A stretch of DNA of 64,000 bases, taken from positions 31,774 to 95,773 of the forward strand of contig JBMOPW010000019.1 in the NCBI GenBank assembly GCA_049322915.1. The letters run 5' to 3'. The notes below the pieces were generated by a model. That model ran no database searches, was not told where the DNA came from, and worked only from the letters and a program-made list of their open reading frames with translations. Within the stretch, counting starts at the first letter, position 1. The number at the start of each line of letters is the position of its first letter. A program made the position numbers and the translations under genes. This DNA comes from Candidatus Zhuqueibacterota bacterium. GTDB lineage: Bacteria; Zhuqueibacterota; Zhuqueibacteria; Thermofontimicrobiales; Thermofontimicrobiaceae. Positions 1 to 64,000 of this stretch are shown here, one piece after another.

Positions 1-1
1 G

Positions 2-172
2 CCGGGTCATGAGACTTATCCCATTTTCCATCACAAGGAAATTCAACGTGTCCTCATCAATGCCGCGCGCTGGGCGAAATCAGCGGAGCGACGGTTCGCC
101 TCCAGTCCCAATGTGCCGCCCCTTGAACATGTGACTAAAAAGGAGATCGATTACACCCGATTCAAACAATGA
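2..172 (+). CDS. ThuA-like (trehalose utilization) protein, C-terminal fragment (5' truncated by window)
   Basis: Manual translation PGHETYPIFHHKEIQRVLINAARWA...KQ* matches the ThuA C-terminal PGHETYP motif; stop overlaps the next start (ATGA). Confidence 0.75.
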   Translation, partial: PGHETYPIFHHKEIQRVLINAARWAKSAERRFASSPNVPPLEHVTKKEIDYTRFKQ

Positions 173-1119
173 AAAAAATGGATGCTATCCCGGACTTGCT
201 CGAAAAAATCAGCCAGGACAATTTGCGGCATTGTCTGTTTTATCTGTCCAAAGATCCGATTCCCTGCCGCACTTTGAATTTCACCCGGCCAGGCAGGGAT
301 ATGTGCACGCTTTACGAGGCCGACGAATTCATCGCCCGGGCGCTCACCGACTCCGGCTGTTCCGTGGAACGGCAGAAAGTGCCAGTCCAGGCATTTCAGC
401 CGGATACCACGGCGCCGCACGGATTTCGGAAGCCGCTTGAATCAGAACCCTGGTACGACTCGTTCAATCTTTTCGGCGTCATCCCCGGCGTAAAAGTCCC
501 GGGCGAGGCTATTGTTTTCATTGCGCACAAAGATACGCAGAGCTGGCTCACCTGCGCCCCGGGGGCGTACGACAATTGCGTTGGTGTTGTCTGTCTGCTG
601 GAATTAGCTCGACTTTCCCGCTATTTCAAACACCAGCGGACCGCGATCTTCCTGTTTCCCAACGAGGAACACTGGCCCTGGACGAGCGTTGCCGCCGCGG
701 AATCTCTGGCAAAATCCCAAATAGACATCATTGCTGTCATCAATGTCGACGGAATTGGCGGAAAATCAACACGGGAAACGGAGGCCGGCAAGGCGACAAA
801 CGTCACCCGTTATTCCACAGCCGAGGGCGAGCGGTTGGCCGACCTGATGGCGGTATTGAATGAAACGTACGCCATTGGACTCGAACAGAGCAAATTTCAT
901 TGCTCAACGCCGAACGATGATGATGGCTCCTTTGTGAACGCCGGCTTTTCCTATTCGGTGCTGAATATCGGCTCGTTCCCATATTCAGAGCCCCATTACC
1001 ATACTCCGGAAGATCGGCCGGAACACGTCGATATTGAAAACCTGACCAAAGCAACTCAATTATGCCTGGCCGCCTTGCTCCATCTCGATGCGTCCGGCAA
1101 CGATTTCAAGGCGAGTTGA
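169..1119 (+). CDS. M28 family Zn-dependent peptidase
   Basis: AHKD, PGAYDN, NEE, INVD and YHTPED motifs. Confidence 0.85.
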   Translation: MKKMDAIPDLLEKISQDNLRHCLFYLSKDPIPCRTLNFTRPGRDMCTLYEADEFIARALTDSGCSVERQKVPVQAFQPDTTAPHGFRKPLESEPWYDSFNLFGVIPGVKVPGEAIVFIAHKDTQSWLTCAPGAYDNCVGVVCLLELARLSRYFKHQRTAIFLFPNEEHWPWTSVAAAESLAKSQIDIIAVINVDGIGGKSTRETEAGKATNVTRYSTAEGERLADLMAVLNETYAIGLEQSKFHCSTPNDDDGSFVNAGFSYSVLNIGSFPYSEPHYHTPEDRPEHVDIENLTKATQLCLAALLHLDASGNDFKAS

Positions 1120-1325
1120 TGGCCGATGGCGTACAGGGCTCCTGTCCCTCAACGTACAGCATTTGAATTTTTTTCTGAATCAGTCGTCGCACGGCAATGA
1201 ATTCGTGTGGTATAACCAATTATAATTGTATGATTAAGTCCCTCAGCACGAACTGCCCATGTGATTTGGAACATTTTTTGTTCCCTCCTTCGTACGAACC
1301 CACATAGTGAAAAAGGTCACTTTCG

Positions 1326-2840
1326 ATGAAGTCATTTTCGAAAATTGCCACGCTCGCAGTACTTGTTCTGCTCACTGCTTTTTCGGAAAACCAGGCGCAA
1401 ATTGCCGACGCGCTTTCCAAAAAATTGGATAACAGTTTCAATCGGCTGGAGTTCACCAGGGACCTCCAGGTCTCTTTTTCGGACAAATCCGTTGAGCAGG
1501 AAATCAGCAATGCTGATATTCTACTCAGGCGCGCGCGGCGGCAACTGCAAAATAATCGGCCTGTCCTCGCCAATCGGTCGTTGAATGAGGCCAACGATCT
1601 GATCAATGTCGCGCTGCGGAAGCTGCTCAAGGAGCCGCTGAGAAAGCAACAGCAGGATCTGGATAGCCTCATTGAAACGGCGAAACTCATTGTGCCGGAC
1701 AGTCAGAATCCCAAAGCGAAAAACCAGTTGAAAATAGGGATAGAAAGCCGGGACGCTGCGCATCGGTATTATCGTCAGAACGAATTTCAAATCGCTTTGA
1801 AGCAAATCAGCCAGGCGTTTTTCCAGGTTCAAAAAGCCATTGACATGGTGAAAAATAGTGACCATGCGACAAAAGTCAAGGTGGAAGAAGAGAAAGCGGT
1901 CTTCGAGAGATTGTTGAAACAGACCGAAGGTAAAATTTCAACGAGCACTCATTCCACTGTGAAGAACAATTATCGACAGGCGATAAAGCTAACGGGCAAG
2001 GCCGAAGCGGCTCAGGCGAATCATGAATTCCAGCAGGCGATTGAATATTATCACCAGGCTACGCGGCTGCTGTTGCGTGCGCTCGATCTGGCCGAGGGCA
2101 ATGGCGACCGGACGGCAGTGAGAGCGCACGAAGAAGTAGCGGCGCTGGACGAACTCATTGAGAATTTTCAAAACAGAGTCCGGGAAGATCAGCAAGACGA
2201 TCGATTCGCGTATCTGGGGACGCGAATTTTACAGTTGCAGCAGGACGCTCACGTCGCGCTGGAAAACAAGAATTACAAATTAGCCTTGATGAACGCCCAG
2301 TTGGCCCGCGACCTCATTCAGCGTCTGGTGAATAACGCGCAATCTCCCCGCGGCGATGCCGATGAATTCCTGCAGGATGAATTTGACCAATTGGGAGTGG
2401 ATATCGAAGAGATCAAAAATCGGGCGAATCAGGCGGGTCATACAGAAGCCCTTGTGCTGCTTGGCTACGGCGAGGTCGCCAGGCAACGGGGCGAGCAATT
2501 TCTTCAGAATCGGAATTTGCGCCTGGCGCGAGAAAGCATTTTGACTGCCAACCGATTCGTCTTTGCCGCGGATGGTTTACTGCGGAATGAACGTTCGGAC
2601 CCGCCGGCCGAAGCGGACGTCCGGCAAAAAATTCAATCTGTCACCAGCGACTTTGAATCCATCCGCGATGATGTAAAAAATTCTCTCAAGCCGGAACTAC
2701 GGGTTCATGTCCAGCAGGCGTTGAAATTACTCAATCTCGCTCAGGAAAATATGAGCCAGAAATACTATTACGTCGCGGATGAATGCGCAGACCAGGCCCG
2801 GACGTTATTCGAAAAATGCCAGGTGCTCCTGGACAAATGA
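1326..2840 (+). CDS. Secreted alpha-helical repeat hypothetical protein
   Basis: Signal peptide-like N-terminus; repeated amphipathic helical pairs. Confidence 0.6.
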   Translation: MKSFSKIATLAVLVLLTAFSENQAQIADALSKKLDNSFNRLEFTRDLQVSFSDKSVEQEISNADILLRRARRQLQNNRPVLANRSLNEANDLINVALRKLLKEPLRKQQQDLDSLIETAKLIVPDSQNPKAKNQLKIGIESRDAAHRYYRQNEFQIALKQISQAFFQVQKAIDMVKNSDHATKVKVEEEKAVFERLLKQTEGKISTSTHSTVKNNYRQAIKLTGKAEAAQANHEFQQAIEYYHQATRLLLRALDLAEGNGDRTAVRAHEEVAALDELIENFQNRVREDQQDDRFAYLGTRILQLQQDAHVALENKNYKLALMNAQLARDLIQRLVNNAQSPRGDADEFLQDEFDQLGVDIEEIKNRANQAGHTEALVLLGYGEVARQRGEQFLQNRNLRLARESILTANRFVFAADGLLRNERSDPPAEADVRQKIQSVTSDFESIRDDVKNSLKPELRVHVQQALKLLNLAQENMSQKYYYVADECADQARTLFEKCQVLLDK

Positions 2841-3101
2841 AATCGCCGGAAATCGCCCCGGCCATTCCATTTCAGTCCGCTTCGGACATGGACTCAGTTG
2901 TCGTCTGCGCGCCACTATTTTTCGAAGTGATCAAAGCGCCCCGCGCAAACAGACCCGGCGCGGATCCATCCTGTTTCCAATTCTTTCGACATACTCCATC
3001 TTCCTTAACACCCCACAGCACCAGTGATTAATAGTTTTTGAAATTATGCCGAAAACTATTCTGGTAATTATGCCCCGAAAATTACGTCTGCCCGGCGCAG
3101 A

Positions 3102-4256
3102 ATGGGCACGCTATCGTGTGAACTCATCAGGATTCACCTTTTGAACGAAAATATTCTCATCGTCGAGGACAATGAATTTGTCCAGAAAAATTTGGTTCGG
3201 CTGCTCAAACTGGAGCATTACCATGTCGCCGTTGCCGATAACGGTGAAATTGCTTTGCGCGTGATGCAACACTTCACCCCCGATTTGATCCTCTCCGACA
3301 TCATGATGCCAGTCATGGATGGCTACGAACTTTTCGAACACCTTCAGCAGAACTTTGATTTGAAGAATACGCCGTTCATTTTTCTCACTTCCAAAAGTGA
3401 CCAGCAGGATATCCGTCTTGCCAAACGCCTCGGCGCCGATGATTACATTATCAAACCATACGATAGCGAAGATGTCCTGATCACCATTCGCGCGCGTCTG
3501 GATAAATTCCGCTCCATCAGGGAAAATTTCCAGAAGGAAGTCGAGGAGTTGAAGCAGGAAATTCTGTTCAAATTATCCCATGAAATCAGGACGCCTATTG
3601 CCGTGGTCAAAGGAGTGAGCGAACTCATTTCATCGTCCAAAAACATGTCCATCGACGACCTTCACCAGATGGCGCAGATTTTGAGCCATGGCTCCAATCG
3701 ATTGGAAAAACTGATCAACAAATTTCTCACTGTCAAAAGCCTCGCAGAAATACTTCAGGAGCCAGGCAAACGCCAGCTCTATCAATCTCAACAATTTGAA
3801 ATATCGTCCGGTCTGGAAAGCTCACTGCGCGACTCGTTTGAAGCGGCGTTGCAGGAATACAGCATCGACTTGAAAATATCCTGGGAAGATCGCCACCAAT
3901 CTCTTTACCCGATATTCCACAATCATTTGAAATCCATTCTATCTGAGCTGCTGGAGAATGCGATAAAATTTTCAGCCAATGGCGGCCTGGTTGAACTTTC
4001 CATCCTGAACTCCAGCGGCGGATTGACCATCGACATCACCGACCAGGGAATTGGCGTCCCTGAAAGTGAAATTCCAAAGCTCTACACAAAATTTTATCAG
4101 TACAACCGTCAAAAGATGGAACAACAGGGCGCGGGTCTTGGTTTGACAATTGTTCAATCCATTGTGAACCTGTACAATGGCCAGATCGAATTCCGAAGCG
4201 AAGTCGGCGTTGGAACGCGCGTCAGAATAGTCATCAAATCACCTGCAGCGTCCTGA
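3102..4256 (+). CDS. Hybrid response regulator/histidine kinase (REC-HisKA-HATPase)
   Basis: ILIVEDN...SDIMMP...IIKP receiver; SHEIRTP H-box; ENAIKF, DQGIG, GAGLGL; true start may be near 3141. Confidence 0.9.
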   Translation: MGTLSCELIRIHLLNENILIVEDNEFVQKNLVRLLKLEHYHVAVADNGEIALRVMQHFTPDLILSDIMMPVMDGYELFEHLQQNFDLKNTPFIFLTSKSDQQDIRLAKRLGADDYIIKPYDSEDVLITIRARLDKFRSIRENFQKEVEELKQEILFKLSHEIRTPIAVVKGVSELISSSKNMSIDDLHQMAQILSHGSNRLEKLINKFLTVKSLAEILQEPGKRQLYQSQQFEISSGLESSLRDSFEAALQEYSIDLKISWEDRHQSLYPIFHNHLKSILSELLENAIKFSANGGLVELSILNSSGGLTIDITDQGIGVPESEIPKLYTKFYQYNRQKMEQQGAGLGLTIVQSIVNLYNGQIEFRSEVGVGTRVRIVIKSPAAS

Positions 4257-4260
4257 GTTT

Positions 4261-5889
4261 TTGTCGCACCTGGCTCAGGGCTGGCGCTTTCAATCTTTCA
4301 CCACATGGCATCTGTTGTTTGCCCGGGCGGTTGGGAAATTCATGAATACTCGGCGGAACTTGTTTTCAGTCAAAGAGCCTTATGTGCACGTCTTGTTTTT
4401 GCCATTGGCTGTCTACCTCATTTTCATTTACCTGTTGACGCTGAACCCGTTTCGATTCTCCCTCCATTATCTTCATCAATTTTTACAATTCAGACTGGGC
4501 CTCATTCATTCCATCATCGGCAAGCTGAGCTGGTACGATATTCTGCTGAATCTGCTGATGTTTGTCCCGGTTGGATCCATCCTCGGAGTTTACTGGCGTC
4601 TCGACGGGGCAACGATGCGTCGCGCCGCGCTGGCCGGTACTGGCCTCGGATTTCTATCGAGCGCTTCCATTGAAATCGCCCAGTTATTTCTGCCCCGCAC
4701 ATTCTCGATTTTCGACATTTTTACCAATAGCCTCGGCGCTGGCATCGGCGTCATGCTTGCTTTTTCAATTCAAAAACAGCGATTGCAGTGCTGGTTACAG
4801 ACAATGTATTTCAAAAAAACACAGTTTTATTGGTGGCTCATCATCGTCTATTCGTCCTTTACCACAGTCGTTTTGCTCGTCCCTTGCTATTTCAACCACT
4901 TTGGCAACTGGAACGAGAGTTACCAGCTTTTCATCGGAAATGAGAAAACAATGAACCGTCCCTGGCAGGGCGCTGTTCAGAAAATTTCCATTTTCAATAA
5001 AGCGTTATCAACGGCCAAAATCGAGACGCTCTATCAAACAGATCCAACGCTGAATACACCGGCAGACCATGCCGCCGGACTCCTCGCGGAGTATATTTTC
5101 AATTCCGCCCCGGTGATAAATCGCGGTTTTCTGGGACAGGATTTGGAATTGCTGCCCTGGCGCGATTCCTGCATTCATGACAATTCGAATCCGGCGATAT
5201 TAGCCGATGATCGTGACGTCTTCCGAACAGCGAAACCAGCCTCCCGTCTCACCCGATTTTTGAAAGACGCCAATCGGCTGAGTGTCGTCATCTGGCTGAA
5301 ACCCACGACATTGCAGCAGACAGGTCCGGCGAGAATCATCTCGCTTTCCGAGGATTGCGACAATCGGAACTTCACCCTGGGACAGAGCGGTTCGATGCTC
5401 AATTTCAGAGTCAGGACTCCTTTGACCGGTAATAACGGCAACCGGGTCAGCCTTCATTCCGATCCTGTCCTGCAAACCAGCGCCATTCAGTGCGTAGCAG
5501 CCACCTATCATCGCGGCGAGATGCGACTCTATCATAATTCCCGGCAGGCGCCCGGCATCGTCTATGACACAAGCCCTTACCTGCCGCTGCTGATTGGCCT
5601 GCGGGAGGACAAATTCGGTAAACTCATTTTCTGTTTGTTCCTGCTCTATCCTCTGGGCTGGTTTGCACGCGGCCTGTCGCATCATCGAACCACGAAATAT
5701 CTCCTTTCCAGCGCGATTATTTTCCTCCCGTTTCTGGCGTCGTCCACCATTAAAGTATTGCATTTCCGACATCGGCTGGATCTGCCTCTGCTTTTCGCAG
5801 TGATTGCCGCGGCGATGTTTGTGGCGGTTAGCGGATTTCTTTTCGATCTACTCAAAAACCGTTACAGCGCCATTCGAGAAAACCAGTGA
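4261..5889 (+). CDS. VanZ-like membrane protein with LamG/concanavalin-like domain
   Basis: NLLMFVPVG...IEIAQLFLPRTFSIFDIFTN VanZ motif; GPARIIS...NFTLGQ LamG-like segment; start uncertain. Confidence 0.75.
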   Translation: MSHLAQGWRFQSFTTWHLLFARAVGKFMNTRRNLFSVKEPYVHVLFLPLAVYLIFIYLLTLNPFRFSLHYLHQFLQFRLGLIHSIIGKLSWYDILLNLLMFVPVGSILGVYWRLDGATMRRAALAGTGLGFLSSASIEIAQLFLPRTFSIFDIFTNSLGAGIGVMLAFSIQKQRLQCWLQTMYFKKTQFYWWLIIVYSSFTTVVLLVPCYFNHFGNWNESYQLFIGNEKTMNRPWQGAVQKISIFNKALSTAKIETLYQTDPTLNTPADHAAGLLAEYIFNSAPVINRGFLGQDLELLPWRDSCIHDNSNPAILADDRDVFRTAKPASRLTRFLKDANRLSVVIWLKPTTLQQTGPARIISLSEDCDNRNFTLGQSGSMLNFRVRTPLTGNNGNRVSLHSDPVLQTSAIQCVAATYHRGEMRLYHNSRQAPGIVYDTSPYLPLLIGLREDKFGKLIFCLFLLYPLGWFARGLSHHRTTKYLLSSAIIFLPFLASSTIKVLHFRHRLDLPLLFAVIAAAMFVAVSGFLFDLLKNRYSAIRENQ

Positions 5890-6196
5890 AGCCGGCCGGG
5901 ATTTGTTTTCCTCTCTGTGCGATTCGATGCCAACGAAAATTGCTATTCACCAGCGCACCGAAATGGTGTGTGTAAATTACCAACATCAACTCGAGAAATC
6001 TCTGTGTCAATACACCACGATTGTGCCACTCCCGCCGGTCACGCGGGTTGATTAATAATTTAAATTTATGGCACTTAACCGAGTGATTCCATTCTGGTAC
6101 AGGAGTTGCTTGAATTGAAGCAGCATCATCTACGTACTTTTCCCCCGGGGATAATTCAATCAACTCATTGCTAAACGGATGGATCGGAGGTAAATC

Positions 6197-8416
6197 ATGC
6201 AGTCAGTACAATTAAAACAGGTTGTCTTCCTCGTGCTGTTACTTTTAGGATTTTTCATCATTTTTGGGATAATCATTTACACGAGCACAGCCAGAGCAGA
6301 AGTCAGCGAGGAAACGAGCGCCGGCAAGAAAAAGGTCATCGAATACGCTGAAGTGGACGTGACCATCGAAGACGACGAGGTCATCGAAGGCGATATTATC
6401 ATCCGGGATGGCTCTCTCTCAATAAGTGGTGATATCTACGGCGATGTGATCGCATTCAACGCGATTGTCAATCTGGACTCCAACGCCAGTATTTACGGGC
6501 ACGTGGTGAATTACATGGGAAAAATTACCCGGCATAAAAAAGCGCGCATTGCCGGCGACATCGTGCATCTCGGAAACGAGATCGAAGTTGAGCAAAGCCG
6601 CGACTTCACGGAGTTTGAGTTCAATTTGACCACGTTTGAAGACAATGTGGAAATTTATTCGGATACCACAATCACCGGAGACATCGTTCTGCTGGACAGT
6701 GACATCACAATATCGGGCAAAGTGGATGGAGACGTCATTAATATTTTGGGTGATATAATTTTGACCGAGACAGGCGCTATCGATGGTCATGTCATTAATT
6801 ACAAGGGGAAAATTGAAACCCATCCCGGCGCGCTGGTGACAGGACGCAATTTGATCCTCGATCATGGCACAGTTCAGGCAGACAGTGAAACTGAAGCCGA
6901 GGAAGAGGCGGAGTTACAGGAGAGAATTGAGAAGAAGTATCTGAAAAAATCCCGCAACAAAAATTCGGACATTTTCCGATTTATGGGCGACGTCACCATC
7001 GAAAAAGATGAACTGATCCGCGGCGATGTTGTGGCATTTCGAGGGACAGTCACGGTGGAGGGCGAAGTGGACGGCGATGTGGTCGCCATCTTCGGCAATG
7101 TCGAATTGGACAGCGCCGCGTATGTCGATGGTGAAGTGGTGAGCGTTGGCGGAAAAGTCTTTCGCGAGGATGGCGCTTACGTGAGCGGCGATATGGTTCA
7201 GACTTCTCTGACCGGCGTCAAAGTCGATAATGCCGATCAGCATGTTTCCGAACGTGAAAGAGACGATTCCGGCAATTCAAAAGATGAAGATGATTGGGAT
7301 CGAAAGAAGCGACGAAATAGCTGGGATAAAGATTTCGATGACGAGCCTTTCATGTTTCGCTACAATCGCGTGGAAGGTCTGTTTTTAGGGCTGCGCATTC
7401 CGCAAAATGATTGGCACGATGAAGACGGCGGTGGTTTCCATCTTTTCGGGCACGCCGGATATGGGTTCGCCGGGAAACGCGGCAGTTATCAGATCGGATT
7501 TGGACGAGGCTTTTTCGATCAATTTGGATTTTCACTTGGCGTTGAAGCGCACGATATGATAGAAACAGATGATAAATGGATCATGCAGGAATTCGAAAAC
7601 TCACTCGCCGCCATGTTGATCAAAGAAGATTTCCACGACTTCTACCGACGCGAGGGTTACTCGCTCTATGCGTCCCAGAACATCACCCAGTATTTGCGCG
7701 TATCGGCTGAATATCGGAAAGACATCCACCACAATCTGGAAAAAAACACCAACTGGTCGTTGTTCGGCGGCAAGAAAAAATTCCGCGAAAATCCGGCCAT
7801 CGATGAAATTGACTTTATGAGCCTGATCGCCAAAATCACGATTGATTCCCGCGATGACTACAAATACCCGGATCAGGGCTGGCTGATCACTCTCTCCGGA
7901 GAATACGCCGGAAAGGATTTCAACGACAATGGCGTGAACTTCGACCGGTTCATCGTCGATGTGCGGCGATACCAGCCATTGAGCTACGGCGAAAATTTGA
8001 ATTTCAGGATTCGCGCAGGCTCATCGCGGGGCGTGCTTCCGCAGCAATACCTGTTTGACCTGGGTGGTATTTCAACATTGCCCGGTTATAAATTCAAAGA
8101 ATTCGAGAATCACAACCGAATGGTGCTGGGAAATCTTGAATATCAAATCAGGGAAAACAGGAATCCGATCAACGACTTTCTGGCCTTTGATGATATGAAC
8201 CTGATTATCTTCGCCAGCGCCGGCTATGTCTGGTCTGTGGAGAATACCGATAAAGCGACCCATGGTTTCAAGAGCCTGGTTTGGGATGATCTGTACACAG
8301 ATGTTGGCGTGGCGCTGTGCAATCGCGATGGTAATGTACGGCTCAACATAGCCAAACGTATGGATGAACATGACCGGCCGGTGATCGTTACCTTCCGTAT
8401 CAGTCGGCCGTTCTGA
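6197..8416 (+). CDS. Bactofilin-like beta-helix repeats fused to a BamA/TamA-family outer membrane barrel
   Basis: Repeated GDVV/GDII-G-V motifs; RYNRVEG, LGGISTLPGY; C-terminal Phe. Confidence 0.75.
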   Translation: MQSVQLKQVVFLVLLLLGFFIIFGIIIYTSTARAEVSEETSAGKKKVIEYAEVDVTIEDDEVIEGDIIIRDGSLSISGDIYGDVIAFNAIVNLDSNASIYGHVVNYMGKITRHKKARIAGDIVHLGNEIEVEQSRDFTEFEFNLTTFEDNVEIYSDTTITGDIVLLDSDITISGKVDGDVINILGDIILTETGAIDGHVINYKGKIETHPGALVTGRNLILDHGTVQADSETEAEEEAELQERIEKKYLKKSRNKNSDIFRFMGDVTIEKDELIRGDVVAFRGTVTVEGEVDGDVVAIFGNVELDSAAYVDGEVVSVGGKVFREDGAYVSGDMVQTSLTGVKVDNADQHVSERERDDSGNSKDEDDWDRKKRRNSWDKDFDDEPFMFRYNRVEGLFLGLRIPQNDWHDEDGGGFHLFGHAGYGFAGKRGSYQIGFGRGFFDQFGFSLGVEAHDMIETDDKWIMQEFENSLAAMLIKEDFHDFYRREGYSLYASQNITQYLRVSAEYRKDIHHNLEKNTNWSLFGGKKKFRENPAIDEIDFMSLIAKITIDSRDDYKYPDQGWLITLSGEYAGKDFNDNGVNFDRFIVDVRRYQPLSYGENLNFRIRAGSSRGVLPQQYLFDLGGISTLPGYKFKEFENHNRMVLGNLEYQIRENRNPINDFLAFDDMNLIIFASAGYVWSVENTDKATHGFKSLVWDDLYTDVGVALCNRDGNVRLNIAKRMDEHDRPVIVTFRISRPF

Positions 8417-8446
8417 GAAAATAACTCTCCTATTTTTGTGGTGAAG

Positions 8447-8490
8447 CGACAGCCGGGCCTGGTTCATGGCGCCGGCTGTCGTTTCATTTG
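8447..8490 (+). terminator. Putative intrinsic terminator
   Basis: cgacagccgg / ccggctgtcg stem followed by tttcattt. Confidence 0.5.
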
Positions 8491-8689
8491 TACCGGACTT
8501 TTGTCTGCGATTCGATAGCGCCGGAATGTTGTTCGCGGCAACTTTTATCCGATGGGCATCGTAGACAATGTTCGCTGATTCACACGACAGTAAATGATTG
8601 ACCAACGCGGCAGTTCTTTGACAATGATAAGACCTTCCGGAACCCTGAACCGAGCCTTTTGAATTTCAGCCTGGAACGAGAAATTTTAC

Positions 8690-8717
8690 TTGACATCCAT
8701 CAAAAAAATTCTTTAAT
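8690..8717 (+). promoter_or_regulatory. Sigma70-like promoter
   Basis: TTGACA-16 bp-TTTAAT upstream of the epimerase gene. Confidence 0.55.
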
Positions 8718-8841
8718 TAGTCCACCTGAATTTATCCCCTGTCTGAAGACAATCGAGCTCCGTCTTATAGGCCATGACTGTCAAGCCGACGGGATTAAAC
8801 ACTGAAAATTGTTCACGCAGAATTAATCAGGGAAAAAGTCC

Positions 8842-9912
8842 ATGGATGTTTTGATTATCGGCGGCACCCGGTTTCTGGGACTCCATTTAACAGAAGCGTT
8901 ATTGAAGGGCAACCAGAATGTGACCCTAATGAATCGCGGTTCGAGGAGGAATCAAATTCCCTTTTATGAAGATGTGGAATGGCTTATCTGCGACCGGCAT
9001 CATGAAGACAAATTGAGATCGCTCCTGACGAACCGAAAGTTTGATGTGGTCATCGATAATTGCGCCTATTTCCCGGAGGACGTGGAATTGACAGTGAACC
9101 TGCTTCGCGGCAAAATTGGTAAATACATTTTCACCAGCAGCATGGCTGTGGCCATTACCAAAGAGCCGGATGAACGATTGGTCCTGCCAATTCCCAATCG
9201 TCGGTTGTTCGACACATCTTCGTACAATACCTACGCGTTCAACAAATCCGCTATCGAAGAATTTCTCGTCGACCAATTCGAGAAATTCGGTTTCCCGTTC
9301 ATTTGCCTGCGGCCGGCTGAAATCAACGGGCCGGGCGAAATTCGCGAGTGGTATTACATCGACCGCGTTAAAAACGGGCGTCAGAAGTTGCTCATTCCGG
9401 GCACCGGCGAGAATCTGATTCAACCCGGGTACATTGACGATATTGTGCAGGCCTACCTTTTAGCCATCGTGAAAGAGAATGCCATCGGAGAATGCTACAA
9501 TTTGAGCGGTGAGGAGATTATCAACCTCAACGATTTCATTAAAACAGTGGCCGAAGTGCTGGCAGAGCGCGTCAAGATCGTCAATATTCCTTATCCGCTC
9601 TTCCGTCAACTGGTGCCGACGAAATACTTTTTCCCGTTTTGCAACAAGCATTCCTTCATCGTGGACATTTCGAAAATTAAAAATGAGCTGGGCTATCAGC
9701 CGGAAGTCACCATCAAGGAAGGTCTCAGGAAGAGTATCGAAAACTGGGAGAGTCTTTACAATAAAAAGGTGACTCCTTTCAATCCGACTGGCGAATTCGA
9801 ATTTATCAGCTACGATCTGGAAGATGTTTTCATCTCGGTGTGGGAACAAGAAATGGCTGCCACCAATGAGCGCGTTCGCCATGAGTTGTTGGAGCGGGGA
9901 ATGCTCATTTAA
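8842..9912 (+). CDS. NAD-dependent epimerase/dehydratase (extended/atypical SDR)
   Basis: IIGGTRFLG Rossmann motif; YAFNK YxxxK. Confidence 0.85.
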   Translation: MDVLIIGGTRFLGLHLTEALLKGNQNVTLMNRGSRRNQIPFYEDVEWLICDRHHEDKLRSLLTNRKFDVVIDNCAYFPEDVELTVNLLRGKIGKYIFTSSMAVAITKEPDERLVLPIPNRRLFDTSSYNTYAFNKSAIEEFLVDQFEKFGFPFICLRPAEINGPGEIREWYYIDRVKNGRQKLLIPGTGENLIQPGYIDDIVQAYLLAIVKENAIGECYNLSGEEIINLNDFIKTVAEVLAERVKIVNIPYPLFRQLVPTKYFFPFCNKHSFIVDISKIKNELGYQPEVTIKEGLRKSIENWESLYNKKVTPFNPTGEFEFISYDLEDVFISVWEQEMAATNERVRHELLERGMLI

Positions 9913-10082
9913 TTGTCCGGCTATCAGCCTAATGTTGATTGAACTCTTCCTCTGATTCGTTTCACTGAAAGCAACTCCCACCTGCTGCGCGTTGGCAACA
10001 CTTTCACCCGCAACGACAGGACAGTCCGCCGACTTGCCCTGTTACGTTTCACATGAACATTCATAAATTCAGAGGAATTACC

Positions 10083-10949
10083 ATGAAATCAATGATGCCC
10101 AAACATGCAACCATTTTTCTAATTGCCCTTTTCAGCCTGGTTCTATTCAGCTTCAATCTCTTTGGCTCCAATTTCAAAAAGATTGAGAAAACGTTCGCCA
10201 TTCGGGGAAACGCGCCCCTGTCGATTTATATCGACGCCGACGCCGGTGAGATTTCCGTCTGTAAAAACGACTCGTCCGACGAGATCGCCATTCGCGCGGA
10301 CGTGAATGACGAGGTGGATGAATTGGAAATGGGAATGGATGAACGCCAGAACGAATTTTCGATTTCTCTGGAAAGGAAGAAGTGGCTGAAATCCATGGAT
10401 AACGAGGGCTCGTCCGAACTGGAAATCAGACTCCCGGTCAGTGTGATCCTTCAATTGACCGGCGCCATCAAAGCCGGCCGAATCGAGTTCGATTTGGGCG
10501 GACTCAAACTCAAGAATCTTGAACTTCGCAATATGGCCGGGGAGGCCATTGTCGACTTTCCTGAGCCCAATCCAATCGAAATGGAATCGCTGGATATCAA
10601 TGTCAGCGTTGGAGAAACAACCCTGAGACGATTGGGCAACGCCCGCTTCCACGATGCCAATATCAACGGCGGCATTGGCGATTTACACATCGATCTCACC
10701 GGGGAAATTCTGACAAAATCCGAAGCGGACATCGATCTGGATATCGGCGCCACGACTGTGTATCTGCCAACCGATAGCGGCATTCGGCTGAAAAGCTCGA
10801 CATGGGGATTTCTCACGGAAACAAATCTTGACACCGAATTTCATAAAAAGGGAAGATATTATTTCAGCAAAAATTACGATACTGCCGGGCGCATCATGTA
10901 TATTTCCATCAGTTCCGGCGTGGGCGAGCTCAAAGTAAAGTTTCGCTAA
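10083..10949 (+). CDS. LiaF/DUF2154-like (toast-rack) exported protein
   Basis: Signal peptide; repeated I-x-G-x-G beta motifs; start 10083 follows agaggaa SD (ORF track start 10053). Confidence 0.65.
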   Translation: MKSMMPKHATIFLIALFSLVLFSFNLFGSNFKKIEKTFAIRGNAPLSIYIDADAGEISVCKNDSSDEIAIRADVNDEVDELEMGMDERQNEFSISLERKKWLKSMDNEGSSELEIRLPVSVILQLTGAIKAGRIEFDLGGLKLKNLELRNMAGEAIVDFPEPNPIEMESLDINVSVGETTLRRLGNARFHDANINGGIGDLHIDLTGEILTKSEADIDLDIGATTVYLPTDSGIRLKSSTWGFLTETNLDTEFHKKGRYYFSKNYDTAGRIMYISISSGVGELKVKFR

Positions 10950-10968
10950 ATCAATCAGGGAGTAACCT

Positions 10969-11961
10969 ATGGCCAACAGAGTACGCTCCGTTTTCATCTG
11001 CGGGATCGTGTTCCCGCTTATCTTCAACTTTAGTTATGGGAGTGATATGAAACAGACGATAGAAAAAACATATCCGATGGAGTCAGGCGGACAAATTTCC
11101 ATCAAAGGCGATGAGGGCTTTATCAAAATTAAATCCTGGGATAAAAACGAAGTCCACCTCACAATGACCAAACAGTCCTATGGCCGAAACCAGAAAGATG
11201 CCGAGCGGCAATTGAATGATTTGAAAATCGAAATTGAATCGCAGAGCGACCGACTGACAATCAAGGTCATTTCTCCGACAGAAAAGCGCAATTTCAATCT
11301 CTGGAATTTGCTCGATCCGGATACCTGGGGCAAAAGCTTTCGCACCGCCAGCGTTGATTTTGAATTGACTGTCCCCGAGAAAATCAATCTGGCTCTTATC
11401 AATGACGAAGGCAACGTGACGGTGGAGTCCGTGTCCGGCGATCTGGAAATTGATGTTGATGAGGGGGATATTCATCTGAAAAATATAGTGTTTGAAACGG
11501 CGAGTCTTTTCTCGGACGAAGGGGATATTCATGCTTCCAAAATCACCAATCCGGAAGGAAGGCTCACTGTGAGCGTCGATGAAGGCGATGTGACGCTGGA
11601 AAAAGTCGTTGCCCAGCGCGTGAAAATTGAATGCGACGAAGGCAATATCGATATCAATGGGCTGGAATGCCGGACGTGCGACATTACCACCGACGAAGGC
11701 GATGTGGATGTGACCCCGATTCTCGGCGCTTCCGATCACTATTACATCACAACCGGTGAGGGCAATATTTCATTTTATCTGGATCAGTCTCCCAATGTAT
11801 CGCTTGATCTGGAGACCCAGGATGGTTTCATTCAGGATGATTTCCAGCTATCCATTTCGCGCGGTGAAGATGGTCAGCAGTGCCGCCAAAAGATCGGTAC
11901 CGGGAGTTCGCCCATCGAAATGTACGCCGGAGAGGGCAATATCCACATTCGAAAAAAGTAA
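10969..11961 (+). CDS. DUF4097-family beta-strand repeat protein
   Basis: Many DEG[DN][IV] repeats; signal peptide. Confidence 0.8.
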   Translation: MANRVRSVFICGIVFPLIFNFSYGSDMKQTIEKTYPMESGGQISIKGDEGFIKIKSWDKNEVHLTMTKQSYGRNQKDAERQLNDLKIEIESQSDRLTIKVISPTEKRNFNLWNLLDPDTWGKSFRTASVDFELTVPEKINLALINDEGNVTVESVSGDLEIDVDEGDIHLKNIVFETASLFSDEGDIHASKITNPEGRLTVSVDEGDVTLEKVVAQRVKIECDEGNIDINGLECRTCDITTDEGDVDVTPILGASDHYYITTGEGNISFYLDQSPNVSLDLETQDGFIQDDFQLSISRGEDGQQCRQKIGTGSSPIEMYAGEGNIHIRKK

Positions 11962-12070
11962 CGCCCGGCAAGCTAAATAACCGTTTTCATCGGGCCGCCC
12001 TCCGCTTTTTTGAGCGGAATCCCGGCCCTGTGAGAAACGACGTTCCGTCAATTTTAAAATTCAAAACGAT

Positions 12071-13783
12071 ATGCATTCGAATTTAAGCAAACACTTTTTG
12101 GGGATCGTGCTGGGTATCCTCGTTTCATGGCCGCTCTTTGCCGGAGAATCGGTTGTCGAGATCAGGGATATCGAACCAAACCAGTTCGTGAGTCGCAGCT
12201 TCGCCGTCACCCTGCCATCGGATTTCACCCTGCACGCTGTCGTTGGATATTATAAAAATCCCAAAAATATCCTGTCGAATTGCTGGTTGCTCTGCTCAGA
12301 AACCAGGGAAGTCGTCTGGAAATTCTCACCGAGTTCCGCCGATGTCAATCGTTCGCGCGATTATCTTGAGCTGGAAGAGACTGTTCATCTGGACATTGGG
12401 GAGTACGAGCTTTATTACGCCATCGATCCGGCTGCGTCGCGATTCAAAGATAAAATTTTCGGGCTATTGTCCGGGAACAGAGAGCGCCGAAATCCGGATT
12501 CAAAAAAATGGGGCGTCACATTGTCAGCGCGCCAGCAGCAGGGAACGGAAGCAGTGCTCCGGCTTCATGATGCGCCCCGACGCGAACTCCAGGCCATTGT
12601 CCACATCAGCCAGGCAGGCGATGACAGCAATCTGAATGAAGGCTTCATTTTGACAGCGCCCCTGAAAGTCCGGATTTATGCCATTGGCGAAGGCACGCAT
12701 CAGGGTCGGGAGATGTATGATTTTGGCTGGATTTTAAACTCGGATAGCGGAGAGCGCGTCTGGGAAATGGCCTATCGGAAAAGTCAGCACGCCGGAGGCG
12801 CATTGAAAAATCGCCTGTTCGACGATTACATCACCCTGCCGGCCGGGACGTATACGGTGCATTACGTCACTGATGACAGCCACTCGTTCGAGTCGTGGAA
12901 TGAAATGCCACCGTTCGATCCCATGCACTGGGGCATAACCGTTTGGGCTGCCGATAGTCTGCACACAGCCACCACAATCAAGCCATTTGTCGAAAAAACA
13001 AACGAGCTGGTTATCGTGAAACTGGATCATGCCAGGGACAATCAGTTCATGAGCGCCGGGTTCCAGCTAACGGCGGAGTCCACGCTGCGCATTACCGCGT
13101 TGGGCGAATATTCCGGCGCCCGCGATGCGATGGTCGACTATGGCTGGATTGTCGACGCGCGCACCCGGAAGACAGTCTGGCGCATGACCTACTCCGAGAC
13201 CGATTACGCCGGCGGCGGACGAAAGAATCGGATGTTCGATGGATTTGTCACCCTGCCGGCCGGCGCCTACATCGCCTTCTATCGCACCGATGATTCGCAC
13301 GCATACCGCTCGTGGAACGAGCATGAACCCTGGCAGCCGGAAGCGTGGGGCATGGCCATCCGTTGCGCTAAAAAGGGCTGTCGCCCGGACTCTATCAAAC
13401 AATATCTCGAACAGGACGATCCAGCCGTGCTTGCCCGCATCGTTCGAGTCAGGAATAACGCTGAAAAAACTCAAACATTCCACCTTGACAGCGCGTCGCA
13501 GGTAAAAATATTCTCCGTTGGCGAGGGCAGAGATGGAAAGATGTTCGATTTCGGATGGATTGAATCGGAGCATGGCGATGAAGTCTGGCGCATGAAATTC
13601 GACGACACGCGCCATGCCGGCGGCGGCCAGAAAAACAGGCTGATCAACGAAGATATTACATTGCAGCCGGGGACCTATCGCGTATTTTTTGAGACGGATG
13701 ATTCGCACTCCTACGGGGACTGGAATACGGAGCCGCCCCTGGAATTCGAGGATTACTGGGGGATCACTATCATCAAACAGTAG
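12071..13783 (+). CDS. Exported protein with tandem ~140-aa repeats
   Basis: Three clear copies of D[FY]GWI..VW.M..AGG..KNR..TL..G.Y..TDDSH..WN..WG plus a degenerate N-terminal copy. Confidence 0.75.
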   Translation: MHSNLSKHFLGIVLGILVSWPLFAGESVVEIRDIEPNQFVSRSFAVTLPSDFTLHAVVGYYKNPKNILSNCWLLCSETREVVWKFSPSSADVNRSRDYLELEETVHLDIGEYELYYAIDPAASRFKDKIFGLLSGNRERRNPDSKKWGVTLSARQQQGTEAVLRLHDAPRRELQAIVHISQAGDDSNLNEGFILTAPLKVRIYAIGEGTHQGREMYDFGWILNSDSGERVWEMAYRKSQHAGGALKNRLFDDYITLPAGTYTVHYVTDDSHSFESWNEMPPFDPMHWGITVWAADSLHTATTIKPFVEKTNELVIVKLDHARDNQFMSAGFQLTAESTLRITALGEYSGARDAMVDYGWIVDARTRKTVWRMTYSETDYAGGGRKNRMFDGFVTLPAGAYIAFYRTDDSHAYRSWNEHEPWQPEAWGMAIRCAKKGCRPDSIKQYLEQDDPAVLARIVRVRNNAEKTQTFHLDSASQVKIFSVGEGRDGKMFDFGWIESEHGDEVWRMKFDDTRHAGGGQKNRLINEDITLQPGTYRVFFETDDSHSYGDWNTEPPLEFEDYWGITIIKQ

Positions 13784-13800
13784 CCGCTACTCACGCCGGA

Positions 13801-14931
13801 TCAGTGTGGGATTAATCGCATTCGCAGGAAGCGCGGCCAGTAGATGCGGGCATCGCTGGCCAATTGCCAGAAGTCCCAGGAATTGCAGACATAGGTGAGA
13901 ATCAATTCATCGCCGGTCACGGACAGTTCCGGATGAGCTTTTGCCGCATAACAAAAATAAGAGCGATGCCAATCCCCTTCGGGACAAACGTAAACCTGAC
14001 GCGGCTCGCTCCACGGACCGACCGGCGTGTCGGCCAGCCGGATGTGAATTTTGTCCGAAAGACCATACTGACTGTAAACCACAACAAATTTATTGATCGC
14101 AGCGACGAAGCTCACGGAATATTCCGATGCCAGTTCATCGAACAGCGGTTCGATGCGCTGAAAATCCTTCATCCAGCCCTGCTGCGAGTAAAACTCCCAT
14201 GAATCGAAATGGGAGATTTTTTTTGCCGGCGCCCGGGCCACAATCATTCTGCGACCGCTTCTCCCTTTTGTCCAATCTTCATGACAGCCATAAATATAAA
14301 CGTCGTTTCCCACGCGCAGCAATGCGGAACCCAAAAAGGTATTGCCGTTTTCCGAGAACGACCCGAATGGAATTTTGCGCTGGGCGATCCGCCACTCCTG
14401 CGGAGGATCCGCCGGATTCCCGACCACTGCCAGCCAAGAGCCTACATGGTTGAAGCCAAAAGCTCCGCTGCCTTTGCGATGGGTTATCTGGAGCGGAAAA
14501 AAATAAAGCGAATCATCGAGCATCAGACCATCGAACAGCCAGAAGTATCCCAGCCCGTCCGTCGGTGTGATAAAGGCAGCCGGACGGCCTTCCGCGTCAG
14601 CTCCCCAGTGGTAGTCGATTGTCGCCGTCCCAGGATTTTTACCATGCTGAATGGCAATCGAATTATTGACAATCGTCGCATTCACATGTTTGCCGTCGGC
14701 GATCCCGCCGATCCAGGTGTCGCTGTACAGCCAGAGCGTGAGACTATCGTTCAGCGCCACAGAAAATGAACCATCGGCCCCGGTCCAGCCGGACTCGTTG
14801 TAAATGAGGTCATTATATTCAGGGAGGGTTTCCACCCGAATCTCCGGAAATTCCTGGGAGTGCAGCGCCCCTGACTGCATAACTATCAAGACCAACAGGC
14901 CAATCATCGATATCTGTTTCATAATAACCAA
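13801..14931 (-). CDS. DUF5005/DUF4185-like exported beta-propeller protein
   Basis: GWTGADG, WLYSDT, PVGPWS and YAAKAHP motifs. Confidence 0.7.
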   Translation of the reverse strand: MVIMKQISMIGLLVLIVMQSGALHSQEFPEIRVETLPEYNDLIYNESGWTGADGSFSVALNDSLTLWLYSDTWIGGIADGKHVNATIVNNSIAIQHGKNPGTATIDYHWGADAEGRPAAFITPTDGLGYFWLFDGLMLDDSLYFFPLQITHRKGSGAFGFNHVGSWLAVVGNPADPPQEWRIAQRKIPFGSFSENGNTFLGSALLRVGNDVYIYGCHEDWTKGRSGRRMIVARAPAKKISHFDSWEFYSQQGWMKDFQRIEPLFDELASEYSVSFVAAINKFVVVYSQYGLSDKIHIRLADTPVGPWSEPRQVYVCPEGDWHRSYFCYAAKAHPELSVTGDELILTYVCNSWDFWQLASDARIYWPRFLRMRLIPH

Positions 14932-14993
14932 TGCTTTAATTTTGTAAAAGTGAACTATTCAAAATCATAGCGCATCTGGCTTAAAATTCCGGC

Positions 14994-16115
14994 TCATAAA
15001 AACGATTCGATCTCACTGGCCATTCGATCCCAGGAGAACTGCTTTTTGAATGCTGCGATGTGGGCGTGAAATGGAACAGATTTTCTCTTCCTGTAAAACG
15101 TCACAATCGCCTGGGCCAGCGCGTCCGGATTTTCCGCAGGGACGATGAATCCGGTTTCGCCTTCTTTAACAACCTCAGGCAAACCGCCCACATTGGTGGT
15201 GATGACCGGCTTGTTGTAATTATAGGCAATCTGGATGATGCCGCTTTGGGTGGCCGAAATGTACGGCAGCACCACGACGTCGGCAGCGCTGTAATACAGC
15301 CCCACATCTTCGTTGGGAATATACTCATCAAACACGAAGACGACCGGTTCCAGATTCAGCTTTTTGATGAGATCTAAATAGCGGCTGCTGTCATCGTAAA
15401 ATTCCCCGGCAATGATTAATTTGACAGGCATCTGCTTCAGCACGGAAGGCAAAGCCCGGAGCAAAATGTGAAGGCCCTTGTACTCCCGTACAAAACCGAA
15501 GAAAAGCAGCAGGTTGTCCTCTTTCCCGAACTTCAACTTCCCGCGCGCCTGCTCCTGCGTAAAAGGATTGCTGAAAATTTCATATACTGGATGCGGCACT
15601 TCTTTGAAATTCGCGCCGGGTTTGAATTTGAGCAAATCCGCTTTGACGGCCGCCGATTGCACAATGAAGTAGTGAATATTCCACAGCCCCAGGTGGGTGA
15701 GCAGCCTGTCTTCGAGGCGCTGTTCGTGGGGAATAATATTATCGCAGATATACACCAGCTTCGTACGGGTGAATAGCCGGGTGAGAAACGAGACCGCTGC
15801 ATAGCACGGGGCAAAGAACGGCATCCAGTATTTGAAAATGACCAGATCCGGTCTGAAGCGATAGATGGACAGAAACGTGCGAATCCAGCTCAACGGCCCG
15901 ATGGAGTCCAGCATGGGTTCGGAAGGCAGCGACACCACCTCTTTGCTGGTGTCCTGCTGGGTTTTGCCGGGGAAAAACAGGGATGGATATTGCCGTTTGA
16001 ACGAGATGATTTTTACGTCATGACCGCGCTCGATGAATTTCTGGTAAAGCAACGCCACATAGTGCGCGATACCACCGCGCATGGGGTAAGACGTACCAAT
16101 GATTACAATTTTCAT
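14994..16115 (-). CDS. GT4 glycosyltransferase
   Basis: FFGFVREYKG, VLPYISATQSG, TNVGGLPE. Confidence 0.9.
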   Translation of the reverse strand: MKIVIIGTSYPMRGGIAHYVALLYQKFIERGHDVKIISFKRQYPSLFFPGKTQQDTSKEVVSLPSEPMLDSIGPLSWIRTFLSIYRFRPDLVIFKYWMPFFAPCYAAVSFLTRLFTRTKLVYICDNIIPHEQRLEDRLLTHLGLWNIHYFIVQSAAVKADLLKFKPGANFKEVPHPVYEIFSNPFTQEQARGKLKFGKEDNLLLFFGFVREYKGLHILLRALPSVLKQMPVKLIIAGEFYDDSSRYLDLIKKLNLEPVVFVFDEYIPNEDVGLYYSAADVVVLPYISATQSGIIQIAYNYNKPVITTNVGGLPEVVKEGETGFIVPAENPDALAQAIVTFYRKRKSVPFHAHIAAFKKQFSWDRMASEIESFL

Positions 16116-16116
16116 G

Positions 16117-17226
16117 TCATTTCTTCAGCAAGTTTTGGCACGATTGAAGGACAGCGTCCACATAAATGTGTTCCATACAATTGTTGGGGCACTCATTAGC
16201 AAAGAAACAGTCGCACTCCACAGCCGGCTCCAGAATCTCTCCCAGTCCGTACAGTTCAAATTCATGTCGATTGAAAATGTTGTTGAACAGGACGAGTTTT
16301 TTCTCCAGCCCGATGGCAATGTGCATCGCCATTGTCACCGCAGTCACCATCAAATCGCATTGATCCACCAGATTGATAAATTGTCGGAATGGAAAGATGC
16401 CCGGATAGGTGCTGCCGCTGGCTTCGGCGATATGTTTATTTTTTTCATGCTCATCCGGCCCGCCCAGAATCACCACGCCAAAGCCTCGTTTCTTCAATTC
16501 AACGGCCAGATTGATCCAGTTCTCCGTGGGCCATAACCGCGACGTCCAGCGTTTTCCGCAGCCGGTATTCAAGCCCACGCGGGGAAACGGTTCATCGATG
16601 CGCCACGCATAGTTATCGTCGGCGAAATTGCTGAGGATGTATTTTTCGCCCTGAAATACGTAGCCGCACATTTCAAAAATTTCCTCGGGATAGCTTTTTG
16701 TGTTAGCTTTGTTGACGGTGTCAAAAATCCCGGTGAGATATTTCGCTTCGCTGGCCGCATTGATGGGACGACAGCGATTGAACTGGCTCAGACCATAGCC
16801 CCTTTTCTCCGCGGCAGAAATTTGTTCGGCCAGGGCGCAGGCCTCCAAATCCTTGTCCAGATTGATGAGCAGATCGAACTGCATCGATTGCAGCGCCAAC
16901 GCCCGTTTGAAATCGAATTTCCAGATTCGATCCACCCACTGAGACGGCACCAAATCCGGAGAGTCGGTGAGCCAGGTGATTTCAGCCTGCGGGAATTCCT
17001 GTCTGAGCTTCCGCAGAATAGGCGTCGTTCGAATGACATCGCCGGCAGCGCCCAATTTGATGATTAAAATTCGTCCTTCAATGGGCGAATAGTAGGGGCA
17101 GGTTGAACATTCCACGCCCTGTTTTTTGTGGTAATGACAGGGGATGTCTCCTCTGAAAAAGCGGCAATCGTGGTTTACTTTCATGAAATTTCCTTTTGGG
17201 ACAGTGGCTGAAAACACCATTTTCAT
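16117..17226 (-). CDS. GT9 (ADP-heptose:LPS heptosyltransferase-like) glycosyltransferase
   Basis: KLGAAGDVIRTTP, RLWP, TMAMHIA; Cys-rich N-terminus. Confidence 0.85.
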   Translation of the reverse strand: MKMVFSATVPKGNFMKVNHDCRFFRGDIPCHYHKKQGVECSTCPYYSPIEGRILIIKLGAAGDVIRTTPILRKLRQEFPQAEITWLTDSPDLVPSQWVDRIWKFDFKRALALQSMQFDLLINLDKDLEACALAEQISAAEKRGYGLSQFNRCRPINAASEAKYLTGIFDTVNKANTKSYPEEIFEMCGYVFQGEKYILSNFADDNYAWRIDEPFPRVGLNTGCGKRWTSRLWPTENWINLAVELKKRGFGVVILGGPDEHEKNKHIAEASGSTYPGIFPFRQFINLVDQCDLMVTAVTMAMHIAIGLEKKLVLFNNIFNRHEFELYGLGEILEPAVECDCFFANECPNNCMEHIYVDAVLQSCQNLLKK

Positions 17227-17258
17227 CTGGCTTCGGGTGAATCGTCATCCGGTGTCGC

Positions 17259-18236
17259 TCACTCCAATGAATTTTTCAGGGAGTAATCGAAATTCCGTTT
17301 CTGCGTCTCGGAAATCATTTCGCCCAGCAGCCCAATGGAAATGAATTGAATCCCGATGATGACCAGCAACACCCCCAGGAACAGCAGCGGCCGATTGCTG
17401 AGGTACTGATGAGCAAAAATCCTCTGGATGGCCAGAATGAGGTTGATGGCCAAACCGATCACCAGGAAAATTAATCCGAGGCTGCCGAAGAGATGCAGCG
17501 GCCGGCGTTTGAATTTATTCAGAAAAATCACAGTGACCAGATCGAAAAGCCCGGCCATGAAACGCCACGGCCCGAATTTGGTGACGCCAAATTTTCGGGC
17601 GTGATGTTTGACGACGCGTTCACCGACTTTGTAGCCGCTCCAATAGGCCAGCACCGGGATGAACCGATGCAACTGGCCGTAGATCTGAATTTCTTTCACC
17701 ACTTCGCACCGATACGCCTTCAGCCCGCAATTGAAATCGTGTATTTTCAACCCGGACATTTTGCCTGTGACCCAATTGAAAAATCTGGAGGTCGTCCGCT
17801 TGATAAACGGATCATAGCGCTTTTTCTTCCAGCCGGAAACCATGTCATAGCCCTGGTTCAGCGTTTCGATCAAATTGGGGATTTCCTCCGGGTCATCCTG
17901 CAAATCTGCATCCATGGTGATGATGATTTTGCCCTGCACCTTTTTAAATCCGTAGGTCATGGCTGCTGATTTTCCGTAATTCTTTCGGAATTGGTAGACG
18001 CGGATTCGGGAATCATGCTGATGGATTTTTTCCAGCACCGAATAGGAGTCATCCGTCGATCCATCATCGATGAAAACGAGCTCGTAGCTCATCTTCATTT
18101 GAGAGAGCACTTCGGTCAGTTTGTTGTACAATTCGGGCAGGGATTCTTCTTCGTTAAAAAGGGGGATGAGCACCGAAATTTCAGGGCATTCGTTTTTATC
18201 GTTCTTTTTTGCTCGTTCTGCGTGTGCCACAACCAC
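17259..18236 (-). CDS. GT2 polyprenol-phosphate glycosyltransferase (ArnC/DPM-like)
   Basis: DDGSTD, NYGKSAA, MDADLQDDP, two C-terminal TM segments. Confidence 0.9.
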   Translation of the reverse strand: MVVAHAERAKKNDKNECPEISVLIPLFNEEESLPELYNKLTEVLSQMKMSYELVFIDDGSTDDSYSVLEKIHQHDSRIRVYQFRKNYGKSAAMTYGFKKVQGKIIITMDADLQDDPEEIPNLIETLNQGYDMVSGWKKKRYDPFIKRTTSRFFNWVTGKMSGLKIHDFNCGLKAYRCEVVKEIQIYGQLHRFIPVLAYWSGYKVGERVVKHHARKFGVTKFGPWRFMAGLFDLVTVIFLNKFKRRPLHLFGSLGLIFLVIGLAINLILAIQRIFAHQYLSNRPLLFLGVLLVIIGIQFISIGLLGEMISETQKRNFDYSLKNSLE

Positions 18237-18250
18237 TCCGAGTTTTGACG

Positions 18251-19027
18251 TTATAATTTTATGACCTCAGACTGAGGTGGTATCTGAATGACGAAATCTT
18301 CCGGTTGCAATGGCTTGTTCAACTCGCGGCTGGAGAAGAAGATCGTCAGCCGGGTTTTCTGCATCGGCTGCGTAATGCGAATGATTTTGGGAACATAGAC
18401 GCGATTCAGCTTTTCAATCTGGCTGTATTCGAACTGAATCCACGGTTCGCCCTGTGTATCGAAGACGTGACAGGCAGTGACGACAAAGCGTTTCGCGTCG
18501 ATCCAGTACTTCACTTTTTTATCGCCTGACATGCCGGACACGACGTAGCGATTCCCGTCCACACGGAGTGGCTCCAGCGCTGACGCATCAATTGTTTGAA
18601 TGCCTGCGAACAACCGAAGCACCTGGTCCAACTGAATTTCGATGGGCAAAAATGCCGACAAATCCAGGCTATCCGGCTGGCCTGTATAAACGATATTTTC
18701 CCAGGAATTCTGCAGAATGAATTGATGGCTATCCAGAAATACCGAACCGACTTTCAACCCGAACGGCGCTCGCAGTGAGATGTACAGAGAATCCGGCTTT
18801 TGGATGAGTATCTGTGAATTCGCCTGAAAGCTCATTTTTGGCGACTCGACCATGAACTGGGCTCTGGCCTTCATGGATTTCAATTGCAGGTAGTTCTTCT
18901 CCACCCGTTCGCAGATGCTGTCAATGGTGATATTGTCCAGCCGCAGCCGCGATGTGGTGGACATCCGGGCGCAGTTTGCCAGCAGCACCACAATGATGCT
19001 CCCAATCAGAAGCGATCCTCGTTTCAA
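18251..19027 (-). CDS. DUF4292-like lipoprotein
   Basis: Lipobox-like LANC; PDSLYISLRAPFG; LolA-like C-terminal F..P. Confidence 0.7.
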   Translation of the reverse strand: MKRGSLLIGSIIVVLLANCARMSTTSRLRLDNITIDSICERVEKNYLQLKSMKARAQFMVESPKMSFQANSQILIQKPDSLYISLRAPFGLKVGSVFLDSHQFILQNSWENIVYTGQPDSLDLSAFLPIEIQLDQVLRLFAGIQTIDASALEPLRVDGNRYVVSGMSGDKKVKYWIDAKRFVVTACHVFDTQGEPWIQFEYSQIEKLNRVYVPKIIRITQPMQKTRLTIFFSSRELNKPLQPEDFVIQIPPQSEVIKL

Positions 19028-19108
19028 ACCGACCTCACGTTCGTTTCAGGCACGTACTTCTGCCGACGTGTTACAGCCTCATTCATGATGAACGACTCCG
19101 GCCGGGCG

Positions 19109-20800
19109 CTAATGTTCATTGATTTTCCTGAGAATATCGTCCCGTTCAGCATCCAGATCCAGCGCCTTTTTCCAATAGATTTTGGCGTTGGTCACATCGT
19201 TCAATTTCAAGTATACATCGCCGAGGTGTTCCATCACTTCCGCGGATTGATCCCGGAATTGAACCGCCCTGGTGATATACTCCAGCGCTTTTTGCGCATC
19301 TCCCAGCTTGAAATAGATCCATCCCAGGGTGTCGAGATAGGCGCCGTTCGTCGAATCGACGGCAACGGCTCGTTGCGCCAGGTCCAGGGCAAAGTCCAGG
19401 TTTTGTCCGCGACAGCTGAGACTGTAGCTGTAATTATTCATCAGCAGATCATTATCCGGCTTCAATTCCAATGCCCGCTCGTATAGGCTATCCGATTGGG
19501 TGAACATTCCTTTTTCGTCGAGAATCATCGCCAGGGCGCCAATCGCATCGACAAAATCAGGGTTGATCTGGAGGCAGCGTTCCAGAAGAGGAATCGCTTC
19601 ATCGAATTTTTTCTTTTGGTTGAGAATCGATCCCAGGAAAAAGTTGATGTTGACGTCATCCGGAAAAATGGCCACAGCCTTGCGAAAATGTTCCTCGCCT
19701 TCGTCCAGCCGCTCATTTCTCAGATAAATGAAACCCAGCAGCATCCAACCATTCTTGGAATTCTCATTCTTCTCCAGCGATTTCTTGAAATAGGGTTCAG
19801 CCGCGTCCCAGTCAGCCTGTTGATAATACAAATATCCGACGCTGTAGTAGGCGCGAAAATCGTCTGGAAATTTTTGTATCGTTTTCATGAATTCATCGAG
19901 CGCCCTTGCCGTGTCCCCTTTCTGGTAATAAAGCTCGCCCAGCCGGAGAAAATTCTCAATTTTATTTTCATCGGAGTTGACACTGCGCTGCAACAGCGAA
20001 ATAGCCTCGCCCCACTTTTTCTGTCCGATGTAAAGATCCCGCAATTCCTCAAGGCAGGTTGTAAAGGTTGGGTCTTTTTCAATGCCTTTCAAATACCAGT
20101 TGATTGCAGTGGCTGTATCTGACTGCGCCATGGAGAGCTTGGCCATGCCAAGATACGAGCGTTCATCATCCGGATACTCATCCAATAAATCCTTAAAAAC
20201 ATGCGTTGCCTTATCCAGCAAATTATTTTTGAGGTAAATATTACCAATCTGGATGTTCATCTCCGGCGCGCCATAGCCCATTCCAATCATTTTCTGGTAC
20301 TCATTCGCCACATCCAATTCTTTGCCCTGGGCCAGATAAATCGTAATCAGCGAGTAGCGGGAGTCCATGTCGTCCGGGTCCAACTCAATCAGTTTTTTGA
20401 ATATGGCCTCAGCTTTATCCAGGTCGTGTCTGGCGTAATAAATTGCCGCCAGCATCTGGTAGGATTCGATATCGCCGGAGAAACGCCGAACCGCCTGCAA
20501 CAGCAGTCTTTCCGCGCTTTCTAATTTTTGCAGCTTGATGTATTGCTCGGCAACTTTGTTGTAAATAGTCACGGACGAGGAATCGTACAAAAGCGCTTCG
20601 GAGTAATCAAGCAGCGCAGACTTGTAATCCTCGCGCATTTCATTGATCGACCCCTTGATGAAATACTGAACCGCTTTGGGATTTCCCGGCGCCTGAATTT
20701 TTTCATCAGCATCTTTTTCTTTTTGCATGTGTCTGTGACCGGCACAACTTGCAATCACACTCACAAAAAAAAGTAACATGAGTAATTTTCTATTTTTCAT
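19109..20800 (-). CDS. TPR-repeat lipoprotein
   Basis: Lipobox IASC; many TPRs; NNYSY and YLDTLGW motifs. Confidence 0.85.
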   Translation of the reverse strand: MKNRKLLMLLFFVSVIASCAGHRHMQKEKDADEKIQAPGNPKAVQYFIKGSINEMREDYKSALLDYSEALLYDSSSVTIYNKVAEQYIKLQKLESAERLLLQAVRRFSGDIESYQMLAAIYYARHDLDKAEAIFKKLIELDPDDMDSRYSLITIYLAQGKELDVANEYQKMIGMGYGAPEMNIQIGNIYLKNNLLDKATHVFKDLLDEYPDDERSYLGMAKLSMAQSDTATAINWYLKGIEKDPTFTTCLEELRDLYIGQKKWGEAISLLQRSVNSDENKIENFLRLGELYYQKGDTARALDEFMKTIQKFPDDFRAYYSVGYLYYQQADWDAAEPYFKKSLEKNENSKNGWMLLGFIYLRNERLDEGEEHFRKAVAIFPDDVNINFFLGSILNQKKKFDEAIPLLERCLQINPDFVDAIGALAMILDEKGMFTQSDSLYERALELKPDNDLLMNNYSYSLSCRGQNLDFALDLAQRAVAVDSTNGAYLDTLGWIYFKLGDAQKALEYITRAVQFRDQSAEVMEHLGDVYLKLNDVTNAKIYWKKALDLDAERDDILRKINEH

Positions 20801-21365
20801 TGTAACTCCGAATCAAAGAGAAGCATTTTAGCGGACATTCAACTTCAAAGAAAATTAATAAGTTCTATAAAACTAATAGCATTTAACTTTGCTCAATTAT
20901 GGAAGTTTCAAAAAAGAATGCACAGGAGAAACTCATCCTCGGGATATTTCGACGCTGTTGTCTTTGCAAATGCCGGCGCACCCATTCCTTGAAACAAACA
21001 GCAATGACCCACCATGTCATTGACCGGAAAAACCGATCAGGCTGCCGACTCGAGCCGGATGGGGCTCCCTCTCCATTCTTTGATGAACTCCGTCGCGCTG
21101 TTGAATGACGTCGAACCAATATCCGATGTTAAGGCGCCTAAGTATACTAATAAATTCATTAAAAGTAAAGGAAAAAAACCTGACGCACCCATCACTGCCG
21201 AGGCGCGAAAACGCACTTCACCTGATTTGAATCATTATTGTTTTTTAATAATTGGTATATTGAAAATGTAACTTAGCTATTGTATTTTAAATTCGAATTT
21301 ATTAAATTCACGCTGATTTTTCATAATTATCACATTCTTCAGGCAGTTAAATAGGAAGCCACATC

Positions 21366-23981
21366 ATGAAGAAATATTTTCAACTAGTAATTTTAATTTG
21401 TTCATGGATCATTGTCACACAGAGCCACGCGCGGGATATCTCGTTCGTGTCCAGTCCGGCCGATACGCTCGACCATCGGGAATACGTCTGGCAGTCGGGG
21501 AATTCATCCCGTCCCATTATTCCGCTGGATGGCGTCTGGGAATATCGCATCCGCGAAAAAGACCCGTGGAAAAATGTGGTCTTGCCGGCGCATACCGATT
21601 ATTTGGGAGAGATCACCTTCAGAAAAAGTTTTGTGCCTGACTCTGTATTCACTGCGCATTATTTCCGTCTTGTCTGTTATGGGATCAACCATTACAGCAT
21701 GATTTTCATCAACAATAAATTTATCAGCAGTCACTCCAGCGGCTATAATTCATTCTATTTGAATATTGCCGAGAACGTCATTAAAGTCAACCAGAAAAAT
21801 GTCATCGAAATAAAAGTGGACACCCGTCTCGATGCGCGTAAGACCATTCCCCAGAAATTTCAGATGGATGGCGTGAAGGCAACCCAGGGCGTGTTTCGTT
21901 CGCTCTATTTTCTGGCGCTGCCGGAATTTTCCATCGAAAAAGCATCTGTCATGTCCCGGCTTTCTCATGATTACGGGGAATGTGATATTGATTTATCCCT
22001 CGAATTGAAGGACCGAATCGACAATGCCATCGCGCCGGACATCCCCCGGACAGGCAAAAGCGGATTGGAATGCCAGTTAGAATTACTGGAGCAGAACAAT
22101 CCTGTTCCGGTCGTCGTCCAGACCGCCAAAATTCCATTTGAAAATTATCAACTGACCCGAACCGTTGAGGCCAGCCTGAAATTGAAGCAGCCCCGATTGT
22201 GGAGCCCGGAAGCGCCTCATTTGTACGCATTGAAGATTCAGCTATTGAACGACAAACAAGTTTTGGATGAGTCGATGCACACGTTCGGCGTCAGGGATTT
22301 GCAACTGGCCGGCGGCAATATCGCGCTGAATGGCCAGCGCATCGTTTTGAAAGGCATCAACTGGTACGAGGATTATGCAACAGCAGGCGCGCTGCTGGAC
22401 CGACACCAGCTTTATGCAGCGCTGTCGGCGATGAAGCACCTCAACGCCAACGCGGTGCGGGTTGTGAACCATCCCCCCCATCCCATGTTCACAGCGCTGT
22501 GCGACAGCCTGGGATTGATAGTTTTGCAGGATATTCCGGTGCAGTGGGTGCCGCCTCAAATTCTGGATACAGATCTGTTCAGAAAACACAGCATCGACTA
22601 TCTGAATGAAATCATCGCTCGCGACGGTGATCATGTGTCTGTGCTCGGCTGGGGTTTCGGCGGAGGATTTTACGGAGTCGACCCGCATTACGCAAACTAC
22701 ATCAGCAAAGTGCTGGAAGAGACGCAGAGCAATCATCTGTTTTATCTCTGGAATACGCCTTCCAACCTCCCGCCGGTCGCCGATACCTCGCTCATCCACG
22801 GGCTCTCGGTGTTTGGCTTGAAACGGAAAAAGATCGAACAGGCCATTCCTGTCTGGCTGCGCCAGAATCGGAATGAGATCAATCTCGTTTTGTCCTACGG
22901 CGCTCCCAAGCTTGCCACGCCATTCTCCGGCAATGACAATGTGCTCTATGAAGAGTACCAGGTCTTGCAGCTTGTAGAAGCCTGGCAAACCATCAACAGT
23001 CACCCGGAAATCGATGGTTATTTTCTCAGTTCCCTGTCCGATTATTACGGCAATTATCCATCCGGGAACTATGGGCCGAGTGGGGACTTTTTTGTACGTC
23101 CCACCGGTCTCACGGATTTAGCTCAGAAAACCAGAATTGCCTATGAGACAATTCGCTCGCTCTATCAGGAAGGGAAGTGTCGCTACAATCCGGGAGTTGA
23201 AATTAAAACCGATTCGCCCGGCATTTTTCCCATCGTGGGCATTCTGGTGCTATTGATACTTCTTTTTATGATCAACACGCGGCGATATTTCAGAGAGAAT
23301 TTCAAGCGGATTTTCATCCATCCCCACGGTTTTTATGTGGACATGAGAGACGGAAGAAAGATACCGCCAACGCACACGTTATTTATGGCCCTGTTCGTGG
23401 CCACAGGTTCCGGGATGGTGCTCTCATCCATGCTTTACTTTTTCAACGCGCACCCTCACATCGACCATTTGCTCACCCTGATTGCACCGGGCATCGGAAC
23501 CAAGACGAGCCTTTCCGAGTTGAGCTGGCAACCGGGCTGGGCCACATTCGTCTTTGCCCTGCTCACGCTCGCATCGTTTTTAGTGCTATCTTTGATCATT
23601 AAACTCACTGCCATCATCATCGGTAAGAGATTCCCGCTCAGTCAGGCATTAACCCTGCCGATCTGGGTCAGCGCTCATTATCTGATCTGCGTCATCCTGG
23701 GAATGATCCTGTTCCGTGTATTCCAGATAGACGGGTTCATCGCGCCCATTTTCCTGATCATCGCGGCCTTGCACGCCTGGTTCATTTTCAGGTTGATCCG
23801 CGCCATTCGGGTGATTTACACATGGTCGTTCATCCGATCGCTTCTATTTCTCATTTTCGTCTTTGGGATCATTTTCGTAAGCGCCTATTATTACTATCAG
23901 CATCATTCTGCGCTGTGGGATTATGTGAATTATTACTATCAACTTTATGGCAACACGGTTCTGAGTACCTTTGTAATGTGA
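21366..23981 (+). CDS. GH2-like glycoside hydrolase fold with C-terminal multi-TM domain (probably inactive)
   Basis: LDGVW, PRLWSPEAPHLY, FGVR, LNGQRIVLKGIN, NAVR; catalytic NE and E(Y/F)G motifs absent. Confidence 0.75.
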   Translation: MKKYFQLVILICSWIIVTQSHARDISFVSSPADTLDHREYVWQSGNSSRPIIPLDGVWEYRIREKDPWKNVVLPAHTDYLGEITFRKSFVPDSVFTAHYFRLVCYGINHYSMIFINNKFISSHSSGYNSFYLNIAENVIKVNQKNVIEIKVDTRLDARKTIPQKFQMDGVKATQGVFRSLYFLALPEFSIEKASVMSRLSHDYGECDIDLSLELKDRIDNAIAPDIPRTGKSGLECQLELLEQNNPVPVVVQTAKIPFENYQLTRTVEASLKLKQPRLWSPEAPHLYALKIQLLNDKQVLDESMHTFGVRDLQLAGGNIALNGQRIVLKGINWYEDYATAGALLDRHQLYAALSAMKHLNANAVRVVNHPPHPMFTALCDSLGLIVLQDIPVQWVPPQILDTDLFRKHSIDYLNEIIARDGDHVSVLGWGFGGGFYGVDPHYANYISKVLEETQSNHLFYLWNTPSNLPPVADTSLIHGLSVFGLKRKKIEQAIPVWLRQNRNEINLVLSYGAPKLATPFSGNDNVLYEEYQVLQLVEAWQTINSHPEIDGYFLSSLSDYYGNYPSGNYGPSGDFFVRPTGLTDLAQKTRIAYETIRSLYQEGKCRYNPGVEIKTDSPGIFPIVGILVLLILLFMINTRRYFRENFKRIFIHPHGFYVDMRDGRKIPPTHTLFMALFVATGSGMVLSSMLYFFNAHPHIDHLLTLIAPGIGTKTSLSELSWQPGWATFVFALLTLASFLVLSLIIKLTAIIIGKRFPLSQALTLPIWVSAHYLICVILGMILFRVFQIDGFIAPIFLIIAALHAWFIFRLIRAIRVIYTWSFIRSLLFLIFVFGIIFVSAYYYYQHHSALWDYVNYYYQLYGNTVLSTFVM

Positions 23982-24061
23982 TTTGAAACTTTAAAGTTGA
24001 ATTCGAGTTAATGAAAATAGCTCATTAATTTCCACATTGGATAACTATTTTCACAAATGCC

Positions 24062-25897
24062 ATGAGTCTAACAAAACACGTGTTACCCACTCTCACTCTG
24101 ATGATGTTGTTAGTTTTCATATCTCACAAAGAGTCCTGTTCTGCCGGAGTGGATTCTTTGCGGAATCCTCAGAACCCGGTACAGGAATTGGAGAAACGCG
24201 TTCTCGAATTTGAGCGCACCTTTTACGCGTCGTGTTTGCTGGACTCAGCGCAGTTGCATTATGGGAAAACTCTGTTCGATAGTCTGATTCATCGCTACCT
24301 CACTGTTCATTCTCAAGTTCCGAAGCGATCCTTTGACCGAATTGCTTTCACCTATCTGGAGAAATGGAAAAGTCTGAGAACATTTCATCAGTTTTCAACC
24401 GCTACGTTCAGCGACAGTGAAAGGATCGGGTTCAGCAAGATTTTTATAGATAACTATGACCGGCTGCAAAAACACTATAAGCAGCATTTCCCAAAAGACG
24501 CTGCAAATGAGGGAAATAGCACTCAACTCGAAAATTACGAACCAGACTTTCCCAATGATGTTTCAGCGTTCAATCAAAACCTGTTGTTATTCCTGACGCT
24601 GCAACAACCCATCACGGTCAGCTTTCTGCAGCAAAGTTTTCTGAACGAGCACGAGGCGCTGTTAGACTACTGGATTTACAACGATGAATTCTATGTTTTC
24701 ATCGTGACGGCTGATTCGTTTTTATCGATGCACTGGGAAGTACCGGTTCAGGAAGTGGGTGCGGATGCCGGCCAGTTGATCGCTGCTTTAACCAAATCCA
24801 AAAATCTGCTGGAGCTTGAATTCGATTATGCGCTTGCTCACCGATTGTATCACGCATTGTTCGAACCCATTCAGCCGTACATCCAGCAATATGAAGTGAT
24901 CCTGCTGATCCCGGACGGTTTCCTGACAGGTTTCCCGTTTGAAACGCTGATAACCGATACCACGATCACCAGGAAAATCGACAGGAACATTTACTACCAT
25001 TGCTATAGCAAATTCCATTACCTGTTGAATCGTTACGCATTCTGTTATAACTCATCAGCGGCAGAAATGCTTCCGGTTCCGTCGCATCAATTTTCGCCCT
25101 CTAAAAAAAGTCGTCGCCTCCTCACCATGAGCGAGCCAGTCCTGTGGGACTCCATACCTGAAGCAATGAGTCTTGACTTTAAAGAAAAATTGGCCCAATC
25201 GACTGATCACACCTCTGAGGAAATTAAGCGTCTTTCGCGTTTGCTCTGGCATCACGACAACCTGAAGATGGAGCAGACAACCCGCGATGAATTTTTGAAA
25301 ATTGGCAATGACTATCTGTGGCTGTACATTGCCCTGCCCGGCTTGCTGGACAATCAAGCGCCGATGAATTCGGGGATACTCTTTTCCCGGCACTCTGTTC
25401 ATGATTCCAACTGGTGTTCAGCCCGGGAAATGACTGGATCCTTTTTAACTTCAGATATGCTGACCCTGAGTCACAGCGCTGTTTTTCCGACGTATGGAAT
25501 CGAAAATCCCGGGCTGCTGACTTTGCCCCAATCCTTCCTATTCGCCGGAGTGAAGTCAGTGGCGTTCAGCCTGTGGGAAGTGAACAGCTTTTCAACCAGT
25601 CAGTTCATGTCCAAGTTTTACTGGGAGTTGAAATATAAACGTCAGACAAATGTCCGGGCGCTGCGCGAGGCAAAAATCGCGTCTATGAAAGATGTATTCG
25701 AATTCTCCGATAAACACATTTCCAGGGCGCACCCCTATTTCTGGGCCGGATTTGAGCTAATTGGCAATCCGAAAATCAGACCGCCTTCGACAACCAAAGT
25801 GCCCTACTGGGCAGTGATTATTGCAGTGTACGTCATCGTCATCGTTTCGGCCCTCATCATCACGCGGCGAACAGTCCCCGCGCGAAATGAATCATGA
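24062..25897 (+). CDS. CHAT-domain (caspase-like) protein, degenerate catalytic dyad, C-terminal TM
   Basis: LIPDGFL..FPFETL, AGVKSV..SLWEV, HPYFWAGF. Confidence 0.75.
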   Translation: MSLTKHVLPTLTLMMLLVFISHKESCSAGVDSLRNPQNPVQELEKRVLEFERTFYASCLLDSAQLHYGKTLFDSLIHRYLTVHSQVPKRSFDRIAFTYLEKWKSLRTFHQFSTATFSDSERIGFSKIFIDNYDRLQKHYKQHFPKDAANEGNSTQLENYEPDFPNDVSAFNQNLLLFLTLQQPITVSFLQQSFLNEHEALLDYWIYNDEFYVFIVTADSFLSMHWEVPVQEVGADAGQLIAALTKSKNLLELEFDYALAHRLYHALFEPIQPYIQQYEVILLIPDGFLTGFPFETLITDTTITRKIDRNIYYHCYSKFHYLLNRYAFCYNSSAAEMLPVPSHQFSPSKKSRRLLTMSEPVLWDSIPEAMSLDFKEKLAQSTDHTSEEIKRLSRLLWHHDNLKMEQTTRDEFLKIGNDYLWLYIALPGLLDNQAPMNSGILFSRHSVHDSNWCSAREMTGSFLTSDMLTLSHSAVFPTYGIENPGLLTLPQSFLFAGVKSVAFSLWEVNSFSTSQFMSKFYWELKYKRQTNVRALREAKIASMKDVFEFSDKHISRAHPYFWAGFELIGNPKIRPPSTTKVPYWAVIIAVYVIVIVSALIITRRTVPARNES

Positions 25898-26100
25898 TCC
25901 ACCCGCTCGATCATGGTGAGAATGGATGCCAGGCCATCTGGCCGGCACCGATGCAATCCATGATCGCAACAGCGTGTCATCATCTTCGCGGTGCACTCTT
26001 TTTTCCATCCGGCGAGAAATGTCTTTTGGCGACCGGCTCCCCTTGATTTTTTCATTCTGAGGTCACAATCCAGTCTATCGGACTGAGCGGAATCTTATTT

Positions 26101-26541
26101 ATGAAAACGATGCACAACGACGTACAGACTGTCCCCCACTACGATGTCGCTGCTGGTCTCATTGTTCGTGACAGTCGAATTCTCATCGCGCAACGGATGA
26201 AACATGATGCCTTCGGCGGAAAGTGGGAATTTCCCGGCGGGAAAAAAAAGCTGAATGAGACACTGGAGCAGTGTCTGGTTCGGGAAATTCTGGAGGAATT
26301 GAATTTTCATATTCAAGTCGATCGCTTTCTTTTCAGCCTGACTCACACGTACAACCACCTGCACATCACGCTGCATCTTTTTCTCTGTTCGATAGAGAGC
26401 GGTCAGCCGCAACCGAAGCAGGTGCAAAACTTCCGCTGGATCGCATTCGAAGAATTGGACAGATATCATTTCACCCTGGCCGACCAGGTGGCGATCGCTC
26501 AATTATCCGATCTATTGAAAACCGGGCAGGTAGTGCTTTAG
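26101..26541 (+). CDS. mutT: MutT-like NUDIX hydrolase
   Basis: WEFPGGK...E..EQCLVREILEEL Nudix box. Confidence 0.8.
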   Translation: MKTMHNDVQTVPHYDVAAGLIVRDSRILIAQRMKHDAFGGKWEFPGGKKKLNETLEQCLVREILEELNFHIQVDRFLFSLTHTYNHLHITLHLFLCSIESGQPQPKQVQNFRWIAFEELDRYHFTLADQVAIAQLSDLLKTGQVVL

Positions 26542-26644
26542 TATCTGACAAATAATTTTCTGGCTTTTTTGGGCAGAAAATTTTAATACTTTTTTTGTAA
26601 CTGCACAGCCATCAAGTCTCAAAGGCGCGAAGAAAAAAATACAT

Positions 26645-26811
26645 CTAACCTGAATTATTCATGAACTTGCTCAGAATTTGAGTCAACATTCAGATTTTCA
26701 ATTAGCTAAAAGCTAAGCTATTTTGTAACTCAGTTTTTATACGTTTATTCTAAAAAGAGCACCATTCAGGTTAGCCAGCCTTCTTTAAAAATACTATGAA
26801 TAATGCAGGCT
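26645..26811. mobile_element. ~167-bp MITE-like element, copy 1
   Basis: Imperfect TIRs aacctgaattattcat / atgaataatgcaggct; near-identical inverted copy at 62628-62794. Confidence 0.75.
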
Positions 26812-26927
26812 GAATTATCGATTCAGAAAAGATGAACGTGGTTTAAAAAAATGAATTGCCCAAAATACGAACGAATAAAATGACATCTTCGTGCAACGTT
26901 GTAGCTTCGTGATTTCGCGGCAAGACG

Positions 26928-26988
26928 ACATGCCTGAATAGCGACGAAAATACATTTTAACCCTGAACCGGGAACCTGAGTAGATACC
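26928..26988. repeat. Dispersed intergenic repeat (ctgaatagcgacgaaaat...ggaacctgag.ag.tacc)
   Basis: Related copy at 46325-46400. Confidence 0.6.
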
Positions 26989-27169
26989 TTTTTTTAATAG
27001 AACACGGATAATCCACCAAACAAACGGCGGACGTACCGCACTGATGACACAGATTTACCCATATAAAGAATCCGCGAAGATCAGCGTCATCCGCGTCATC
27101 AGCGTTCTATTTCTTTTTTGGTTCAGGCTCGTCCTGGTTGGGTTCCCGAAACTGAATGACCATTGATCT

Positions 27170-29350
27170 ATGAAAAATTTTCACCTGACATTAAATGGAA
27201 ATGTGCTGCTATTTTTCCTCGTGCTGATCCTGCTCGTCTGGATGAGTTATCGATTTACCAGAAAAACCAATACACCGGTTCCGACCTGGTTGAAAAATAT
27301 GTTGACTGTTCTCCGCGCTGTCTCCATCTTCCTGATTTTGTTCATTCTATTCGAGCCTGTCCTGCGCATTTCATGGAACCAATCAGAGCCGCCCGAACTC
27401 GCTGTTGTAATTGATAATTCCGCGAGCATGGTGCTCACTGATGATGGCGTCCAGCGGGCTGACGCAGTGAAATCGGTCATCCAAAATCTGCGTGAACACC
27501 ACGCCTTAGAAGAGGCAATTTTTCGATATTATCACTTTGCCAATGAACTGGAAAAATTAGGTGCCGATGCGGTGGATTCGCTGAAATTCGATAACGACGG
27601 CACAGACATTGGCCAGGCGCTCATTCAACTCAAGAGTGAAAACGCCGATCGCTATCTCGCCGGCGTTCTGCTCCTCTCCGATGGAATTAACAATCTGGGA
27701 CAGAACCCTGTCCGCGTTGCCGAAGAATTCGGCGCCCCGATTTTCCCAATCGCCATCGGAAAAGATATGATTCAGAAAGATATCATTGTTTCCAAAATCA
27801 CCACCAACCAAATTACCTACGCCAACAACACCGTGCCGGTCGATGTCACTGTACAGGCGTTCGGTTTTAACGACAGGAAAATCCAGATCGACCTGAAGCA
27901 GGATGCCCGCACCATAGATTCCAGATTCGTGGATATTTCGGACAGCACCGTGGAAACACGGATTCGCCTGAACTTCTCTCCGCAGGAAACCGGACTGCAA
28001 AAATACCAGATTCAGGCGACGATTCTTGAAAATGAGTTGACGCCGGTGAACAATCAGAAATCATTTTACGTGAACGTGTTGAAAAGCAAAATGAAAATTC
28101 TGGTGCTGGCCGGTGGTCCGGATCCGGATTTCTCGTTTCTCAAACGGCTGATTGACGCTGATCCCAACCTCGAGGCCAACTACTATGTGTTAAAAAATCA
28201 GCGCGAATTTTATCAGGGCGCATTCCCGGCCAGAGCCGAAGACGTGCTACTTTTCGACTGCATCTTGTTGCTGAATTTTCCGAAGAACAGCGCTAACGCC
28301 GATGTCATGAATAGCCTGAAAACTGCACTGGATAAAAAGCCCATCCCGGTGATGTTCATTGCCGGCAATGGTACATTTTATCGGGGACTGAATCCGATTT
28401 CTGACTATCTCCCGTTCGCGCCGACCAATCCGTCCGGGGCTGACGTGTTTGTATTGCCTCAGTTGACTCCCCGGGGAACGTCCCATCCCGTCACCCGAAT
28501 TGATGAGGAGACAATTCAAAATCAGCAGAAGTGGCAGGAGATGCCGCCGATTTATTTAGCGCAGCGCAACATTATTCCCCGGCCCGGCAGCGATATCCTG
28601 TTGCAGACAGATATCGAACAATCCATGCTCCGCAATGTCAACAAGCCGTTGCCCTTGTTAATCGCCATGAAAACGACAGCCCACAAATCGCTGGCCTTCC
28701 TCGGGCATGGCATCTGGCGATGGGATTTTCTCATGTGGGGCATTGGCAAAAACAACGAAATGTTCGCCCGATTGGTCAATAATAGCATTCGCTGGCTCAT
28801 CACCCGGGAAGATAGCAAACCAGTCCGTATTCGCCCGGACGAGGAGATTTATCGCAATGGGCAAAAAGTGACTTTCACCGGGGAGGTGTATTACGAGGAC
28901 TATCGCCCCCTCGACGGGGCTGAGCTGAAGCTGAAAGTTATCAGCGGGCAAAAAACGTTCGAAATCACACTGGCCGGCCAGGGCGATGGCAAGTATGAAG
29001 GGGCTTTACCCGCGCTTGAAGGCGGCGAGTACCGCTTCGAAGGCGCGGCAACGTTCCGCGGCAGAGACCTGGGCGCGGACTCCGGCCAATTCTCAGTGGA
29101 GAGCTTTAATCTGGAATTCCTGCAAACACGAATGAATCGACCGCTGCTTCAGCAAATTGCCGACCGTTCCGGGGGAGCCTACGTCACAGAAGAGAATCTC
29201 GCTGCGCTGGATTCGCTGCTGAACTTCCCGCCCCGATTTCATACTGAAACGCGCGAGTGGGAACTCTGGAACAAACTGCTGCTGCTGATCATCGTTGTCC
29301 TGTTGTTGAGCGTCGAATGGTTCATTCGGAAAAAAAATGGCATGTTGTAA
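27170..29350 (+). CDS. Membrane-anchored vWA-domain protein
   Basis: N-terminal TMs, DNSASM MIDAS, LLSDG, IWRW, C-terminal EWFIRKKNG. Confidence 0.8.
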   Translation: MKNFHLTLNGNVLLFFLVLILLVWMSYRFTRKTNTPVPTWLKNMLTVLRAVSIFLILFILFEPVLRISWNQSEPPELAVVIDNSASMVLTDDGVQRADAVKSVIQNLREHHALEEAIFRYYHFANELEKLGADAVDSLKFDNDGTDIGQALIQLKSENADRYLAGVLLLSDGINNLGQNPVRVAEEFGAPIFPIAIGKDMIQKDIIVSKITTNQITYANNTVPVDVTVQAFGFNDRKIQIDLKQDARTIDSRFVDISDSTVETRIRLNFSPQETGLQKYQIQATILENELTPVNNQKSFYVNVLKSKMKILVLAGGPDPDFSFLKRLIDADPNLEANYYVLKNQREFYQGAFPARAEDVLLFDCILLLNFPKNSANADVMNSLKTALDKKPIPVMFIAGNGTFYRGLNPISDYLPFAPTNPSGADVFVLPQLTPRGTSHPVTRIDEETIQNQQKWQEMPPIYLAQRNIIPRPGSDILLQTDIEQSMLRNVNKPLPLLIAMKTTAHKSLAFLGHGIWRWDFLMWGIGKNNEMFARLVNNSIRWLITREDSKPVRIRPDEEIYRNGQKVTFTGEVYYEDYRPLDGAELKLKVISGQKTFEITLAGQGDGKYEGALPALEGGEYRFEGAATFRGRDLGADSGQFSVESFNLEFLQTRMNRPLLQQIADRSGGAYVTEENLAALDSLLNFPPRFHTETREWELWNKLLLLIIVVLLLSVEWFIRKKNGML

Positions 29351-29455
29351 TCCCCGGCCTGAATGCTGATTTTGCTGCAGGGGTTGATTCGACGACGTCT
29401 TGCTAACATAGCGGAATGGCGGGCTGCATTCGATTGGATGGTACGGAAGGTATAA

Positions 29456-29484
29456 AAAAAATCCGTGTGTACCACGGATTTTTT
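29456..29484. terminator. Bidirectional intrinsic terminator
   Basis: aaaaaatccgtg / cacggatttttt between convergent genes. Confidence 0.65.
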
Positions 29485-29587
29485 GAGCCAATCAAAATTT
29501 ATACATCACGTCCCGGCCAGCGAGCCGAACAAAACCAGAGAGCTTTGTCCTCAACTCACCAGCAACAAGAGGTACCCCCGAATTTTT

Positions 29588-30928
29588 CTATTCAATGCGC
29601 ACTAACTGAAAATCGCCAATCCCGGATTTATCCTCGAAAACAAAAGTCCTGTCCAGGTTATCGTAGAACCAGATTTCATAAGGCGGCAGATTCAATTCAT
29701 CCAAATGCCGCTCGACATCAGTCGGTGGACCGTACTTGAGGTAAATATTGCCGCGGTCCGTTCTCCAGCCTTCTTTATCCAGAGCATTGACAGTGAAATA
29801 ATTATTCGTGAAATCGACGCGTCTGAAAAATTCCTCCTGCAATTCATTCTCCTCTGTCGACGGCGTGGGATCGCGTTGTTTCCAATATTGCCTGAACCAT
29901 TCCTCTTTGGTGCTATCTGACCCCTGCTCCAAAAACTTGATCTCTTTCTCCGGAATATACTCATTCAGGGCAAGGATAGCCGTATTGATGTTCAGTCGTG
30001 TGATTTCAAAATTACTCCAGTTGGCTGAAAACTTCGCTCGGGCTGTGGTTTGTTTCTCGCCGCTGCCGACCTGAACCATGATGCTGTATCGGCCCGGCAC
30101 TTTCACAAGAGAACTCAAATCGAGCAATACAGGAGCAATCCCGGTAGTGCCTGTAACCGATTTTTCCTCGCGAAAAATCGCCTGTTCAGCCACATCAAAA
30201 ATGGCGTAGGACACCTTGATTTCATCATCTCGCTGCTGAGAATAAATCTCAAAGTAGGCCCAGAAAGCGGATTTCGGATTTGTGAAATTACGATCCAGAT
30301 TTGGTACAATATCCACCGTGCGTTTCAGTGAATCTTCGCTCACCTTATCCGCAAAGATAATTTCGCTCATCGATACATGTTTGCCGTCAAAGCTCTTGAT
30401 ATCCATTTGCTTATCCCGGTGGAGACTTTTCTGGGTATCGTAGTCCGTCAGGTCGAGAGTGAGTTTATATTTCCCCGGGACCAATTCGAAACTCAGCCGA
30501 TGCTTATTATCCAGCACCTGCTTATTCGTCTCCTCGAATGTGGTCGCGTCGATTTTATCGCGCGCCGATAACTCGCGGATATGATTCCCTTTTTCATCAA
30601 ATATGCTCACGAACAAATCGTAACTGGCAGAGTAACTTCCCTGCCGTTCTTTGACAAACTGAAGAATGTCATTGGCAAAGGACACGTACACATCCACCCG
30701 GCACGAGCTGCTGTCTTCGCGGGACATGAAAACATAGGTATTGTATAAAAATAGCGGCGGTCCGAACAATTGTTTCGACTTGCCCCGCATGGGATTTTCC
30801 TGCTCTATTTGTCCCCAACTCGCGTGATGAACGGCCAGGAAGCAGACCATGAAAAATACAATGAGCATTCTTTGATTTTTTAACATAACATCATCCTTAA
30901 CCCTGTGAATCTTGTTCCGAATCGTCAT
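29588..30928 (-). CDS. GWxTD domain protein
   Basis: WKQRDPTP..ENE, GWRTDRG, YGPP, YEIWFY. Confidence 0.9.
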   Translation of the reverse strand: MTIRNKIHRVKDDVMLKNQRMLIVFFMVCFLAVHHASWGQIEQENPMRGKSKQLFGPPLFLYNTYVFMSREDSSSCRVDVYVSFANDILQFVKERQGSYSASYDLFVSIFDEKGNHIRELSARDKIDATTFEETNKQVLDNKHRLSFELVPGKYKLTLDLTDYDTQKSLHRDKQMDIKSFDGKHVSMSEIIFADKVSEDSLKRTVDIVPNLDRNFTNPKSAFWAYFEIYSQQRDDEIKVSYAIFDVAEQAIFREEKSVTGTTGIAPVLLDLSSLVKVPGRYSIMVQVGSGEKQTTARAKFSANWSNFEITRLNINTAILALNEYIPEKEIKFLEQGSDSTKEEWFRQYWKQRDPTPSTEENELQEEFFRRVDFTNNYFTVNALDKEGWRTDRGNIYLKYGPPTDVERHLDELNLPPYEIWFYDNLDRTFVFEDKSGIGDFQLVRIE

Positions 30929-30978
30929 GAGCTATTTCCCTGCTCAGTATGTGTTTCTTCTTCGTCGTAAAAAGCCGG

Positions 30979-33900
30979 TTAAAATTCCGGACCCAATGAA
31001 ATATAATAATAAGGCCCATTGGTATAATTCGCCAGATCCGATGACCAGGCCACATCGAACTGGAAGACGAAAAATCCCATATTCATTCTGGCGCCGAAAC
31101 CATAGCCCAGGAAAATGTCATGCAATGCCGGCCAACCGCCGTCGGTGGAGGAAGAGCCTTTGAAATTGCTACCGTTCCAGGCTGCCCCGGTATCTGCGAA
31201 GAGAACACCCCGAATATTTTGGAATCCGATCGGCAAAGGCCATCCCATCAAAAAGTAGCGGATGAGTGGAAAACGAAATTCAAGATTGTTGATGAAAAAT
31301 CGATTGCCGGTCCGCTCATAATAGAATCCGCCTCGCATGGGCACTTCGAACGAGCTGAAATAAATATCATCCATATCGCTCACGCGCAGACCATTTCTGG
31401 TCTTGTAATTGAGCCAGCCGGAGGTCCCACCCAGGAAGAACTGCTGCGCCTGACTGCCTTCGCTCAGGCCGCCGGTCAATCGGAAGACGAAATTATAATC
31501 GCGTCCAATTTTCAGATATTTTCGATAATCCATTTTCATAGTCAAGAAATTTATGCTGTTGGCGCCAATATCCGGACTGTAGGTCAGACCAATGGAATAT
31601 CGATTCCCATTTTCAGGGCCGGTCTCTCCCCACAGAACAGTATCGTTCACCAGCGATACTCCGGACAAAAGCAGCCGACGTTTTTCGGTATAGTTGGTAT
31701 CCCACTGGAGGAATTCCCGATCGATGTTCAACCAGGTCAGACTTGAATTGACCCGTTTGAATTTGGAGAAGGGTCGCGACATAAAGAAGTTCGCGCCATA
31801 GTATCTGTCGCGCGCCCAACCAATGCCATAATCATAAATATAATAGTGATAAGCGTAGTGATAAGCGCCAATGCCAAAATCCGTCTGCTGCGGCAGGAAG
31901 AAATATGTGGCCTCATAATTCGAATTGCGCAGATCATAAAACAGGTTCGTGTAGATATTGATTCGGTGATTTCCCAGCACATCGGACAGGGCAATCTGCG
32001 TCATTCCCTGGACACCGTAGAATTGGCTGTAGTTGGCGTTCCCATAGATGATGTCCGGCGAAAATTTAATCTTGTACTTGCTGATTTTATAATCACCGCT
32101 GGTGAACTTGTAATCGCTCGAATCCAGAAATACGGTCTTTTTCGGTTCGTCGACTTTGACATTGCCCTCTTTGAAGTTCTTGTCGAAAACAAAATTCCTG
32201 AATACATTATCCTCGCCCTCTTTGCCTTTCCTGAGCCTCGGCCGCAATGACTGGGCGTATCGGGTTTCCCGTAAATGCTTATTCTTGGCGATGAAATTTG
32301 TCTCTTCAAGCTGAACAGTGCCGGGGCTGATTTTCAACGGATTCCTGAGCAGGTAGATATCGTACCCGGCATTGTAGAATGAGGCGAACGCCAATTTATT
32401 TCCATCGCCCTGCCACGAAAGATTGAAGATTCCGGTGATGACATTGGTGATGGGGAAATTCATTCGGGATTGCATGTCGTATATGTACACATTATAAATG
32501 CCGCTTTCGTCGCTCACATACGCCAGCCTGTCGCCTTTGGGAGAGAATACAGGAGACGCCTCCAGCCAGGGTGTCGCTGTGATGCGTTCAAGCTGTTTGG
32601 ATTCGATATTCACGGTGTAAATATCGTGGTTGCGGTACTGGTGCTCGTGTACCTTCACCTCCTGGCTCCATTGCTCTTCGTGAATACAATCGCCGCGGTC
32701 GCTCACAAACACAATTCTTTTCCCATCCGGCGACCACTGCGGCTGGAAATCACTGAAGACGTCATTGGTGAGACGTGTCAAACTATCCGTCTTCAGGTTG
32801 TAGATATAAATATCACCCTGTCCATGCTTAATCCCCATAAACGCAATTTCATCCCCCTGAGGAGACCAGCTCGGCGTAAACACACCGTCCAGATCAGGTT
32901 CAATTTGTCGGGTGATTTGTTTCTCTTTCACATTGACAATATTCAACGCATCGTTTCCGCCGGCTTTGGAAGCAAAGACGATGAATTTGGAATTGGGAGA
33001 CCAGCTAATTCCCACGCGCAACCAGTGGAGTTCTTCCAGATCTGCCGTCTGCTGACCGCTCACCAGTTTATCCATGACTTTCCCGTCGATGGCGCTCAGC
33101 AGATAGATGTCAAAATAACCGGAGCGATCGGAGAGAAATGCAATTTTATCGCCTTTGGGCGACAGCGCCGGGCCGCTGTTCACAAAGTTGCGCCATTTGG
33201 TATGGTCGGTCAGCTTCTTGGCAAACTCTTCCGGTTCCTTGCGATCCGCGATATCCGGCCAATATTCCCGCTTCAAATACATGTGCCATTTTTTAGTGAG
33301 GTCTTCGGTATCAACGCCAATCGCCTGCTTCAATCCCCGCTCGAAGCTCTTATTGACCTTGACCTTGCCCAGAAGCTCCCCGATTTTTTCTCCGCCGTAT
33401 TTTTGAGACAAAAAGTACAGCACAGACTGTCCGCCTTTATAGGCCATAAATCCATAGAGATAATCCACCGGGGGAATGTAGCCGTTCAGCGTCGCATCGC
33501 GGATGTACATATCGCTTTCGGTATCCCAACCGCGGCTTTCATACTCGGCCAGACCCTCAATCAACCACAGGGGAAGTTGCAGACGCGCCATGCCGGTGAT
33601 GATGGACTGCACTCCGGCGCCGTACACCATTTGCAACATCACCGCATGCGTCAGTTCGTGGTGAATCACATGGCGAAATTTTTCCCACTCACCTTCGTAG
33701 GGCACGACCACCCGGTTCTTGAAGAACTCCGTGAAGCCGCCGACAGACTCCTCTGGCGCATTGAGATCGACATTGGTCTGCTCAAAATCGTTGTGGCTGT
33801 TATGGACGATGAGGGTAATTCGATCCACAATCTCGTAGCGCAAATCAGCTTTCAACTGGAGGTAACTCTCCTCTGCCACTTCGGCAGCGAATTCCGCTAT

Positions 33901-34065
33901 CGATTCTCCACCGTCCGTGAAATAAATATCAAAGTGTTCGGACTGCAGATACTGCCAGTGAAATGTATTGTATTGAACTTTGTTCTTGCCAAAATACTGC
34001 CCCGATGATTCTCCCGGCGCCATCATGACACCGATCATCAGTAACCATAATATTTTTTTCATCAC
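30979..34065 (-). CDS. Peptidase MA-like (HEXXH) + TolB/PD40 propeller + BamA-type barrel protein
   Basis: YFGKNKVQY, HELTH, WLIEGLAEY, repeated WSP.G, C-terminal Phe. Confidence 0.85.
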   Translation of the reverse strand: MMKKILWLLMIGVMMAPGESSGQYFGKNKVQYNTFHWQYLQSEHFDIYFTDGGESIAEFAAEVAEESYLQLKADLRYEIVDRITLIVHNSHNDFEQTNVDLNAPEESVGGFTEFFKNRVVVPYEGEWEKFRHVIHHELTHAVMLQMVYGAGVQSIITGMARLQLPLWLIEGLAEYESRGWDTESDMYIRDATLNGYIPPVDYLYGFMAYKGGQSVLYFLSQKYGGEKIGELLGKVKVNKSFERGLKQAIGVDTEDLTKKWHMYLKREYWPDIADRKEPEEFAKKLTDHTKWRNFVNSGPALSPKGDKIAFLSDRSGYFDIYLLSAIDGKVMDKLVSGQQTADLEELHWLRVGISWSPNSKFIVFASKAGGNDALNIVNVKEKQITRQIEPDLDGVFTPSWSPQGDEIAFMGIKHGQGDIYIYNLKTDSLTRLTNDVFSDFQPQWSPDGKRIVFVSDRGDCIHEEQWSQEVKVHEHQYRNHDIYTVNIESKQLERITATPWLEASPVFSPKGDRLAYVSDESGIYNVYIYDMQSRMNFPITNVITGIFNLSWQGDGNKLAFASFYNAGYDIYLLRNPLKISPGTVQLEETNFIAKNKHLRETRYAQSLRPRLRKGKEGEDNVFRNFVFDKNFKEGNVKVDEPKKTVFLDSSDYKFTSGDYKISKYKIKFSPDIIYGNANYSQFYGVQGMTQIALSDVLGNHRINIYTNLFYDLRNSNYEATYFFLPQQTDFGIGAYHYAYHYYIYDYGIGWARDRYYGANFFMSRPFSKFKRVNSSLTWLNIDREFLQWDTNYTEKRRLLLSGVSLVNDTVLWGETGPENGNRYSIGLTYSPDIGANSINFLTMKMDYRKYLKIGRDYNFVFRLTGGLSEGSQAQQFFLGGTSGWLNYKTRNGLRVSDMDDIYFSSFEVPMRGGFYYERTGNRFFINNLEFRFPLIRYFLMGWPLPIGFQNIRGVLFADTGAAWNGSNFKGSSSTDGGWPALHDIFLGYGFGARMNMGFFVFQFDVAWSSDLANYTNGPYYYISLGPEF

Positions 34066-34274
34066 AATCTCCTCGCGAAATTGAATCGATTTTTCCCCAG
34101 TAAACCTGGTTCAATGAGATCCTATTCTATATAAAAATCGACTTTCCATTCGATTAAATTAGTTGTAAAATGTTAATTTATAGTATTGATGTATGCCTCG
34201 TCGGCATGAGATTGTTTAAACGATACGTCAAATAAATTGTTCAACAGTCAAGTTCGGCGTCCACTATAAAGCAT

Positions 34275-34301
34275 AATGGGCAGTCATTTGAACTGCCCAT
34301 T
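34275..34301 (-). terminator. Hairpin downstream of the ECF operon
   Basis: aatgggcagt / actgcccatt perfect 10-bp stem. Confidence 0.5.
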
Positions 34302-34320
34302 GCTATGAAGTGAACCTGAT

Positions 34321-35121
34321 TCATTTCACCTTTGGAGTCGATGATTTCGGAGTCTGCGGTTTTGTTGGCGTCGCCGTCGATTTAGTTGTGCCCGATTGCT
34401 GCGGCGGCCGGGCGATTTTTCCCTGCGTCGGGACATTGTTGCGCTTTATGGTGGCGCCTTTGTCGGTCGGCTTGGCATCCTCCTGTCCGGGATTTATAAT
34501 GGTTTTGATAACACTCTCCCTCTGATCCCTGGGTTTGTGTATGTCTCGTATTAACGACTTTGCCATTAAGCTCATATCCTGATCGCCATTATTGGCCATT
34601 TGCTTCAGCGTCGGGATCGCGCGTGAGTCGCGCAGTTTGCCCAGACTCAACGACGCCTGGTATTTCACTGTTTGATTGGATGCATTCAATTGTATTGCAA
34701 TGAATTCCTGGTAAGTCTTATCGCCTCGCCACGCCAGCTTTTCGGCCACACTGATCTGATACACCATTGCATCGTCCACAAAGGGACTCGTGGGATTGTT
34801 TTTCGCGAAGCGTTCGTACGCATCGAACGCATTTTTGTCGTCTTCTTTCTTTTCCAGAATATACGCGGACCAGAATTCAGCATCATCGACATATTTGCTA
34901 TCCGGGAAATTCTTCTTCAGCAATGCATAGCTCTCCAACGCCTGATCGTATTTTCGTTGATGCATCAGTCGTTTCGCTGAATAAAAAAGCTGTGTGCTTT
35001 CGTCCTGCGCAAAAATGCTCAACGGAAAAATAATTATGCAGACAGCGACAATTATTTTCCACTGCAAGCTGTTCATATTGCTCTGCTCCTGTAAAAATTT
35101 AAATTTTATTCTGGTTGACAT
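34321..35121 (-). CDS. BamD/TPR-like plus HEAT-repeat exported protein
   Basis: FPDSKYVDDAEFW repeats; A.LSLGKL.D.RAIP.L HEAT motif; Pro/Thr-rich tail. Confidence 0.7.
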   Translation of the reverse strand: MSTRIKFKFLQEQSNMNSLQWKIIVAVCIIIFPLSIFAQDESTQLFYSAKRLMHQRKYDQALESYALLKKNFPDSKYVDDAEFWSAYILEKKEDDKNAFDAYERFAKNNPTSPFVDDAMVYQISVAEKLAWRGDKTYQEFIAIQLNASNQTVKYQASLSLGKLRDSRAIPTLKQMANNGDQDMSLMAKSLIRDIHKPRDQRESVIKTIINPGQEDAKPTDKGATIKRNNVPTQGKIARPPQQSGTTKSTATPTKPQTPKSSTPKVK

Positions 35122-35860
35122 GCTTTATGCTGTACAGCAGATTGGTATCATCAAGCTGTTGCTTCAGACTCAAGACCGATTCGTCGAGCGATACCTGTTC
35201 AATATTACAAAGTTCGATGAGAATCAATTCAATTTGATTGAGCAAATTTTCCAGTTTTTCATCATGGCTGCTTCGGGCATGCTCCCGGCAGATCATTGTT
35301 TTTTGCAACAGCCTCCGGTATTCTGCAATCTTTTTTAAATCGAGAATTACAGAATGGTCATCAACCGGATCGAGATTGGCAACATCCAGAAGGACCATTT
35401 CTGCTTCCTGCAGATAGTTGTTCAGCAACAAACTCTCCACGGCAGCCGATGTCATTGTTGCGTTTTCCAGGCCGCCATTCTTCGTCAGACTTTCGGACTT
35501 CCAGAGTGTCATTTTCCCGATAAAAATTCCAATCACTAAAATGGCAAATGCTTCGGCGAACCGTATTCCGATGGTAGGGCGGGTGATGAATTTTTCTTTC
35601 AGGTGTTCAAGCTTGAAAGAAAATCGTTTGCCGCTGCCATACTTCTCTCTCAGCGCCCGGTGATATTGCTGCAACAGCTTTTTGTCGGGCTCCGGACGCC
35701 GGTATGTTTCGGCCACAGAGTTCACAAACTGTAGCTGATCTACCTGATCCCGGCATTGATCACACTCCGCCACGTGATGTTCATAATCCTGTCGCTGTTT
35801 CGCCGTCATCTCGTTGTAAACATAATCGACGGCTTCATATTTCCGCCTGCAAGGAATCAT
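35099..35860 (-). CDS. Zinc-binding anti-sigma factor (zf-HC2) with TM
   Basis: HVAECDQC HxxxCxxC motif; overlaps the sigma stop. Confidence 0.85.
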   Translation of the reverse strand: MIPCRRKYEAVDYVYNEMTAKQRQDYEHHVAECDQCRDQVDQLQFVNSVAETYRRPEPDKKLLQQYHRALREKYGSGKRFSFKLEHLKEKFITRPTIGIRFAEAFAILVIGIFIGKMTLWKSESLTKNGGLENATMTSAAVESLLLNNYLQEAEMVLLDVANLDPVDDHSVILDLKKIAEYRRLLQKTMICREHARSSHDEKLENLLNQIELILIELCNIEQVSLDESVLSLKQQLDDTNLLYSIKHVNQNKI

Positions 35861-36429
35861 CGTTCACCTTTAAGTTTATTTCTTAATTTTTGAGTCGCCC
35901 GTAAGATGTGCCCTCGCACAGTGATTGGGTCACATTGCAGAATTTCAGCGATCTCCGCTGTTGATTTATCATGAAAATGCTTCAAGACAAATGCCGCCCG
36001 TTGCTGCGGGGATAGCAGATCGATGAGACTCACAATCATATCCTTCAGATCGCTATCCTCGACTTTTTTATCAATGCTCGCATCGTTGTCTTTGAGCGTA
36101 TCGATCAGTTCGTAATCAACGTCATCTTTTAACGGCTGATTGAGTGACATGGCCTGTTTACGCTTTTTGCTCCGTTGAAAATCGATTGCCGCGTTGGTTG
36201 TGATGCGATATATCCAGGTCGAAAAAGTCGCTTCATCCCGAAACGAATTGATCTTTTGAAAAGCCCGAAGAAACGTATTTTGAGCCACATCTTGTGCATC
36301 ATAATAATTGCCCACCAAATCGTGCGCCAGGTACAAAACTTTGTTTTGATACTCTTTCACCAATTTTCCAAATGCCTGTCGGTCGCCCTGTTTCGCCTGT
36401 TCGACTAATTTATGCTCTTTATTTTCCAT
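35857..36429 (-). CDS. ECF RNA polymerase sigma factor
   Basis: AFGKLV, DAQDVAQ, FSTWIYRI, region 4 HTH. Confidence 0.92.
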   Translation of the reverse strand: MENKEHKLVEQAKQGDRQAFGKLVKEYQNKVLYLAHDLVGNYYDAQDVAQNTFLRAFQKINSFRDEATFSTWIYRITTNAAIDFQRSKKRKQAMSLNQPLKDDVDYELIDTLKDNDASIDKKVEDSDLKDMIVSLIDLLSPQQRAAFVLKHFHDKSTAEIAEILQCDPITVRGHILRATQKLRNKLKGER

Positions 36430-36903
36430 ACGATTCAGACTTTTGACGATTTGAATTCAATGATCGTTTAACATCCCGGGCAACTTTTATGGCTTCATGC
36501 TCGATGGACATTGAAAAATCCGGCCTCTGCCAACATTGAAAATTTGTCTCGCCCTTCCAGCGCCGAATTTCAAGATATGAAATTCGGTTGTGAACAACAG
36601 CCATGATGCCTGTGCCGGACCATCCCTGGATTGTGATTGTCCTGGCTTGACTCTGAAAGTGAATAGAACCAAGGCTCAAATAAATTTTGATTCACCTCTG
36701 CCCTACCTGGTCAGCGGAATTGAATTTCTCAAAATACTAAATTTCATTCATTTTATCAATTTAAATTTAATGGATTTCATTATTTATTTAAAAAATTTTA
36801 CTTGCATTCAAGAAATAATTTTAATATTTTGTGTATACAAATTCAAGATGGGATTGGTTGCCACGATGCCATCCCCAAATTTGCTCACCTATTTAGCGCA
36901 TTA

Positions 36904-38178
36904 ATGAAAAGAATATTAGCGATAATCCTGGCTGGCGGTCGTGTCGATGAGCTTTCGGTGCTCACATTGAATCGACCCAAGTCAGCCGTGCCTTTTGGAG
37001 GCATGTACCGAATTATTGATTTCCCGCTCAGCAATCTCATGCATTCGGGAATCGAAAAAGTCGGTGTTCTTTCTCAATACCACTCGTCATCCCTTGTGCG
37101 CCATATTGGAATTGGCAGTTCCTGGGATATGGTCGGACGAGACAGAGGCGTCATGGTGTTGCCGCCATTCAAGGCAGCCAGCAATTCGGACTGGTACAAA
37201 GGCACTGCCGACGCCGTTTCTCAGAATCTTCAGTTCATCGAAGAATTTGAGCCGGACCTGGTCCTGATTTTATCCGGTGACCATATTTATCATCTGGACT
37301 ACAATGAAGTGATTGACTACCATCTGACAAAAAAGGCCGATGTTACCGCGGTTTTCAAGCAGGTGCCGCTCAATACCGCGCATCGATTTGGCGTCGCATC
37401 CATCGACGACGAAGATGGTCATTCCGGTGGCCGCATCACGGCCTATCACGAGAAACCAACGCAGCCAACGTCCTCATGGGCGTCGTTGACAATCTACATT
37501 TTCAATACGGATGTTTTGAAAAGGTGTTTGCTCCAATTTGCAAACAATTCCAAATCATTCGAATTTGGGCAGCATATTCTTCCCCGGTTAGTGCCAACGA
37601 ATCGCCTGTATGGCTATAAATTTTATGACTATTGGGGTTACTCCCGAACGATTCCGGAATACTGGAGCGCCAATATGGATCTGTTGGCCGATGAACCGCT
37701 CATTGATCTGGCCAAATGGCAGGTACGCACCAATCTGGATCATCGCAATTTGAAAGATAGGACGCCGAGCATCATCTCCGAGACTGCCGCCATTGAAGAC
37801 AGTATCGTCTATACCGGGGCGGTCATTGAGGGAAGTGTCACGCACTCAGTCATTTTTCCCGGCGTCCGAATTGAAGCCGGCGCCAGGGTTTCCAATTCCG
37901 TGGTCATGTTTGACACAATAATTAAAAAAGGTTCAACTCTTAATAAAACAATATTAGATACCGATATATGCGTGGGTGAAAACTGTACGATCGGAGAAGC
38001 GAGCGCCGAAGGCCAGGCGCACGCTTCCGATCTGATAAAAATTGACGGGATTACGGTGGTCGGGCAGCATGTTACTTTACCAGCCAACATGGTGATTGGT
38101 GCAAATTGCATTATCAATCCCCACAAAAAAGAAAACGAATTTAAGGAGAAATTCATTCCGTCAGGGAAATTGTTATGA
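36904..38178 (+). CDS. Glucose-1-phosphate adenylyltransferase family protein with degenerate Gly-loop (GlgD-like)
   Basis: PKSAVPFGG, WYKGTADA, LSGDH, EKP; GGRVDEL replaces GGxGxRL; start placed at ATG 36904. Confidence 0.8.
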   Translation: MKRILAIILAGGRVDELSVLTLNRPKSAVPFGGMYRIIDFPLSNLMHSGIEKVGVLSQYHSSSLVRHIGIGSSWDMVGRDRGVMVLPPFKAASNSDWYKGTADAVSQNLQFIEEFEPDLVLILSGDHIYHLDYNEVIDYHLTKKADVTAVFKQVPLNTAHRFGVASIDDEDGHSGGRITAYHEKPTQPTSSWASLTIYIFNTDVLKRCLLQFANNSKSFEFGQHILPRLVPTNRLYGYKFYDYWGYSRTIPEYWSANMDLLADEPLIDLAKWQVRTNLDHRNLKDRTPSIISETAAIEDSIVYTGAVIEGSVTHSVIFPGVRIEAGARVSNSVVMFDTIIKKGSTLNKTILDTDICVGENCTIGEASAEGQAHASDLIKIDGITVVGQHVTLPANMVIGANCIINPHKKENEFKEKFIPSGKLL

Positions 38179-39428
38179 TGAAGGATACGCTTGCCATGCT
38201 ATTAGCTGGAGGTGTGGGAAGTCGTTTGAATGTATTAGCCCGACTCAGAGCCAAACCGGCAGTCCCGTTTGGCGGCATCTATCGCATCATCGATTTTACA
38301 CTCAGCAACATCATGAATTCTGGGATTGATCATGTCGGTATATTGACACAGTACAAACCATTTTCATTGATGAAACATATCGGAGTTGGCGCTCCCTGGG
38401 ATTTTATTGGACGAAAGCGTGGCGTGAAAATTCTTCCGCCGCAGCAGGGGGAGAAAGACTCCGACTGGTATCAGGGCACTGCCGATGCCATTGCGCAAAA
38501 TCTCGATTACATTGAACGGCATTCACCGCATCATACGCTCATTCTTTCCGGTGATCATATCTATTACATGGACTATCAGGCCATGGTTAAATTTCATCAG
38601 GAGAGCAACGCCGATGTGACGATTGCCGTGCGCGAGGTGCCGATCGAAACCGCGCATCACTTTGGCATCGCCATTGTGGATGCGGAACAACAAATCATTG
38701 CCTGGGAAGAGAAACCCCTGAAGCCGAAAAGCAATCTCGCTTCCATGGGGATTTACGTGTTCAACACGCAGTTCCTGATTGAGGCGCTCAAACATCGCAG
38801 CGGGCATGACTTTGGGAAGAACGTCATTCCGGACAGCATTCTCTCCCATCGCGTCATGGCGTATCGCTTCAGCGGTTACTGGCAGGATGTGGGAACGCTG
38901 CATTCCTATTGGGAGGCGAACATGGATTTGTTGAACCCACAGTCTGACCTGAAAATTCAAGACTGGAAATGCCGCACAAATTTGGAGGAAGAGGGAATTT
39001 TAGGTGATTGGCCACCGAGCCGAATTGGATGCTGCGCGCGGATTCAAAATTCCATCATTTCGCCCCAATGCAAGGTTGAGGGGGATGTCTTCCACTCTAT
39101 TTTATCTCCGGATGTGGCCATCAACAAAGGTGCGGTCGTGCGCAACTCCGTGATTATGCACCATTGTGTCATTGGAGAAAATTGCCAGATCGAAGGCGTG
39201 ATCATGGATAAAGGCGTGGTAGTCGGGCCGAACAGCACCATCGGTCTGGGGACTAATGACCGGCCCAATCAGAAATTTCCGAGTCATCTGGACAGCGGTC
39301 TCACCGTGATCGGGAAAAATAGCCGCATCCCGGCCGGGGTGTCCATCGGGAAGAATTGTATTATCAATACCATGAGCAAAGAGGATAAATTTTCGGCACA
39401 TACAATTCCATGTGGATCGACGATATAA
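38175..39428 (+). CDS. glgC: Glucose-1-phosphate adenylyltransferase
   Basis: LAGGVGSRL, AKPAVPFGG, GTADA, LSGDH, EEKP, YWQDVG. Confidence 0.9.
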   Translation: MMKDTLAMLLAGGVGSRLNVLARLRAKPAVPFGGIYRIIDFTLSNIMNSGIDHVGILTQYKPFSLMKHIGVGAPWDFIGRKRGVKILPPQQGEKDSDWYQGTADAIAQNLDYIERHSPHHTLILSGDHIYYMDYQAMVKFHQESNADVTIAVREVPIETAHHFGIAIVDAEQQIIAWEEKPLKPKSNLASMGIYVFNTQFLIEALKHRSGHDFGKNVIPDSILSHRVMAYRFSGYWQDVGTLHSYWEANMDLLNPQSDLKIQDWKCRTNLEEEGILGDWPPSRIGCCARIQNSIISPQCKVEGDVFHSILSPDVAINKGAVVRNSVIMHHCVIGENCQIEGVIMDKGVVVGPNSTIGLGTNDRPNQKFPSHLDSGLTVIGKNSRIPAGVSIGKNCIINTMSKEDKFSAHTIPCGSTI

Positions 39429-39598
39429 TTTGCCCCAGAATTTGTCTAAATTCATGGAGAAACTCTGAATTTACTCTCAGGAGAGAAGCGAACAGAAATC
39501 ATCGTTTATAAAAAATAAAGCCTATTCCATTAAACTTACGAGGGAGGGAAAAAAGTAATTAACCTGCGTTAAGTTTAATCTCAACAGGAGCATCTCAC

Positions 39599-42091
39599 GT
39601 GATCGGCGTAATCATGGCTGGTGGATTCGGCACCCGGCTCAAACCTCTGACCTGCAACATACCCAAACCAATGGTTCCCATGGTTAACCGCCCAATAATG
39701 GAACACATTGTTAATTTATTGAAACACTACAGCATTACCGAGACTATCTCTCTCCTCTTTCATCAACCTGAAAAAATTACCAGCTATTTCGGCGACGGCT
39801 CACGACTGGGCGTTGACATGATGTACATCCAGGCCGTGGAAGATTACGGCACGGCCGGAAGCGTTAAAAAAGCTGCAAAATTTTTGAAGGATCCCTTCGT
39901 TGTCATTTCTGGCGATGTGCTCACGGATATCGACCTCTCGTCCGCCATTCATTTCCACAAACAGAAAAAGGCTGCCGCCACGCTCATTCTCACCCGCGTG
40001 AAAAATCCGCTGCCTTTCGGGATTGTATTCACGGACAGCGACAGCAAAATCGTCCGCTTTTTTGAGAAGCCAACCTGGGGCCAGGTGTTCAGCGACACCA
40101 TCAACACGGGCATCTACATTCTGGAACCCGAAGTCCTGAATTTCATTCCGGAAAAGACCTCGTTCGATTTCAGCAAGGATTTGTTCCCACTATTATTGAG
40201 CGAAAACAAACCTCTTTACGGTTATATTTCTGATCGCTACTGGAAGGACGTCGGCGATGTCAATGAATACAGGCAAGCGCACCAGGACTGCCTCAAGGAA
40301 GAGATACTTCTCGAATCATTAGGCAAACAGAAACAGCCCAATGTATGGGTTGGCGATAATTGTGAATTAGCCGACAATATCACATTCGATGGCAAGGTTG
40401 TGATAGGCCAGAATTGCAAAATTGCCGGCGATGTCGTTCTATCCAACTCGGTCATCGGCGACAATTGCCGAATCGATGCCGCCTGCGATATCAGCAATTC
40501 AGTGCTGTGGGATCACATCGTCTTAGGTAAAAAAGTGAAACTCCAGCACGACGTCGTCGCCTCCGGCAGCATTTTGATGGACAATACTTACGTGCTGGAA
40601 AATGTCGTAGTCAGTGAGAATTGCTCCATCGGTAAAAATGCATCCATTCGCTCCAATGTGAAAATCTGGCCCGATAAAATCGTGGATGATGGCTCCGTCC
40701 TGACGACCAGCCTTGTCTGGGGCGACCACTGGTTCCGCGAGTTGTTCACCTATTCCCGAATCACCGGCATCGCCAATTCTGAAATTTCACCGGAGTTCGC
40801 AGCCAAGGTCGGCGCCGCGTACGGCGCGTTCATCGGCGCGAACAACAGCGTCGTCAGCAGCCGCGATGCTTCGGACGCCGCGAAAATGATCAGCCGCGCA
40901 CTGAACAGTGGATTCATGTCTGTCGGTGTGCACATCAAAGATTTCCGCGTGATGCCCATCCCGGTGGTCCGCTATGGCCTTCGCTCCGGCATCGAGAAGG
41001 GCGGGGTTCATATTCGCAAATCGCCGTTTGACGATAAACTCATTGACATCATCTTCTTCGACGACGACGGTCGCGATTTGCAGATAGGCAAGACCAAAGC
41101 TGTGGAGCGGCTTTTCTTCCGTGAGGACTTCCGGCGGGCGGCGTACAATCAGATCGGACGAAGCGATTATTCGGTCAGCGTCATCGAGCCTTACACCGAA
41201 GATTACCTGGCCCATCTGGACATTGCCAGCATCGAGAAGGCGAACTACAAGATTGTCGTGGATTATTCCCATGGCGCAGCCACGACCGCCCTGCCAAAAA
41301 TTTTGGGTTCGCTGAATTGCGAGGTAGTGTCGCTCAATGCCTTTCTGGAGGAGAGCAAACTCAGCCGGGATAAAGAAAAATTCGATAAAAGCATGAACCG
41401 GCTATCCACCATCGTAACATCGCTGGAAGCGGACATTGGGTTCCTCATGGATGCCGGCGTCGAGAAGCTGTTCGTGGTCGACGAGAAGGGCAGGATCATC
41501 ACGTCCGACCGGCTGCTGGTGCTGCTCACCAAGCTGCTGATCGAAGCAAATTGTCCGCGCAAAATTGCCGTGCCGGTCACTGCGTCCCGGCAAATTGAAG
41601 AGCTCTGCACGCCGAACAAAATTCAGGTTGTGAGAACCGCCAACCGCGCCCGCGCCATTGTGGACGCCGATTTCAAACACGACGTCCAGTATGCCGGCGA
41701 TACCCAGGGCGGCTTCATTTTCTCCCATTTTCTCTTCGCCTTTGACGCGATGTTCACCATGGGGAAAATACTCGAACTCATGGCGCGATGCCACATCCGC
41801 TTTGGCGAACTGCACGATTCCGTCCCCAAATTAGCGCTGCGAAAAATCAATGTGCCCTGTCCCTGGGACGCCAAAGGGCGAGTGATGCGCCGATTGATGG
41901 AGGACACGGAAAAGTTCAGGCGCGAGTTGATTGACGGAATAAAAATCTTCCATGATAACGACTGGGTGCTTGTGCTGCCGGATACAGAACGGCCGATATT
42001 CCACGTCAATGCTGAGGCCAGCGATGAAGAAACCGCCGAGGCTATGGTTAAGGAATATCAGGCTAAGATTTTGAGGTGGATCAATGAATAG
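39599..42091 (+). CDS. Mannose-1-phosphate guanylyltransferase / LbH / phosphomannomutase-like fusion
   Basis: MAGGFGTRL..PKPM, FFEKP, YWKDVG; hexapeptide repeats; PGM/PMM domains. Confidence 0.85.
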   Translation: MIGVIMAGGFGTRLKPLTCNIPKPMVPMVNRPIMEHIVNLLKHYSITETISLLFHQPEKITSYFGDGSRLGVDMMYIQAVEDYGTAGSVKKAAKFLKDPFVVISGDVLTDIDLSSAIHFHKQKKAAATLILTRVKNPLPFGIVFTDSDSKIVRFFEKPTWGQVFSDTINTGIYILEPEVLNFIPEKTSFDFSKDLFPLLLSENKPLYGYISDRYWKDVGDVNEYRQAHQDCLKEEILLESLGKQKQPNVWVGDNCELADNITFDGKVVIGQNCKIAGDVVLSNSVIGDNCRIDAACDISNSVLWDHIVLGKKVKLQHDVVASGSILMDNTYVLENVVVSENCSIGKNASIRSNVKIWPDKIVDDGSVLTTSLVWGDHWFRELFTYSRITGIANSEISPEFAAKVGAAYGAFIGANNSVVSSRDASDAAKMISRALNSGFMSVGVHIKDFRVMPIPVVRYGLRSGIEKGGVHIRKSPFDDKLIDIIFFDDDGRDLQIGKTKAVERLFFREDFRRAAYNQIGRSDYSVSVIEPYTEDYLAHLDIASIEKANYKIVVDYSHGAATTALPKILGSLNCEVVSLNAFLEESKLSRDKEKFDKSMNRLSTIVTSLEADIGFLMDAGVEKLFVVDEKGRIITSDRLLVLLTKLLIEANCPRKIAVPVTASRQIEELCTPNKIQVVRTANRARAIVDADFKHDVQYAGDTQGGFIFSHFLFAFDAMFTMGKILELMARCHIRFGELHDSVPKLALRKINVPCPWDAKGRVMRRLMEDTEKFRRELIDGIKIFHDNDWVLVLPDTERPIFHVNAEASDEETAEAMVKEYQAKILRWINE

Positions 42092-42138
42092 TTAGCCAAT
42101 GCTAGCGTGATTGCAGGTAGAGAACTTTTACATTTGAT

Positions 42139-42180
42139 AAAAATGCCGGAAGGTAGCCATCCTTTGCCGGCATTTTTTTT
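42139..42180. terminator. Bidirectional intrinsic terminator
   Basis: aaaaatgccgg / ccggcattttttt. Confidence 0.7.
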
Positions 42181-42193
42181 CAGGGACCATCTT

Positions 42194-42806
42194 CTAATTC
42201 GGCCGGATGTGCTGGCGCAGCAGCAGTTCCTCAGCCACGTCCTTTTGCAGCACCCGATAGGCCGGTCGGTTCGCTGCGCGGTAAGTCTGAGAATGATGAA
42301 CCTCGCGATAGCCATCCCTCTTCATCGCTTCATCGAATTCTGTCAATTGCTGCCGGTCAAAGGATAATTTACCACTGGCAACGGCAGTTTTGAATTCTTC
42401 CCAGCGCTTTAAAAATTGGGACTCGGTTCCCCGGATCGCTGCGGCGGATTGCCCCGAACAGCAAATCGCTATCGCCCTTTGCGCGCTTGTACGGGCGCAA
42501 ATTGAGGCGCACCACATTCCCGGAGGCGGCAATTGTTTCGAGCATTTTTTCAGTGCTGCCGGAATCGACGCCCGCAATTTCATTTTCTAGATACGCCTTT
42601 GCCCGATCCGGAAATTCAAGAATATGAGCCACACCGTAGACGCTTTGATAAATCAGCTTGTAAACGTCCTGCACCTCAACCCCCTTCTTCTCCTGCTGGT
42701 GCATTTCTATCAACCGGATCAGCGTCATCTCTTCCCCGCAGCAGAACGCCATCATCAACGCCAATGCCATGCGCACCCTGTTCGACACAATGAAATATCC
42801 TTTCAC
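42194..42806 (-). pseudogene. Frameshifted conserved hypothetical gene (QDxYKLxYQ...HHSxxYRxxxxPAYRV type)
   Basis: N-terminal half in ORF 42369-42806, C-terminal half in ORF 42194-42583; frame change near 42430-42445. Confidence 0.65.
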
Positions 42807-42821
42807 AATGTTGATAAAAAA

Positions 42822-45800
42822 TCATTCGGCCGTTGCAGCCACATTGGCGAGAAAAAATTTAATCGGGATTCTCGCCAGTTCGATTTTATTGCCCCCGGCC
42901 AAATTTAACGGGATGAGCTTCGTCAGCAGCTTGCCTTTTACCAAATGAATGCTCGGGTAGAGATTGTCGTGCTTTATTTCGAATGAGATCAAACGCGGTT
43001 TGTACCCCCAGTTCAACAGGGTTCTGGTATCCTGTATGCTCTTGTCGATCCCTTTGGGATCCAGCGATTGCAGCACATTATCCGTGAACTGCGGCCCGAT
43101 CTTGGTCACATAGAGATAGCCGGCCACATCCAGGCGGGTCGCCGGGTCAACTCCCAGACCGTGCAGTTCCAGATTCAAATTCAGATCCGCGTCTTTTTCG
43201 CTTCTCCGCGTCGAAGGCAACAGCCTGGCCGAATTGAGCCGTGACAAATCCGCCTTGATTTTCCATTCAATATTTTCAGGCTCCCCGGTGTGCGCGTTGA
43301 GGGTGAGCATCCCGGCCATGTTTCCGTCATAAAGCTTCAGTGAAAAACGCGGGATTTCGACCATCTCGTTTTGAATGTGCAGATCGATGTTCATGTCGCT
43401 GACGCTATAATCCATCGCACTGATTTTATTGATATGGATTCGGGAGAAAATTGTATCATTCAATTCTTTGAAATAATAGGGCCGCAACAGATCATAGTAG
43501 GATGAAGTCGCCGAAGCTAAAAACGCACGGTCGCCCTCGGTTTGCACGATCCATCCTTTTTCGATATCAATTTTCTGAGTAAAATAGAGACAGCCGGCAA
43601 TGGTATCCGCCCGGGCGATAGTATCGTATTGCACCGAAACATTATCGAACTTCAGCCAGCCATCGATTGCAGCGATGTTCTGTTTCAGGTTGACTTCCGC
43701 GCCCTGCGACAAAGCCCCGGTCACAGAAATTTGTTCCGGCAATTGCACTTCCTTTTCAGTCGCATCCAGCGTGAGCAGACTGGCGAGTCTGGCCTGCAAA
43801 TTACCGGTCAGGCTGTCCGCTCTCCCGGTGACGCGCAAATTGGCATTGAACGCCGGGACAACCACGTCAGCGCTATCCAGCACGAGCGTCTCAAAATCCG
43901 GGGCGTGCCCGGTCAGGGTCAACGCGATGTCTCGCAACGGAGTATCCAGCACTCCGTCAACCATCAGGTCGTCCACTTTTCCCTGCATGTGAATCTCGCC
44001 GGAAATCGCATCGGTCTCGAACTGGATCTGGTTTTTGATCGAACCGATTCGGAGAAAACTGGCCGGCCACAGCAGGCCGCCGTCCATCGAGATGGTTCCT
44101 GCACCGTGAATGGTGGGCTCGCCTTTTTCGTCCACGAGGACCGTCACTGTGGAATTGATCAGGGTCGCGCCTGATAATGTGAGCGTTTCCAGTCCGACTA
44201 AAAACGCCTCCGGCGCCGCCAGCAGAGCGTTTTGGTGATCCAGTTCAATCTGATCCATCACCAGGTGAATTCTCTGGGTCTCGCCTATAAAAGCGCGACC
44301 GTGGGCCAGCGCGGATAGAAAATCGCCGACCTGAATGTCGATCTTGCCGGCCTGGAAATATTGAAAGGTCGTGTCCGCGCTCAAAACAGCGGTCGCCACC
44401 ATTTCCATCGGATGAACGATGATGGGCTCAGGCTCGTAGGGGATCTCCAGAATATCAGTGCTGACCACCAGCGCCATGTCGATGCTGTCCAGCGACTGCG
44501 AGCTGAGTTTCAAATCGAGACCGGCTTCGCCCTCCAGCGCCGACTCTGTGACCGCCGCCAGCGACATCCCCTGAAAATAGAGATGCGCATCGGCAAGATA
44601 CGAGTTCAGTCCGTCGAACGAGGAGAAATGAGCGAGAAGGTTCAGCGTGGTGTTGAAAAAATTCTTGAGCGAGGCGGATGCATTCACGGAGACCGGGAAA
44701 AATTCCGGATCCAGCCGCGCTATCACGTTGGTTTCCAGATTGCCAAAACCATACTCCAGTGTGTCCACCTTCACGTAGAAGCTGTCCGCGTTTAAACTCA
44801 GATTGACATCGGTGCCAACAAAACCGAAAGCGTTGAGTATTCCCTGAGCCGATGTCGTCACGTTCAGCCGGTGAAGTTCGGCCATCGGTTCCGAATATGC
44901 GGCGGATAAATTTCGAATCGCAACATTCACATCGTAATGCAGGCCAGCGTTTACATCGTCGCTCATCGGTTCGCCGACGAATTTTGTGCCGAGCAGCGAC
45001 GCCACACCGCTCACAGTGATTTTATCGAGCTCCTTCCGAATGGTATCAGGCAGTATGGCGGCGAAAGAGTCCATCACGTTTTTCAACCGAATATGGCTTC
45101 GGATGACTTCGAGCGAAATGCGCGGCTGGTCGATAAAACGAGTCACGCTGCCGCCCAGGCTGAAAAGCGTCTCATCGCCCAGAGTGGCGGTCACGTCGTT
45201 CACTTCGAGCGACTGCTGCTCAATGTCCGCCAGCAAGGCCAGGGAAACGCTCATTAATTCCGGCAGCGGGAATTGATGCGTCGAGACCCGGCTCGAATCA
45301 TTTTCCCGGAACGACACCCGCGTGTCTGTGAGCGCAATCTCGCCGGTCGCTGAAATTCGCTCCGCGCCAGCCACCTCGGTCTTCAGATTTACCCGGACCA
45401 GACTGGCCGCTTCGATGATCGCGTTCGAGGAATCGGCGCGGATGGTAACCTCCCACGGCTGGTCATCGGAGGACAGGGACAGCGAGGCCTTTGTCTGCCG
45501 GGACATCTCATCCAGCGATTTGAGCGAAGTCGAAAAATCATCCAGATGAACGGAAAGACCGCCTGACTTGATCGACAGCCGCGTTGGCGGCTGGTGAATG
45601 CCGATGTGAGCGGCCATGTCGTTCACGGCGAATTTTTTCAATTTCACAGAAAACGGCAGGCTGAATTCCGATGTGCTATCTTTGGAAGCAACGGCCCCGG
45701 GCCCAACACGTTTGGTTGAATCCACAGGAACCATGGATTCGAAATTCCAGATACCGTGTTCATTCTGAAAGAGGAACGCTTCCGGCCGGTCGACGATGAT

Positions 45801-46136
45801 TTCATGAATTTGTATCTGTTTTCTCAGCAGGGACAGCAGGCGATAGCGAAGCTGAACCCGCTCCACGGAAAGCAGTCGCGCCGAATGAGCCCGGACTGAA
45901 TCTCCGCGAGGGACGTCATAGACGCAGACATCCCCCAGGGTAAAACCCTTGACCGGATTGAGCCACAGACTGCCGATTGTCACGCGACGGTTCAGCGCCG
46001 TCTCGGCCTCCGCCGTCAGAATTTTGATGATCTCATCTGGCGGGTATTTCAACCGCAGCACAATATAGGCGATGGTGAGAAGTAGTCCAAAGCCAATGCC
46101 GATCCACAACACTATTTTCACGAACTTTTTGAGCAT
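42822..46136 (-). CDS. AsmA-family / bridge-like envelope protein
   Basis: N-terminal TM; LNRRVTIG, VDRPE..L, WNF; long beta-rich body. Confidence 0.75.
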   Translation of the reverse strand: MLKKFVKIVLWIGIGFGLLLTIAYIVLRLKYPPDEIIKILTAEAETALNRRVTIGSLWLNPVKGFTLGDVCVYDVPRGDSVRAHSARLLSVERVQLRYRLLSLLRKQIQIHEIIVDRPEAFLFQNEHGIWNFESMVPVDSTKRVGPGAVASKDSTSEFSLPFSVKLKKFAVNDMAAHIGIHQPPTRLSIKSGGLSVHLDDFSTSLKSLDEMSRQTKASLSLSSDDQPWEVTIRADSSNAIIEAASLVRVNLKTEVAGAERISATGEIALTDTRVSFRENDSSRVSTHQFPLPELMSVSLALLADIEQQSLEVNDVTATLGDETLFSLGGSVTRFIDQPRISLEVIRSHIRLKNVMDSFAAILPDTIRKELDKITVSGVASLLGTKFVGEPMSDDVNAGLHYDVNVAIRNLSAAYSEPMAELHRLNVTTSAQGILNAFGFVGTDVNLSLNADSFYVKVDTLEYGFGNLETNVIARLDPEFFPVSVNASASLKNFFNTTLNLLAHFSSFDGLNSYLADAHLYFQGMSLAAVTESALEGEAGLDLKLSSQSLDSIDMALVVSTDILEIPYEPEPIIVHPMEMVATAVLSADTTFQYFQAGKIDIQVGDFLSALAHGRAFIGETQRIHLVMDQIELDHQNALLAAPEAFLVGLETLTLSGATLINSTVTVLVDEKGEPTIHGAGTISMDGGLLWPASFLRIGSIKNQIQFETDAISGEIHMQGKVDDLMVDGVLDTPLRDIALTLTGHAPDFETLVLDSADVVVPAFNANLRVTGRADSLTGNLQARLASLLTLDATEKEVQLPEQISVTGALSQGAEVNLKQNIAAIDGWLKFDNVSVQYDTIARADTIAGCLYFTQKIDIEKGWIVQTEGDRAFLASATSSYYDLLRPYYFKELNDTIFSRIHINKISAMDYSVSDMNIDLHIQNEMVEIPRFSLKLYDGNMAGMLTLNAHTGEPENIEWKIKADLSRLNSARLLPSTRRSEKDADLNLNLELHGLGVDPATRLDVAGYLYVTKIGPQFTDNVLQSLDPKGIDKSIQDTRTLLNWGYKPRLISFEIKHDNLYPSIHLVKGKLLTKLIPLNLAGGNKIELARIPIKFFLANVAATAE

Positions 46137-46324
46137 GGCTGTTACTTCATCCTCGGGTTATTTCCACGTAAAATTAGCGGTCAGCCTGCAGCGAGCCGTT
46201 TTCTATTCAAAAAAGGTATCTACTCAGGTGACCATGCTGAAGCATGGCGCTGGTTTAAAATTGTACCAACACCACGATTTATCGTGGTGTTCAAAAATCA
46301 ACGAGCCAGTTTCGCGGTAAGAAT

Positions 46325-46400
46325 ACATGTCTGAATAGCGACGAAAATTTTCTTTAACCCGGAACCATGAACCTTTAAACCTGGAACCTGAGCAGCTACC
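46325..46400. repeat. Dispersed intergenic repeat, copy 2
   Basis: Similar to 26928-26988. Confidence 0.55.
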
Positions 46401-46485
46401 AAAAAAGTATTAAAATTTTCTATCAGAAACGACTACAGAGGTTCTATGTTCTGTCATAACCGGTGCGCCGCGAGCTACCGCTACC

Positions 46486-47886
46486 TCACTGAAGATACAG
46501 TGGAAACTCAACGTTGATTTGTCCTGGATCAATTTTTCGCTTCAAATCTTCGGCGTCCAGCGCGAATCTCGCGTCGATTTCAATCAATCCATTCCCGGCT
46601 GGAATCGCCACGCCGGCCTGTTTCAGCATATCGGCATAGTAATCGACTAAATCCTGCCGCGCTGTTTCCGCCGAGTCGCTGCCTTCCTTGTTCTTCACCG
46701 GGCTGAACTCCTTCTTCCGATCGACCTCCATGAGCACCGCCGCCCGGGCATCCTGAAGCGCATCGAAAATGAACATTTCAAACTTGTATCCGTTCGGTTT
46801 GGCTGGTTCTACCAATCGGCCCTGCTCGTCCAGATGCGGAATTTTTTTGAATGCCAGATGGTACGGCAATTTCGCCTGTGAAATTTCATTCTCGATAAAA
46901 GGCACATGAAAGACATGGATGGCGATGCTGCCGCCGCGAAACTTCAACGAGCCATCGCTGTTTCGGGCCTCTTTATCCGCCACGGACAAATCGCTGTACT
47001 CGATGACGGCAAGCTTGCCGTTCAACCAGCCGACGACGCCGACCTTCTCGTACGGGTCCCGCTTGGAAACAAGCTTTGCCGACATCTCCGCCTTGTTCTC
47101 CCGATGGTAGCCTAAAAAGGTGGGATCACAAATTTTTATCAACACATTATCAATTTGAAAATAGAAAATCTCCTCGATGCCGCGGGCTTTCATTTCATCG
47201 AGACAGCCATTATCGCGCAGCGCATTCAGGGTTCCGCCATGACCGTTGGGATTGGTGAAAATATGATCCTTCGCGTCGAGGAACATGCTTCCCTGGCCAT
47301 CCAGCGCCGGAATCATCCCCTGCCTGAAAAAATAGACATCGCCTTCGCTCAGACCGAAAAATCGATGGCGCTGAAAGAAAGCCACTGTTTCGTCGTGATT
47401 CGTCTCGCTGGTCATGATGAACCAGGGAATCACGGCGCCATACTTACTCTGCAATGCCGCAATCTTTTCGGCGTGAAGCTGAAACAGACTTTTCCGGCTG
47501 ATGGGAGCAATGGTGTACATGCCCTTCGGCCCGTCGAATCCCAGGCGACTCCCCTGTCCGCCGGCAACGAGCAACGCAGCGACTTTGCCCCGGGACAGCA
47601 GCGCTTCCCCGATTTTCTTTGCCTCAGCCGCCTTCATCTTTTGCTGATCTGTCGCCGGGATTGGAATAATTTCCGGCGGCTGCAATTCTCCCTGGAATAA
47701 ATTATTCTGAGCGCCGCTCAGGTAGGTCTCTTTTAACTGCTTCAATAAAGTGAAATCGATGGACTGAACCTGCTGAATCAGATTCACTTTCCCCTGCCGG
47801 GACAATTCATCCCAAAAACGAAAGATGTGCCCCTGCCCTGCTGCACTGGCTTTTTCTCTGAGCTGTTTTACCATGGTGTCGTTCAC
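46486..47886 (-). CDS. UDP-N-acetylhexosamine pyrophosphorylase (UAP1-like, UDPGP family)
   Basis: AGGQGSRLG..GPKG, PNGHGG, QIDN, IEYS, KFEMFIFD, EFSPVKN; GTG start. Confidence 0.88.
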   Translation of the reverse strand: MNDTMVKQLREKASAAGQGHIFRFWDELSRQGKVNLIQQVQSIDFTLLKQLKETYLSGAQNNLFQGELQPPEIIPIPATDQQKMKAAEAKKIGEALLSRGKVAALLVAGGQGSRLGFDGPKGMYTIAPISRKSLFQLHAEKIAALQSKYGAVIPWFIMTSETNHDETVAFFQRHRFFGLSEGDVYFFRQGMIPALDGQGSMFLDAKDHIFTNPNGHGGTLNALRDNGCLDEMKARGIEEIFYFQIDNVLIKICDPTFLGYHRENKAEMSAKLVSKRDPYEKVGVVGWLNGKLAVIEYSDLSVADKEARNSDGSLKFRGGSIAIHVFHVPFIENEISQAKLPYHLAFKKIPHLDEQGRLVEPAKPNGYKFEMFIFDALQDARAAVLMEVDRKKEFSPVKNKEGSDSAETARQDLVDYYADMLKQAGVAIPAGNGLIEIDARFALDAEDLKRKIDPGQINVEFPLYLQ

Positions 47887-48292
47887 TGTGCATTGTCTCC
47901 AGTTAGTTGTCCAATAGTGCCCTACATTTTACGCCTATAAAATATTAGTTTTATCATTAAATGCAACTTATTTTTTGTTTTATTTAGTTAACAGTGGGGC
48001 GTAAAAAAAATGCAGTGCTTTCCTCGTTGCCTTCCCGAAATACCACGCCCGTTTTCCCAATCGAGACTCGTGCGCCATTGGGGTGAAAGAGGAATCGAAT
48101 AGCGGCTATGCATCGGATAGTTCACGGGGAGAGCCGTCCTGTACCGGGAAAAAATATGGAATGAAATGACGGTGCAGCGGAACATGAGGTAATCGTCTAC
48201 TGGAATGATGGTGGCCTAACCTGAATCATCATCGGCAGTTGCCTGGGATGATGGTGCGGAATGCTCCTTCAGTTACGTGAACCAACAATGGC

Positions 48293-48721
48293 TCAGCTCA
48301 CGGATTGAACGTACTTCACCAATTTGAGGTGGTTCTTGCCCATCCGGGTGGCGTAATGGACTTCATCCATGATGGTATTGAAGATGAAAATACCCATGCC
48401 GCCCTCCGGTAGATTTTCAATATCTGTCGGGTCGAAATCAAACGGCCGGGCATTGGACGGATCGTATTGCCGGCCTTCATCGATGATTGTAAAAATCAGG
48501 CTCGTCGGATTGAGTTCAATGAGGACTTCGATGTTTTTGGTCGGCTCGAACTGATAGGCATGTTCCACAACGTTGGTGCAGCTTTCCACGATGGCGGTTT
48601 CAATCAATTGACTGTCCGCCGGAGAAACGAGTTGATAGGTTGAAATAGTCCTCGCCACAGAGCCCACCAGGCGGACATTTTCCAGCGTGCTCGGAATATT
48701 GAGCTTCACATGTGCATTCAT
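48293..48721 (-). CDS. RsbW-like anti-sigma factor Ser/Thr kinase
   Basis: ESCTNVVEHAY, IDEG, EGGMGIF..MDEV; start taken at MNAHV. Confidence 0.88.
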   Translation of the reverse strand: MNAHVKLNIPSTLENVRLVGSVARTISTYQLVSPADSQLIETAIVESCTNVVEHAYQFEPTKNIEVLIELNPTSLIFTIIDEGRQYDPSNARPFDFDPTDIENLPEGGMGIFIFNTIMDEVHYATRMGKNHLKLVKYVQSVS

Positions 48722-48841
48722 TATTTTCCCGAGAGTAAGTTGATCAAATGACAGCATTTCACTGACGCGCCGAATCGAATACAACGGACGTCCGGCAGCC
48801 CATTCGGCAAACAGGCTGAACCGGCGTTCTTCCCGGCTGCA

Positions 48842-49180
48842 TCAGTTGAAACTCTTCAGCGCGGACTCCACGTCATCGTAAATATTGAACACCAGATTCA
48901 ACCGCGTCAAATCGAACATGTTTTTCACCTGGTCGCGCGGCCGGGCAATTTTCAATTCGCCATTTTTGCCAATCAGTTTCAGGACCGATACCATCGCGCC
49001 CAGTCCGGCGCTGTCGATGAAATCGATGGCATCCAGATTGATCAGAATGCGCGAATAGCCATCCTCCTTCACTCTCCGGACTAAATTCTCTTTGAAATCC
49101 ATGGCCACTTTGGCGTCGAGTCGCTTCTCCAGCGGAGAGATAACCAGCACATCATTTTTCTTTTCAGAGGTAATTTCCAT
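48842..49180 (-). CDS. RsbV-like STAS anti-anti-sigma factor
   Basis: FIDSAGLG phosphoacceptor motif. Confidence 0.92.
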   Translation of the reverse strand: MEITSEKKNDVLVISPLEKRLDAKVAMDFKENLVRRVKEDGYSRILINLDAIDFIDSAGLGAMVSVLKLIGKNGELKIARPRDQVKNMFDLTRLNLVFNIYDDVESALKSFN

Positions 49181-49225
49181 TCAAATCTCCTTTCGTCGAT
49201 TCACTCGGAGCGAATCAACAGGTCG

Positions 49226-50800
49226 TCATTTCACTTCCAGTAACATTAACGCGATATCATCCTGCAACACTGAGTTTTTCGAAAAGCTCAGACAATGCTT
49301 CACCAGCGCGTTCAGCAGACGTTCGCCCTTCAATTGATTATTTTCCGTCAGAAAATTCTTGAGCCGCTCCATGCCAAAAAGCGCATTCCGGTCATCGGCC
49401 ATTTCAATGATGCCGTCGGTGTGAAGAAAGAGCTTGTGCTTCTTGCTGAATTCCATCTCGTAATTTTCATATTCAAAATCTTCCATGAAGCCAATGGCCA
49501 CGCCAAGTTTGCGCAGCTCAGTCACATGGCCATGCGGATCGATCATCAAAGGCAGCGCGTGATGGCCGGCCGATGCGTACGAAAGTCGGTATCGATTCAG
49601 GTCGATCACGCCGCACACAATCGTCAGATAAATGCCATTTTCAATGAAGTACTCCTCCTGATTGAAATTTCTATTCAATTGCCGGAGTATGTCCGCCGGG
49701 GTCAATGAATCGACATCAAATTTTTTCAGGATATTATTTATCTGTTCCCGAATGAACACCGTCACCAGCGCCGATGTGACGCCATGGCCGGACACGTCCG
49801 CAATATAGAAACCGATGCGGGAGTCGTCAATTTTGAAAATATTGATAAAATCGCCGCCCACCGTATTCGATGCCTGATAGAAGAAATTCACATCCAGGCT
49901 TTGGCACGCAGTCAACTCTCTGGGCAAAAGCGCTTCCTGAATTTTTCGGGCTGAATGCAGGTCCGCCTGAATCTGGTCACTTTTCTTGCGCAACTCGCTG
50001 TTCAGCGCTTCCAGTTTTATATTCGTCTCGCGGACTTTTTTCTGCAAATAAAAATTACGCGCATGCGCCTGCACGCGAGCCAGCAGCTCCGCCCTGTCAA
50101 ACGGCTTGGTGATATAATCGGTCGCGCCCGCGTCCAGCGCCTCGATCAGTTTGGATTTATCATCGACCGCAGTCAGGAACACAATGGGGATGTGATTGTA
50201 ACGCGGGTTCTTTCGGATGGCCTCCACGACCTGAAACCCGTTTTTGTGGGGCATCATGTAATCGAGTATCAGCAGTTCCGGGGCTTTTTGAGTGAATTGA
50301 GCCAGGGCCTGGTTTCCGTCCATGGCCAGACGAAGATTGGTGTAACCGTTCTTCTTCAGCAAATATTCCAGCATCCGTCGTGTGACCGCATCGTCTTCGG
50401 CAATCAAAATGTCAATTTCTTTTCCTGTTTCACGGGCCTCCTCGCGTTCTCGTTCGAACTCGCGGAGGCATTGCACCACTTCACCAGGCTGAACCGGCTT
50501 CTGCAAGATCATCGCGTCGCCATTCGCGCCCAATTTTTGCCTCACCCGGGCCGGATCGAGTTCCGTGAGAAAAACGATGGGGATGCCCCGGGTCTCGCTG
50601 CTTTGCCTCAGCGTCAAATAGAAATCGAACGCCGATGGGACCGATGCATTATCCTCCAGCACGATGAAATCTGGCCGGCGTTCCCGGACGGATTCGACCT
50701 TCGGCGCAGACATGACGCTGAAACCCTCTGCAGTCAGGAAGGAAGCAATACGCTCGCACAACGTATTGGTCGTATTGATCATCAGTACAAATTTGCCCAT
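49226..50800 (-). CDS. RsbU-like PP2C/SpoIIE phosphatase with two receiver domains
   Basis: Degenerate REC plus canonical REC (AEDD, LDYMMP, ITKP); GGDF, ADVSGHG, HTDG, DDI. Confidence 0.9.
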   Translation of the reverse strand: MGKFVLMINTTNTLCERIASFLTAEGFSVMSAPKVESVRERRPDFIVLEDNASVPSAFDFYLTLRQSSETRGIPIVFLTELDPARVRQKLGANGDAMILQKPVQPGEVVQCLREFEREREEARETGKEIDILIAEDDAVTRRMLEYLLKKNGYTNLRLAMDGNQALAQFTQKAPELLILDYMMPHKNGFQVVEAIRKNPRYNHIPIVFLTAVDDKSKLIEALDAGATDYITKPFDRAELLARVQAHARNFYLQKKVRETNIKLEALNSELRKKSDQIQADLHSARKIQEALLPRELTACQSLDVNFFYQASNTVGGDFINIFKIDDSRIGFYIADVSGHGVTSALVTVFIREQINNILKKFDVDSLTPADILRQLNRNFNQEEYFIENGIYLTIVCGVIDLNRYRLSYASAGHHALPLMIDPHGHVTELRKLGVAIGFMEDFEYENYEMEFSKKHKLFLHTDGIIEMADDRNALFGMERLKNFLTENNQLKGERLLNALVKHCLSFSKNSVLQDDIALMLLEVK

Positions 50801-51234
50801 GGTAACACCGGCTATCCAGAAATTGCATTCATCTTCGACATCACCGCGCCACCATTCAGGGAACGGGCGCCATTGTTAATATCGGCAGCGCCGCCTGTAA
50901 AATTGATGGGCAAAATAACGTCTGGCGCGAACAGGAGTCGTGGCCAGCGCAACTCCCCTGTCAGAATAGTGAAATGCACCGGGTGAGTCTCCACCAGCCG
51001 GCGTCACATCTCAACTGCACTGCACTTTATTATTCGAAGCAAAGCGCCGAGCCGGAGAAATATTTCGGTGAACCGGGCGGAATTTGACAGGCATGGAGGG
51101 AAAGCAATGTCATGAACCTGGCCCGCTTTTGAGCCGGGATTTCAAAATCAGCAGGTCGGAAAAAGCGGGTTGGACTGATTCAGGAGGTCATTGGCAAGGG
51201 GGTGGTTTTAATTTTTTTGGGAGAGGGAGATTTC

Positions 51235-51306
51235 ATTTATCGTGAGGCTCACCCGCCGATGTGAAGCGCCAGCGAAATAGCGGTCATGTGGAGCTATTTG
51301 TTAAAT
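51235..51306 (-). repeat. attC site (terminal; R'' ATTTAAC, degenerate R' GATAAAT)
   Basis: Minus strand atttaac-aaatagctccac..ccgcta..tcggcgggtgagc; R'' matches cassette start ATTAAAT at 55459-55453. Confidence 0.7.
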
Positions 51307-53671
51307 GATCTGATTTATCTTGAATAATATTTAGCGGAATCCGAACACACTTCATATTCTTGTCATGAATGGTTATTCCATATTCTAAATCTCTTGAAAG
51401 GATTATCATTATGGGTTTGTCTATTCGGTAATTCTCCTGGGCAGCAATCTCCGTTAGGCTCTTGATGTCAAGTCCGCTGGGTTCGTTGCCGCCTGAGGGG
51501 TGATAATGCCATTCTCCCAGATAAAGCCCTTTTTCACCGAGTTCGTTGAAAGCATCTAAAAGCTGTTTTTGACAGTATCCCTCATCCTTCTCGAATCGGA
51601 CTTTCGTTCTTATAGCATTCTGACCGGGCTTGCTCGCTTTAACAATTACATATTCCTCACCAGCATTTCTGTATCCGACCAAGACGCCACCTGTTTCAAC
51701 ATCCCCAGAGTCGGCCGACTCCTGCTTCATGAAATCGAGTACTTCCCTAAGAACATGAATTTTCTTGTCATCAAGCTTTTGACATACGAAACATTTGGGG
51801 TGAGGTGGGATTCTATCGGCCCGAATCAAACCATATGTTGAATTCCCAAGCTGCAGCCCATCCAGTGCCTCAGAACCCCATGTCCAATGATTGCTTTCGG
51901 TATTCTTGCCTTGCAGGAAATCAATAATGATACGAGAAAAGACGCCGGCGATAATCTTCATGTCAGCTGCGCTCGCAGGCCTCACTGGGTTGTTGCATTC
52001 ATTTGTTATGGTAGGGAGATTCTCATCTTCTGGGATATTCAGAAATATAGGATTCTTGTCTTTGAGATACAGTCCCAGACAAGCCTTGCACGCGTCTGTT
52101 TGGGGAATGGCCCTAAATATACGAGCAACTTTGCCACCACGCAAAGCCCTGCAGTAGAATACTGTCCTTCCTTGATCTATAGCCTGTTCATTGAGGTAGG
52201 CTTCTACATTATCGTCCGCTATCGTGGAAATTCCAATTGTGTTTTCTGGAAAATAGCTGTCAATTCTAGCGCTGAGGATATTTGAAAAGTTATATTCAAT
52301 ATTTACAAATGGATTGTGAATTAAGAGTTGTTCGACCATCCCAAATGCTTTAGGAATGCTCGTCCAGTTAATGCCCAAGACGTGTCTGATCGCATTGTGC
52401 GCCCTCATATCCTCTTTGTCCACCAACAGGATTCTTCCCACTCCAGCCTTGGTCAGTGCATCAGCTGTCTCAGAACCAAGCGCTCCGCAACCGATAATAG
52501 ATATCGCCTTATCCTTTAAGATGCCTCTCTTAGCCCTCCCAGTATTCCGCATATGGAAATAATCGTCAGTGAAATACTCCTGATACACTGCTTGTATAGA
52601 GTAATCAAGCAGCCTCAGTTTCAACTCTTCGTTACCGGCTCCAACAATGGGTAAACGACTTCCTTTGGCGAGCCTGAACATCTGCCAGTCTTTTTTTCTT
52701 GACCTTCCGGGGAATCTGATGCCAATGTAAATGCATTCATTCAGTCCGCTTAGTTCAGATTTAAGGCTATGCGCCAGTTCATCAATTCCGTTGCCCGCAT
52801 CACCATTGCCAATGTATCGTACAAATTCACTCACGTTCGAAAATGGTTCTGGCTCAATAGGAATTTCCCACCAGTATCCTTCAATTAATTGACCCTCACG
52901 CAATTTGGTCGCCTTTTCCTGACTATTGTTATCCAGGAGTAGGCGTTTGATGTCGGGAATGGGAGAGAACAAAATCAGCTGCTCATTTTTATAGGTCTTG
53001 GGAGGAAGCGAGACGCCTGCTCGGGTTTCACCATATAACATCACACCCGTGTAGGTTTTCTTGCCAATGTTGTCGGGAAGGAAGTTGGCTGGAATGAAGC
53101 TGGACAGTCCTGCGTAGAATTTTCCTTTTACTATTTCTTCATCAAAGAATAAATCAGGGAGAAGATACTGGATCTCATACGTTCTGCTTGGAAAGTGATG
53201 AAATAGCTCAACTTCACTGCTGTCTTTTGGGATTTTTCCGGACAGCCATATCCTTAATCTCTTAATAATATCTTCAATAGGGTATATTTCCGGGTTTTCG
53301 CCATGTAAGTCCCCCATTTCAACAAAGCAGACACTTCCGTCTTCATTCTGATGACGCCTATTGAAGAATCTGATATTGTTTTTTACCCGCTGCTTTATCT
53401 CTTCCGGTGCAATCTCTGAGTATTCTATTGCCGTTTCCTCGCTTATTTCATTATCCAGAATGTAGATTGTCGGGGGTATGTAAGGCGTAGCTTCAGGATA
53501 TACGATTAAGATAGGGAAGTATTCTGTTTTGCTTTTGTGAACTATAATATGGCCGCCGGATATGAGGGTTTGGCCTATGACCTGGTACTGCTCCCTGTAA
53601 ATGGAATTGGTGGAAAGCTCCCTTGTCTCCCTATACAACCAGGCAGTATTTCGGGCAAACCACTCCATCAA
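51284..53671 (-). CDS. Fused E2 (UBC-like) - E1 (ThiF) - JAB protein, Cap2/Cap3-like
   Basis: YPEATPYIPP and HQNEDGSVC (E2); IIGCGALGS..LVDKE..HNAIRH, CKAC, NEC, CFVC (E1); ETGG, GEWHYHP..PSGLD (JAB). Confidence 0.9.
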   Translation of the reverse strand: MMEWFARNTAWLYRETRELSTNSIYREQYQVIGQTLISGGHIIVHKSKTEYFPILIVYPEATPYIPPTIYILDNEISEETAIEYSEIAPEEIKQRVKNNIRFFNRRHQNEDGSVCFVEMGDLHGENPEIYPIEDIIKRLRIWLSGKIPKDSSEVELFHHFPSRTYEIQYLLPDLFFDEEIVKGKFYAGLSSFIPANFLPDNIGKKTYTGVMLYGETRAGVSLPPKTYKNEQLILFSPIPDIKRLLLDNNSQEKATKLREGQLIEGYWWEIPIEPEPFSNVSEFVRYIGNGDAGNGIDELAHSLKSELSGLNECIYIGIRFPGRSRKKDWQMFRLAKGSRLPIVGAGNEELKLRLLDYSIQAVYQEYFTDDYFHMRNTGRAKRGILKDKAISIIGCGALGSETADALTKAGVGRILLVDKEDMRAHNAIRHVLGINWTSIPKAFGMVEQLLIHNPFVNIEYNFSNILSARIDSYFPENTIGISTIADDNVEAYLNEQAIDQGRTVFYCRALRGGKVARIFRAIPQTDACKACLGLYLKDKNPIFLNIPEDENLPTITNECNNPVRPASAADMKIIAGVFSRIIIDFLQGKNTESNHWTWGSEALDGLQLGNSTYGLIRADRIPPHPKCFVCQKLDDKKIHVLREVLDFMKQESADSGDVETGGVLVGYRNAGEEYVIVKASKPGQNAIRTKVRFEKDEGYCQKQLLDAFNELGEKGLYLGEWHYHPSGGNEPSGLDIKSLTEIAAQENYRIDKPIMIILSRDLEYGITIHDKNMKCVRIPLNIIQDKSDHLTNSST

Positions 53672-54732
53672 GCACCCATGGGCTTCTTGTCAATTTTGCT
53701 TACTGGGGGTGGAAATACTATTCTTTTACCGCCTCCGCCCTTGCCACCGTCCTTTTTCCCGTATTCCTTGACCAAGTCATCATCAGGATAAAGGTCTATC
53801 ACTCCATCAGCATTTATATCAACAATTATGCATTCTCTTTTCTCACCTAAATGGAAAACATTATCGTCGCCCACCTCATCCTTATATAAATCCATGGCTT
53901 CCTTATGGGGATGATCGTGCTTGCTTTCTTCGTCTTTCGGAGCGCTGACTACGACATACGTTGGCTTAATGTTATTTAAGTGTTCTTTGTAAGGGTCTGC
54001 ATCTGTATCGGCATCTTTCCAGAAGAAGGATCTTGAACCATGGTGCGCAGCACTCAGGACCGTAGAAGGAAGCCTGTCATTATGGTAATCGGTGATATGT
54101 TCTTTCCATGCACTATAATCCGCATCTCCAGTGATAAGTATCTGTTTCTCCTCTTTTCCATACCTGAATCGAATGACCCCACATTGTTCATGAATCCTTG
54201 CATATCTCTCCTCTGGCTTTTCATCTTCTATTTCGTCAGATACATAGTCCGCGGGAGCCAATACGTTGTAATTTATGTCGCCCAGCACTATTTCTTCTTC
54301 ATCCAATTTGTTCTTTTCCCTGCTGCCTCGAAGGCGAAAGACGTTTTCGTTTCCCAGTTTTTTGATTACAAACTCCAGATCCTTATAGGTTTCCTTGTGC
54401 TCGCCGCCAGGCTTGTGCCCTGAATGCCATAATTGGTCAATGCCAATCTTTTCATAGATTTCCCTAACCTTTCCAAGATGGTCTTTATGGGGATGAGTGT
54501 TGATATAGACATCTAGGCCCCTTTCCTGCCCGTCAAAAAGTTCCTCAAGGAGCTTGATAATATCTATGCCACCAGCTTCTTCATCATAATTTGAATCTAT
54601 CAACACATACTTATAGCCGTCACTCCCAGGGACTGCAAGCAGCGTGGAATCACCTTGCCCGACGTAAAGGAATATTGTTCGGAAGATATTGGGCTCGGCT
54701 GGAATAATTACGTTTTTTGCTGTGTTCGACAT
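53668..54732 (-). CDS. ComEC/Rec2-like metallo-beta-lactamase-fold hydrolase with flexible tail ending PMGA
   Basis: VGQGD, THPHKDH, TGDA, HHGS, HDHP; ATGA overlap with E2-E1-JAB. Confidence 0.88.
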   Translation of the reverse strand: MSNTAKNVIIPAEPNIFRTIFLYVGQGDSTLLAVPGSDGYKYVLIDSNYDEEAGGIDIIKLLEELFDGQERGLDVYINTHPHKDHLGKVREIYEKIGIDQLWHSGHKPGGEHKETYKDLEFVIKKLGNENVFRLRGSREKNKLDEEEIVLGDINYNVLAPADYVSDEIEDEKPEERYARIHEQCGVIRFRYGKEEKQILITGDADYSAWKEHITDYHNDRLPSTVLSAAHHGSRSFFWKDADTDADPYKEHLNNIKPTYVVVSAPKDEESKHDHPHKEAMDLYKDEVGDDNVFHLGEKRECIIVDINADGVIDLYPDDDLVKEYGKKDGGKGGGGKRIVFPPPVSKIDKKPMGA

Positions 54733-54747
54733 CCATTGTCTCCTTTA

Positions 54748-55413
54748 TTATCCCTGTTCTGAAAATCGTACCAAAAACAGGTCATAGATTGATCTGGCGA
54801 AATCCTCGCCCCTTTTCTTTGTGCGAAAATAGCTTACTACTACACCAATAATGGTGAAAATCAGAACGCTAAGGATTACGGACTTCCTTTGGGGTTCAGT
54901 GAATAAAAAAACACCCAGGTCAAATAGAAAGAGAAAAGTGAAGGTTGTTAGAAGGCATCTGAATAGTCCATAATGTGCATTGAATATTTGAGGCCGATCG
55001 CTGAGATTTTCCTTATCCACAGCGTTGTAACAAAGATAAAAGATCTCCTGGTTCTTTTTGAGTTGTTTCTCTTTGGACTGGTCATCGTCAGCCTTGACGG
55101 AGTATTTGGCTCTGACTATCTCCTTGATTTTGCTCTTGTATTCGTTGCTGAACTTATTGTCATCTGGGAGAAGCCACTTTGCGGACGGGAATCCTCTCCA
55201 AACTTTCAGCAGTATCTTTTCTGTCAATCCCTGGCTAATTCCCTGCAAAATTAAACCGGTTACATAACCCAAAGCCACCAGGACAGAGGTCTCGGCCAGT
55301 CCGCCTGTAAATGGAATGTCTGCCGAATTGGAAATGAAGGAAACTCCCCAGAGGAAGAGAATCCCTGGTATTACCACTGCAATGAAGTCGTATAGAGAAA
55401 ACCTTGATACCAT
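54748..55413 (-). CDS. 4-TM membrane protein, first gene of the MBL/E2-E1-JAB operon
   Basis: YDFIAVVIPG N-terminus; two TM pairs around a soluble loop; 15 bp from the MBL start. Confidence 0.75.
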   Translation of the reverse strand: MVSRFSLYDFIAVVIPGILFLWGVSFISNSADIPFTGGLAETSVLVALGYVTGLILQGISQGLTEKILLKVWRGFPSAKWLLPDDNKFSNEYKSKIKEIVRAKYSVKADDDQSKEKQLKKNQEIFYLCYNAVDKENLSDRPQIFNAHYGLFRCLLTTFTFLFLFDLGVFLFTEPQRKSVILSVLIFTIIGVVVSYFRTKKRGEDFARSIYDLFLVRFSEQG

Positions 55414-55452
55414 AAATTCTTCTTACCTTACCCTATTAGGATTCAATTCTTC

Positions 55453-55550
55453 ATTTAATCGCGGCGCTGACCCGCGAGCACGCTGGCTGGGAGTCCCGCT
55501 TGCGGGACGGACAGACAGCGCGCGCAGTCGGGTCAAGTGCCATGTTCCGC
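55453..55550 (-). repeat. attC site (R'' GCGGAAC, non-canonical R' ATTAAAT)
   Basis: Long imperfect palindrome ttgacccg...cgggtcag. Confidence 0.75.
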
Positions 55551-55616
55551 CGCGCGTCAGCGCGGGGAGCATGGCACTGACGAAGTCAGCGCCGCGATTC
55601 CGCGCGACGAAGTCGC

Positions 55617-55676
55617 ACGGAACGTCAAGTTCAGTGGCGGAGCGTCAGCGGAGTCCGCTAGAGCGCCTGGTTGGGC
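55617..55676 (-). repeat. attC site (R'' GCCCAAC, R' GTTCCGT)
   Basis: 60-bp canonical-looking attC directly after hicA. Confidence 0.88.
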
Positions 55677-55682
55677 GATCGA

Positions 55683-55910
55683 TCACGACTCGAACTCGCT
55701 CCTGGGTATACCAGACTGGCGGATGATGGATTGAAGTGTGCCAATCCGCAGCTCGTCGTGGTTTGGAACGGGTACGGTAACCGTTGTATCAGGCAGATGC
55801 TTCTGCATCACGACATGGCTACCGCGCTGCCGCACTTCATGGAACCCATGGAGCACAAGGATGGCGCAAACTTGCTTCCCGGAGAGGACGCGGAGCTTAC
55901 CCAACGGCAA
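55683..55910 (-). CDS. hicA: HicA-family toxin
   Basis: RQRGSH, VPVPNH, GTLQSIIRQSG. Confidence 0.9.
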   Translation of the reverse strand: MPLGKLRVLSGKQVCAILVLHGFHEVRQRGSHVVMQKHLPDTTVTVPVPNHDELRIGTLQSIIRQSGIPRSEFES

Positions 55911-56118
55911 CCTCCACTCGGGTCACATACACTTCTTCATGCAAGCGCGTCTGGATCTCCTCGGGCGAGGCTGTTTCGAAAAATAGCTCTAGTGCTTCCC
56001 GAAGATTTTCGCGGGCTTCTTCGATGGTATCGCCCTGACTGGCGATATCGAGTTCTGGGCAAAGCGACACATACCCGCACCCTTCCCGCTCAATAAACGC
56101 TGTAAGTTGCTTCTGCAT
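55897..56118 (-). CDS. hicB: HicB-like antitoxin (short form)
   Basis: CPELDIASQGDTIEEARENLREALELF; start at MQKQ. Confidence 0.88.
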   Translation of the reverse strand: MQKQLTAFIEREGCGYVSLCPELDIASQGDTIEEARENLREALELFFETASPEEIQTRLHEEVYVTRVEVAVG

Positions 56119-56274
56119 AATATCTACTCCAATTTTCTGAATCGTCATTCCTCGGTTTCGCGAACCAAGGCTTGTGCTACGCGCACGAACCAGTTATCTC
56201 TTGTAGAGCCAACAGTTGCGATAAGTTTATAGGTCAGTTTAGTGGTCATTCGAGCCTCCTGTGCCGACTGTACG

Positions 56275-57122
56275 GTCGGGTAGGTCGGGGGCATTGCTGC
56301 CCCTTTCCCCCCTAAGAACCGTACGTGACAGTTTCCCGTCATACGGCTCAAGCCTCTGAAAAGTATCCCTTGTGGGGATACCCACGAATTAATAATAATT
56401 TGTTTCACGTTACATTCTGATATTCAGAATAGCCATAAGGTATGTAGAGTGCACCATCCCGACTCGTCGGGACGTCATTTGCTTTCTCTACTTTCATCTG
56501 ATTACACCAGTATTCACGAGACCAGAGACCTGCTGAACGTCTGCCTCTTTACAGAGTCCCGATTCATCGGGATATCCCGACCATTACAGCCGGACATTCG
56601 CTTCTTTCAGCATCCTATTCCAATCCACCATCAGCTTGCCTTACGGTTAGCCTGCCCATCATAACAGGGCGATGGAATTGGGTTTCCACGTTCCGTATAA
56701 TTGACCCCAATGAGTAACTTAGGTGGATTCTCTACGCCGGCGATACGACAGTTCCGTATAGGTAGTTAGAAGACCTATAACCTGATCGCCTGTGTAAACA
56801 CAAGGAAACACAGCTTATACCTATTTCTGGTTTTAGCCAGAATTTAATCTCCGTAAGTATGATGCACCATTGACGACGCTTACAGACTTTCAATTGATTT
56901 CACCATATTACTCAGACCTTAGCCCTTAACCGGAGGAGATTTCCGGATGGGTTTTCATCTCACGATGTCCGACCGTTTCGGTGCATTGTCCGGTGAGCTT
57001 CACACCCCGTCATCAGCGCAACGGTAGCATGTCACCGTAAGGTACTGATAGGAACATATCAGGTTTGTCTAAAGAACAATATCTCTTTAACAAACATTCA
57101 ATTATACAGCCTCGTGTCGCAC
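56275..57122 (-). ncRNA. ORF-less group II intron (848 nt) inserted in attC R'
   Basis: 5' GTGCG at 57122; 34-nt domain V GAGCCGTATGACGGGAAACTGTCACGTACGGTTC (56349-56316); domain VI with bulged A and 3' AC at 56275; exons rejoin to GTTAGG|C. Confidence 0.88.
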
Positions 57123-57254
57123 CCTAACGACAAGTGTAACCTGCCAAAGGGCTTGATTGCACAGCACTTATGAACTTAACATAACTTTGATGAATGCACT
57201 ACTTTTCTGGATTTCATCGTCCGCCCTTTGGTCAGGTTGACGCAAAGGTTAGCT
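57123..57254 (-). repeat. attC site (R'' AGCTAAC, R' GTTAGG)
   Basis: caacctgaccaaagggc / gccctttggcaggtt arms. Confidence 0.85.
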
Positions 57255-57272
57255 GAAAGTTATTAATATGTG

Positions 57273-57848
57273 TTACCTTATATCTATAAATTCTGTTTTC
57301 ATTAATTCTTTTATTCGTATATCAATATGATGATTTTTAATATATTCAAATGTAGATATAGGAACTAAATGATTCCATAATTCATCGTTAAGAATTTTAC
57401 ATCTTATCTCATGACCTGAATAAGGTTTACTAATTAATTCTCTTCTCCAAAGGATTTCTACTTTTAAATTTAACGACTTTAAAAGATACAATTTTTTCTC
57501 ACCCCATTCATCATAAATCGTAATAAAATAGGTGGCTTCTTTAGGTGTGTAATAATGCAATAATTCTGGAATATTAATAGGAAAGGGAACTATACAAAAA
57601 TCAGATGAACTATAACCACTATCAAAAAGAGCCTTTTGTAATATGTTATATCGTTCGAAATATGTTAATGGATTTGAAGATGGTGACGATCGATGTAAAG
57701 CTGTTTTATCTTCTTTTGTATGAGTCGGATCTGGATTTGTAATACCAATATACATATAATTAACTCTTTTCATTCCTGCTAATAGGTATTCCATATGTCC
57801 AAGATGTAATGGTTGAAATCTCCCATGAATAACACCTATTTTAATCAT
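57273..57848 (-). CDS. HxGH nucleotidyltransferase (NMNAT/cytidylyltransferase-like)
   Basis: HGRFQPLHLGH, IGITNPD, NPLTYFER, SGHEIR. Confidence 0.85.
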   Translation of the reverse strand: MIKIGVIHGRFQPLHLGHMEYLLAGMKRVNYMYIGITNPDPTHTKEDKTALHRSSPSSNPLTYFERYNILQKALFDSGYSSSDFCIVPFPINIPELLHYYTPKEATYFITIYDEWGEKKLYLLKSLNLKVEILWRRELISKPYSGHEIRCKILNDELWNHLVPISTFEYIKNHHIDIRIKELMKTEFIDIR

Positions 57849-57850
57849 TA

Positions 57851-58654
57851 TTATGCCTTTTTAAAAAAATCAACTATTTCATCAATGCTTAGAGCTTCAT
57901 TCCATAAATGCTTAAAGCTTTCAATTAATTTTTCATAAAGATTTTCTGAATCAATTTTTTTTACTATAAAGCTTGGACGATGCTGGGGAGTAAATTTATG
58001 TAAGATTGGTTCAACTTTAATCATACCGCTATTTGTATCTTTATCAATAAAAAGTATAGAAGCCGTTGGAATAGTAGGGTAACACTTTATTTCAATATTC
58101 GCCTTAACCGAGGGATCATTAATCTCATCTAACCAATCCTTTTGGTGAAGGATATTGTTTTTTAATAAATCAGGCAATCCTTTAAAAGTGTGGACTTTTC
58201 CGACTTCTCCTACCCAAGGTAACAATTTACCATCTTTATTTATTGGACTCATGATTAAAAGTTTAATTTTTATTCCTTTTTGGGCTTTTTGTCGCAGTAA
58301 TGGTAAATGAAGATGTGTAACAGCACCAAGCTGTAGCCCCATAATTATTAATTCTTGTTTAGTTTCGTTTAGTATTTTATCAATTGAAGGAACATCCGAT
58401 CGATCAGTAAAAAAATCTGAAATTCCTTTAATTCTACTTGAAATTTGTAATGATAATAAGGATCTGTTATTTTTGATTTGATTATAAATAAGTAACGATA
58501 GGACTGCTAAAGTAACAGAAATACTAATTTGCTGTTTAATATTATCCAAAATACCAAGAATAGCCACTACTAATGCAATAATAATTAGCAGGTAATTCTC
58601 AATATTCTTACCTTCTTTTAAATCTTGTAAAATGTTTGACAAGCTTTTAAACAT
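57851..58654 (-). CDS. 2-TM protein with DUF5919/PLD-like domain
   Basis: Two N-terminal TMs; IKLLIMSP, IEIKCY...FID, F..LWNEA. Confidence 0.65.
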   Translation of the reverse strand: MFKSLSNILQDLKEGKNIENYLLIIIALVVAILGILDNIKQQISISVTLAVLSLLIYNQIKNNRSLLSLQISSRIKGISDFFTDRSDVPSIDKILNETKQELIIMGLQLGAVTHLHLPLLRQKAQKGIKIKLLIMSPINKDGKLLPWVGEVGKVHTFKGLPDLLKNNILHQKDWLDEINDPSVKANIEIKCYPTIPTASILFIDKDTNSGMIKVEPILHKFTPQHRPSFIVKKIDSENLYEKLIESFKHLWNEALSIDEIVDFFKKA

Positions 58655-58683
58655 TAATTACTCCTATATAATTAATCTAAAGC

Positions 58684-58742
58684 AGCTAACGCCAGGGTTC
58701 AGCCGCGCGGTTTTCTGCGTCGGCTGGAACTCTTTGTTGGGG
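58684..58742 (-). repeat. attC site (R'' CCCCAAC, R' GTTAGCT)
   Basis: 59-bp canonical attC: ttccagccgacgc..gcgcggctgaa. Confidence 0.9.
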
Positions 58743-59451
58743 TACCTTCGCTCTTCATGGTGATTTGTGTTTTTAGTTTAGATATCTGAGCAGAGACTCG
58801 TTGAATCCTATCCATAGGAATCATTAAAAAAAGAAAAAGCAAAACGAAAATCAGCCCTACACTTATTCCACCTTCAAGAACATTTGTTTTGGAAAGCGAA
58901 TAAACACTAATCACGGATAAGGCAATATAGATCGCTTTTGAAATAACCTCTTTCCTAAAGTCCTTTTTTCGGAGACACGCGTTTTCTGCTTCAAGTCGAT
59001 CAACCTCTGTTTCAAGATATTCAGTACGTCCAATTAGTTTGTCGACAACTGGCGTGGTATCCGCAATCTGTAAATTGATTGTTTTTTCAACCAAGATGTA
59101 TTTTTTTATTTTGTTAGATAGTTCTTTAATATCAACGGGTTTTGTAATAAAATCACATGCGCCATTTCTAATACAACGAATAGCGGTGTCACGGTCTTTA
59201 AAATACCCTGAGAACATGACGACCCTTGTCTCAACGCCACGTTTCTTAAACTCTTCTAAAACTTCGAATCCATCAAGCACTGGAAGCTGAATGTCTAATA
59301 GCACCAGATCGGGGTTTACCTTTGCTGCAATTTCGACAGCTTCTCGACCATCAATTGCAGTTGACACATCATAACCAGTTTTCTCAAAGTATCGTTTAAG
59401 TAGTGTGGAAATGTCAGGTTCATCATCTACGATAAGTATTTTGTCTGTCAT
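58699..59451 (-). CDS. Receiver domain + coiled coil + 2-TM protein
   Basis: IVDDE, LLDIQLP, FSG, ITKP; start at MTDK; stop lies within attC. Confidence 0.8.
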   Translation of the reverse strand: MTDKILIVDDEPDISTLLKRYFEKTGYDVSTAIDGREAVEIAAKVNPDLVLLDIQLPVLDGFEVLEEFKKRGVETRVVMFSGYFKDRDTAIRCIRNGACDFITKPVDIKELSNKIKKYILVEKTINLQIADTTPVVDKLIGRTEYLETEVDRLEAENACLRKKDFRKEVISKAIYIALSVISVYSLSKTNVLEGGISVGLIFVLLFLFLMIPMDRIQRVSAQISKLKTQITMKSEGTPTKSSSRRRKPRG

Positions 59452-59460
59452 TTTTTTAAA

Positions 59461-59588
59461 CCCCAACATTAGCATGAGGAGCACGAGGGAAAAGAGTATA
59501 TACTTTTCCTATTGTGCCACTCACTAAAATTGTCAAGAATTATCCTTTTTTCCCAAACCCTCGTGTCTGCTCAATGCTGTCGTTGCAC
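59461..59588 (-). repeat. attC site (R'' GTGCAAC, R' GTTGGGG)
   Basis: gcattgagcagacacgaggg / ccctcgtgctcctcatgc arms. Confidence 0.85.
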
Positions 59589-59638
59589 ATACTGTTGCGC
59601 CTATGGTACGTTACTCTCCATTTTCACTGGCGAGCACC

Positions 59639-60865
59639 TCACGGTGTGTTGTTATAAACTGACCATATATGCTGTTTAATGGGCTTGAAATCTTCTACGC
59701 TTCTCATGTGCCCTATCTGGCATTTGGGGCATTTTATGAATAAATCGTCCTTGAGTTTCGAAACTTCTCTATCGGCACTGTCTCTATGCTCATTCTCCCG
59801 TTTTATCCCCAGTGACTGCCTTATTTGCTCTATCTTTTCCTCACGTATTGCCTGAGCCAGAAAACCGCCATAACGAATTTTACGAAACCGCTTTGGTAGA
59901 ATATGTAATAAAAACCGACGAATGAATTCTTCGGCAGATAAATTACAACTTTCTTTGCTGCCACCCTTTTTATAGTTCTTCACATAAAAATGAATGTTAC
60001 CACCACTAATATCAATCAGTCGATTATTGGATAATGCAACTTTATGCGTGTAACAACCAACATATTTGACCACTTGCTTTGGCCCGCCAAATGGTGATTT
60101 GGCATAGCTCACCCAATTATCGCTTGCAATGTCATTGAGAAAATATTCAAACATGACGACATTTTGTAAGCTTTCGTTTCCAGTTGGGAATGTTATTTTC
60201 CCTTTAAGATATGCTTTACGCAATAGCTTTATAAAACGTGCCTTTATCACTTTTCCCATGGCAGTGCCTGGAAATAAAAACTTATCGTGATAGGGTAACG
60301 CTTTCCAATCTCCATCCTGGGTAATGCCACCCCCTGGTATAATGAAATGCCAATGTATATGATAGCAAAGCCCTTTTCCCCACGTGTGTAAAACTCCAAT
60401 GAATCCTAATTGTCCCCCCAGGAATTTAGGATCCTTGCCAAATTTGAGTAATGCATAGGCCGCTGCATGGTAAAATAAATTATAGATTAATCGTTTATTA
60501 TAGAGCGCTAATGTATTGAGTCGATGGGGGAGCGTAAAAACAACATGATAATATGGAACGGGTAACAATTCTTTTAATCTGGCAGCAACCCATTGCCGTC
60601 TCACAATGCCCTGGCATTTTGGACAATGTCGGTTATGGCAGGAATTGTAAGCTGGTTGTTGGTAATGGCAAACATCACAGACTTCTAAATGTGCGCCACA
60701 ATCAGCAGTACGACATACTTGAATATCATAAAGAATTTTCTTCTGCCAGCGAGAGAGGCGATGCTTTGTCTTGTATAAGGGCAGATACTTCCGCAGAATA
60801 TCTGCAAGTTCATATTTGGGACGATTGCCGACTGTTTTAGATGAATGTGCTCGACATGACGACAT
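59639..60865 (-). mobile_element. IS91-like (HUH Y2) transposase
   Basis: Zn finger CRT..C..C, NSCHNRHCPKC, HVVFTLP, LHTWG..HIHWH, YVGCY, RFLLHILP. Confidence 0.9.
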
Positions 60866-60944
60866 AATGGCTATACTATCATATAGTAAATTGAATAACT
60901 CATTATATCTTATTTTAATTTATAGACTTGTAGCTTGCTACTAT

Positions 60945-61104
60945 GTGCAACAAGTGATTATATAGTTTCTGCATAACATCCCGGAACAGGTTAATACTGC
61001 GGCACAGAACAACAATAGAAACAGTGCCTTTTGTGAAATGATTTTCTATATCTCAGGAAATTAGACGGACCGCATAACGCCCAAAAAAGTATGTTATACA
61101 GAAA
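60945..61104 (-). repeat. Truncated attC-like site (R' GTTGCAC kept, R'' missing)
   Basis: tttctgcataacat / atgttatacagaaa inverted arms; R' matches R'' at 59582-59588. Confidence 0.55.
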
Positions 61105-61247
61105 GATGGTTTATTAATGGAACCAATTCCTGCCAAGATTCAAAATCCCAACGTCGCTTTGACAAAAGCCCAATACGTGTATCAGCAATGATAGCGTCTT
61201 AGGGGCGAGAAAGAGACATGAATACTGAACAGGAGTGTACGAAAATT

Positions 61248-61337
61248 AATATAACAACAACTCGTAAAAAATCAAGTCTTTTTTTCCGAATTTAAAAAAA
61301 TTTCCTGACTAAAATTACCTGGGGAACGCATCGAATC
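61248..61337 (-). promoter_or_regulatory. 90-bp direct repeat carrying a putative promoter, copy 1
   Basis: Minus strand TTGATT-16 bp-TATATT with AT-rich upstream; one mismatch to 62335-62424. Confidence 0.65.
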
Positions 61338-61693
61338 CTCAGCCAGCATTTCACTGAAAGGGGAGTCGTTTCATGGAATGGTATGTGTCGGGGCTTACTC
61401 CCTCATCGCCATCGTCATGTCGCCGGTGAACACTCCCCCACCTTTATGAAAAGCGTTCCAATACACTGGATTGGCCATATGTTCTTCCGGCTCATCGCCA
61501 AAAAATGCCTCCCGTGTTGCCTGCTGGTTGATCATGTTCCGTTGGGTGGTGTCTTATTTTCCACAATCATTTTCGTCAGCACGAGCCGTATTATACCCCC
61601 AATCGCAAGTGACCTTGTTCAGATCATCAATGCCCAACTGATGCAGCAAATTCCGTATCACGCTATCGCTCCTCTGAATATCGTCTTCATAAG

Positions 61694-61759
61694 ACGCAAT
61701 GCCCGCATTACAGGGAGATGCCCGCCGGGGACATTATCCGGCTCATGCGGTGGTTAGGA
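61694..61759 (-). repeat. attC site (R'' TCCTAAC, degenerate R' ATTGCGT)
   Basis: ccgcat..atgtccc / gggcat..atgcgg palindrome overlapping the stop of the upstream ORF. Confidence 0.65.
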
Positions 61760-62185
61760 CATAAATAGCCGTATAAGCAAGCATACTGAAATCATGCACA
61801 ACGAAGCTTGCATGACTACTATATATGTTGATGTGTTAATCTTTCCCACTGCTGTTGAATGAGCCGTTACAAGAAATGATTTGATCAATGTATCAATCCC
61901 CAGTTCTTTCTCATGGGCTTTGATGATTTCAAATTTCTCTTTCTGCCGCCGGCGATGATGGAGGGCAATGATAAGACCGAATACACTATTCAAGATTACT
62001 GCGCTGTAAGCAAGGGCAAGGTAGAAGATGTTAACCTGCTTTATCTCTAAACCCACGACACCAAGGAAGAAAAGAATAGAGTATTGAAGTACTTTCCACG
62101 TTTGATCTCGCATATGAAAATGGTCTTGCCATTGAGTCTTAAGATTGTCGGAGAGTATGCTCATTCTGTCTTCCATGTTTTTCAT
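61754..62185 (-). CDS. Small 3-TM hypothetical cassette protein
   Basis: Two N-terminal TMs, basic loop, C-terminal TM; stop TAA inside R''. Confidence 0.65.
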   Translation of the reverse strand: MKNMEDRMSILSDNLKTQWQDHFHMRDQTWKVLQYSILFFLGVVGLEIKQVNIFYLALAYSAVILNSVFGLIIALHHRRRQKEKFEIIKAHEKELGIDTLIKSFLVTAHSTAVGKINTSTYIVVMQASLCMISVCLLIRLFMS

Positions 62186-62220
62186 CCTTTTATTGTGCTA
62201 ATAAGTAATTTCACAAACCT

Positions 62221-62318
62221 GCATAACATCTCAGATGCATTGAGTACGCCGCAGAACAAATTCTGTAACATCATTGCCTTTGGTGAAATCGTTCGGCGCT
62301 CATCTGAAGATGATGCAG
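62221..62318 (-). repeat. Degenerate attC-like site (R' GTTATGC)
   Basis: atctcagatg..cgccg / cggcg..catctgaagat arms; R'' decayed. Confidence 0.5.
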
Positions 62319-62334
62319 ACCGTAGCGTAAGATG

Positions 62335-62424
62335 AATATAACAACACCTCGTAAAAAATCAAGTCTTTTTTTCCGAATTTAAAAAAATTTCCTGACTAAA
62401 ATTACCTGGGGAACGCATCGAATC
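62335..62424 (-). promoter_or_regulatory. 90-bp direct repeat carrying a putative promoter, copy 2
   Basis: Copy of 61248-61337. Confidence 0.65.
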
Positions 62425-62462
62425 TTTAGTACAGCGTTCCACAATTTTTTGTCGGGTAGGTT

Positions 62463-62562
62463 GTCATGCCCGTCCGTCGGCTGACGGACTATCGGGCATC
62501 CACAAGATGGATTCCCGCTAAAAACATGTGACCGAAGGAAATGCCTGCGGTACGGGAATGAC
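62463..62562. repeat. REP-like double hairpin (GTCATGCCCG..CGGGCATCCA..TGGATTCCCG..CGGGAATGAC)
   Basis: Two nested palindromes bounded by GTCAT/ATGAC. Confidence 0.5.
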
Positions 62563-62627
62563 AGCATTCCATTCATGCAGTTTTGAAAATTTTCAAACCT
62601 TATAAAAATTTATGAAATGGTGTACTT

Positions 62628-62794
62628 AGCCTGCATTATTCATAGGATTTTTAAAGGGGGCTGGCTAACCTGAATGGTGCTCTTTTTAGAATAAACGTAT
62701 AAAAACTGAGTTTCAACATAGCTTAGTTTTTAGCTAGTTGAAAATCTGAATGTTGACTCAAATTCTGAGCAAGTTCATGAATAATTCAGGTTAG
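62628..62794. mobile_element. ~167-bp MITE-like element, copy 2 (inverted)
   Basis: Reverse complement of 26645-26811 with a few substitutions. Confidence 0.75.
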
Positions 62795-62795
62795 G

Positions 62796-62903
62796 TTCAC
62801 CCCGTGAGATAGTAAAATTTATCTAACACGTGATGTGCCAGATGGTAAGAAAATAAGTATCTCCTGAGATTGTTCTTCCAATTCAATTATCTCACGGGGT
62901 GAA
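62796..62903. mobile_element. 108-bp element with perfect 16-bp terminal inverted repeats
   Basis: ttcaccccgtgagata / tatctcacggggtgaa. Confidence 0.55.
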
Positions 62904-62925
62904 TCATCGCAACGCGTTGTCCTGA

Positions 62926-62986
62926 GTTTGCCTAAAGAACAAATAACGCTTCAACAAACATTCAGTTATACGACATCATGTCGCAG
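62926..62986 (-). pseudogene. 5' relic of a second group II intron copy
   Basis: CTGCGACATGATGTCGTATAACTGAATGTTTGTT..TTGTTCTTTAGGCAAAC resembles the intron 5' end at 57122-57063. Confidence 0.75.
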
Positions 62987-63060
62987 TCATAACGCCGGGC
63001 ACAAGTGGTTCACAGAAGCGCCAGCTTTTTAAATTCCATCTTACAATGCGCTTGTTCGAC
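62987..63060 (-). repeat. attC site (R'' GTCGAAC, R' GTTATGA)
   Basis: Directly after hicB; R'' matches R' GTTCGGT at 63575-63569 in 5 of 7 positions. Confidence 0.7.
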
Positions 63061-63070
63061 TTTTTCCCTA

Positions 63071-63295
63071 TCAAGCAGATTGTGCCTGGTAGATAACCGG
63101 TCGATATTTAGGCTGTGGGATTGGCTTACCTTCCAATTTTGCAGCCTCAATCCAAAGAGATTTGGCCTTTTGAACTTCATGTAGTGCTTCATCAGGTGTA
63201 TCACCAAATGCTGAACATGCTTCAAGATCAGGGATGTCAGCAATGTATCCGCCGTCATCCTCAGAATAAAAAATATTTATATGATAATCACGCAT
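63071..63295 (-). CDS. hicB: HicB-like antitoxin
   Basis: YIADIPDLEACSAFGDTPDEAL..GKPIPQP. Confidence 0.88.
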   Translation of the reverse strand: MRDYHINIFYSEDDGGYIADIPDLEACSAFGDTPDEALHEVQKAKSLWIEAAKLEGKPIPQPKYRPVIYQAQSA

Positions 63296-63549
63296 TATTC
63301 GTTCTCCTCCAGTTTTAAATTATGTCTTTCGACAAGCTTCAGAAATTGACGAATCTGATATATCTTGGCCTGACCTTTCACATTTTGAAGGTTAACAAGT
63401 TCTGGAATGTCTGGTCGAGTGAAAATGTTATGACTCCCATCTGTTCTTGATAGGGTGAAACCAAAACCTTGAACAAGATTTACCATATCAGAGAACTTAA
63501 TGTTTTTTGAACCTGCAAGTATTTTTTGAAGAATTTTTCTTCTCTTCAT
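63295..63549 (-). CDS. hicA: HicA-family toxin
   Basis: GSHNIF..LVNLQ..AKIYQIRQ. Confidence 0.85.
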   Translation of the reverse strand: MKRRKILQKILAGSKNIKFSDMVNLVQGFGFTLSRTDGSHNIFTRPDIPELVNLQNVKGQAKIYQIRQFLKLVERHNLKLEENE

Positions 63550-63568
63550 TTTTTATCATCTTTCACAA

Positions 63569-63698
63569 ACCGAACGCTTCAAATGAGTTGCGAAACGCTG
63601 CGGGAGTCATATTCTAAATTACCTGCAATACATTCTGCGGAACACTGCTGCCGGATTTCAGCAATCCGCTTTGCGTCAACCCGGTTTGATCGTTATAC
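63569..63698 (-). repeat. attC site (R'' GTATAAC, R' GTTCGGT)
   Basis: tcaaa..gttgacgcaaagcg / cgtttcgcaactc..tttga arms. Confidence 0.75.
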
Positions 63699-63761
63699 TT
63701 TGCTTTATTATTCAACGCAGAGACGCAGAGGACGCAGAGCTTCGCCGAGTTTTTCTATAGT

Positions 63762-63998
63762 TTATTCCGGTAACTTGTTAACCACTCGCTCAATTCCATC
63801 ACGCAGCAATTCCACATGAAAATTTATTAGTAAGCCTAAATGTTTTTCACTCAATCGTAAATATGTTAAAAGCTTTAGCTTATCTATAGCTGATAATGTT
63901 TCTTTTGCTTTCAAATCAACGATGACTTTATCTTCAACTAATAAATCTAACCGTAAGCCTGTACTTAGCTTTATACCTTTGTATGGAATCGGTACACT
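63762..63998 (-). CDS. GxxExxY-family protein, C-terminal part (5' end beyond window)
   Basis: Manual translation YKG..RLDLLVEDKVIVDLKA..LLTYLRLS..LGLLINF..GIERVVN. Confidence 0.85.
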   Translation of the reverse strand, partial: SVPIPYKGIKLSTGLRLDLLVEDKVIVDLKAKETLSAIDKLKLLTYLRLSEKHLGLLINFHVELLRDGIERVVNKLPE

Positions 63999-64000
63999 TT

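Follow-up and report, generated by a model that had tools for sequence, protein, structure and literature searches.

A divergent 6A-MBL-like operon with a Csx27-family membrane protein in a Zhuqueibacterota genome

The window, a 64,000-nucleotide stretch of contig JBMOPW010000019.1 (assembly GCA_049322915.1, Candidatus Zhuqueibacterota bacterium), carries a three-gene operon that we regard as a divergent copy of the named 6A-MBL anti-phage system and not as a new kind of system. It seems fairly probable that it works like the conjugation module of type II CBASS, with a metallo-beta-lactamase-fold (MBL) hydrolase replacing the cyclase. The operon comprises three co-directional genes: one for a four-transmembrane (4-TM) protein, one for the MBL hydrolase, which is ComEC-like, and one for a protein that fuses E2, E1 and JAB domains (E2-E1-JAB).

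54748..55413, minus strand: Csx27-family 4-TM membrane protein, 221 aa (PADLOC, AF2)
53668..54732, minus strand: ComEC-like metallo-beta-lactamase-fold hydrolase, 354 aa (Pfam, NCBIfam; HxHxDH site intact)
53671..53703, minus strand: codons of the MBL C-terminal motif V-S-K-I-D-K-K-P-M-G-A, residues 344-354 (homologue alignment)
51284..53671, minus strand: E2-E1-JAB fusion protein, 795 aa from a TTG start
52577..53671, minus strand: N-terminal part of the fusion, residues 1-365, E2/UBC-like core and middle domain (AF2 fold, motif)
51773..52576, minus strand: E1 (ThiF/MoeB-type adenylation) domain, residues 366-633 (Pfam ThiF, fold)
51284..51763, minus strand: JAB/JAMM metallopeptidase domain, residue 637 to the C-terminus, and stop codon (Pfam, PADLOC, NCBIfam, PDB)

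Gene structure and relation to 6A-MBL

The original prediction of three real, linked genes is borne out by the open reading frames, their translations and the 15-bp gap between the 4-TM and MBL genes, which contains AGGAG. The junction of the MBL and fusion genes reads ...GGT GCT TGA TGG. An alternative ATG at 53668, the start used by the database copy P0124, gives a 794-aa fusion protein. The overlap is 1 nt (TGATG) with the ATG start or 4 nt (TTGA) with the TTG start, and not the ATGA first reported, a small reading error. Pfam finds neither a ubiquitin-like (Ubl) nor a CD-NTase family among ORFs of at least 60 aa between 42.8 and 62.2 kb, in agreement with the claim that both genes are absent.

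The novelty that the prediction implied does not hold. The pairing of an MBL protein with E2-E1-JAB was described in 2006 as operon type 6a (Iyer, Burroughs and Aravind; PMC1779556), and NCBIfam models 6A-MBL as two proteins only (NF058523 ‘cap2_3’ and NF058524 ‘MBL-fold protein’). Two later sources cite 6A-MBL as a phage defence that is known or has been confirmed by experiment (PMC13276650; 10.1101/2025.09.30.679545), the former naming van den Berg and co-workers (2024) for the phage test. A 2024 preprint describes ‘MBL pathways’ that conjugate an enzyme via a fused E2-E1 to unknown targets (10.1101/2024.11.21.623953). The fusion scores 135.1 bits against cap2_3 (cut-off 320), matching over residues 386-748 only, and the MBL scores 64.3 bits against 6A-MBL_enzyme (cut-off 220). 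Because both proteins fall so far under the equivalog cut-offs, the tested function is transferred from the Pseudomonas-type system by analogy.

The fused ligase and the MBL tail

All of the E2, E1, JAB and MBL motifs quoted in the prediction were found, and all are conserved across homologue alignments. In the fusion they are HQNEDGSVC (107-115), GCGALG (394-399), CKAC (528-531), NEC (557-559), CFVC (627-630), ETGG (659-662) and WHYHP..S..D (721-735). Across 88 homologues, down to 35% identity, the invariant residues are H107, C115, G394, G396, G399, C528, C531, C559, C627 and C630 in the E2 and E1 regions and E659, H722, H724 and S732 in the JAB domain, whose motif is E659, H722-x-H724, S732 and D735. 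Since they are invariant in this alignment, the putative catalytic motifs exceed what chance would give.

The AF2 model of the fusion (pLDDT 89.0) has as its best PDB fold match Cap2 from the Cap2-CdnD02 complex (7to3_A; E 4.1e-22, 673 columns, TM 0.69 by target length). The E2 region is modelled as a helix (9-21), four strands within 25-72, a Cys-bearing loop and a helix (132-143). Neither Pfam nor a PDB profile search finds an E2 in the fusion, and the PADLOC E1-E2 match is weak (E 0.006); the E2 assignment, which no sequence profile detects, is thus a modelled one based on the whole-chain fold match and the motif. The E1 domain, with its GCGALG nucleotide loop, its two CxxC pairs and Cys559, matches Pfam ThiF (1.5e-15) and aligns as a fold (model residues 366-632) to UBA5, MoeB and ThiF with VIA-align Z of 26-27. 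The JAB domain matches Pfam Prok-JAB (1.7e-8), PADLOC JAB (1.7e-29), NCBIfam Cap3 (3.2e-16) and the PDB chain 9ild_A ‘Peptidase’ (4.5e-12).

The MBL protein matches Pfam Lactamase_B (1.1e-7) and NCBIfam ComEC_Rec2 (1.8e-6), and its nearest solved chains by sequence are 9ic4_A ‘Competence protein’ (3.5e-5) and then ComEC 30bt_A. It has the metal motif HPHKDH at 80-85, and all of 86 homologues keep H80, H82, D84, H85, D203, H230 and H231. The protein is likely a nuclease, judging from these matches.

The MBL tail reads ...KIDKKPMGA. A tail of the form DxK[PSA][MFL]G with 0-3 variable residues closes 109 of the 121 listed MBL homologues, with none (36), one (64), two (8) or three (1) residues after the glycine. 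The other 12 comprise six short or truncated proteins, one with 11 residues past the motif and five with other endings. Within 86 selected homologues, an alignment built after leaving out those lacking the tail, D348 and G353 never vary, and K350, P351 and M352 are each conserved in at least 90%. The tail is retained at 48-53% overall identity across phyla, with copies in Bacteroidota, Verrucomicrobiota and Bacillota. It is present in 16/17 genome loci with a fused ligase (the exception, L019, has broken genes) and is missing from both loci with a stand-alone E2 and no E1 and from all five neighbouring PDC-M48B-type MBLs. That the tail tracks the fused ligase and is missing elsewhere argues for Gly353 as the likely attachment point of the MBL, exposed once Ala354 is removed.

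A conserved glycine followed by 0-3 variable residues has the appearance of a processed ubiquitin-like precursor, and the MBL is likely the conjugated ‘modifier’. The original proposal that the MBL is the modifier holds up computationally in this respect. It had offered two points of attachment, the terminal Ala or a glycine exposed by the JAB domain; the conservation of the penultimate Gly353, and not of the terminal Ala, fits the latter.

The membrane protein and its genomic setting

The 4-TM protein, which the prediction had treated as an addition to the pair, matches the PADLOC Csx27 model PDLC01605 (E 2.4e-16 over residues 3-197). It has no Pfam family, and its score against NCBIfam CAS_Csx27 (33.7 bits) is under the cut-off of 65. 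A search for relatives gave 404 cluster representatives at E<=1e-3; 100 of the 105 aligned match the PADLOC Csx27 model and 35 of the 105 also match PDC-M48A. By these profile matches it is a member of the Csx27 family and not an unknown addition. Four hydrophobic helices are seen both in a hydropathy scan of close homologues and in the AF2 model (pLDDT 94.5; helices 7-28, 39-72, 90-104, 114-134, 140-171 and 174-217), with a pair of TM helices at either terminus enclosing a cytoplasmic domain that is helical (~73-139). A PDB fold search with this model returns helical hairpins only. The Csx27-family gene is single-copy in the genome, and neither cas13b nor a CRISPR array was seen near it.

The fused ligase directly follows the MBL gene in 17/19 genome loci. 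In metagenome loci found via the 4-TM protein, MBL is the next gene in 26/29 and the ligase is also present in 18; the remainder end early, except L062. These are close relatives (44-86% identity) and show a co-travelling cassette, not independent associations. The predicted linkage of the 4-TM gene is therefore seen in other genomes. The third slot is filled by a Csx27-type 4-TM protein in 11/17 loci, two upstream and nine downstream, eight of the latter by hhalign (97.9% probability, E 4.2e-13) and the ninth (L004) by PADLOC Csx27 (E 1.4e-5). Elsewhere it holds PDC-M48A (one locus), a patatin (one; L006, Pfam 2.4e-16), an LRAT-like protein whose C-terminal segment is hydrophobic (one; L007, 6.3e-7) or a small TM protein (two); L002, L008 and L011 have small TM proteins there. 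Nothing was seen in L010, where the contig stops 540 bp past the ligase gene. The membrane gene is linked yet swappable among copies.

The prediction had named the 4-TM protein as possible acceptor, anchor or effector. No support was found for an acceptor: no lysine is more than 62% conserved in the 105 relatives. An effector or anchor is the better fit, because other loci swap a patatin, LRAT-like or TM protein into the slot.

The cassette lies in a low-GC stretch (0.43-0.46 versus 0.50-0.56) and is neighboured by hicA, a group II intron and IS91. It occurs in 1/167 genomes of the phylum and is missing from a same-genus genome at the corresponding synteny break. As part of our best explanation, horizontal acquisition is reasonably likely. 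PADLOC families match neighbours in 12/19 related loci, a raw count without background control in which three loci count solely via a second MBL.

Proposed mechanism, alternatives and known systems

In the mechanism we favour, the JAB domain would cut Ala354 off the MBL to expose Gly353, which the E1 would adenylate and then hold as a thioester on Cys559. The glycine would be transferred to Cys115 of the E2, and the MBL would then be joined to lysine on one target or several. Ligation may prime or localise its ComEC-like metallo-nuclease activity, and the JAB domain could also reverse the linkage. The 4-TM protein, in its swappable slot, would most likely be a membrane co-effector or anchor and not an acceptor, because other copies fill the slot with phospholipase-type or membrane proteins.

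A fuller parallel with CBASS would make the conjugation-primed MBL a sensor or signal enzyme and the 4-TM protein a membrane-permeabilising killer in abortive infection. The parts and gene order do parallel type II CBASS (reactive-tail enzyme, Cap2-like, Cap3-like, effector), CBASS-type effectors occupy third slots of sister operons (patatin in L006, LRAT-like in L007, TM in L002, L008 and L011), and ‘signaling enzymes’ is the term for the conjugated proteins of these pathways in the 2024 preprint. We consider this three-part logic unlikely: NCBIfam models 6A-MBL without a third protein, one of the 17 loci (L010, on its short contig) shows no third gene, the MBL is nearest to the ComEC nuclease domain and not to any known signal synthase, and no ligand-binding domain can be recognised in the 4-TM protein (no Pfam family, hairpin-only PDB folds).

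In another reading the 4-TM protein is a DNA channel, the MBL degrades DNA and E2-E1-JAB regulates both. Ubiquitin-regulated uptake and degradation of DNA is reportedly what Makarova et al. predicted in 2019. The title of that paper ties Csx27 to natural competence and to ubiquitin signalling via a single membrane-protein family, and PMC7642515 summarises it as predicting channels for ssDNA transport or degradation. The Csx27-family membership of the 4-TM protein and the ComEC competence proteins as nearest characterised relatives of the MBL also fit. The swap of 4-TM for phospholipase-type genes in close sister operons (the L006 MBL is 78% identical to that of the window) makes an essential DNA channel hard to reconcile, no further competence genes lie nearby and the locus is a sporadic island; we judge this reading distinctly improbable. 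Less probable again, and very unlikely in our view, is that the MBL tail is a docking or autoinhibitory peptide that is never ligated, with the fusion modifying a phage protein, itself or another substrate. Ligation of the MBL is a prediction here, and D-x-K-P-M before the glycine exceeds what an E1 substrate needs and could be a recognition peptide. However, processed and activated C-termini bear just such a signature, a conserved Gly and then 0-3 residues that are not conserved, and the Pfam scan of ORFs (at least 60 aa, 42.8-62.2 kb) offers no alternative modifier gene. The mechanism by which Cap2 acts on its operon partner's C-terminus is said to have been worked out by Ledvina et al. in 2023. 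Such action by Cap2, the nearest solved relative, is stated in the title of PDB 7to3.

Among known systems, 6A-MBL is the closest in architecture: a single-chain E2-E1-JAB beside a specialised MBL-fold protein, neither Ubl gene nor cyclase, and a mobile, sporadic locus. The window proteins differ in scoring well under the NCBIfam equivalog cut-offs, with the E2 and middle region unmatched by cap2_3, and in the addition of a third gene for a Csx27-family 4-TM protein. Type II CBASS (CD-NTase, Cap2, Cap3 and effector) shares the Cap2-like E2-E1, the Cap3-like JAB, a partner enzyme whose flexible C-terminal tail finishes in Gly/Ala and an operon gene that acts on membranes or lipids. In contrast, no CD-NTase or cyclic-nucleotide receptor domain is seen in the scanned region, Cap2 and Cap3 are fused and the predicted conjugated partner is an MBL hydrolase.

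Bil and Bub also use E1/E2/JAB-type chemistry from defence-island operons, with a JAB that processes a precursor so that a C-terminal Gly is exposed, according to two preprints (10.1101/2023.09.26.559546; 10.1101/2024.11.21.623953). They encode the Ubl as a beta-grasp protein of its own and E1 and E2 as distinct proteins, whereas no Ubl was found in the scanned region of the window and the MBL enzyme itself bears the putative reactive tail. The PADLOC candidate PDC-M48 (small TM protein A, MBL protein B) offers a similar TM and MBL pair, and strong PDC-M48A/PDC-M48B matches lie beside six sister operons (L002, L006, L008, L011, L013 and L018). The window matches are weak and partial (M48B 8.1e-9 over residues 38-102; M48A 2.4e-3), and PDC-M48B MBLs lack the KPMG tail (5/5) and a ligase of their own. 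Csx27, the type VI-B1 CRISPR accessory protein, has the same four TM helices, and the window protein has full-length PADLOC Csx27 and tm_4 matches but stays below the NCBIfam cut-off, and neither cas13b nor a CRISPR array was seen nearby; it is linked to ComEC-like and ubiquitin-system genes, the association named for the wider family in the title of the 2019 paper by Makarova, Gao, Zhang and Koonin.

The cassette and its surroundings

The cassette holds three ORFs on the minus strand:

54748–55413, minus strand: ORF for the 4-TM protein, 221 aa
53668–54732, minus strand: ORF for the metallo-beta-lactamase-fold (MBL) protein, 354 aa
51284–53671, minus strand: ORF for the E2-E1-JAB protein (the ligase), 795 aa from TTG

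A 15-bp gap with AGGAG inside separates the 4-TM and MBL genes. The MBL and ligase genes meet at GCT TGA TGG. They overlap by 4 nt (TTGA) if the ligase starts at TTG, or by 1 nt (TGATG) if it starts at the ATG at 53668, which gives 794 aa and is the start used in the database copy of the ligase (P0124). The original prediction described an ATGA overlap; the overlap is present but its literal sequence is not. All of the motifs it quoted occur in the translations of the three ORFs. Promoter and terminator scans returned nothing relevant to the operon beyond shuffled sequence.

The ligase contains Pfam ThiF (residues 378–592, 1.5e-15) and Prok-JAB (656–760, 1.7e-8) domains, and matches the PADLOC E1-E2 and JAB models (best 2.7e-31). 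Its AF2 model, built from 88 homologues, has a mean pLDDT of 89.0. The top PDB match of this model by Foldseek is Cap2 of the Cap2-CdnD02 complex (7to3_A; E 4.1e-22, 673 columns, TM 0.69 by target length), and the E1 core (366–632) aligns with UBA5, MoeB and ThiF at Z 26–27. Residues H107, C115, G394, G396, G399, C528, C531, C559, C627, C630, E659, H722, H724 and S732 are invariant in the 88 ligase sequences, which extend to 35% identity. At the sequence level, the N-terminal 350 residues match no Pfam family, a PDB profile search started from an alignment of this region found no E2, and PADLOC assigns E1-E2 to this region only at E 0.006. The putative E2 is supported by fold and motif, because the Cap2 match spans the whole chain, the model runs from a helix through four strands and the Cys loop to a further helix, and H107...C115 is invariant.

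The MBL protein matches Pfam Lactamase_B (1.1e-7) and NCBIfam ComEC_Rec2 (1.8e-6), and the solved chains closest to it in sequence are a ‘Competence protein’ and ComEC. Its HxHxDH site does not vary across 86 homologues, nor do further His/Asp ligands. A complex prediction of the MBL and 4-TM proteins, run without controls, scored 0.02 with a mark of 0.32, which speaks neither for nor against binding.

GC content is 0.43–0.46 in the three cassette genes versus 0.50–0.56 on the upstream side. Synteny with G124, a genome of the same genus, breaks near 50695. Among 167 genomes in the phylum, this is the only one with an MBL relative at E ≤ 1e-20. Directly upstream of the cassette lies a toxin–antitoxin pair, comprising a HicA toxin (55683–55910, minus strand; Pfam 4.8e-19) and a preceding, overlapping ORF that is weakly HicB/UPF0150-like (55897–56148, minus strand; 8e-4). 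Between hicA and the 4-TM gene is a GC-rich element of about 168 bp (about 55456–55623) with perfect 15-nt inverted ends (55457–55471 and 55585–55599). It is MITE- or REP-like and has at least three near-full copies (92–98% identity) and several partial ones elsewhere in the genome.

Further upstream, Rfam identifies a group II intron RNA (56275–57063, minus strand) from Intron_gpII domains V/VI (56275–56351, 67.8 bits) and group-II-D1D4-7 (56922–57063, 80.2 bits). The intron looks ORF-less or truncated, as there is no long ORF between the two matches. DNA about 80% identical to this region occurs at a contig end of G124. Probably a separate acquisition, the segment from 57000 to 60900 has very low GC (0.30–0.40); it carries a cytidylyltransferase-like ORF, an ORF with a weak match to DUF5919, a response regulator and a transposase of the IS91 family (Y2_Tnp). 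On the other side of the cassette, a short dispersed repeat at about 46231–46415 lies between the genes for an AsmA-like protein and UDP-glucose pyrophosphorylase; at least seven different contigs of the same-genus genome match it at 79–93% identity.

The C-terminal tail of the MBL protein

We compared C-termini in a set of 121 sequences, consisting of the window protein and the best 120 of 539 MBL homologues. In 109 of the 121, the protein ends in D-x-K-[PSA]-[MFL]-G followed by 0–3 residues of no fixed identity: none in 36 sequences, one in 64, two in 8 and three in 1. The 12 sequences lacking this ending comprise six short or truncated proteins, one with 11 residues past the motif, and five with other endings. 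Copies from Bacteroidota and Verrucomicrobiota, and two on plasmids, retain the motif at 48–53% overall identity; the plasmid tails are ...LDRKPMGGQ (Paenibacillus) and ...LDDKPMG (Hymenobacter).

Among the related genome loci, the tail is found in 16 of the 17 where E2-E1-JAB comes after the MBL gene; the remaining one (L019) has broken genes. It is missing from both Patescibacteria loci that have a stand-alone E2 only (2 of 2) and from the second MBL proteins, of PDC-M48B type, that adjoin sister operons (5 of 5). Across these loci, the tail tracks the presence of the E1/ligase.

In processed ubiquitin-like precursors, a conserved glycine precedes a short stub of variable sequence. The same arrangement in the MBL family suggests that the reactive residue should be Gly353, exposed by removal of Ala354. 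The original prediction proposed attachment through either the terminal Ala or a Gly exposed by the JAB domain. The tails favor the Gly, as the Ala falls in the variable stub (109 of 121 tails). For workers on these systems, the likely attachment glycine can be read straight from the family, as DxKPMG followed by 0–3 variable residues.

The membrane protein and the third-gene slot

The 4-TM protein matches the PADLOC Csx27 model PDLC01605 over residues 3–197 of 221 (E 2.4e-16) and its sister model tm_4. It has no Pfam family. An exhaustive HMMER search found 404 cluster representatives at E ≤ 1e-3, and of 105 aligned full-length members, the Csx27 model detects 100 and PDC-M48A detects 35. The AF2 model (pLDDT 94.5) has two long helices at each end with a helical cytoplasmic insert between them. 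Foldseek against the PDB returned nothing at E ≤ 0.001 (best 0.21, MotA), VIA-align found only helical hairpins and coiled coils (Z ≤ 9.0, a range common for helical models), and the clusters returned by the ESM Atlas are all labeled ‘hypothetical protein’ and carry no Pfam family. With four TM helices and a full-length profile match, the protein belongs to the Csx27 family in the broad sense. It is not Csx27 proper, the type VI-B1 CRISPR accessory: it scores 33.7 bits against the equivalog NF040557, below the cut-off of 65. We found no cas or CRISPR feature among the neighbors scanned or in a repeat scan.

Pairing of MBL and ligase genes is kept in 17 of 19 related genome loci. A Csx27-type 4-TM gene lies upstream of the pair in 2 of these 17 loci and directly downstream of the ligase in 9. 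Eight of the nine downstream proteins align with the window family by profile–profile comparison (97.9% probability, E 4.2e-13, 142 columns), and the ninth, in L004, matches Csx27 directly. Elsewhere the third gene encodes a 2-TM PDC-M48A protein sharing an N-terminal module with the 4-TM protein (L002; 93.8%), a phospholipase of the patatin type (L006; Pfam 2.4e-16), an LRAT-like protein whose C-terminal segment is hydrophobic (L007; 6.3e-7), or, in L008 and L011, an unrelated TM protein of 153 aa. No third gene is visible in L010, where the contig ends 540 bp downstream.

Searching from the 4-TM protein, the MBL gene is directly next in 26 of 29 metagenome loci, 18 of which also have the ligase. 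Of the three loci lacking the MBL gene, L052 is a contig end, L064 a short remainder and L066 a fragmentary match. Another six contigs run out within the MBL gene. The MBL match of L053 ends at residue 295 and the remaining 208 bp of contig show no ligase, and the only MBL of L062 is 22% identical. Because these relatives are close (44–86% identity), they show a cassette moving as a unit. The original prediction made the 4-TM gene part of the system, and its linkage in other genomes bears this out (11 of 17 genome loci, with MBL adjacent in 26 of 29 metagenome loci).

The 4-TM protein was proposed to be the acceptor, membrane anchor or effector. A fixed acceptor site finds no support, as lysine conservation in the family peaks at 62%, in a column where the window protein has Arg4, followed by 58% at K93. 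Replacement of the 4-TM gene by phospholipase-type genes favors a membrane-directed effector or anchor role, and the swap makes a Csx27-like role open to experiment. A broader reading, which we think unlikely, is that the third slot (Csx27-like 4-TM, 2-TM PDC-M48A, patatin or LRAT-like) marks three-part immune systems resembling type II CBASS without the cyclase. A ligated ComEC-type nuclease would be coupled to the membrane protein, and either tethered or handed over where phage DNA enters, or the MBL would switch on a Csx27-like pore effector. If true, this would be the first functional handle on the Csx27-family proteins next to Cas13b. The title of Makarova et al. (2019) ties Csx27, competence and ubiquitin signaling together through one membrane-protein family.

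Sister loci also show variants of the operon. A second MBL gene of PDC-M48B type (E 1e-42 to 1e-139) adjoins the 6A-MBL-type operon in 5 of the 19 loci, and in L008 and L011 it comes after a small TM protein:

L006:3069–3932, second MBL (PDC-M48B)
L008:11006–12085, second MBL (PDC-M48B)
L011:11007–12086, second MBL (PDC-M48B)
L013:11154–12029, second MBL (PDC-M48B)
L018:5289–6401, second MBL (PDC-M48B)

The Patescibacteria loci (L017:6415–8750 and L018:6415–8828) have a split, reduced variant with a Csx27-like 4-TM protein, an MBL with a different tail, and a stand-alone E2 (PADLOC E2 1.3e-28 and 1.6e-21), flanked by restriction-modification genes; E1 and JAB are absent within the locus. Two operons are decayed or interrupted. 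In Niabella defluvii (L019:7001–10446), the MBL and ligase matches are each split in two across different frames, and in L004:7957–10759 the ligase is in three gapped pieces, with the first ORF stopping at 561 aa. Neighbors match PADLOC families in 12 of the 19 loci (129 ORFs scanned, a count without background control), including restriction-modification, SIR2, CapP and several candidate systems.

Comparison with known systems

Relatives of the cassette proteins carry the public names ‘ThiF family adenylyltransferase’, ‘competence protein ComEC’ and ‘MBL fold metallo-hydrolase’, and the third gene in the plasmid copies is annotated ‘hypothetical protein’. NCBIfam names parts of this type ‘anti-phage 6A-MBL system’, and PMC13700489 cites a 6A_MBL model of DefenseFinder. 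In the broad sense, the cassette belongs to this class, operon type 6a of Iyer et al. (2006): the ligase has Pfam ThiF and Prok-JAB domains, an E1 fold, a Cap2 match and the invariant residues, and a specialized metallo-beta-lactamase-fold gene adjoins it. It differs from the narrow equivalogs. The best NCBIfam family for the ligase is ‘6A-MBL_cap2_3’ (NF058523), at 135.1 bits versus a cut-off of 320 and over residues 386–748 only, and the MBL protein reaches 64.3 bits versus 220 for ‘6A-MBL_enzyme’ (NF058524). These scores therefore indicate a divergent clade rather than an equivalog. A search for canonical 6A-MBL found none of the 167 genomes in the phylum above the NF058524 cut-off. The practical value is in correct annotation, since current NCBIfam cut-offs miss this divergent cassette.

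The PADLOC candidate system PDC-M48 does not fit. The window proteins match M48B at 8.1e-9 (residues 38–102) and M48A at 2.4e-3, whereas the true M48 proteins of sister loci reach 1e-42 to 1e-139. Type II CBASS shares a Cap2-like E2-E1 and a Cap3-like JAB with the cassette, but here they are fused, and CBASS requires a CD-NTase gene that the cassette lacks. As originally predicted, no CD-NTase-type nucleotidyltransferase is found among ORFs of at least 60 aa between 42.8 and 62.2 kb; the sole nucleotidyltransferase there is the cytidylyltransferase-like ORF (57273–57848), in the different, low-GC block. Plasmid matches H5 and H8 were rejected as 6A-MBL and are type II CBASS with fused Cap2-Cap3.

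A review (PMC13276650) credits van den Berg et al. (2024) with experimentally confirming the anti-phage activity of 6A-MBL, and a preprint (10.1101/2025.09.30.679545) counts 6A-MBL among known jumbo-phage defenses; phage protection by the Pseudomonas system is known to us through these citing papers. As far as the accessible text of the published accounts goes, the mechanism originally predicted, with the MBL as the modifier ligated by E2-E1-JAB, is the current published view and not new. This analysis adds statistics on the tail, assigns the membrane partner to Csx27, and shows that the third slot is swappable. The tail glycine and the Csx27 slot leave the kind of system unchanged: the cassette is real and intact, and represents a divergent member of a defense class already known, with a Csx27-family partner.

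Follow-up and report, generated by a model that had tools for sequence, protein, structure and literature searches.

The largest known integron cassettes measure ~2 kb, according to the accessible part of Cury et al. (2016; PMC4889954). In a survey of 783 anti-phage systems made with default IntegronFinder, cassettes carried at most two components and the genes were shortened, as far as the accessible text describes them (Darracq et al., 10.1101/2024.07.02.601686); one of these two papers, again in its accessible part, explains the limit on size or components by limits on recombination. Two described systems resemble the present locus in gene content. The 6A-MBL system of van den Berg et al. 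pairs an MBL-fold enzyme, whose C-terminal glycine is conserved, with a protein in which E2, E1 and JAB are fused, and the Csx27 family is tied to competence genes (Makarova et al. 2019, as cited in the accessible part of PMC7642515).

Within the 64,000-nucleotide stretch of DNA analysed (the window), we consider it probable that three genes form a single 4,218-bp integron cassette, C6, the sixth of six, which carries a system of 6A-MBL type, likely anti-phage, and which is excised very rarely in this copy. C6 shares with CALIN cassettes, as presented in the accessible part of PMC4889954, the attC anatomy, the complementarity of start and R'', the stop codon within attC and an array without intI, but is 4.2 kb rather than ~2 kb long; its flanking sites lie 4,147 bp apart, beyond the default 4-kb clustering distance of IntegronFinder given in the same source. 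Like cassettes in the accessible part of Darracq et al. (10.1101/2024.07.02.601686), C6 holds a complete defence-type system, but with three full-length genes, and 6A-MBL may lie outside that survey's models. It shares the gene pair of the 6A-MBL system but differs in scores far under the cut-offs, in a Csx27-like gene that leads the operon and in being carried as a cassette. As in the Csx27 family, a Csx27-like membrane protein stands beside a ComEC-like MBL, whereas C6 has no Cas13 gene and a cassette context. What is new is size: three genes and 4.2 kb, about twice the usual cassette. No published cassette like C6 was found in the literature on larger or multi-gene cassettes, of which subscription papers and supplements (Tables S3–S4 of Darracq et al.) may hold larger ones; MBL operons are not described in the accessible part of the Cap2 preprint.

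A divergent 6A-MBL-like operon

The operon comprises three genes:
51284..53671, minus strand: E2-E1(ThiF)-JAB fusion, 795 aa (Pfam ThiF and Prok-JAB; PADLOC E1-E2 and JAB)
53668..54732, minus strand: MBL-fold hydrolase, 354 aa (Pfam Lactamase_B; HxHxDH motif)
54748..55413, minus strand: Csx27-like membrane protein, 221 aa, with three strongly hydrophobic segments (PADLOC Csx27, E 2e-16)

In the fusion protein, C115, G394/G396/G399, C559, E659, H722/H724 and D735 are invariant in 15 homologues; from Cap2/Cap3 motifs, we take these residues to provide the E2 cysteine, the E1 cysteine and the JAB site. The penultimate residue of the MBL protein, Gly353, is invariant in 23 homologues. The operon thereby has both hallmarks of 6A-MBL: a fused E2-E1-JAB protein with conserved cysteines and JAB residues, and an MBL enzyme that carries a metal-binding motif and a C-terminal glycine. 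The top NCBIfam matches are 6A-MBL_cap2_3 (135 bits, cut-off 320) for the fusion and 6A-MBL_enzyme (64 bits, cut-off 220) for the MBL protein; because both profiles (NF058523 and NF058524) score under their curated cut-offs, we use the label 6A-MBL-like. The third protein likewise reaches 33.7 bits against the NCBIfam Csx27 cut-off of 65. As judged from sequence, the operon is a divergent 6A-MBL-like system, of known type and likely anti-phage. A search of 55380–56300 found no sigma-70-like promoter.

Likely roles follow from the analogy to Cap2/Cap3 in type II CBASS: the E1 domain would adenylate the C-terminal glycine of MBL, E2 would ligate MBL to a target, and JAB would trim or reverse the link, with MBL and the Csx27-like membrane protein as the putative defence output. 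Makarova and co-workers are said to have linked the Csx27 family to ubiquitin-like genes in 2019.

Cassette limits and the C6 attC site

The cassette and its ends are as follows:
51241..55458, minus strand: cassette C6, six of six, at the array end (full-length alignment with the orthologous cassette L032)
55450..55458, minus strand: C6 5' end, complementary to C6's own R'' (L032 and L037 start identically, behind a canonical G)
51235..51306, minus strand: C6 attC, 72 bp (covariance model, box pairing, relatives at 82–85% identity)

C6 runs from T at 55458 to G at 51241 and has a GC content of 43.6%, against 48.8% genome-wide. The minus strand from 55459 reads ATTAAATGA and the R'' box at 51308–51300 reads TCATTTAAC, which bears out the complementary core pair of the initial annotation: the R'' box ends in AAC and pairs with C6's own start, as expected of a cassette. 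Also as annotated, the stop codon of E2-E1-JAB (51286–51284) falls within attC, and GTT is found at neither crossover point, the flanking R' cores being ATT (55459–55457) and GAT (51241–51239). The A at 55459 is part of the upstream site and 51240–51235 are downstream flank, both outside C6, so the bases that make these cores ATT and GAT derive from neighbours. In the probable source run, which is not independent of the assembly, a single contig spans 50000–55485, including both junctions, with zero letter differences; C6 is absent from two other runs of that study.

The attC site consists of R'' (51306–51300), a 5-nt spacer, L'' with one extra base, L', a second 5-nt spacer and R' (GAT-AAAT), with the crossover between 51241 (G) and 51240. 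The L''/L' stem with extrahelical base and 5-nt spacers is that of an attC site; six of seven L-box pairs and two of three core pairs form, compared with all seven L-box pairs in the L032 attC. The cassette reading had been made to depend on whether 51235–51306 scores as attC and whether homologous operons ever carry such a site. We trained our own covariance model on 11 further attC sites, leaving out the C6 site, its orthologue and members of its hairpin family. With filters off, the model recovers exactly this interval, end to end and on the strand shared by the rest of the array's sites, at 16.6 bits (rough E 0.031 in 64 kb). Four training sites and one echo on the opposite strand aside, no interval of the window scores higher; the first 51 kb contain a single match, of 12.7 bits and on the other strand. 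attC-type sites in three other genomes are 82–85% identical to it (E 6e-13 to 3e-9); two are intact and have canonical AAC/GTT cores, and a contig end truncates the third. The L032 attC matches at 58 of 66 positions. The fold alone is unremarkable (z −1.2 for the bottom strand, −1.8 for the top), and a blastn comparison with plasmids gave only 8 chance-level pieces.

Homologous cassettes in other arrays

Among 21 close homologous loci, L032 and L033 contain complete cassettes of 4.2–4.3 kb, and L021 and L037 have a canonical 5' junction; the operon unit thus stands beside different neighbours in other arrays, as a cassette does. The L032 cassette (4,214 bp) has a canonical GTT site upstream and an attC near-identical to that of C6, and C6 positions 1–4212 align with it over their full length at 80% nucleotide identity. 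The L033 cassette (4,278 bp) has GTT at both ends, and is the kind of intact copy that the initial annotation proposed to look for. It is the first cassette behind an attI-like site, with further attC sites after it, and beside this attI-like site lies a divergent, internally deleted, IntI-like intI remnant. With a C6 site that scores as attC and homologous operons that carry attC, the earlier view of the operon as one large multigene cassette stands.

The array and its attI-like platform

Upstream of C6 lie the following:
55459..55622, minus strand: ORF-less cassette C5, 164 bp, belonging to a family repeated in this genome (12 bits, E 0.85 with the covariance model)
55617..55676, minus strand: C4 attC (HicB-HicA cassette), nearest upstream site with a GTT core
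57122..57254, minus strand: C3 attC (two genes, 267 aa and cytidylyltransferase-like 191 aa)
58684..58742, minus strand: C2 attC (response-regulator gene)
59461..59588, minus strand: C1 attC (IS91-family transposase gene)
60949..60980, minus strand: attI-like site at the array head, G at 60951
61523..61663, minus strand: degenerate recQ 3' end, preceding the attI-like platform (nucleotide identity of 69% to the end of recQ in this genome)

The attC of C5 (55550–55453) ends with A before TT. The same ATT end occurs in all seven copies of this family in the genome and in nine of 11 copies in three other genomes, and GTT in none, which argues that ATT is not damage. Decay was rejected as an explanation of the ATT upstream of C6, this triplet being the constant end of a mobile cassette family that lacks ORFs. 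A-ending sites are evidently mobile, since they stand ahead of various cassettes and in two instances come after attI-like sites. The rule that recombining partners must share their first base could be tested in nature on this family. The R' box of C3 contains the start of an ORF-less group II intron (about 57123–56274), and the computed probability of the recombining fold is very low (6e-8) for the C4 attC. One joint from 55624 to 59465 was seen on one contig only, whose shorter side spans 30 letters, and leaves C6 untouched.

About ten dispersed copies of the attI-like site occur in this genome. Because a loose genome-wide motif search gave 30 matches against 15 in a reversed control, only copies with added BLAST support were counted. 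These platforms carry different first cassettes, which implies that an integrase was once active in the lineage. No intI adjoins the array-head copy, and the array was therefore filed as CALIN-like rather than as a complete integron. A similar motif adjoins IntI remnants in L059, L060 and L033; its core, at up to two mismatches, was not found beside four intact intI genes of relatives, one of which (L054) has a loose look-alike by eye. The genome has no TIGR02249 match above cut-off (in an assembly 96% complete, with the window ending at a contig end), and its two tyrosine-recombinase matches to a relative's IntI are weak (25% identity); intI is present in three of 13 relatives of the family. 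In the same-genus genome G001, recQ directly precedes spoIIE with no array in the gap, and the exact attI-like motif has no match.

Origin of the GAT end

Beyond the crossover lies:
51232..51240, minus strand: flank that fits the attG GWT consensus

The GWT at 51241–51239 is that of an attG site, and in the accessible account of attG insertions (Loot et al., 10.1101/2022.09.11.507474) the last attC likewise enters host DNA at G-A-T. C6 differs from these insertions in lacking the CRGM hot-spot motif at positions 6–9, in a flank that nearly repeats its own start and in an array with an attI-like head. The flank equals C6's own first 9 bases at 8 positions, and the same next 7 bases follow only 62 of 444,051 GWT sites in the genome (1.4e-4; 2.4e-3 given the R' consensus GWTRRRY). 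No other array junction repeats its own start in this way. GAT may therefore be a decayed GTT, with the flank as the stump of a tandem second copy or of a circle junction whose first T became A, a reading close to an even prospect but short of it: it calls for duplication, a deletion that stops about 10 bp beyond the site, and the change of one base, whereas GAT-AA fits the attG consensus with no such steps. A GAT intrinsic to C6's attC, as the GAT of the L032 distal core might indicate, was rejected; the core in L032 is compensated by a matching ATC in the next cassette's own R''. A search for the empty site matched the flank as DNA in none of 40 relatives. The 287-bp gap of G001, itself too divergent, gave a score of 28 with the flank that was equalled in 13 of 500 shuffles, and the match lies distant from the junction.

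Probable retention of C6 in the array

We propose that an integron integrase, acting in trans or since lost, inserted circular C6, which would be the earliest surviving member of an array lying between recQ and spoIIE. Five cassettes would have been added later upstream, the ORF-less C5 bringing its own A-ending site. Retention would then probably follow from a distal hairpin whose stem is weakened and whose bottom strand has a T-T mismatch adjoining the point of cleavage, a partner site with A where the C6 site has G, flanking sites over 4 kb apart and an assembly without an integrase gene. The distal core of C6 is mismatched (AAC/GAT), the bottom-strand energy of its circular form is −10.3 kcal/mol against −19.8 for L032, and under our own constraint scheme its recombining fold has a probability of 7e-3 in the array against 0.18–0.40 for C1–C3. 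The ATT and mismatch data in the accessible part of PMC2811028 were obtained with IntI1 by attC × attI recombination and concern other mismatches. There, a mismatch at core position 2 gave a recombination frequency of 6e-6, compared with 2.2e-3, a difference in the first base reduced recombination about 300-fold, and GAT in the double-stranded partner was not harmful (4.6-fold of wild type) and was tolerated in attI1. GAT was tolerated there if compensated and harmful only as an uncompensated hairpin mismatch; an uncompensated ATT, giving a bottom-strand T-G wobble, is not among the mutants in that part. As for size and location, the accessible text of a capture-library study reports that the only cassette not recovered had attC sites 4 kb apart (10.64898/2026.03.17.712381), and that of Loot et al. 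reports excision of genome-inserted cassettes in two of 24 clones (10.1101/2022.09.11.507474).

This copy is thus likely difficult, and perhaps not impossible, to excise. Calling it non-excisable, as in the initial annotation, was a fair inference, but its grounds shift: ATT is a family trait, GAT would harm only as an uncompensated hairpin mismatch, and size and the missing integrase weigh as much as the core bases. Early capture holds only relative to the five upstream cassettes, by position; the array is absent from the G001 gap and the MBL query matched none of 166 other genomes of the phylum. It is unlikely that C6 is still mobile, with competent A-ending sites, its GAT end as a double-stranded attG-like partner and an unassembled intI that serves the dispersed arrays in trans. 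The fixed ATT ends of the C5 family, the ten or so platforms with different first cassettes, the tolerance of GAT in attI1 and the natural compensated GAT/ATC core of L032 would suit continued mobility, but the C6 stem has decayed relative to L032, the size penalty applies, intI was not found in the assembly, and C6 is uniform, in a single form, in the probable source run. The contigs of that run contain no joint that skips C6, which proves nothing, since contigs drop rare variants. Very improbable, and largely refuted by L032 and L033, is arrival of the operon by IS or illegitimate recombination, with a relic attC at its end mimicking a cassette. Cassette signs are lacking at seven of the 21 close loci, none of 14 distant loci matched attC and the C6 attC is weak in its own fold, yet the complementarity of start and R'' is exact, C6 is colinear with L032 from the first base through attC, and complete cassettes stand in two other arrays.

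Large cassettes and the history of the operon

A 4.2–4.3-kb three-gene cassette that occurs in several arrays, once in first position, shows the published limit on size or components to be soft; it also suggests that the cassette size limit is partly a product of the 4-kb clustering default. We lean slightly towards a broader view, in which integrons carry complete defence cassettes of several genes and more than 4 kb, a class that default detection splits and misses; the 6A-MBL-like unit was captured at least twice (two R-box/attC types), still enters attI and was later domesticated by attC loss; and naturally occurring A-ending attC sites form a family that can recombine with partners of G type via a bottom-strand T-G wobble. 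The homologue series, from intact cassette through relic boxes to no trace, is a usable case for operons that enter and leave the cassette pool. At one homologous locus, L007, the Csx27-like gene is replaced by what we take, from its motifs, to be a patatin-like gene.

Array layout and a single three-gene cassette

The genes for a Csx27-like membrane protein, an MBL-fold hydrolase and an E2-E1-JAB fusion almost certainly constitute a single, real integron cassette of 4,218 bp, designated C6. The sequence motifs cited in the initial annotation were found at the positions it gave, and its proposal of one large three-gene cassette was borne out, the same unit being a cassette in other arrays too. 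C6 belongs to a six-cassette array in the window (G000:C19:31774–95773, the end of which coincides with the contig end):

G at 60951, minus strand: attI-like site, array head
59467–60950, minus strand: cassette C1, IS91-family transposase gene
Minus strand: cassette C2, response regulator gene
57273–58654, minus strand: cassette C3, two genes
Minus strand: cassette C4, ORF-less group II intron and HicB-HicA
55459–55622, minus strand: cassette C5, ORF-less, 164 bp
55458 to G at 51241, minus strand: cassette C6, three genes, 4,218 bp

In C1, C2, C3, C5 and C6, the cassette's own start is complementary to its R'' box. C1 carries its transposase gene as cargo, with matching R boxes. C3 is AT-rich and encodes a 267-aa membrane-anchored protein, without a match in Pfam, PADLOC or NCBIfam, and a cytidylyltransferase-like enzyme; the two are a possible defence pair. 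The group II intron (56274–57123) sits in an attC R' box in cassette direction, with an identical copy on contig C32 and a 92% copy on contig C36.

The attC site of C6

A covariance model was trained on 11 attC sites, of which this array contributed four, contig C28 one and the homologous loci L021, L032, L033 and L037 six; site 51235–51306, its orthologue and its hairpin family were excluded. With filters off, nine matches were obtained in the window at E up to 1. Four were training sites and a fifth echoed one of these on the opposite strand; the remaining four were:

51235–51306: 16.6 bits, rough E 0.031
63710–63783: 16.3 bits, upstream of a second HicA-HicB pair
13.4 kb, other strand: 12.7 bits
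C5 site: 12.0 bits

Site 51235–51306 therefore scores as an attC under our own 11-site model. When the phylum's 167 genomes were searched at the DNA level with this site, 14 other genomes matched with E no higher than 0.05, and the top three matches (82–85%) were attC-type sites, two of them complete, with cores AAC and GTT. The site folds weakly when unconstrained, which fits a decayed site.

Homologous loci

Homologous operons were identified at 37 loci, 19 from a genome scan and 18 from a metagenome scan; 21 are close (MBL 75–90% identical) and 16 distant. The initial annotation had proposed seeking such operons as cassettes in other arrays, and two close loci are indeed complete cassettes. 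That of L032 (4,214 bp) has an upstream GTT site, the same start as C6 and an attC identical at 58/66 positions; its downstream site, outside the training set, scored 24.3 bits. That of L033 (4,278 bp) has GTT at both ends, with an R box and attC unlike those of C6, and is the first cassette behind an attI-like site. This attI-like site adjoins a divergent, internally deleted IntI-like remnant (L033:2–151, minus strand), in which N- and C-terminal motifs are fused in a single 50-residue frame.

Among the remaining close loci, the 5' junction is canonical in L021 and L037, whose sequence stops short of the 3' side; L028, L029, L030 and L035 retain relic boxes; and L026 and L036 show weak cassette traces by eye. 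Cassette signs were absent in L002, L004, L007, L023, L025, L031 and L034, and L022, L024, L027 and L038 were too short to judge. The model had been trained on the flanking sites of L021, L037, L032 (upstream) and L033 (downstream), so that these score by construction. Fourteen of the 16 distant loci were searched with the model under default filters and gave no match.

A 20-row E2-E1-JAB tree places the window in a group with L028/L029 (support 100/99) and unites L033, L021, L030, L007 and L036 in a separate clade (100/99); the deeper branching order is uncertain. The placement of two attC types on separate branches suggests either that capture happened twice or that the site was replaced. 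At L007:3904–5127, a gene that we take from its motifs to be patatin-like occupies the membrane gene's place; at L030:4650–5000, the membrane gene is missing from its usual place and an intron-like fragment lies ahead of the MBL gene.

Flanking cores and excision

The initial annotation regarded C6 as non-excisable, citing the flanking cores ATT and GAT. The ATT argument does not hold as stated, the A being a property of the mobile element C5. C5 is a repeat, and all seven copies found by pattern in genome G000 end in A before TT, with different sequence after each and one cut by a contig end; an eighth, divergent copy on contig C33 is also A-ending. Family ends in three other genomes read ATT in 9/11 cases and GTT in 0/11, placing the A-ending attC in at least four genomes. 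An exact matching R'' was found downstream for three of six own-genome family sites checked. On contigs C3 and C12, the element stands in first place behind an attI-like site, and C5 opens with 46 bases that repeat its would-be circle junction in inverted form, the A already in place. Together, the A-ending copies, attI-adjacent positions and inverted junction copy indicate that the A moves as part of a mobile element. The C5-end A yields a T-G wobble on the bottom strand. Among the results of Frumerie et al. (PMC2811028), unlike first bases cost ~300-fold with both hairpin arms altered; the uncompensated A-ending case may be milder.

Turning to the downstream core, its GAT agrees with the consensus of genomic insertion sites (attG), described as GWT (10.1101/2022.09.11.507474). 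At L032, GAT belongs to the next cassette (L032:4338–5311; AT after G), whose R'' ends in matching ATC. There the non-canonical core of a natural cassette is compensated, whereas the GAT of C6 is uncompensated and leaves a mismatch at core position 2. In general, the bases 3' of the crossover G derive from the target. Alternatively, the C6 flank may be what is left of a tandem copy, which would make GAT a decayed GTT, as the initial annotation implied: the flank past the C6 attC repeats C6's own start at 8/9 bases (chance 1.4e-4 to 2.4e-3).

A core mismatch at position 2, involving a different base pair and attC x attI recombination, gave a recombination frequency of 6e-6 versus 2.2e-3 in experiments reported in PMC2811028. 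The circular-form stem energy is weaker at the C6 site than at L032 (-10.3 versus -19.8 kcal/mol). Recombining-fold probabilities, computed under our own constraint scheme, were 7e-3 for C6 in the array versus 0.18–0.40 for C1–C3, with 2e-2 for the L032 site, 5e-3 for C5 and 6e-8 for C4. Excision of C6 is probably strongly reduced, and a "locked" state is likely.

Likely function and published cassettes

The best NCBIfam matches of the three genes were two 6A-MBL profiles and Csx27, all under cut-off. The catalytic-type residues and the penultimate glycine of MBL are invariant. By analogy with Cap2/Cap3, and in line with PMC11601596 and PMC13276650, the genes may act in phage defence and in conjugation of the MBL. 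The stretch 55380–56300 showed no consensus promoter for expression at the array end.

Among the accessible publications that the literature searches listed, none describes this system in cassette form. Multi-gene restriction-modification cassettes are present in older literature. Cury et al. (PMC4889954) put the largest cassettes known at about 2 kb and use a clustering distance of 4 kb, whereas the flanking sites are 4,147 bp apart at C6 and 4,143 bp at L032. Darracq et al. (10.1101/2024.07.02.601686), working with default options, reported no cassette-borne system of more than two components, and in a 2026 preprint (10.64898/2026.03.17.712381) the single cassette whose sites were 4 kb apart was not recovered.

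Integrase, attI-like platforms and insertion site

No intI was found in the G000 assembly; the gene is present in 3/13 relatives of the family. About ten dispersed attI-like platforms head short arrays in G000, mostly with a different first sequence after each:

60949–61350 and 62200–62440: platforms in the window
Contigs C3, C4, C12, C13, C14, C28 and C34: platforms elsewhere in G000

In G004 (L059) and G018 (L060), a similar motif is found downstream of an IntI N-terminal remnant that has the same orientation.

In the same-genus genome G001, recQ lies directly ahead of the spoIIE orthologue, and the 287-bp gap between them gave no covariance-model match. The window contains a degenerate recQ 3' end upstream of its attI-like platform, and the end of contig C4 has this platform again, along with a recQ 3' copy that is fresher and the beginning of C1. 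It is therefore likely that the array occupies the recQ–spoIIE gap; its true left-neighbour contig is uncertain because C1 is repeated. With the C6 MBL as query, 0/166 other genomes of the phylum gave a match. Given this and the array-free gap in G001, the proposed early capture holds relative to this array and not beyond it.

Promoter-like sequence was seen by eye upstream of several platforms. The region 61754–62200 holds a second attI-like site, its core reading ATT, ahead of a 143-aa gene, and a 169-bp repeat at 62626–62794 has many dozens of copies genome-wide.

Follow-up and report, generated by a model that had tools for sequence, protein, structure and literature searches.

To our knowledge, textbook accounts tie integrons only to group II introns of class IIC, which lie antisense to the cassettes and are able to block cassette expression. 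The IIC ribozyme has a short domain V, often with a CGC triad, and the cassettes of an integron can be recognized from the rule that each cassette's R'' matches the R' at its own start. The IIC-attC introns of the S.ma.I2 lineage combine a small ribozyme with a class C protein and insert antisense, into the bottom strand at R'' (TTGT/T) (PMC7923331), and a 2022 integron review, in the part of it available to us, deals with IIC-attC introns only. Here we describe a group II intron in a stretch of 64,000 nt from a Candidatus Zhuqueibacterota bacterium (the window, meaning the whole of the DNA that was analysed). This intron shares attC homing, a GTT-containing core, a short EBS1 and an association with CALINs with the IIC-attC introns (PMC7923331; PMC8876359), but it appears to be IIB-type, has an AGC triad in a 34-nt domain V, and lies in the top strand between positions 6 and 7 of R', in the sense orientation.

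One such intron is already in print. UHB.I2, from a soda-lake cassette array, combines a IIB1 ribozyme with a CL1 protein and is co-oriented with the cassettes (Sonbol & Siam 2021, PMC7923331). An earlier sequence-only reading of the window had started from the premise that attC introns are class IIC and are inserted opposite to the cassettes; this fits the IIC-attC introns and is out of date since that publication. Like the present intron, UHB.I2 is of the IIB1/CL1 type, sits at an attC in the cassette orientation, goes with an endonuclease-less protein and has TA cassettes nearby, and its ends, UUGCG..GU, occur in our family too (PMC7923331). It was described as lying 'just downstream' of attC (PMC7923331). 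In the table of that paper, the intron span c(5096..7296) and the attC called by IntegronFinder, c(7295..7364), overlap by 2 nt, and this overlap matches a one-base-shifted type in our family, CGTTAG|TTGCG. The UHB.I2 protein and the proteins of the present family were compared by eye. By contrast, UHB.I2 is a single protein-bearing copy, whereas the present intron is ORF-less, multi-copy and from another phylum. As far as the available portion of that paper goes, no flanking-exon conservation was found among the homologues of UHB.I2 and no attC-specific lineage was proposed (PMC7923331). In our literature search, which had subscription journals outside its coverage, UHB.I2 was the only earlier IIB intron found at an attC. 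An attC-homing IIB1/CL1 lineage is not wholly new, since this one example has been published.

Trans mobilisation is on record for the ORF-less CL/IIB1 introns of T. elongatus (Mohr et al. 2010, PMC2882425). They resemble our family in that ORF-deleted CL-type derivatives, which need related reverse transcriptases, outnumber protein-bearing copies, in that target specificity diverges via EBS changes, and in that insertion occurs beside or within other introns; they differ in having varied genomic targets, with no recombination site, and a helper protein in the same genome (PMC2882425). T.el4h (Th.e.I3) belongs to the IIB1 introns and has a CL1 reverse transcriptase (PMC8643678), and its protein (PDB 6ME0) is the closest solved protein to those of our family. 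The model IIB1/CL1 introns EcI5 and T.el4h arrange distal domain I in the way seen here, with EBS2 in a joiner and EBS1 in a tip loop (PMC8643678). They recognize ordinary gene targets through full EBS1, EBS2 and EBS2a pairing, whereas in the present family EBS2 pairs inconsistently and the R' of attC serves as the target.

Results

An ORF-less group II intron lies inside the R' box of an attC site

The minus strand of the window reads ...CACTTGTCGTTAGG|GTGCGAC...CCTACCCGAC|CGTACAG, and therefore the intron proper runs from 57122 to 56275 and is 848 nt long, with GTGCG at its 5' end and AC at its 3' end (Table 1). The sequence-only reading had put the boundary at 57128 and so took in the six exon bases GTTAGG. 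Two Rfam models match on this strand. RF02012 (group-II-D1D4-7) scores 80.2 bits at 57063-56922 (cut-off 34); RF00029, which covers domains V/VI, scores 67.8 bits at 56351-56275 (cut-off 40). The RF00029 alignment contains the 34-nt domain V with an AGC triad that had been noticed before. Group II ribozymes are marked by a 5' GUGYG, a catalytic triad in domain V, a bulged A in domain VI and a 3' AY, and all of these hallmarks are present here (a GTGCG start, the AGC triad, the bulged A and a terminal AC). No ORF of at least 60 aa was found wholly inside the intron on the intron strand. An 87-aa frame (56145-56408, minus strand) begins in the last 134 nt of the intron and extends across the 3' junction into the small ORF of the downstream exon; another frame, of 71 aa (56449-56664), is on the strand opposite to the intron.

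The insertion point is between nt 6 and 7 of R' (GTTAGG|C) on the cassette-sense (top) strand, and the junction sequence bears out the earlier reading on this point. The seventh base of the R' at 57128-57123, which belongs to the attC of the upstream cassette, is supplied by 56274, and the first bases of the downstream cassette are TTAGG-intron-C. The joined exons, GTTAGGC, match the downstream R'' GCCCAAC at six of seven positions, as had been claimed, and the upstream cassette's own R'' (AGCTAAC, 57254-57248) is the exact complement, at 7/7 positions, of its own R' (GTTAGCT, 58690-58684). Intron and flanking ORFs all lie on the minus strand, so that the co-orientation of intron and cassettes also stands. 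Pfam matches in the downstream cassette are PF07927 (E 4.8e-19) and, weakly, PF21748. The match of each R'' to its own R', the symmetric L boxes and the co-oriented small ORFs, including HicAB, identify the surroundings as a cassette array, and the presence of an ORF-less intron inside the R' box of an attC, co-oriented with the cassettes, is confirmed.

Table 1. Features of the intron and its surroundings (window coordinates)
Feature	Position	Strand	Basis
ORF-less group II intron, probable IIB1/CL1-type ribozyme, 848 nt	56275..57122	-	Rfam RF02012 and RF00029, sequence
Domain V, 34 nt, starting G-AGC (AGC triad)	56316..56349	-	RF00029 alignment
Domain VI (bulged branch-point A: 56281) and intron 3' end	56275..56313	-	RF00029 alignment
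5' exon end, IBS1, R' bases 1-6 (GTTAGG)	57123..57128	-	6/6 pairing with EBS1, one G-U
First 3' exon base C, R' base 7, IBS3	56274	-	Sequence, family 3' junctions
Tip hairpin of distal domain I (ID3-type)	56757..56779	-	RNAalifold compensatory pairs, EBS1/IBS1 table, shuffle test
EBS1 (TCTAAC) in the tip-hairpin loop	56770-56765	-	Pairing table, shuffle test
Candidate alpha (GTTCC), loop of second 5' hairpin	57051..57055	-	Consensus fold, by eye
Candidate alpha' (GGAAC), internal loop just 3' of EBS1 hairpin	56751..56755	-	Consensus fold, IIB architecture
Domain IV stub up to the protein's ATG (56478-56476) and a few bases	56473..56544	-	blastn against L128
attC of upstream cassette	57123..57254	-	R'' AGCTAAC (57254-57248) and R' (57128-57123), with imperfect inverted L boxes
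Upstream cassette: 267-aa ORF and cytidylyltransferase-like ORF, starting at R' GTTAGCT	57273..58690	-	ORFs, sequence
Downstream cassette, split at its 5' boundary: 34-aa ORF, HicB-like, HicA toxin	55683..56249	-	Pfam
HicB-like gene of downstream cassette	55897-56148	-	
HicA toxin gene of downstream cassette	55683-55910	-	
R'' (GCCCAAC), attC of downstream cassette	55670..55676	-	Sequence
5' remnant (60 nt, degenerate) of another family intron	62926..62985	-	Adjoins ...GCGTTATGA

The G+C content is patchy around the intron. No integron integrase above the TIGR02249 cut-off of 265 was found in the assembly, which is 96% complete (best partial matches 79 and 66 bits), and upstream of the intron the contig continues for 6.9 kb; the array is therefore either a CALIN or one whose integrase is unassembled. 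Regex and fold scans of the whole window for attC sites missed nearly all of the real ones and were dropped. A constrained hairpin finder reported an R''-like partner upstream of 20 of 24 family junctions, but also for 36 of 44 unrelated CL1 exons used as a control, with energies in a similar range (-24.6 to 0.1). Because this finder does not discriminate, attC identity rests on the cassette logic and the architecture. Many 5' exons of the family look like textbook attCs of 56-131 nt, in which the L boxes are symmetric and some bases bulge out.

Introns without an endonuclease are reported to prefer the lagging-strand template. The cumulative GC skew falls steadily across the window, a weak indication that the cassette-sense strand may be the lagging-strand template there.

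EBS1 sits at the tip of domain I and covaries with the 5' exon

To place the pairing segments, the first 600 nt of 16 family members were aligned and folded with RNAalifold. The consensus fold has 132 pairs, 72 of which, the EBS1 stem included, carry at least one compensatory change; nt ~14-26 pair with nt ~460-470 and close a domain I of ~470 nt. The hairpin TATAGGT/ACCTATA with the loop CTTCTAACT (56779-56757, intron nt 344-366) forms the tip of a two-part distal domain-I stem, which covaries (TATAGG/CCTATA, TGCAGG/CCTGCA, TACAAG/CTTGTA), and a six-base core is conserved in place at loop positions 4-9. The sequence-only reading had proposed this loop as EBS1 and had named, as a reason to give the idea up, a full fold in which the hairpin is not the d3/EBS1 loop. 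The consensus of the 16 members puts it at the tip, and the loop covaries with the exon. The proposed pairing of UCUAAC with the 5' exon GUUAGG involves all six positions, with one G-U pair.

For the comparison across the family, loop positions 4-9, located by profile alignment, served as EBS1, and the six exon bases that end at the junction coordinate served as IBS1. Across 18 family introns, 96 of 108 positions pair: eight introns pair at 6/6, nine at 5/6 and one, the 3'-truncated L050, at 3/6. The compensatory combinations of EBS1 and exon are TCTAAC/GTTAGG, GTCAAC and GCTAAC/GTTGGC, CCTAAC/GTTGGG and GCAAAC/GTTTGC. At -1 to -3, the positions that vary, pairing is seen for 43 of 54, whereas shuffled exons give a mean of 28.6 and 0 of 20000 shuffles reach 43; since the family members are related, the shuffle test overstates their independence and gives no true probability. 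Three introns have the loop core one base earlier (CTAACG) together with an exon that lacks one base (CGTTAG|); the cut site follows the register of the EBS1 loop.

Outside the 18 introns are L058, the tandem L047b and L123, and 5' fragments without the EBS1 region (L019, L020, L021, L022, L030, L035, L038 and L039). L058, which is damaged and truncated, pairs at 1/6 as bounded, the tandem L047b at 4/6 and L123 at 2/6. For L072 the profile alignment gives 2/6, and by eye a 6/6 match is seen a few bases upstream in the same hairpin. Moreover, CL1 introns at non-attC sites pair at the same loop position, L076 at 6/6 with an unrelated exon (GACTGG) and L075 at 5/6, which lends the EBS1 assignment independent support.

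In the usual IIB layout, alpha' is next to the EBS1 tip hairpin. The candidate alpha and alpha' segments (Table 1) are both invariant, so their pairing is a putative one. Another assignment, AACCTGA/TCAGGTT, was rejected because both segments are within helices of the consensus fold. For EBS3, which IIB1 introns carry in the coordination loop, no internal-loop column covarying with the first 3' exon base was found by eye in the family alignment. By the rule for IIB1 introns, EBS2 follows a helix and N-EBS2a-A, and the canonical EBS2-IBS2 pairing is of 5 bp at exon -13..-9 (PMC8643678). The candidate EBS2 of the window copy, ATGGT, which comes behind the TCA joiner, pairs poorly with its own exon and by 4 bases with the exon of L002, another copy in this genome; in the Desulfatiglandales subfamily, the candidate CAAGC pairs by eye at 4-5/5 with the attC spacer at -13..-9.

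Copies of the intron share the target site

It is evident that the intron is present at several places in this genome and in its relatives. The genome contains three full copies, namely the window copy, L002 (100% identical) and L003 (92%), with flanks that are unlike on both sides (GTTAGG|...|CGTACAG, GTTATG|...|CTTTGAA and GTTATA|...|CCCGTAA). The occurrence of the same intron at two further genomic sites, at the same R' position (GTTATG|C and GTTATA|C), is not a matter of chance. Elsewhere in the window, the degenerate fragment at 62985-62926 matches intron nt 2-60 at 83% and is followed by an inverted-repeat insert. BLAST matches to the intron are found in 12 of 61 related genomes, this genome counted. 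An EBS1-free pattern scan over one genome per species turned up 17 loci; their records are named as KSB1, Desulfatiglandales, Desulfobacterales and Vecturithrix, four of the loci are in the same records as BLAST relatives, and one closed Desulfatiglandales chromosome carries six copies. Most family copies are ~810-860 nt long and ORF-less, and three have a reverse transcriptase/maturase ORF.

In the arrays of relatives there are also IIC-type introns with a CGC triad on the opposite strand (Rfam sub-models RF02001 and RF01998). These show the classical IIC-attC arrangement, side by side with the IIB1 family.

Target sites were counted over 24 distinct non-tandem 5' junctions. A GTT core is present at 22, with GTT at -6..-4 in 19 and one base nearer the junction in three (L054, L057 and L058); the two junctions without GTT (L021 and L039) both look degenerate. 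C directly precedes GTT in 21 of the 22 junctions. On the other side of the intron, 11 of 15 family junctions have C as the first 3' exon base, and 13 of 15 have a pyrimidine there. The earlier reading had allowed that it would fall if homologues inserted at unrelated sites. Close homologues share the GTT-core site, with EBS1 covarying, and only distant CL1 introns use other target sites.

Contigs from RNA libraries (two runs of one study) include relatives of the intron at 85-95%, one of which spans the 5' junction, but DNA carry-over is possible and so these contigs say nothing on splicing or expression. An exon-exon contig without the intron was not found among the reads and contigs of four runs.

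Proteins of relatives point to the IIB1/CL1 type

The protein of L042, a full-length relative of the RNA, scores 488 bits to the T.el4h reverse transcriptase (PDB 6ME0), 111.7 and 103.1 bits to the solved IIC reverse transcriptases and 127.7 bits to LtrA. Similarly, an intact 510-aa protein from the Desulfatiglandales array scores 570.7 bits to 6ME0, 109.5-120.9 bits to the IIC reverse transcriptases and 149.3 bits to LtrA. The non-IIC class proposed from the sequence agrees with these scores, those to the IIC reverse transcriptases being far lower. The proteins of relatives show RVT_N, RVT_1 and GIIM domains, with the HNH domain absent. The features of IIC, that is a short domain V with a class C protein and antisense insertion at the bottom-strand R'' (TTGT/T), were not seen. 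The CL1-like proteins of relatives, the 34-nt AGC domain V and a domain I of IIB size show that the intron is not IIC and point to the IIB1/CL1 type; the window copy is itself ORF-less, and its class is read from the RNA and from the proteins of its relatives.

A metagenome scan with protein alignment gave 80 CL1-type loci, for most of which the 5' junction was set. By the family RNA profile, L128, L139 and L095 score 334-492 bits and all other CL1-type loci below 190. A quick IQ-TREE tree with SH-aLRT support and a midpoint root was made from the 71 distinct proteins; of these, 44 come with unrelated targets and 8 with a GTT core, and the other 19 belong to loci without a junction set. Six proteins, all from GTT-core sites (L057, L054, L060, L095, L128 and L139), form a clade with SH-aLRT 99, and its sister consists of the Desulfatiglandales protein and L065 (CACGTTG|). 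On this quick midpoint-rooted tree, attC targeting thus appears to mark a sub-clade of CL1. GTT-core cases are also found elsewhere on the tree, namely L099 (6/6, CCTAAC) and L137, and these suggest that attC targeting may have had more than one origin.

The protein gene appears to be deleted from domain IV

Against the protein-bearing L128, blastn aligns intron nt 579-650 as far as the start of the ORF, ATG included, and picks up homology again at nt 746, just behind the ORF. From this alignment, the ORF is probably deleted right after the domain IV stub. In model introns, the domain IV stub contains the binding site of the protein and the start region of its gene. Retention of the stub fits mobilisation in trans, as in the ORF-less introns of T. 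elongatus (PMC2882425).

A search of this assembly (96% complete) brought up no CL1-type protein gene, so the window copy may be immobile and unspliced now. The only reverse transcriptases in the genome are a 988-aa fusion and a 369-aa protein, plus an IIC-like maturase fragment. This fragment (L013, contig C36) was considered as a helper and rejected, as it is frameshifted, IIC-like and unrelated to CL1 proteins; its one match, a weak one, is to 7UIM (E 0.011).

Discussion

The anatomy of the window intron, its class, its target site, the covariation of EBS1 with IBS1 and the multiple insertions are what the data display. We are fairly sure that the intron is a protein-less CL1/IIB1 derivative from an attC-specialised lineage, whose EBS1 reads the R' core and which would be moved in trans. 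EBS1 (TCTAAC), at the distal tip of domain I, would pair with the GTTRRR of R' on the cassette-sense (top) strand, the intron RNA would reverse-splice between R' positions 6 and 7, and a lineage-specific reverse transcriptase/maturase without an endonuclease domain would copy it into DNA. The protein gene of the window copy would have been lost by an internal deletion in domain IV that spared the start-codon region; with this gene lost, splicing and movement would need a protein supplied in trans. We infer that the introns of this lineage splice, are mobilised in trans and make use of single-stranded or replicating DNA. The sense orientation would, in principle, allow the intron to be spliced out of cassette transcripts. 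The central proposal of the sequence-only reading, an independent lineage that reads the GTTRRR core by base pairing, is supported in this way by the EBS1 covariation, the non-IIC class and the GTT-core sites.

Targeting could instead be guided by structure as in IIC introns, with the top-strand hairpin of attC or a protein setting the site and EBS1 being secondary. Identical introns are indeed found behind attCs that share no sequence at -8 to -13, the EBS2 candidate of the window copy pairs poorly with its exon, 21 of 22 sites have kept the C at -7, for which most loops lack a pairing partner, and a role of the hairpin is speculated on in PMC7923331. Nevertheless, we regard this explanation as not likely, because the cut position tracks the EBS1 register in the three introns with the one-base shift, positions -1..-3 covary with the loop, and the CAAGC of the Desulfatiglandales introns pairs at 4-5/5 at -13..-9, as the IIB1 rules predict (PMC8643678). 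The attC hairpin or the C at -7 may still have some role in targeting.

Concerning the present state of the window copy, it might be a dead relic, a decayed intron fragment that is inactive today and whose sole effect is the split R'. Two copies at different sites that are 100% identical over 848 nt, catalytic motifs that are all intact with scores well above the Rfam cut-offs, and a conserved domain IV stub around the protein start make this improbable to us, in spite of the missing ORF, the missing cognate protein gene in the assembly, the degenerate 60-nt fragment nearby and the truncated or disrupted copies in relatives (L050, L058, L055 and L062). It is also conceivable that the intron entered once at a single cassette boundary and was then spread by the integrase through shuffling or duplication of cassettes, without repeated homing. 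From what integron recombination implies, an intron placed 3' of the G|TT crossover point would move together with the downstream cassette, and the three genomic copies are within ~7 kb of contig ends in cassette-like DNA. Such passive spread is very hard to reconcile with identical copies that have unlike 3' exons, downstream cassettes and upstream attCs, with the variation of R' positions 4-6 along with EBS1, and with copies in several phyla at unrelated attC types; we give it hardly any weight.

Our preferred reading, a protein-less derivative of an attC-specialised CL1/IIB1 lineage that finds R' through EBS1, may extend further. Tentatively, and with rather more doubt than confidence, we suggest a monophyletic CL1/IIB1 sub-lineage for which the R' core is a universal homing site on the sense strand, with EBS1 tracking the R' variants, and which is moved in trans and rides with cassettes. 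The protein-less copies, which outnumber the protein-bearing ones, would all depend on movement in trans, and the intron, lying just 3' of the G|TT crossover, would also ride with cassettes moved by the integrase. If this is true, transport by the recombinase would be a second way for the retroelement to pass between hosts and phyla, and the intron could also influence the expression of cassettes and recombination at attC.

Finally, a sense-inserting IIB1 lineage that base-pairs with the R' core would be a second, independent solution to the same target as that of the IIC-attC introns. It would explain the ORF-less intron copies at cassette boundaries of environmental arrays, copies that break assemblies and confuse the annotation of cassettes and attC sites. 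The family should be a natural case of an EBS1 co-evolving with a recombination site. Moreover, it may offer a IIB1 scaffold already aimed at almost any cassette junction, for gene-targeting tools and for studies of the relation between introns and integrons.

Reverse transcriptases and neighbouring introns

About 11 kb from the 92% identical copy of the ORF-less intron in the source genome (L003), a recombinase-like ORF runs into a IIC-like maturase fragment (L013), and the sequence directly 3' of this fragment resembles the domain IV hairpin of the ORF-less intron (GTCCCGA..GTCGGGATGGTG). The long reverse transcriptase at L011 of the same genome, which is fused to TPR-like and primase-polymerase-like regions and adjoined by a 337-aa RAMP/Cas6-like ORF, is not an intron protein.

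Head-to-tail tandem introns were observed on a Desulfatiglandales chromosome (L047:1-3119), at L045/L036 (G017:C174) and at L123. Their junctions are exact, with the first base of the next intron directly after the last base of the preceding one, and the order at L047 is an intron 3' end, a protein-bearing intron and an ORF-less intron. In tandem copies, EBS1, a six-base segment of a domain I loop, pairs with the preceding intron's 3' end at only four of six positions (L047b) or two of six (L123). Template switching by reverse transcriptase, or insertion at the junction, is a possible origin of this arrangement. The Desulfatiglandales arrays combine two kinds of intron, with short IIC-type introns on one strand and the IIB1-type introns on the other.

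Features of the window and of related loci
Feature	Location	Strand	Characteristics
Tyrosine-recombinase-like ORF (N-terminal part) running into IIC-like maturase fragment	L013:1172-1860 (G000:C36)		Maturase frameshifted
988-aa reverse transcriptase	G000:C34:429473-433078 (L011)		Fused to TPR-like and primase-polymerase-like regions
Short IIC-type introns	L059:1445-2100, L059:3846-4183, L051:1388-2074	-	CGC-triad domain V; RF02001/RF01998/RF00029
Three co-directional genes	window 51284-55413	-	795-aa ThiF + JAB; 354-aa metallo-beta-lactamase-fold; 221-aa unknown protein
IS91-family Y2 transposase	window 59639-60865	-	PF04986, PF14319
R'-like boxes	window about 60985 and about 62215		GTTATGC
Promoter-like repeat	window about 61290 and about 62370	-	About 55 nt, TTGATT...TATATT
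Small inverted-repeat element next to intron 5' fragment	window 62800-62985	-	Arms contain CACCCCGTGAGATAAT...

Cassette region and inverted-repeat element

The IS91-family transposase is located within the cassette region, where two cassettes are each preceded by a copy of the promoter-like repeat. Immediately downstream of the cassette array lie the three co-directional genes, which may be a defence-type operon. On the minus strand, the intron 5' fragment is followed by the inverted-repeat element, and a related insert is present within the IC hairpin loop of the damaged G018 intron copy L058 (alignment columns 131-191). This element could be a MITE-like element targeting the ORF-less intron.
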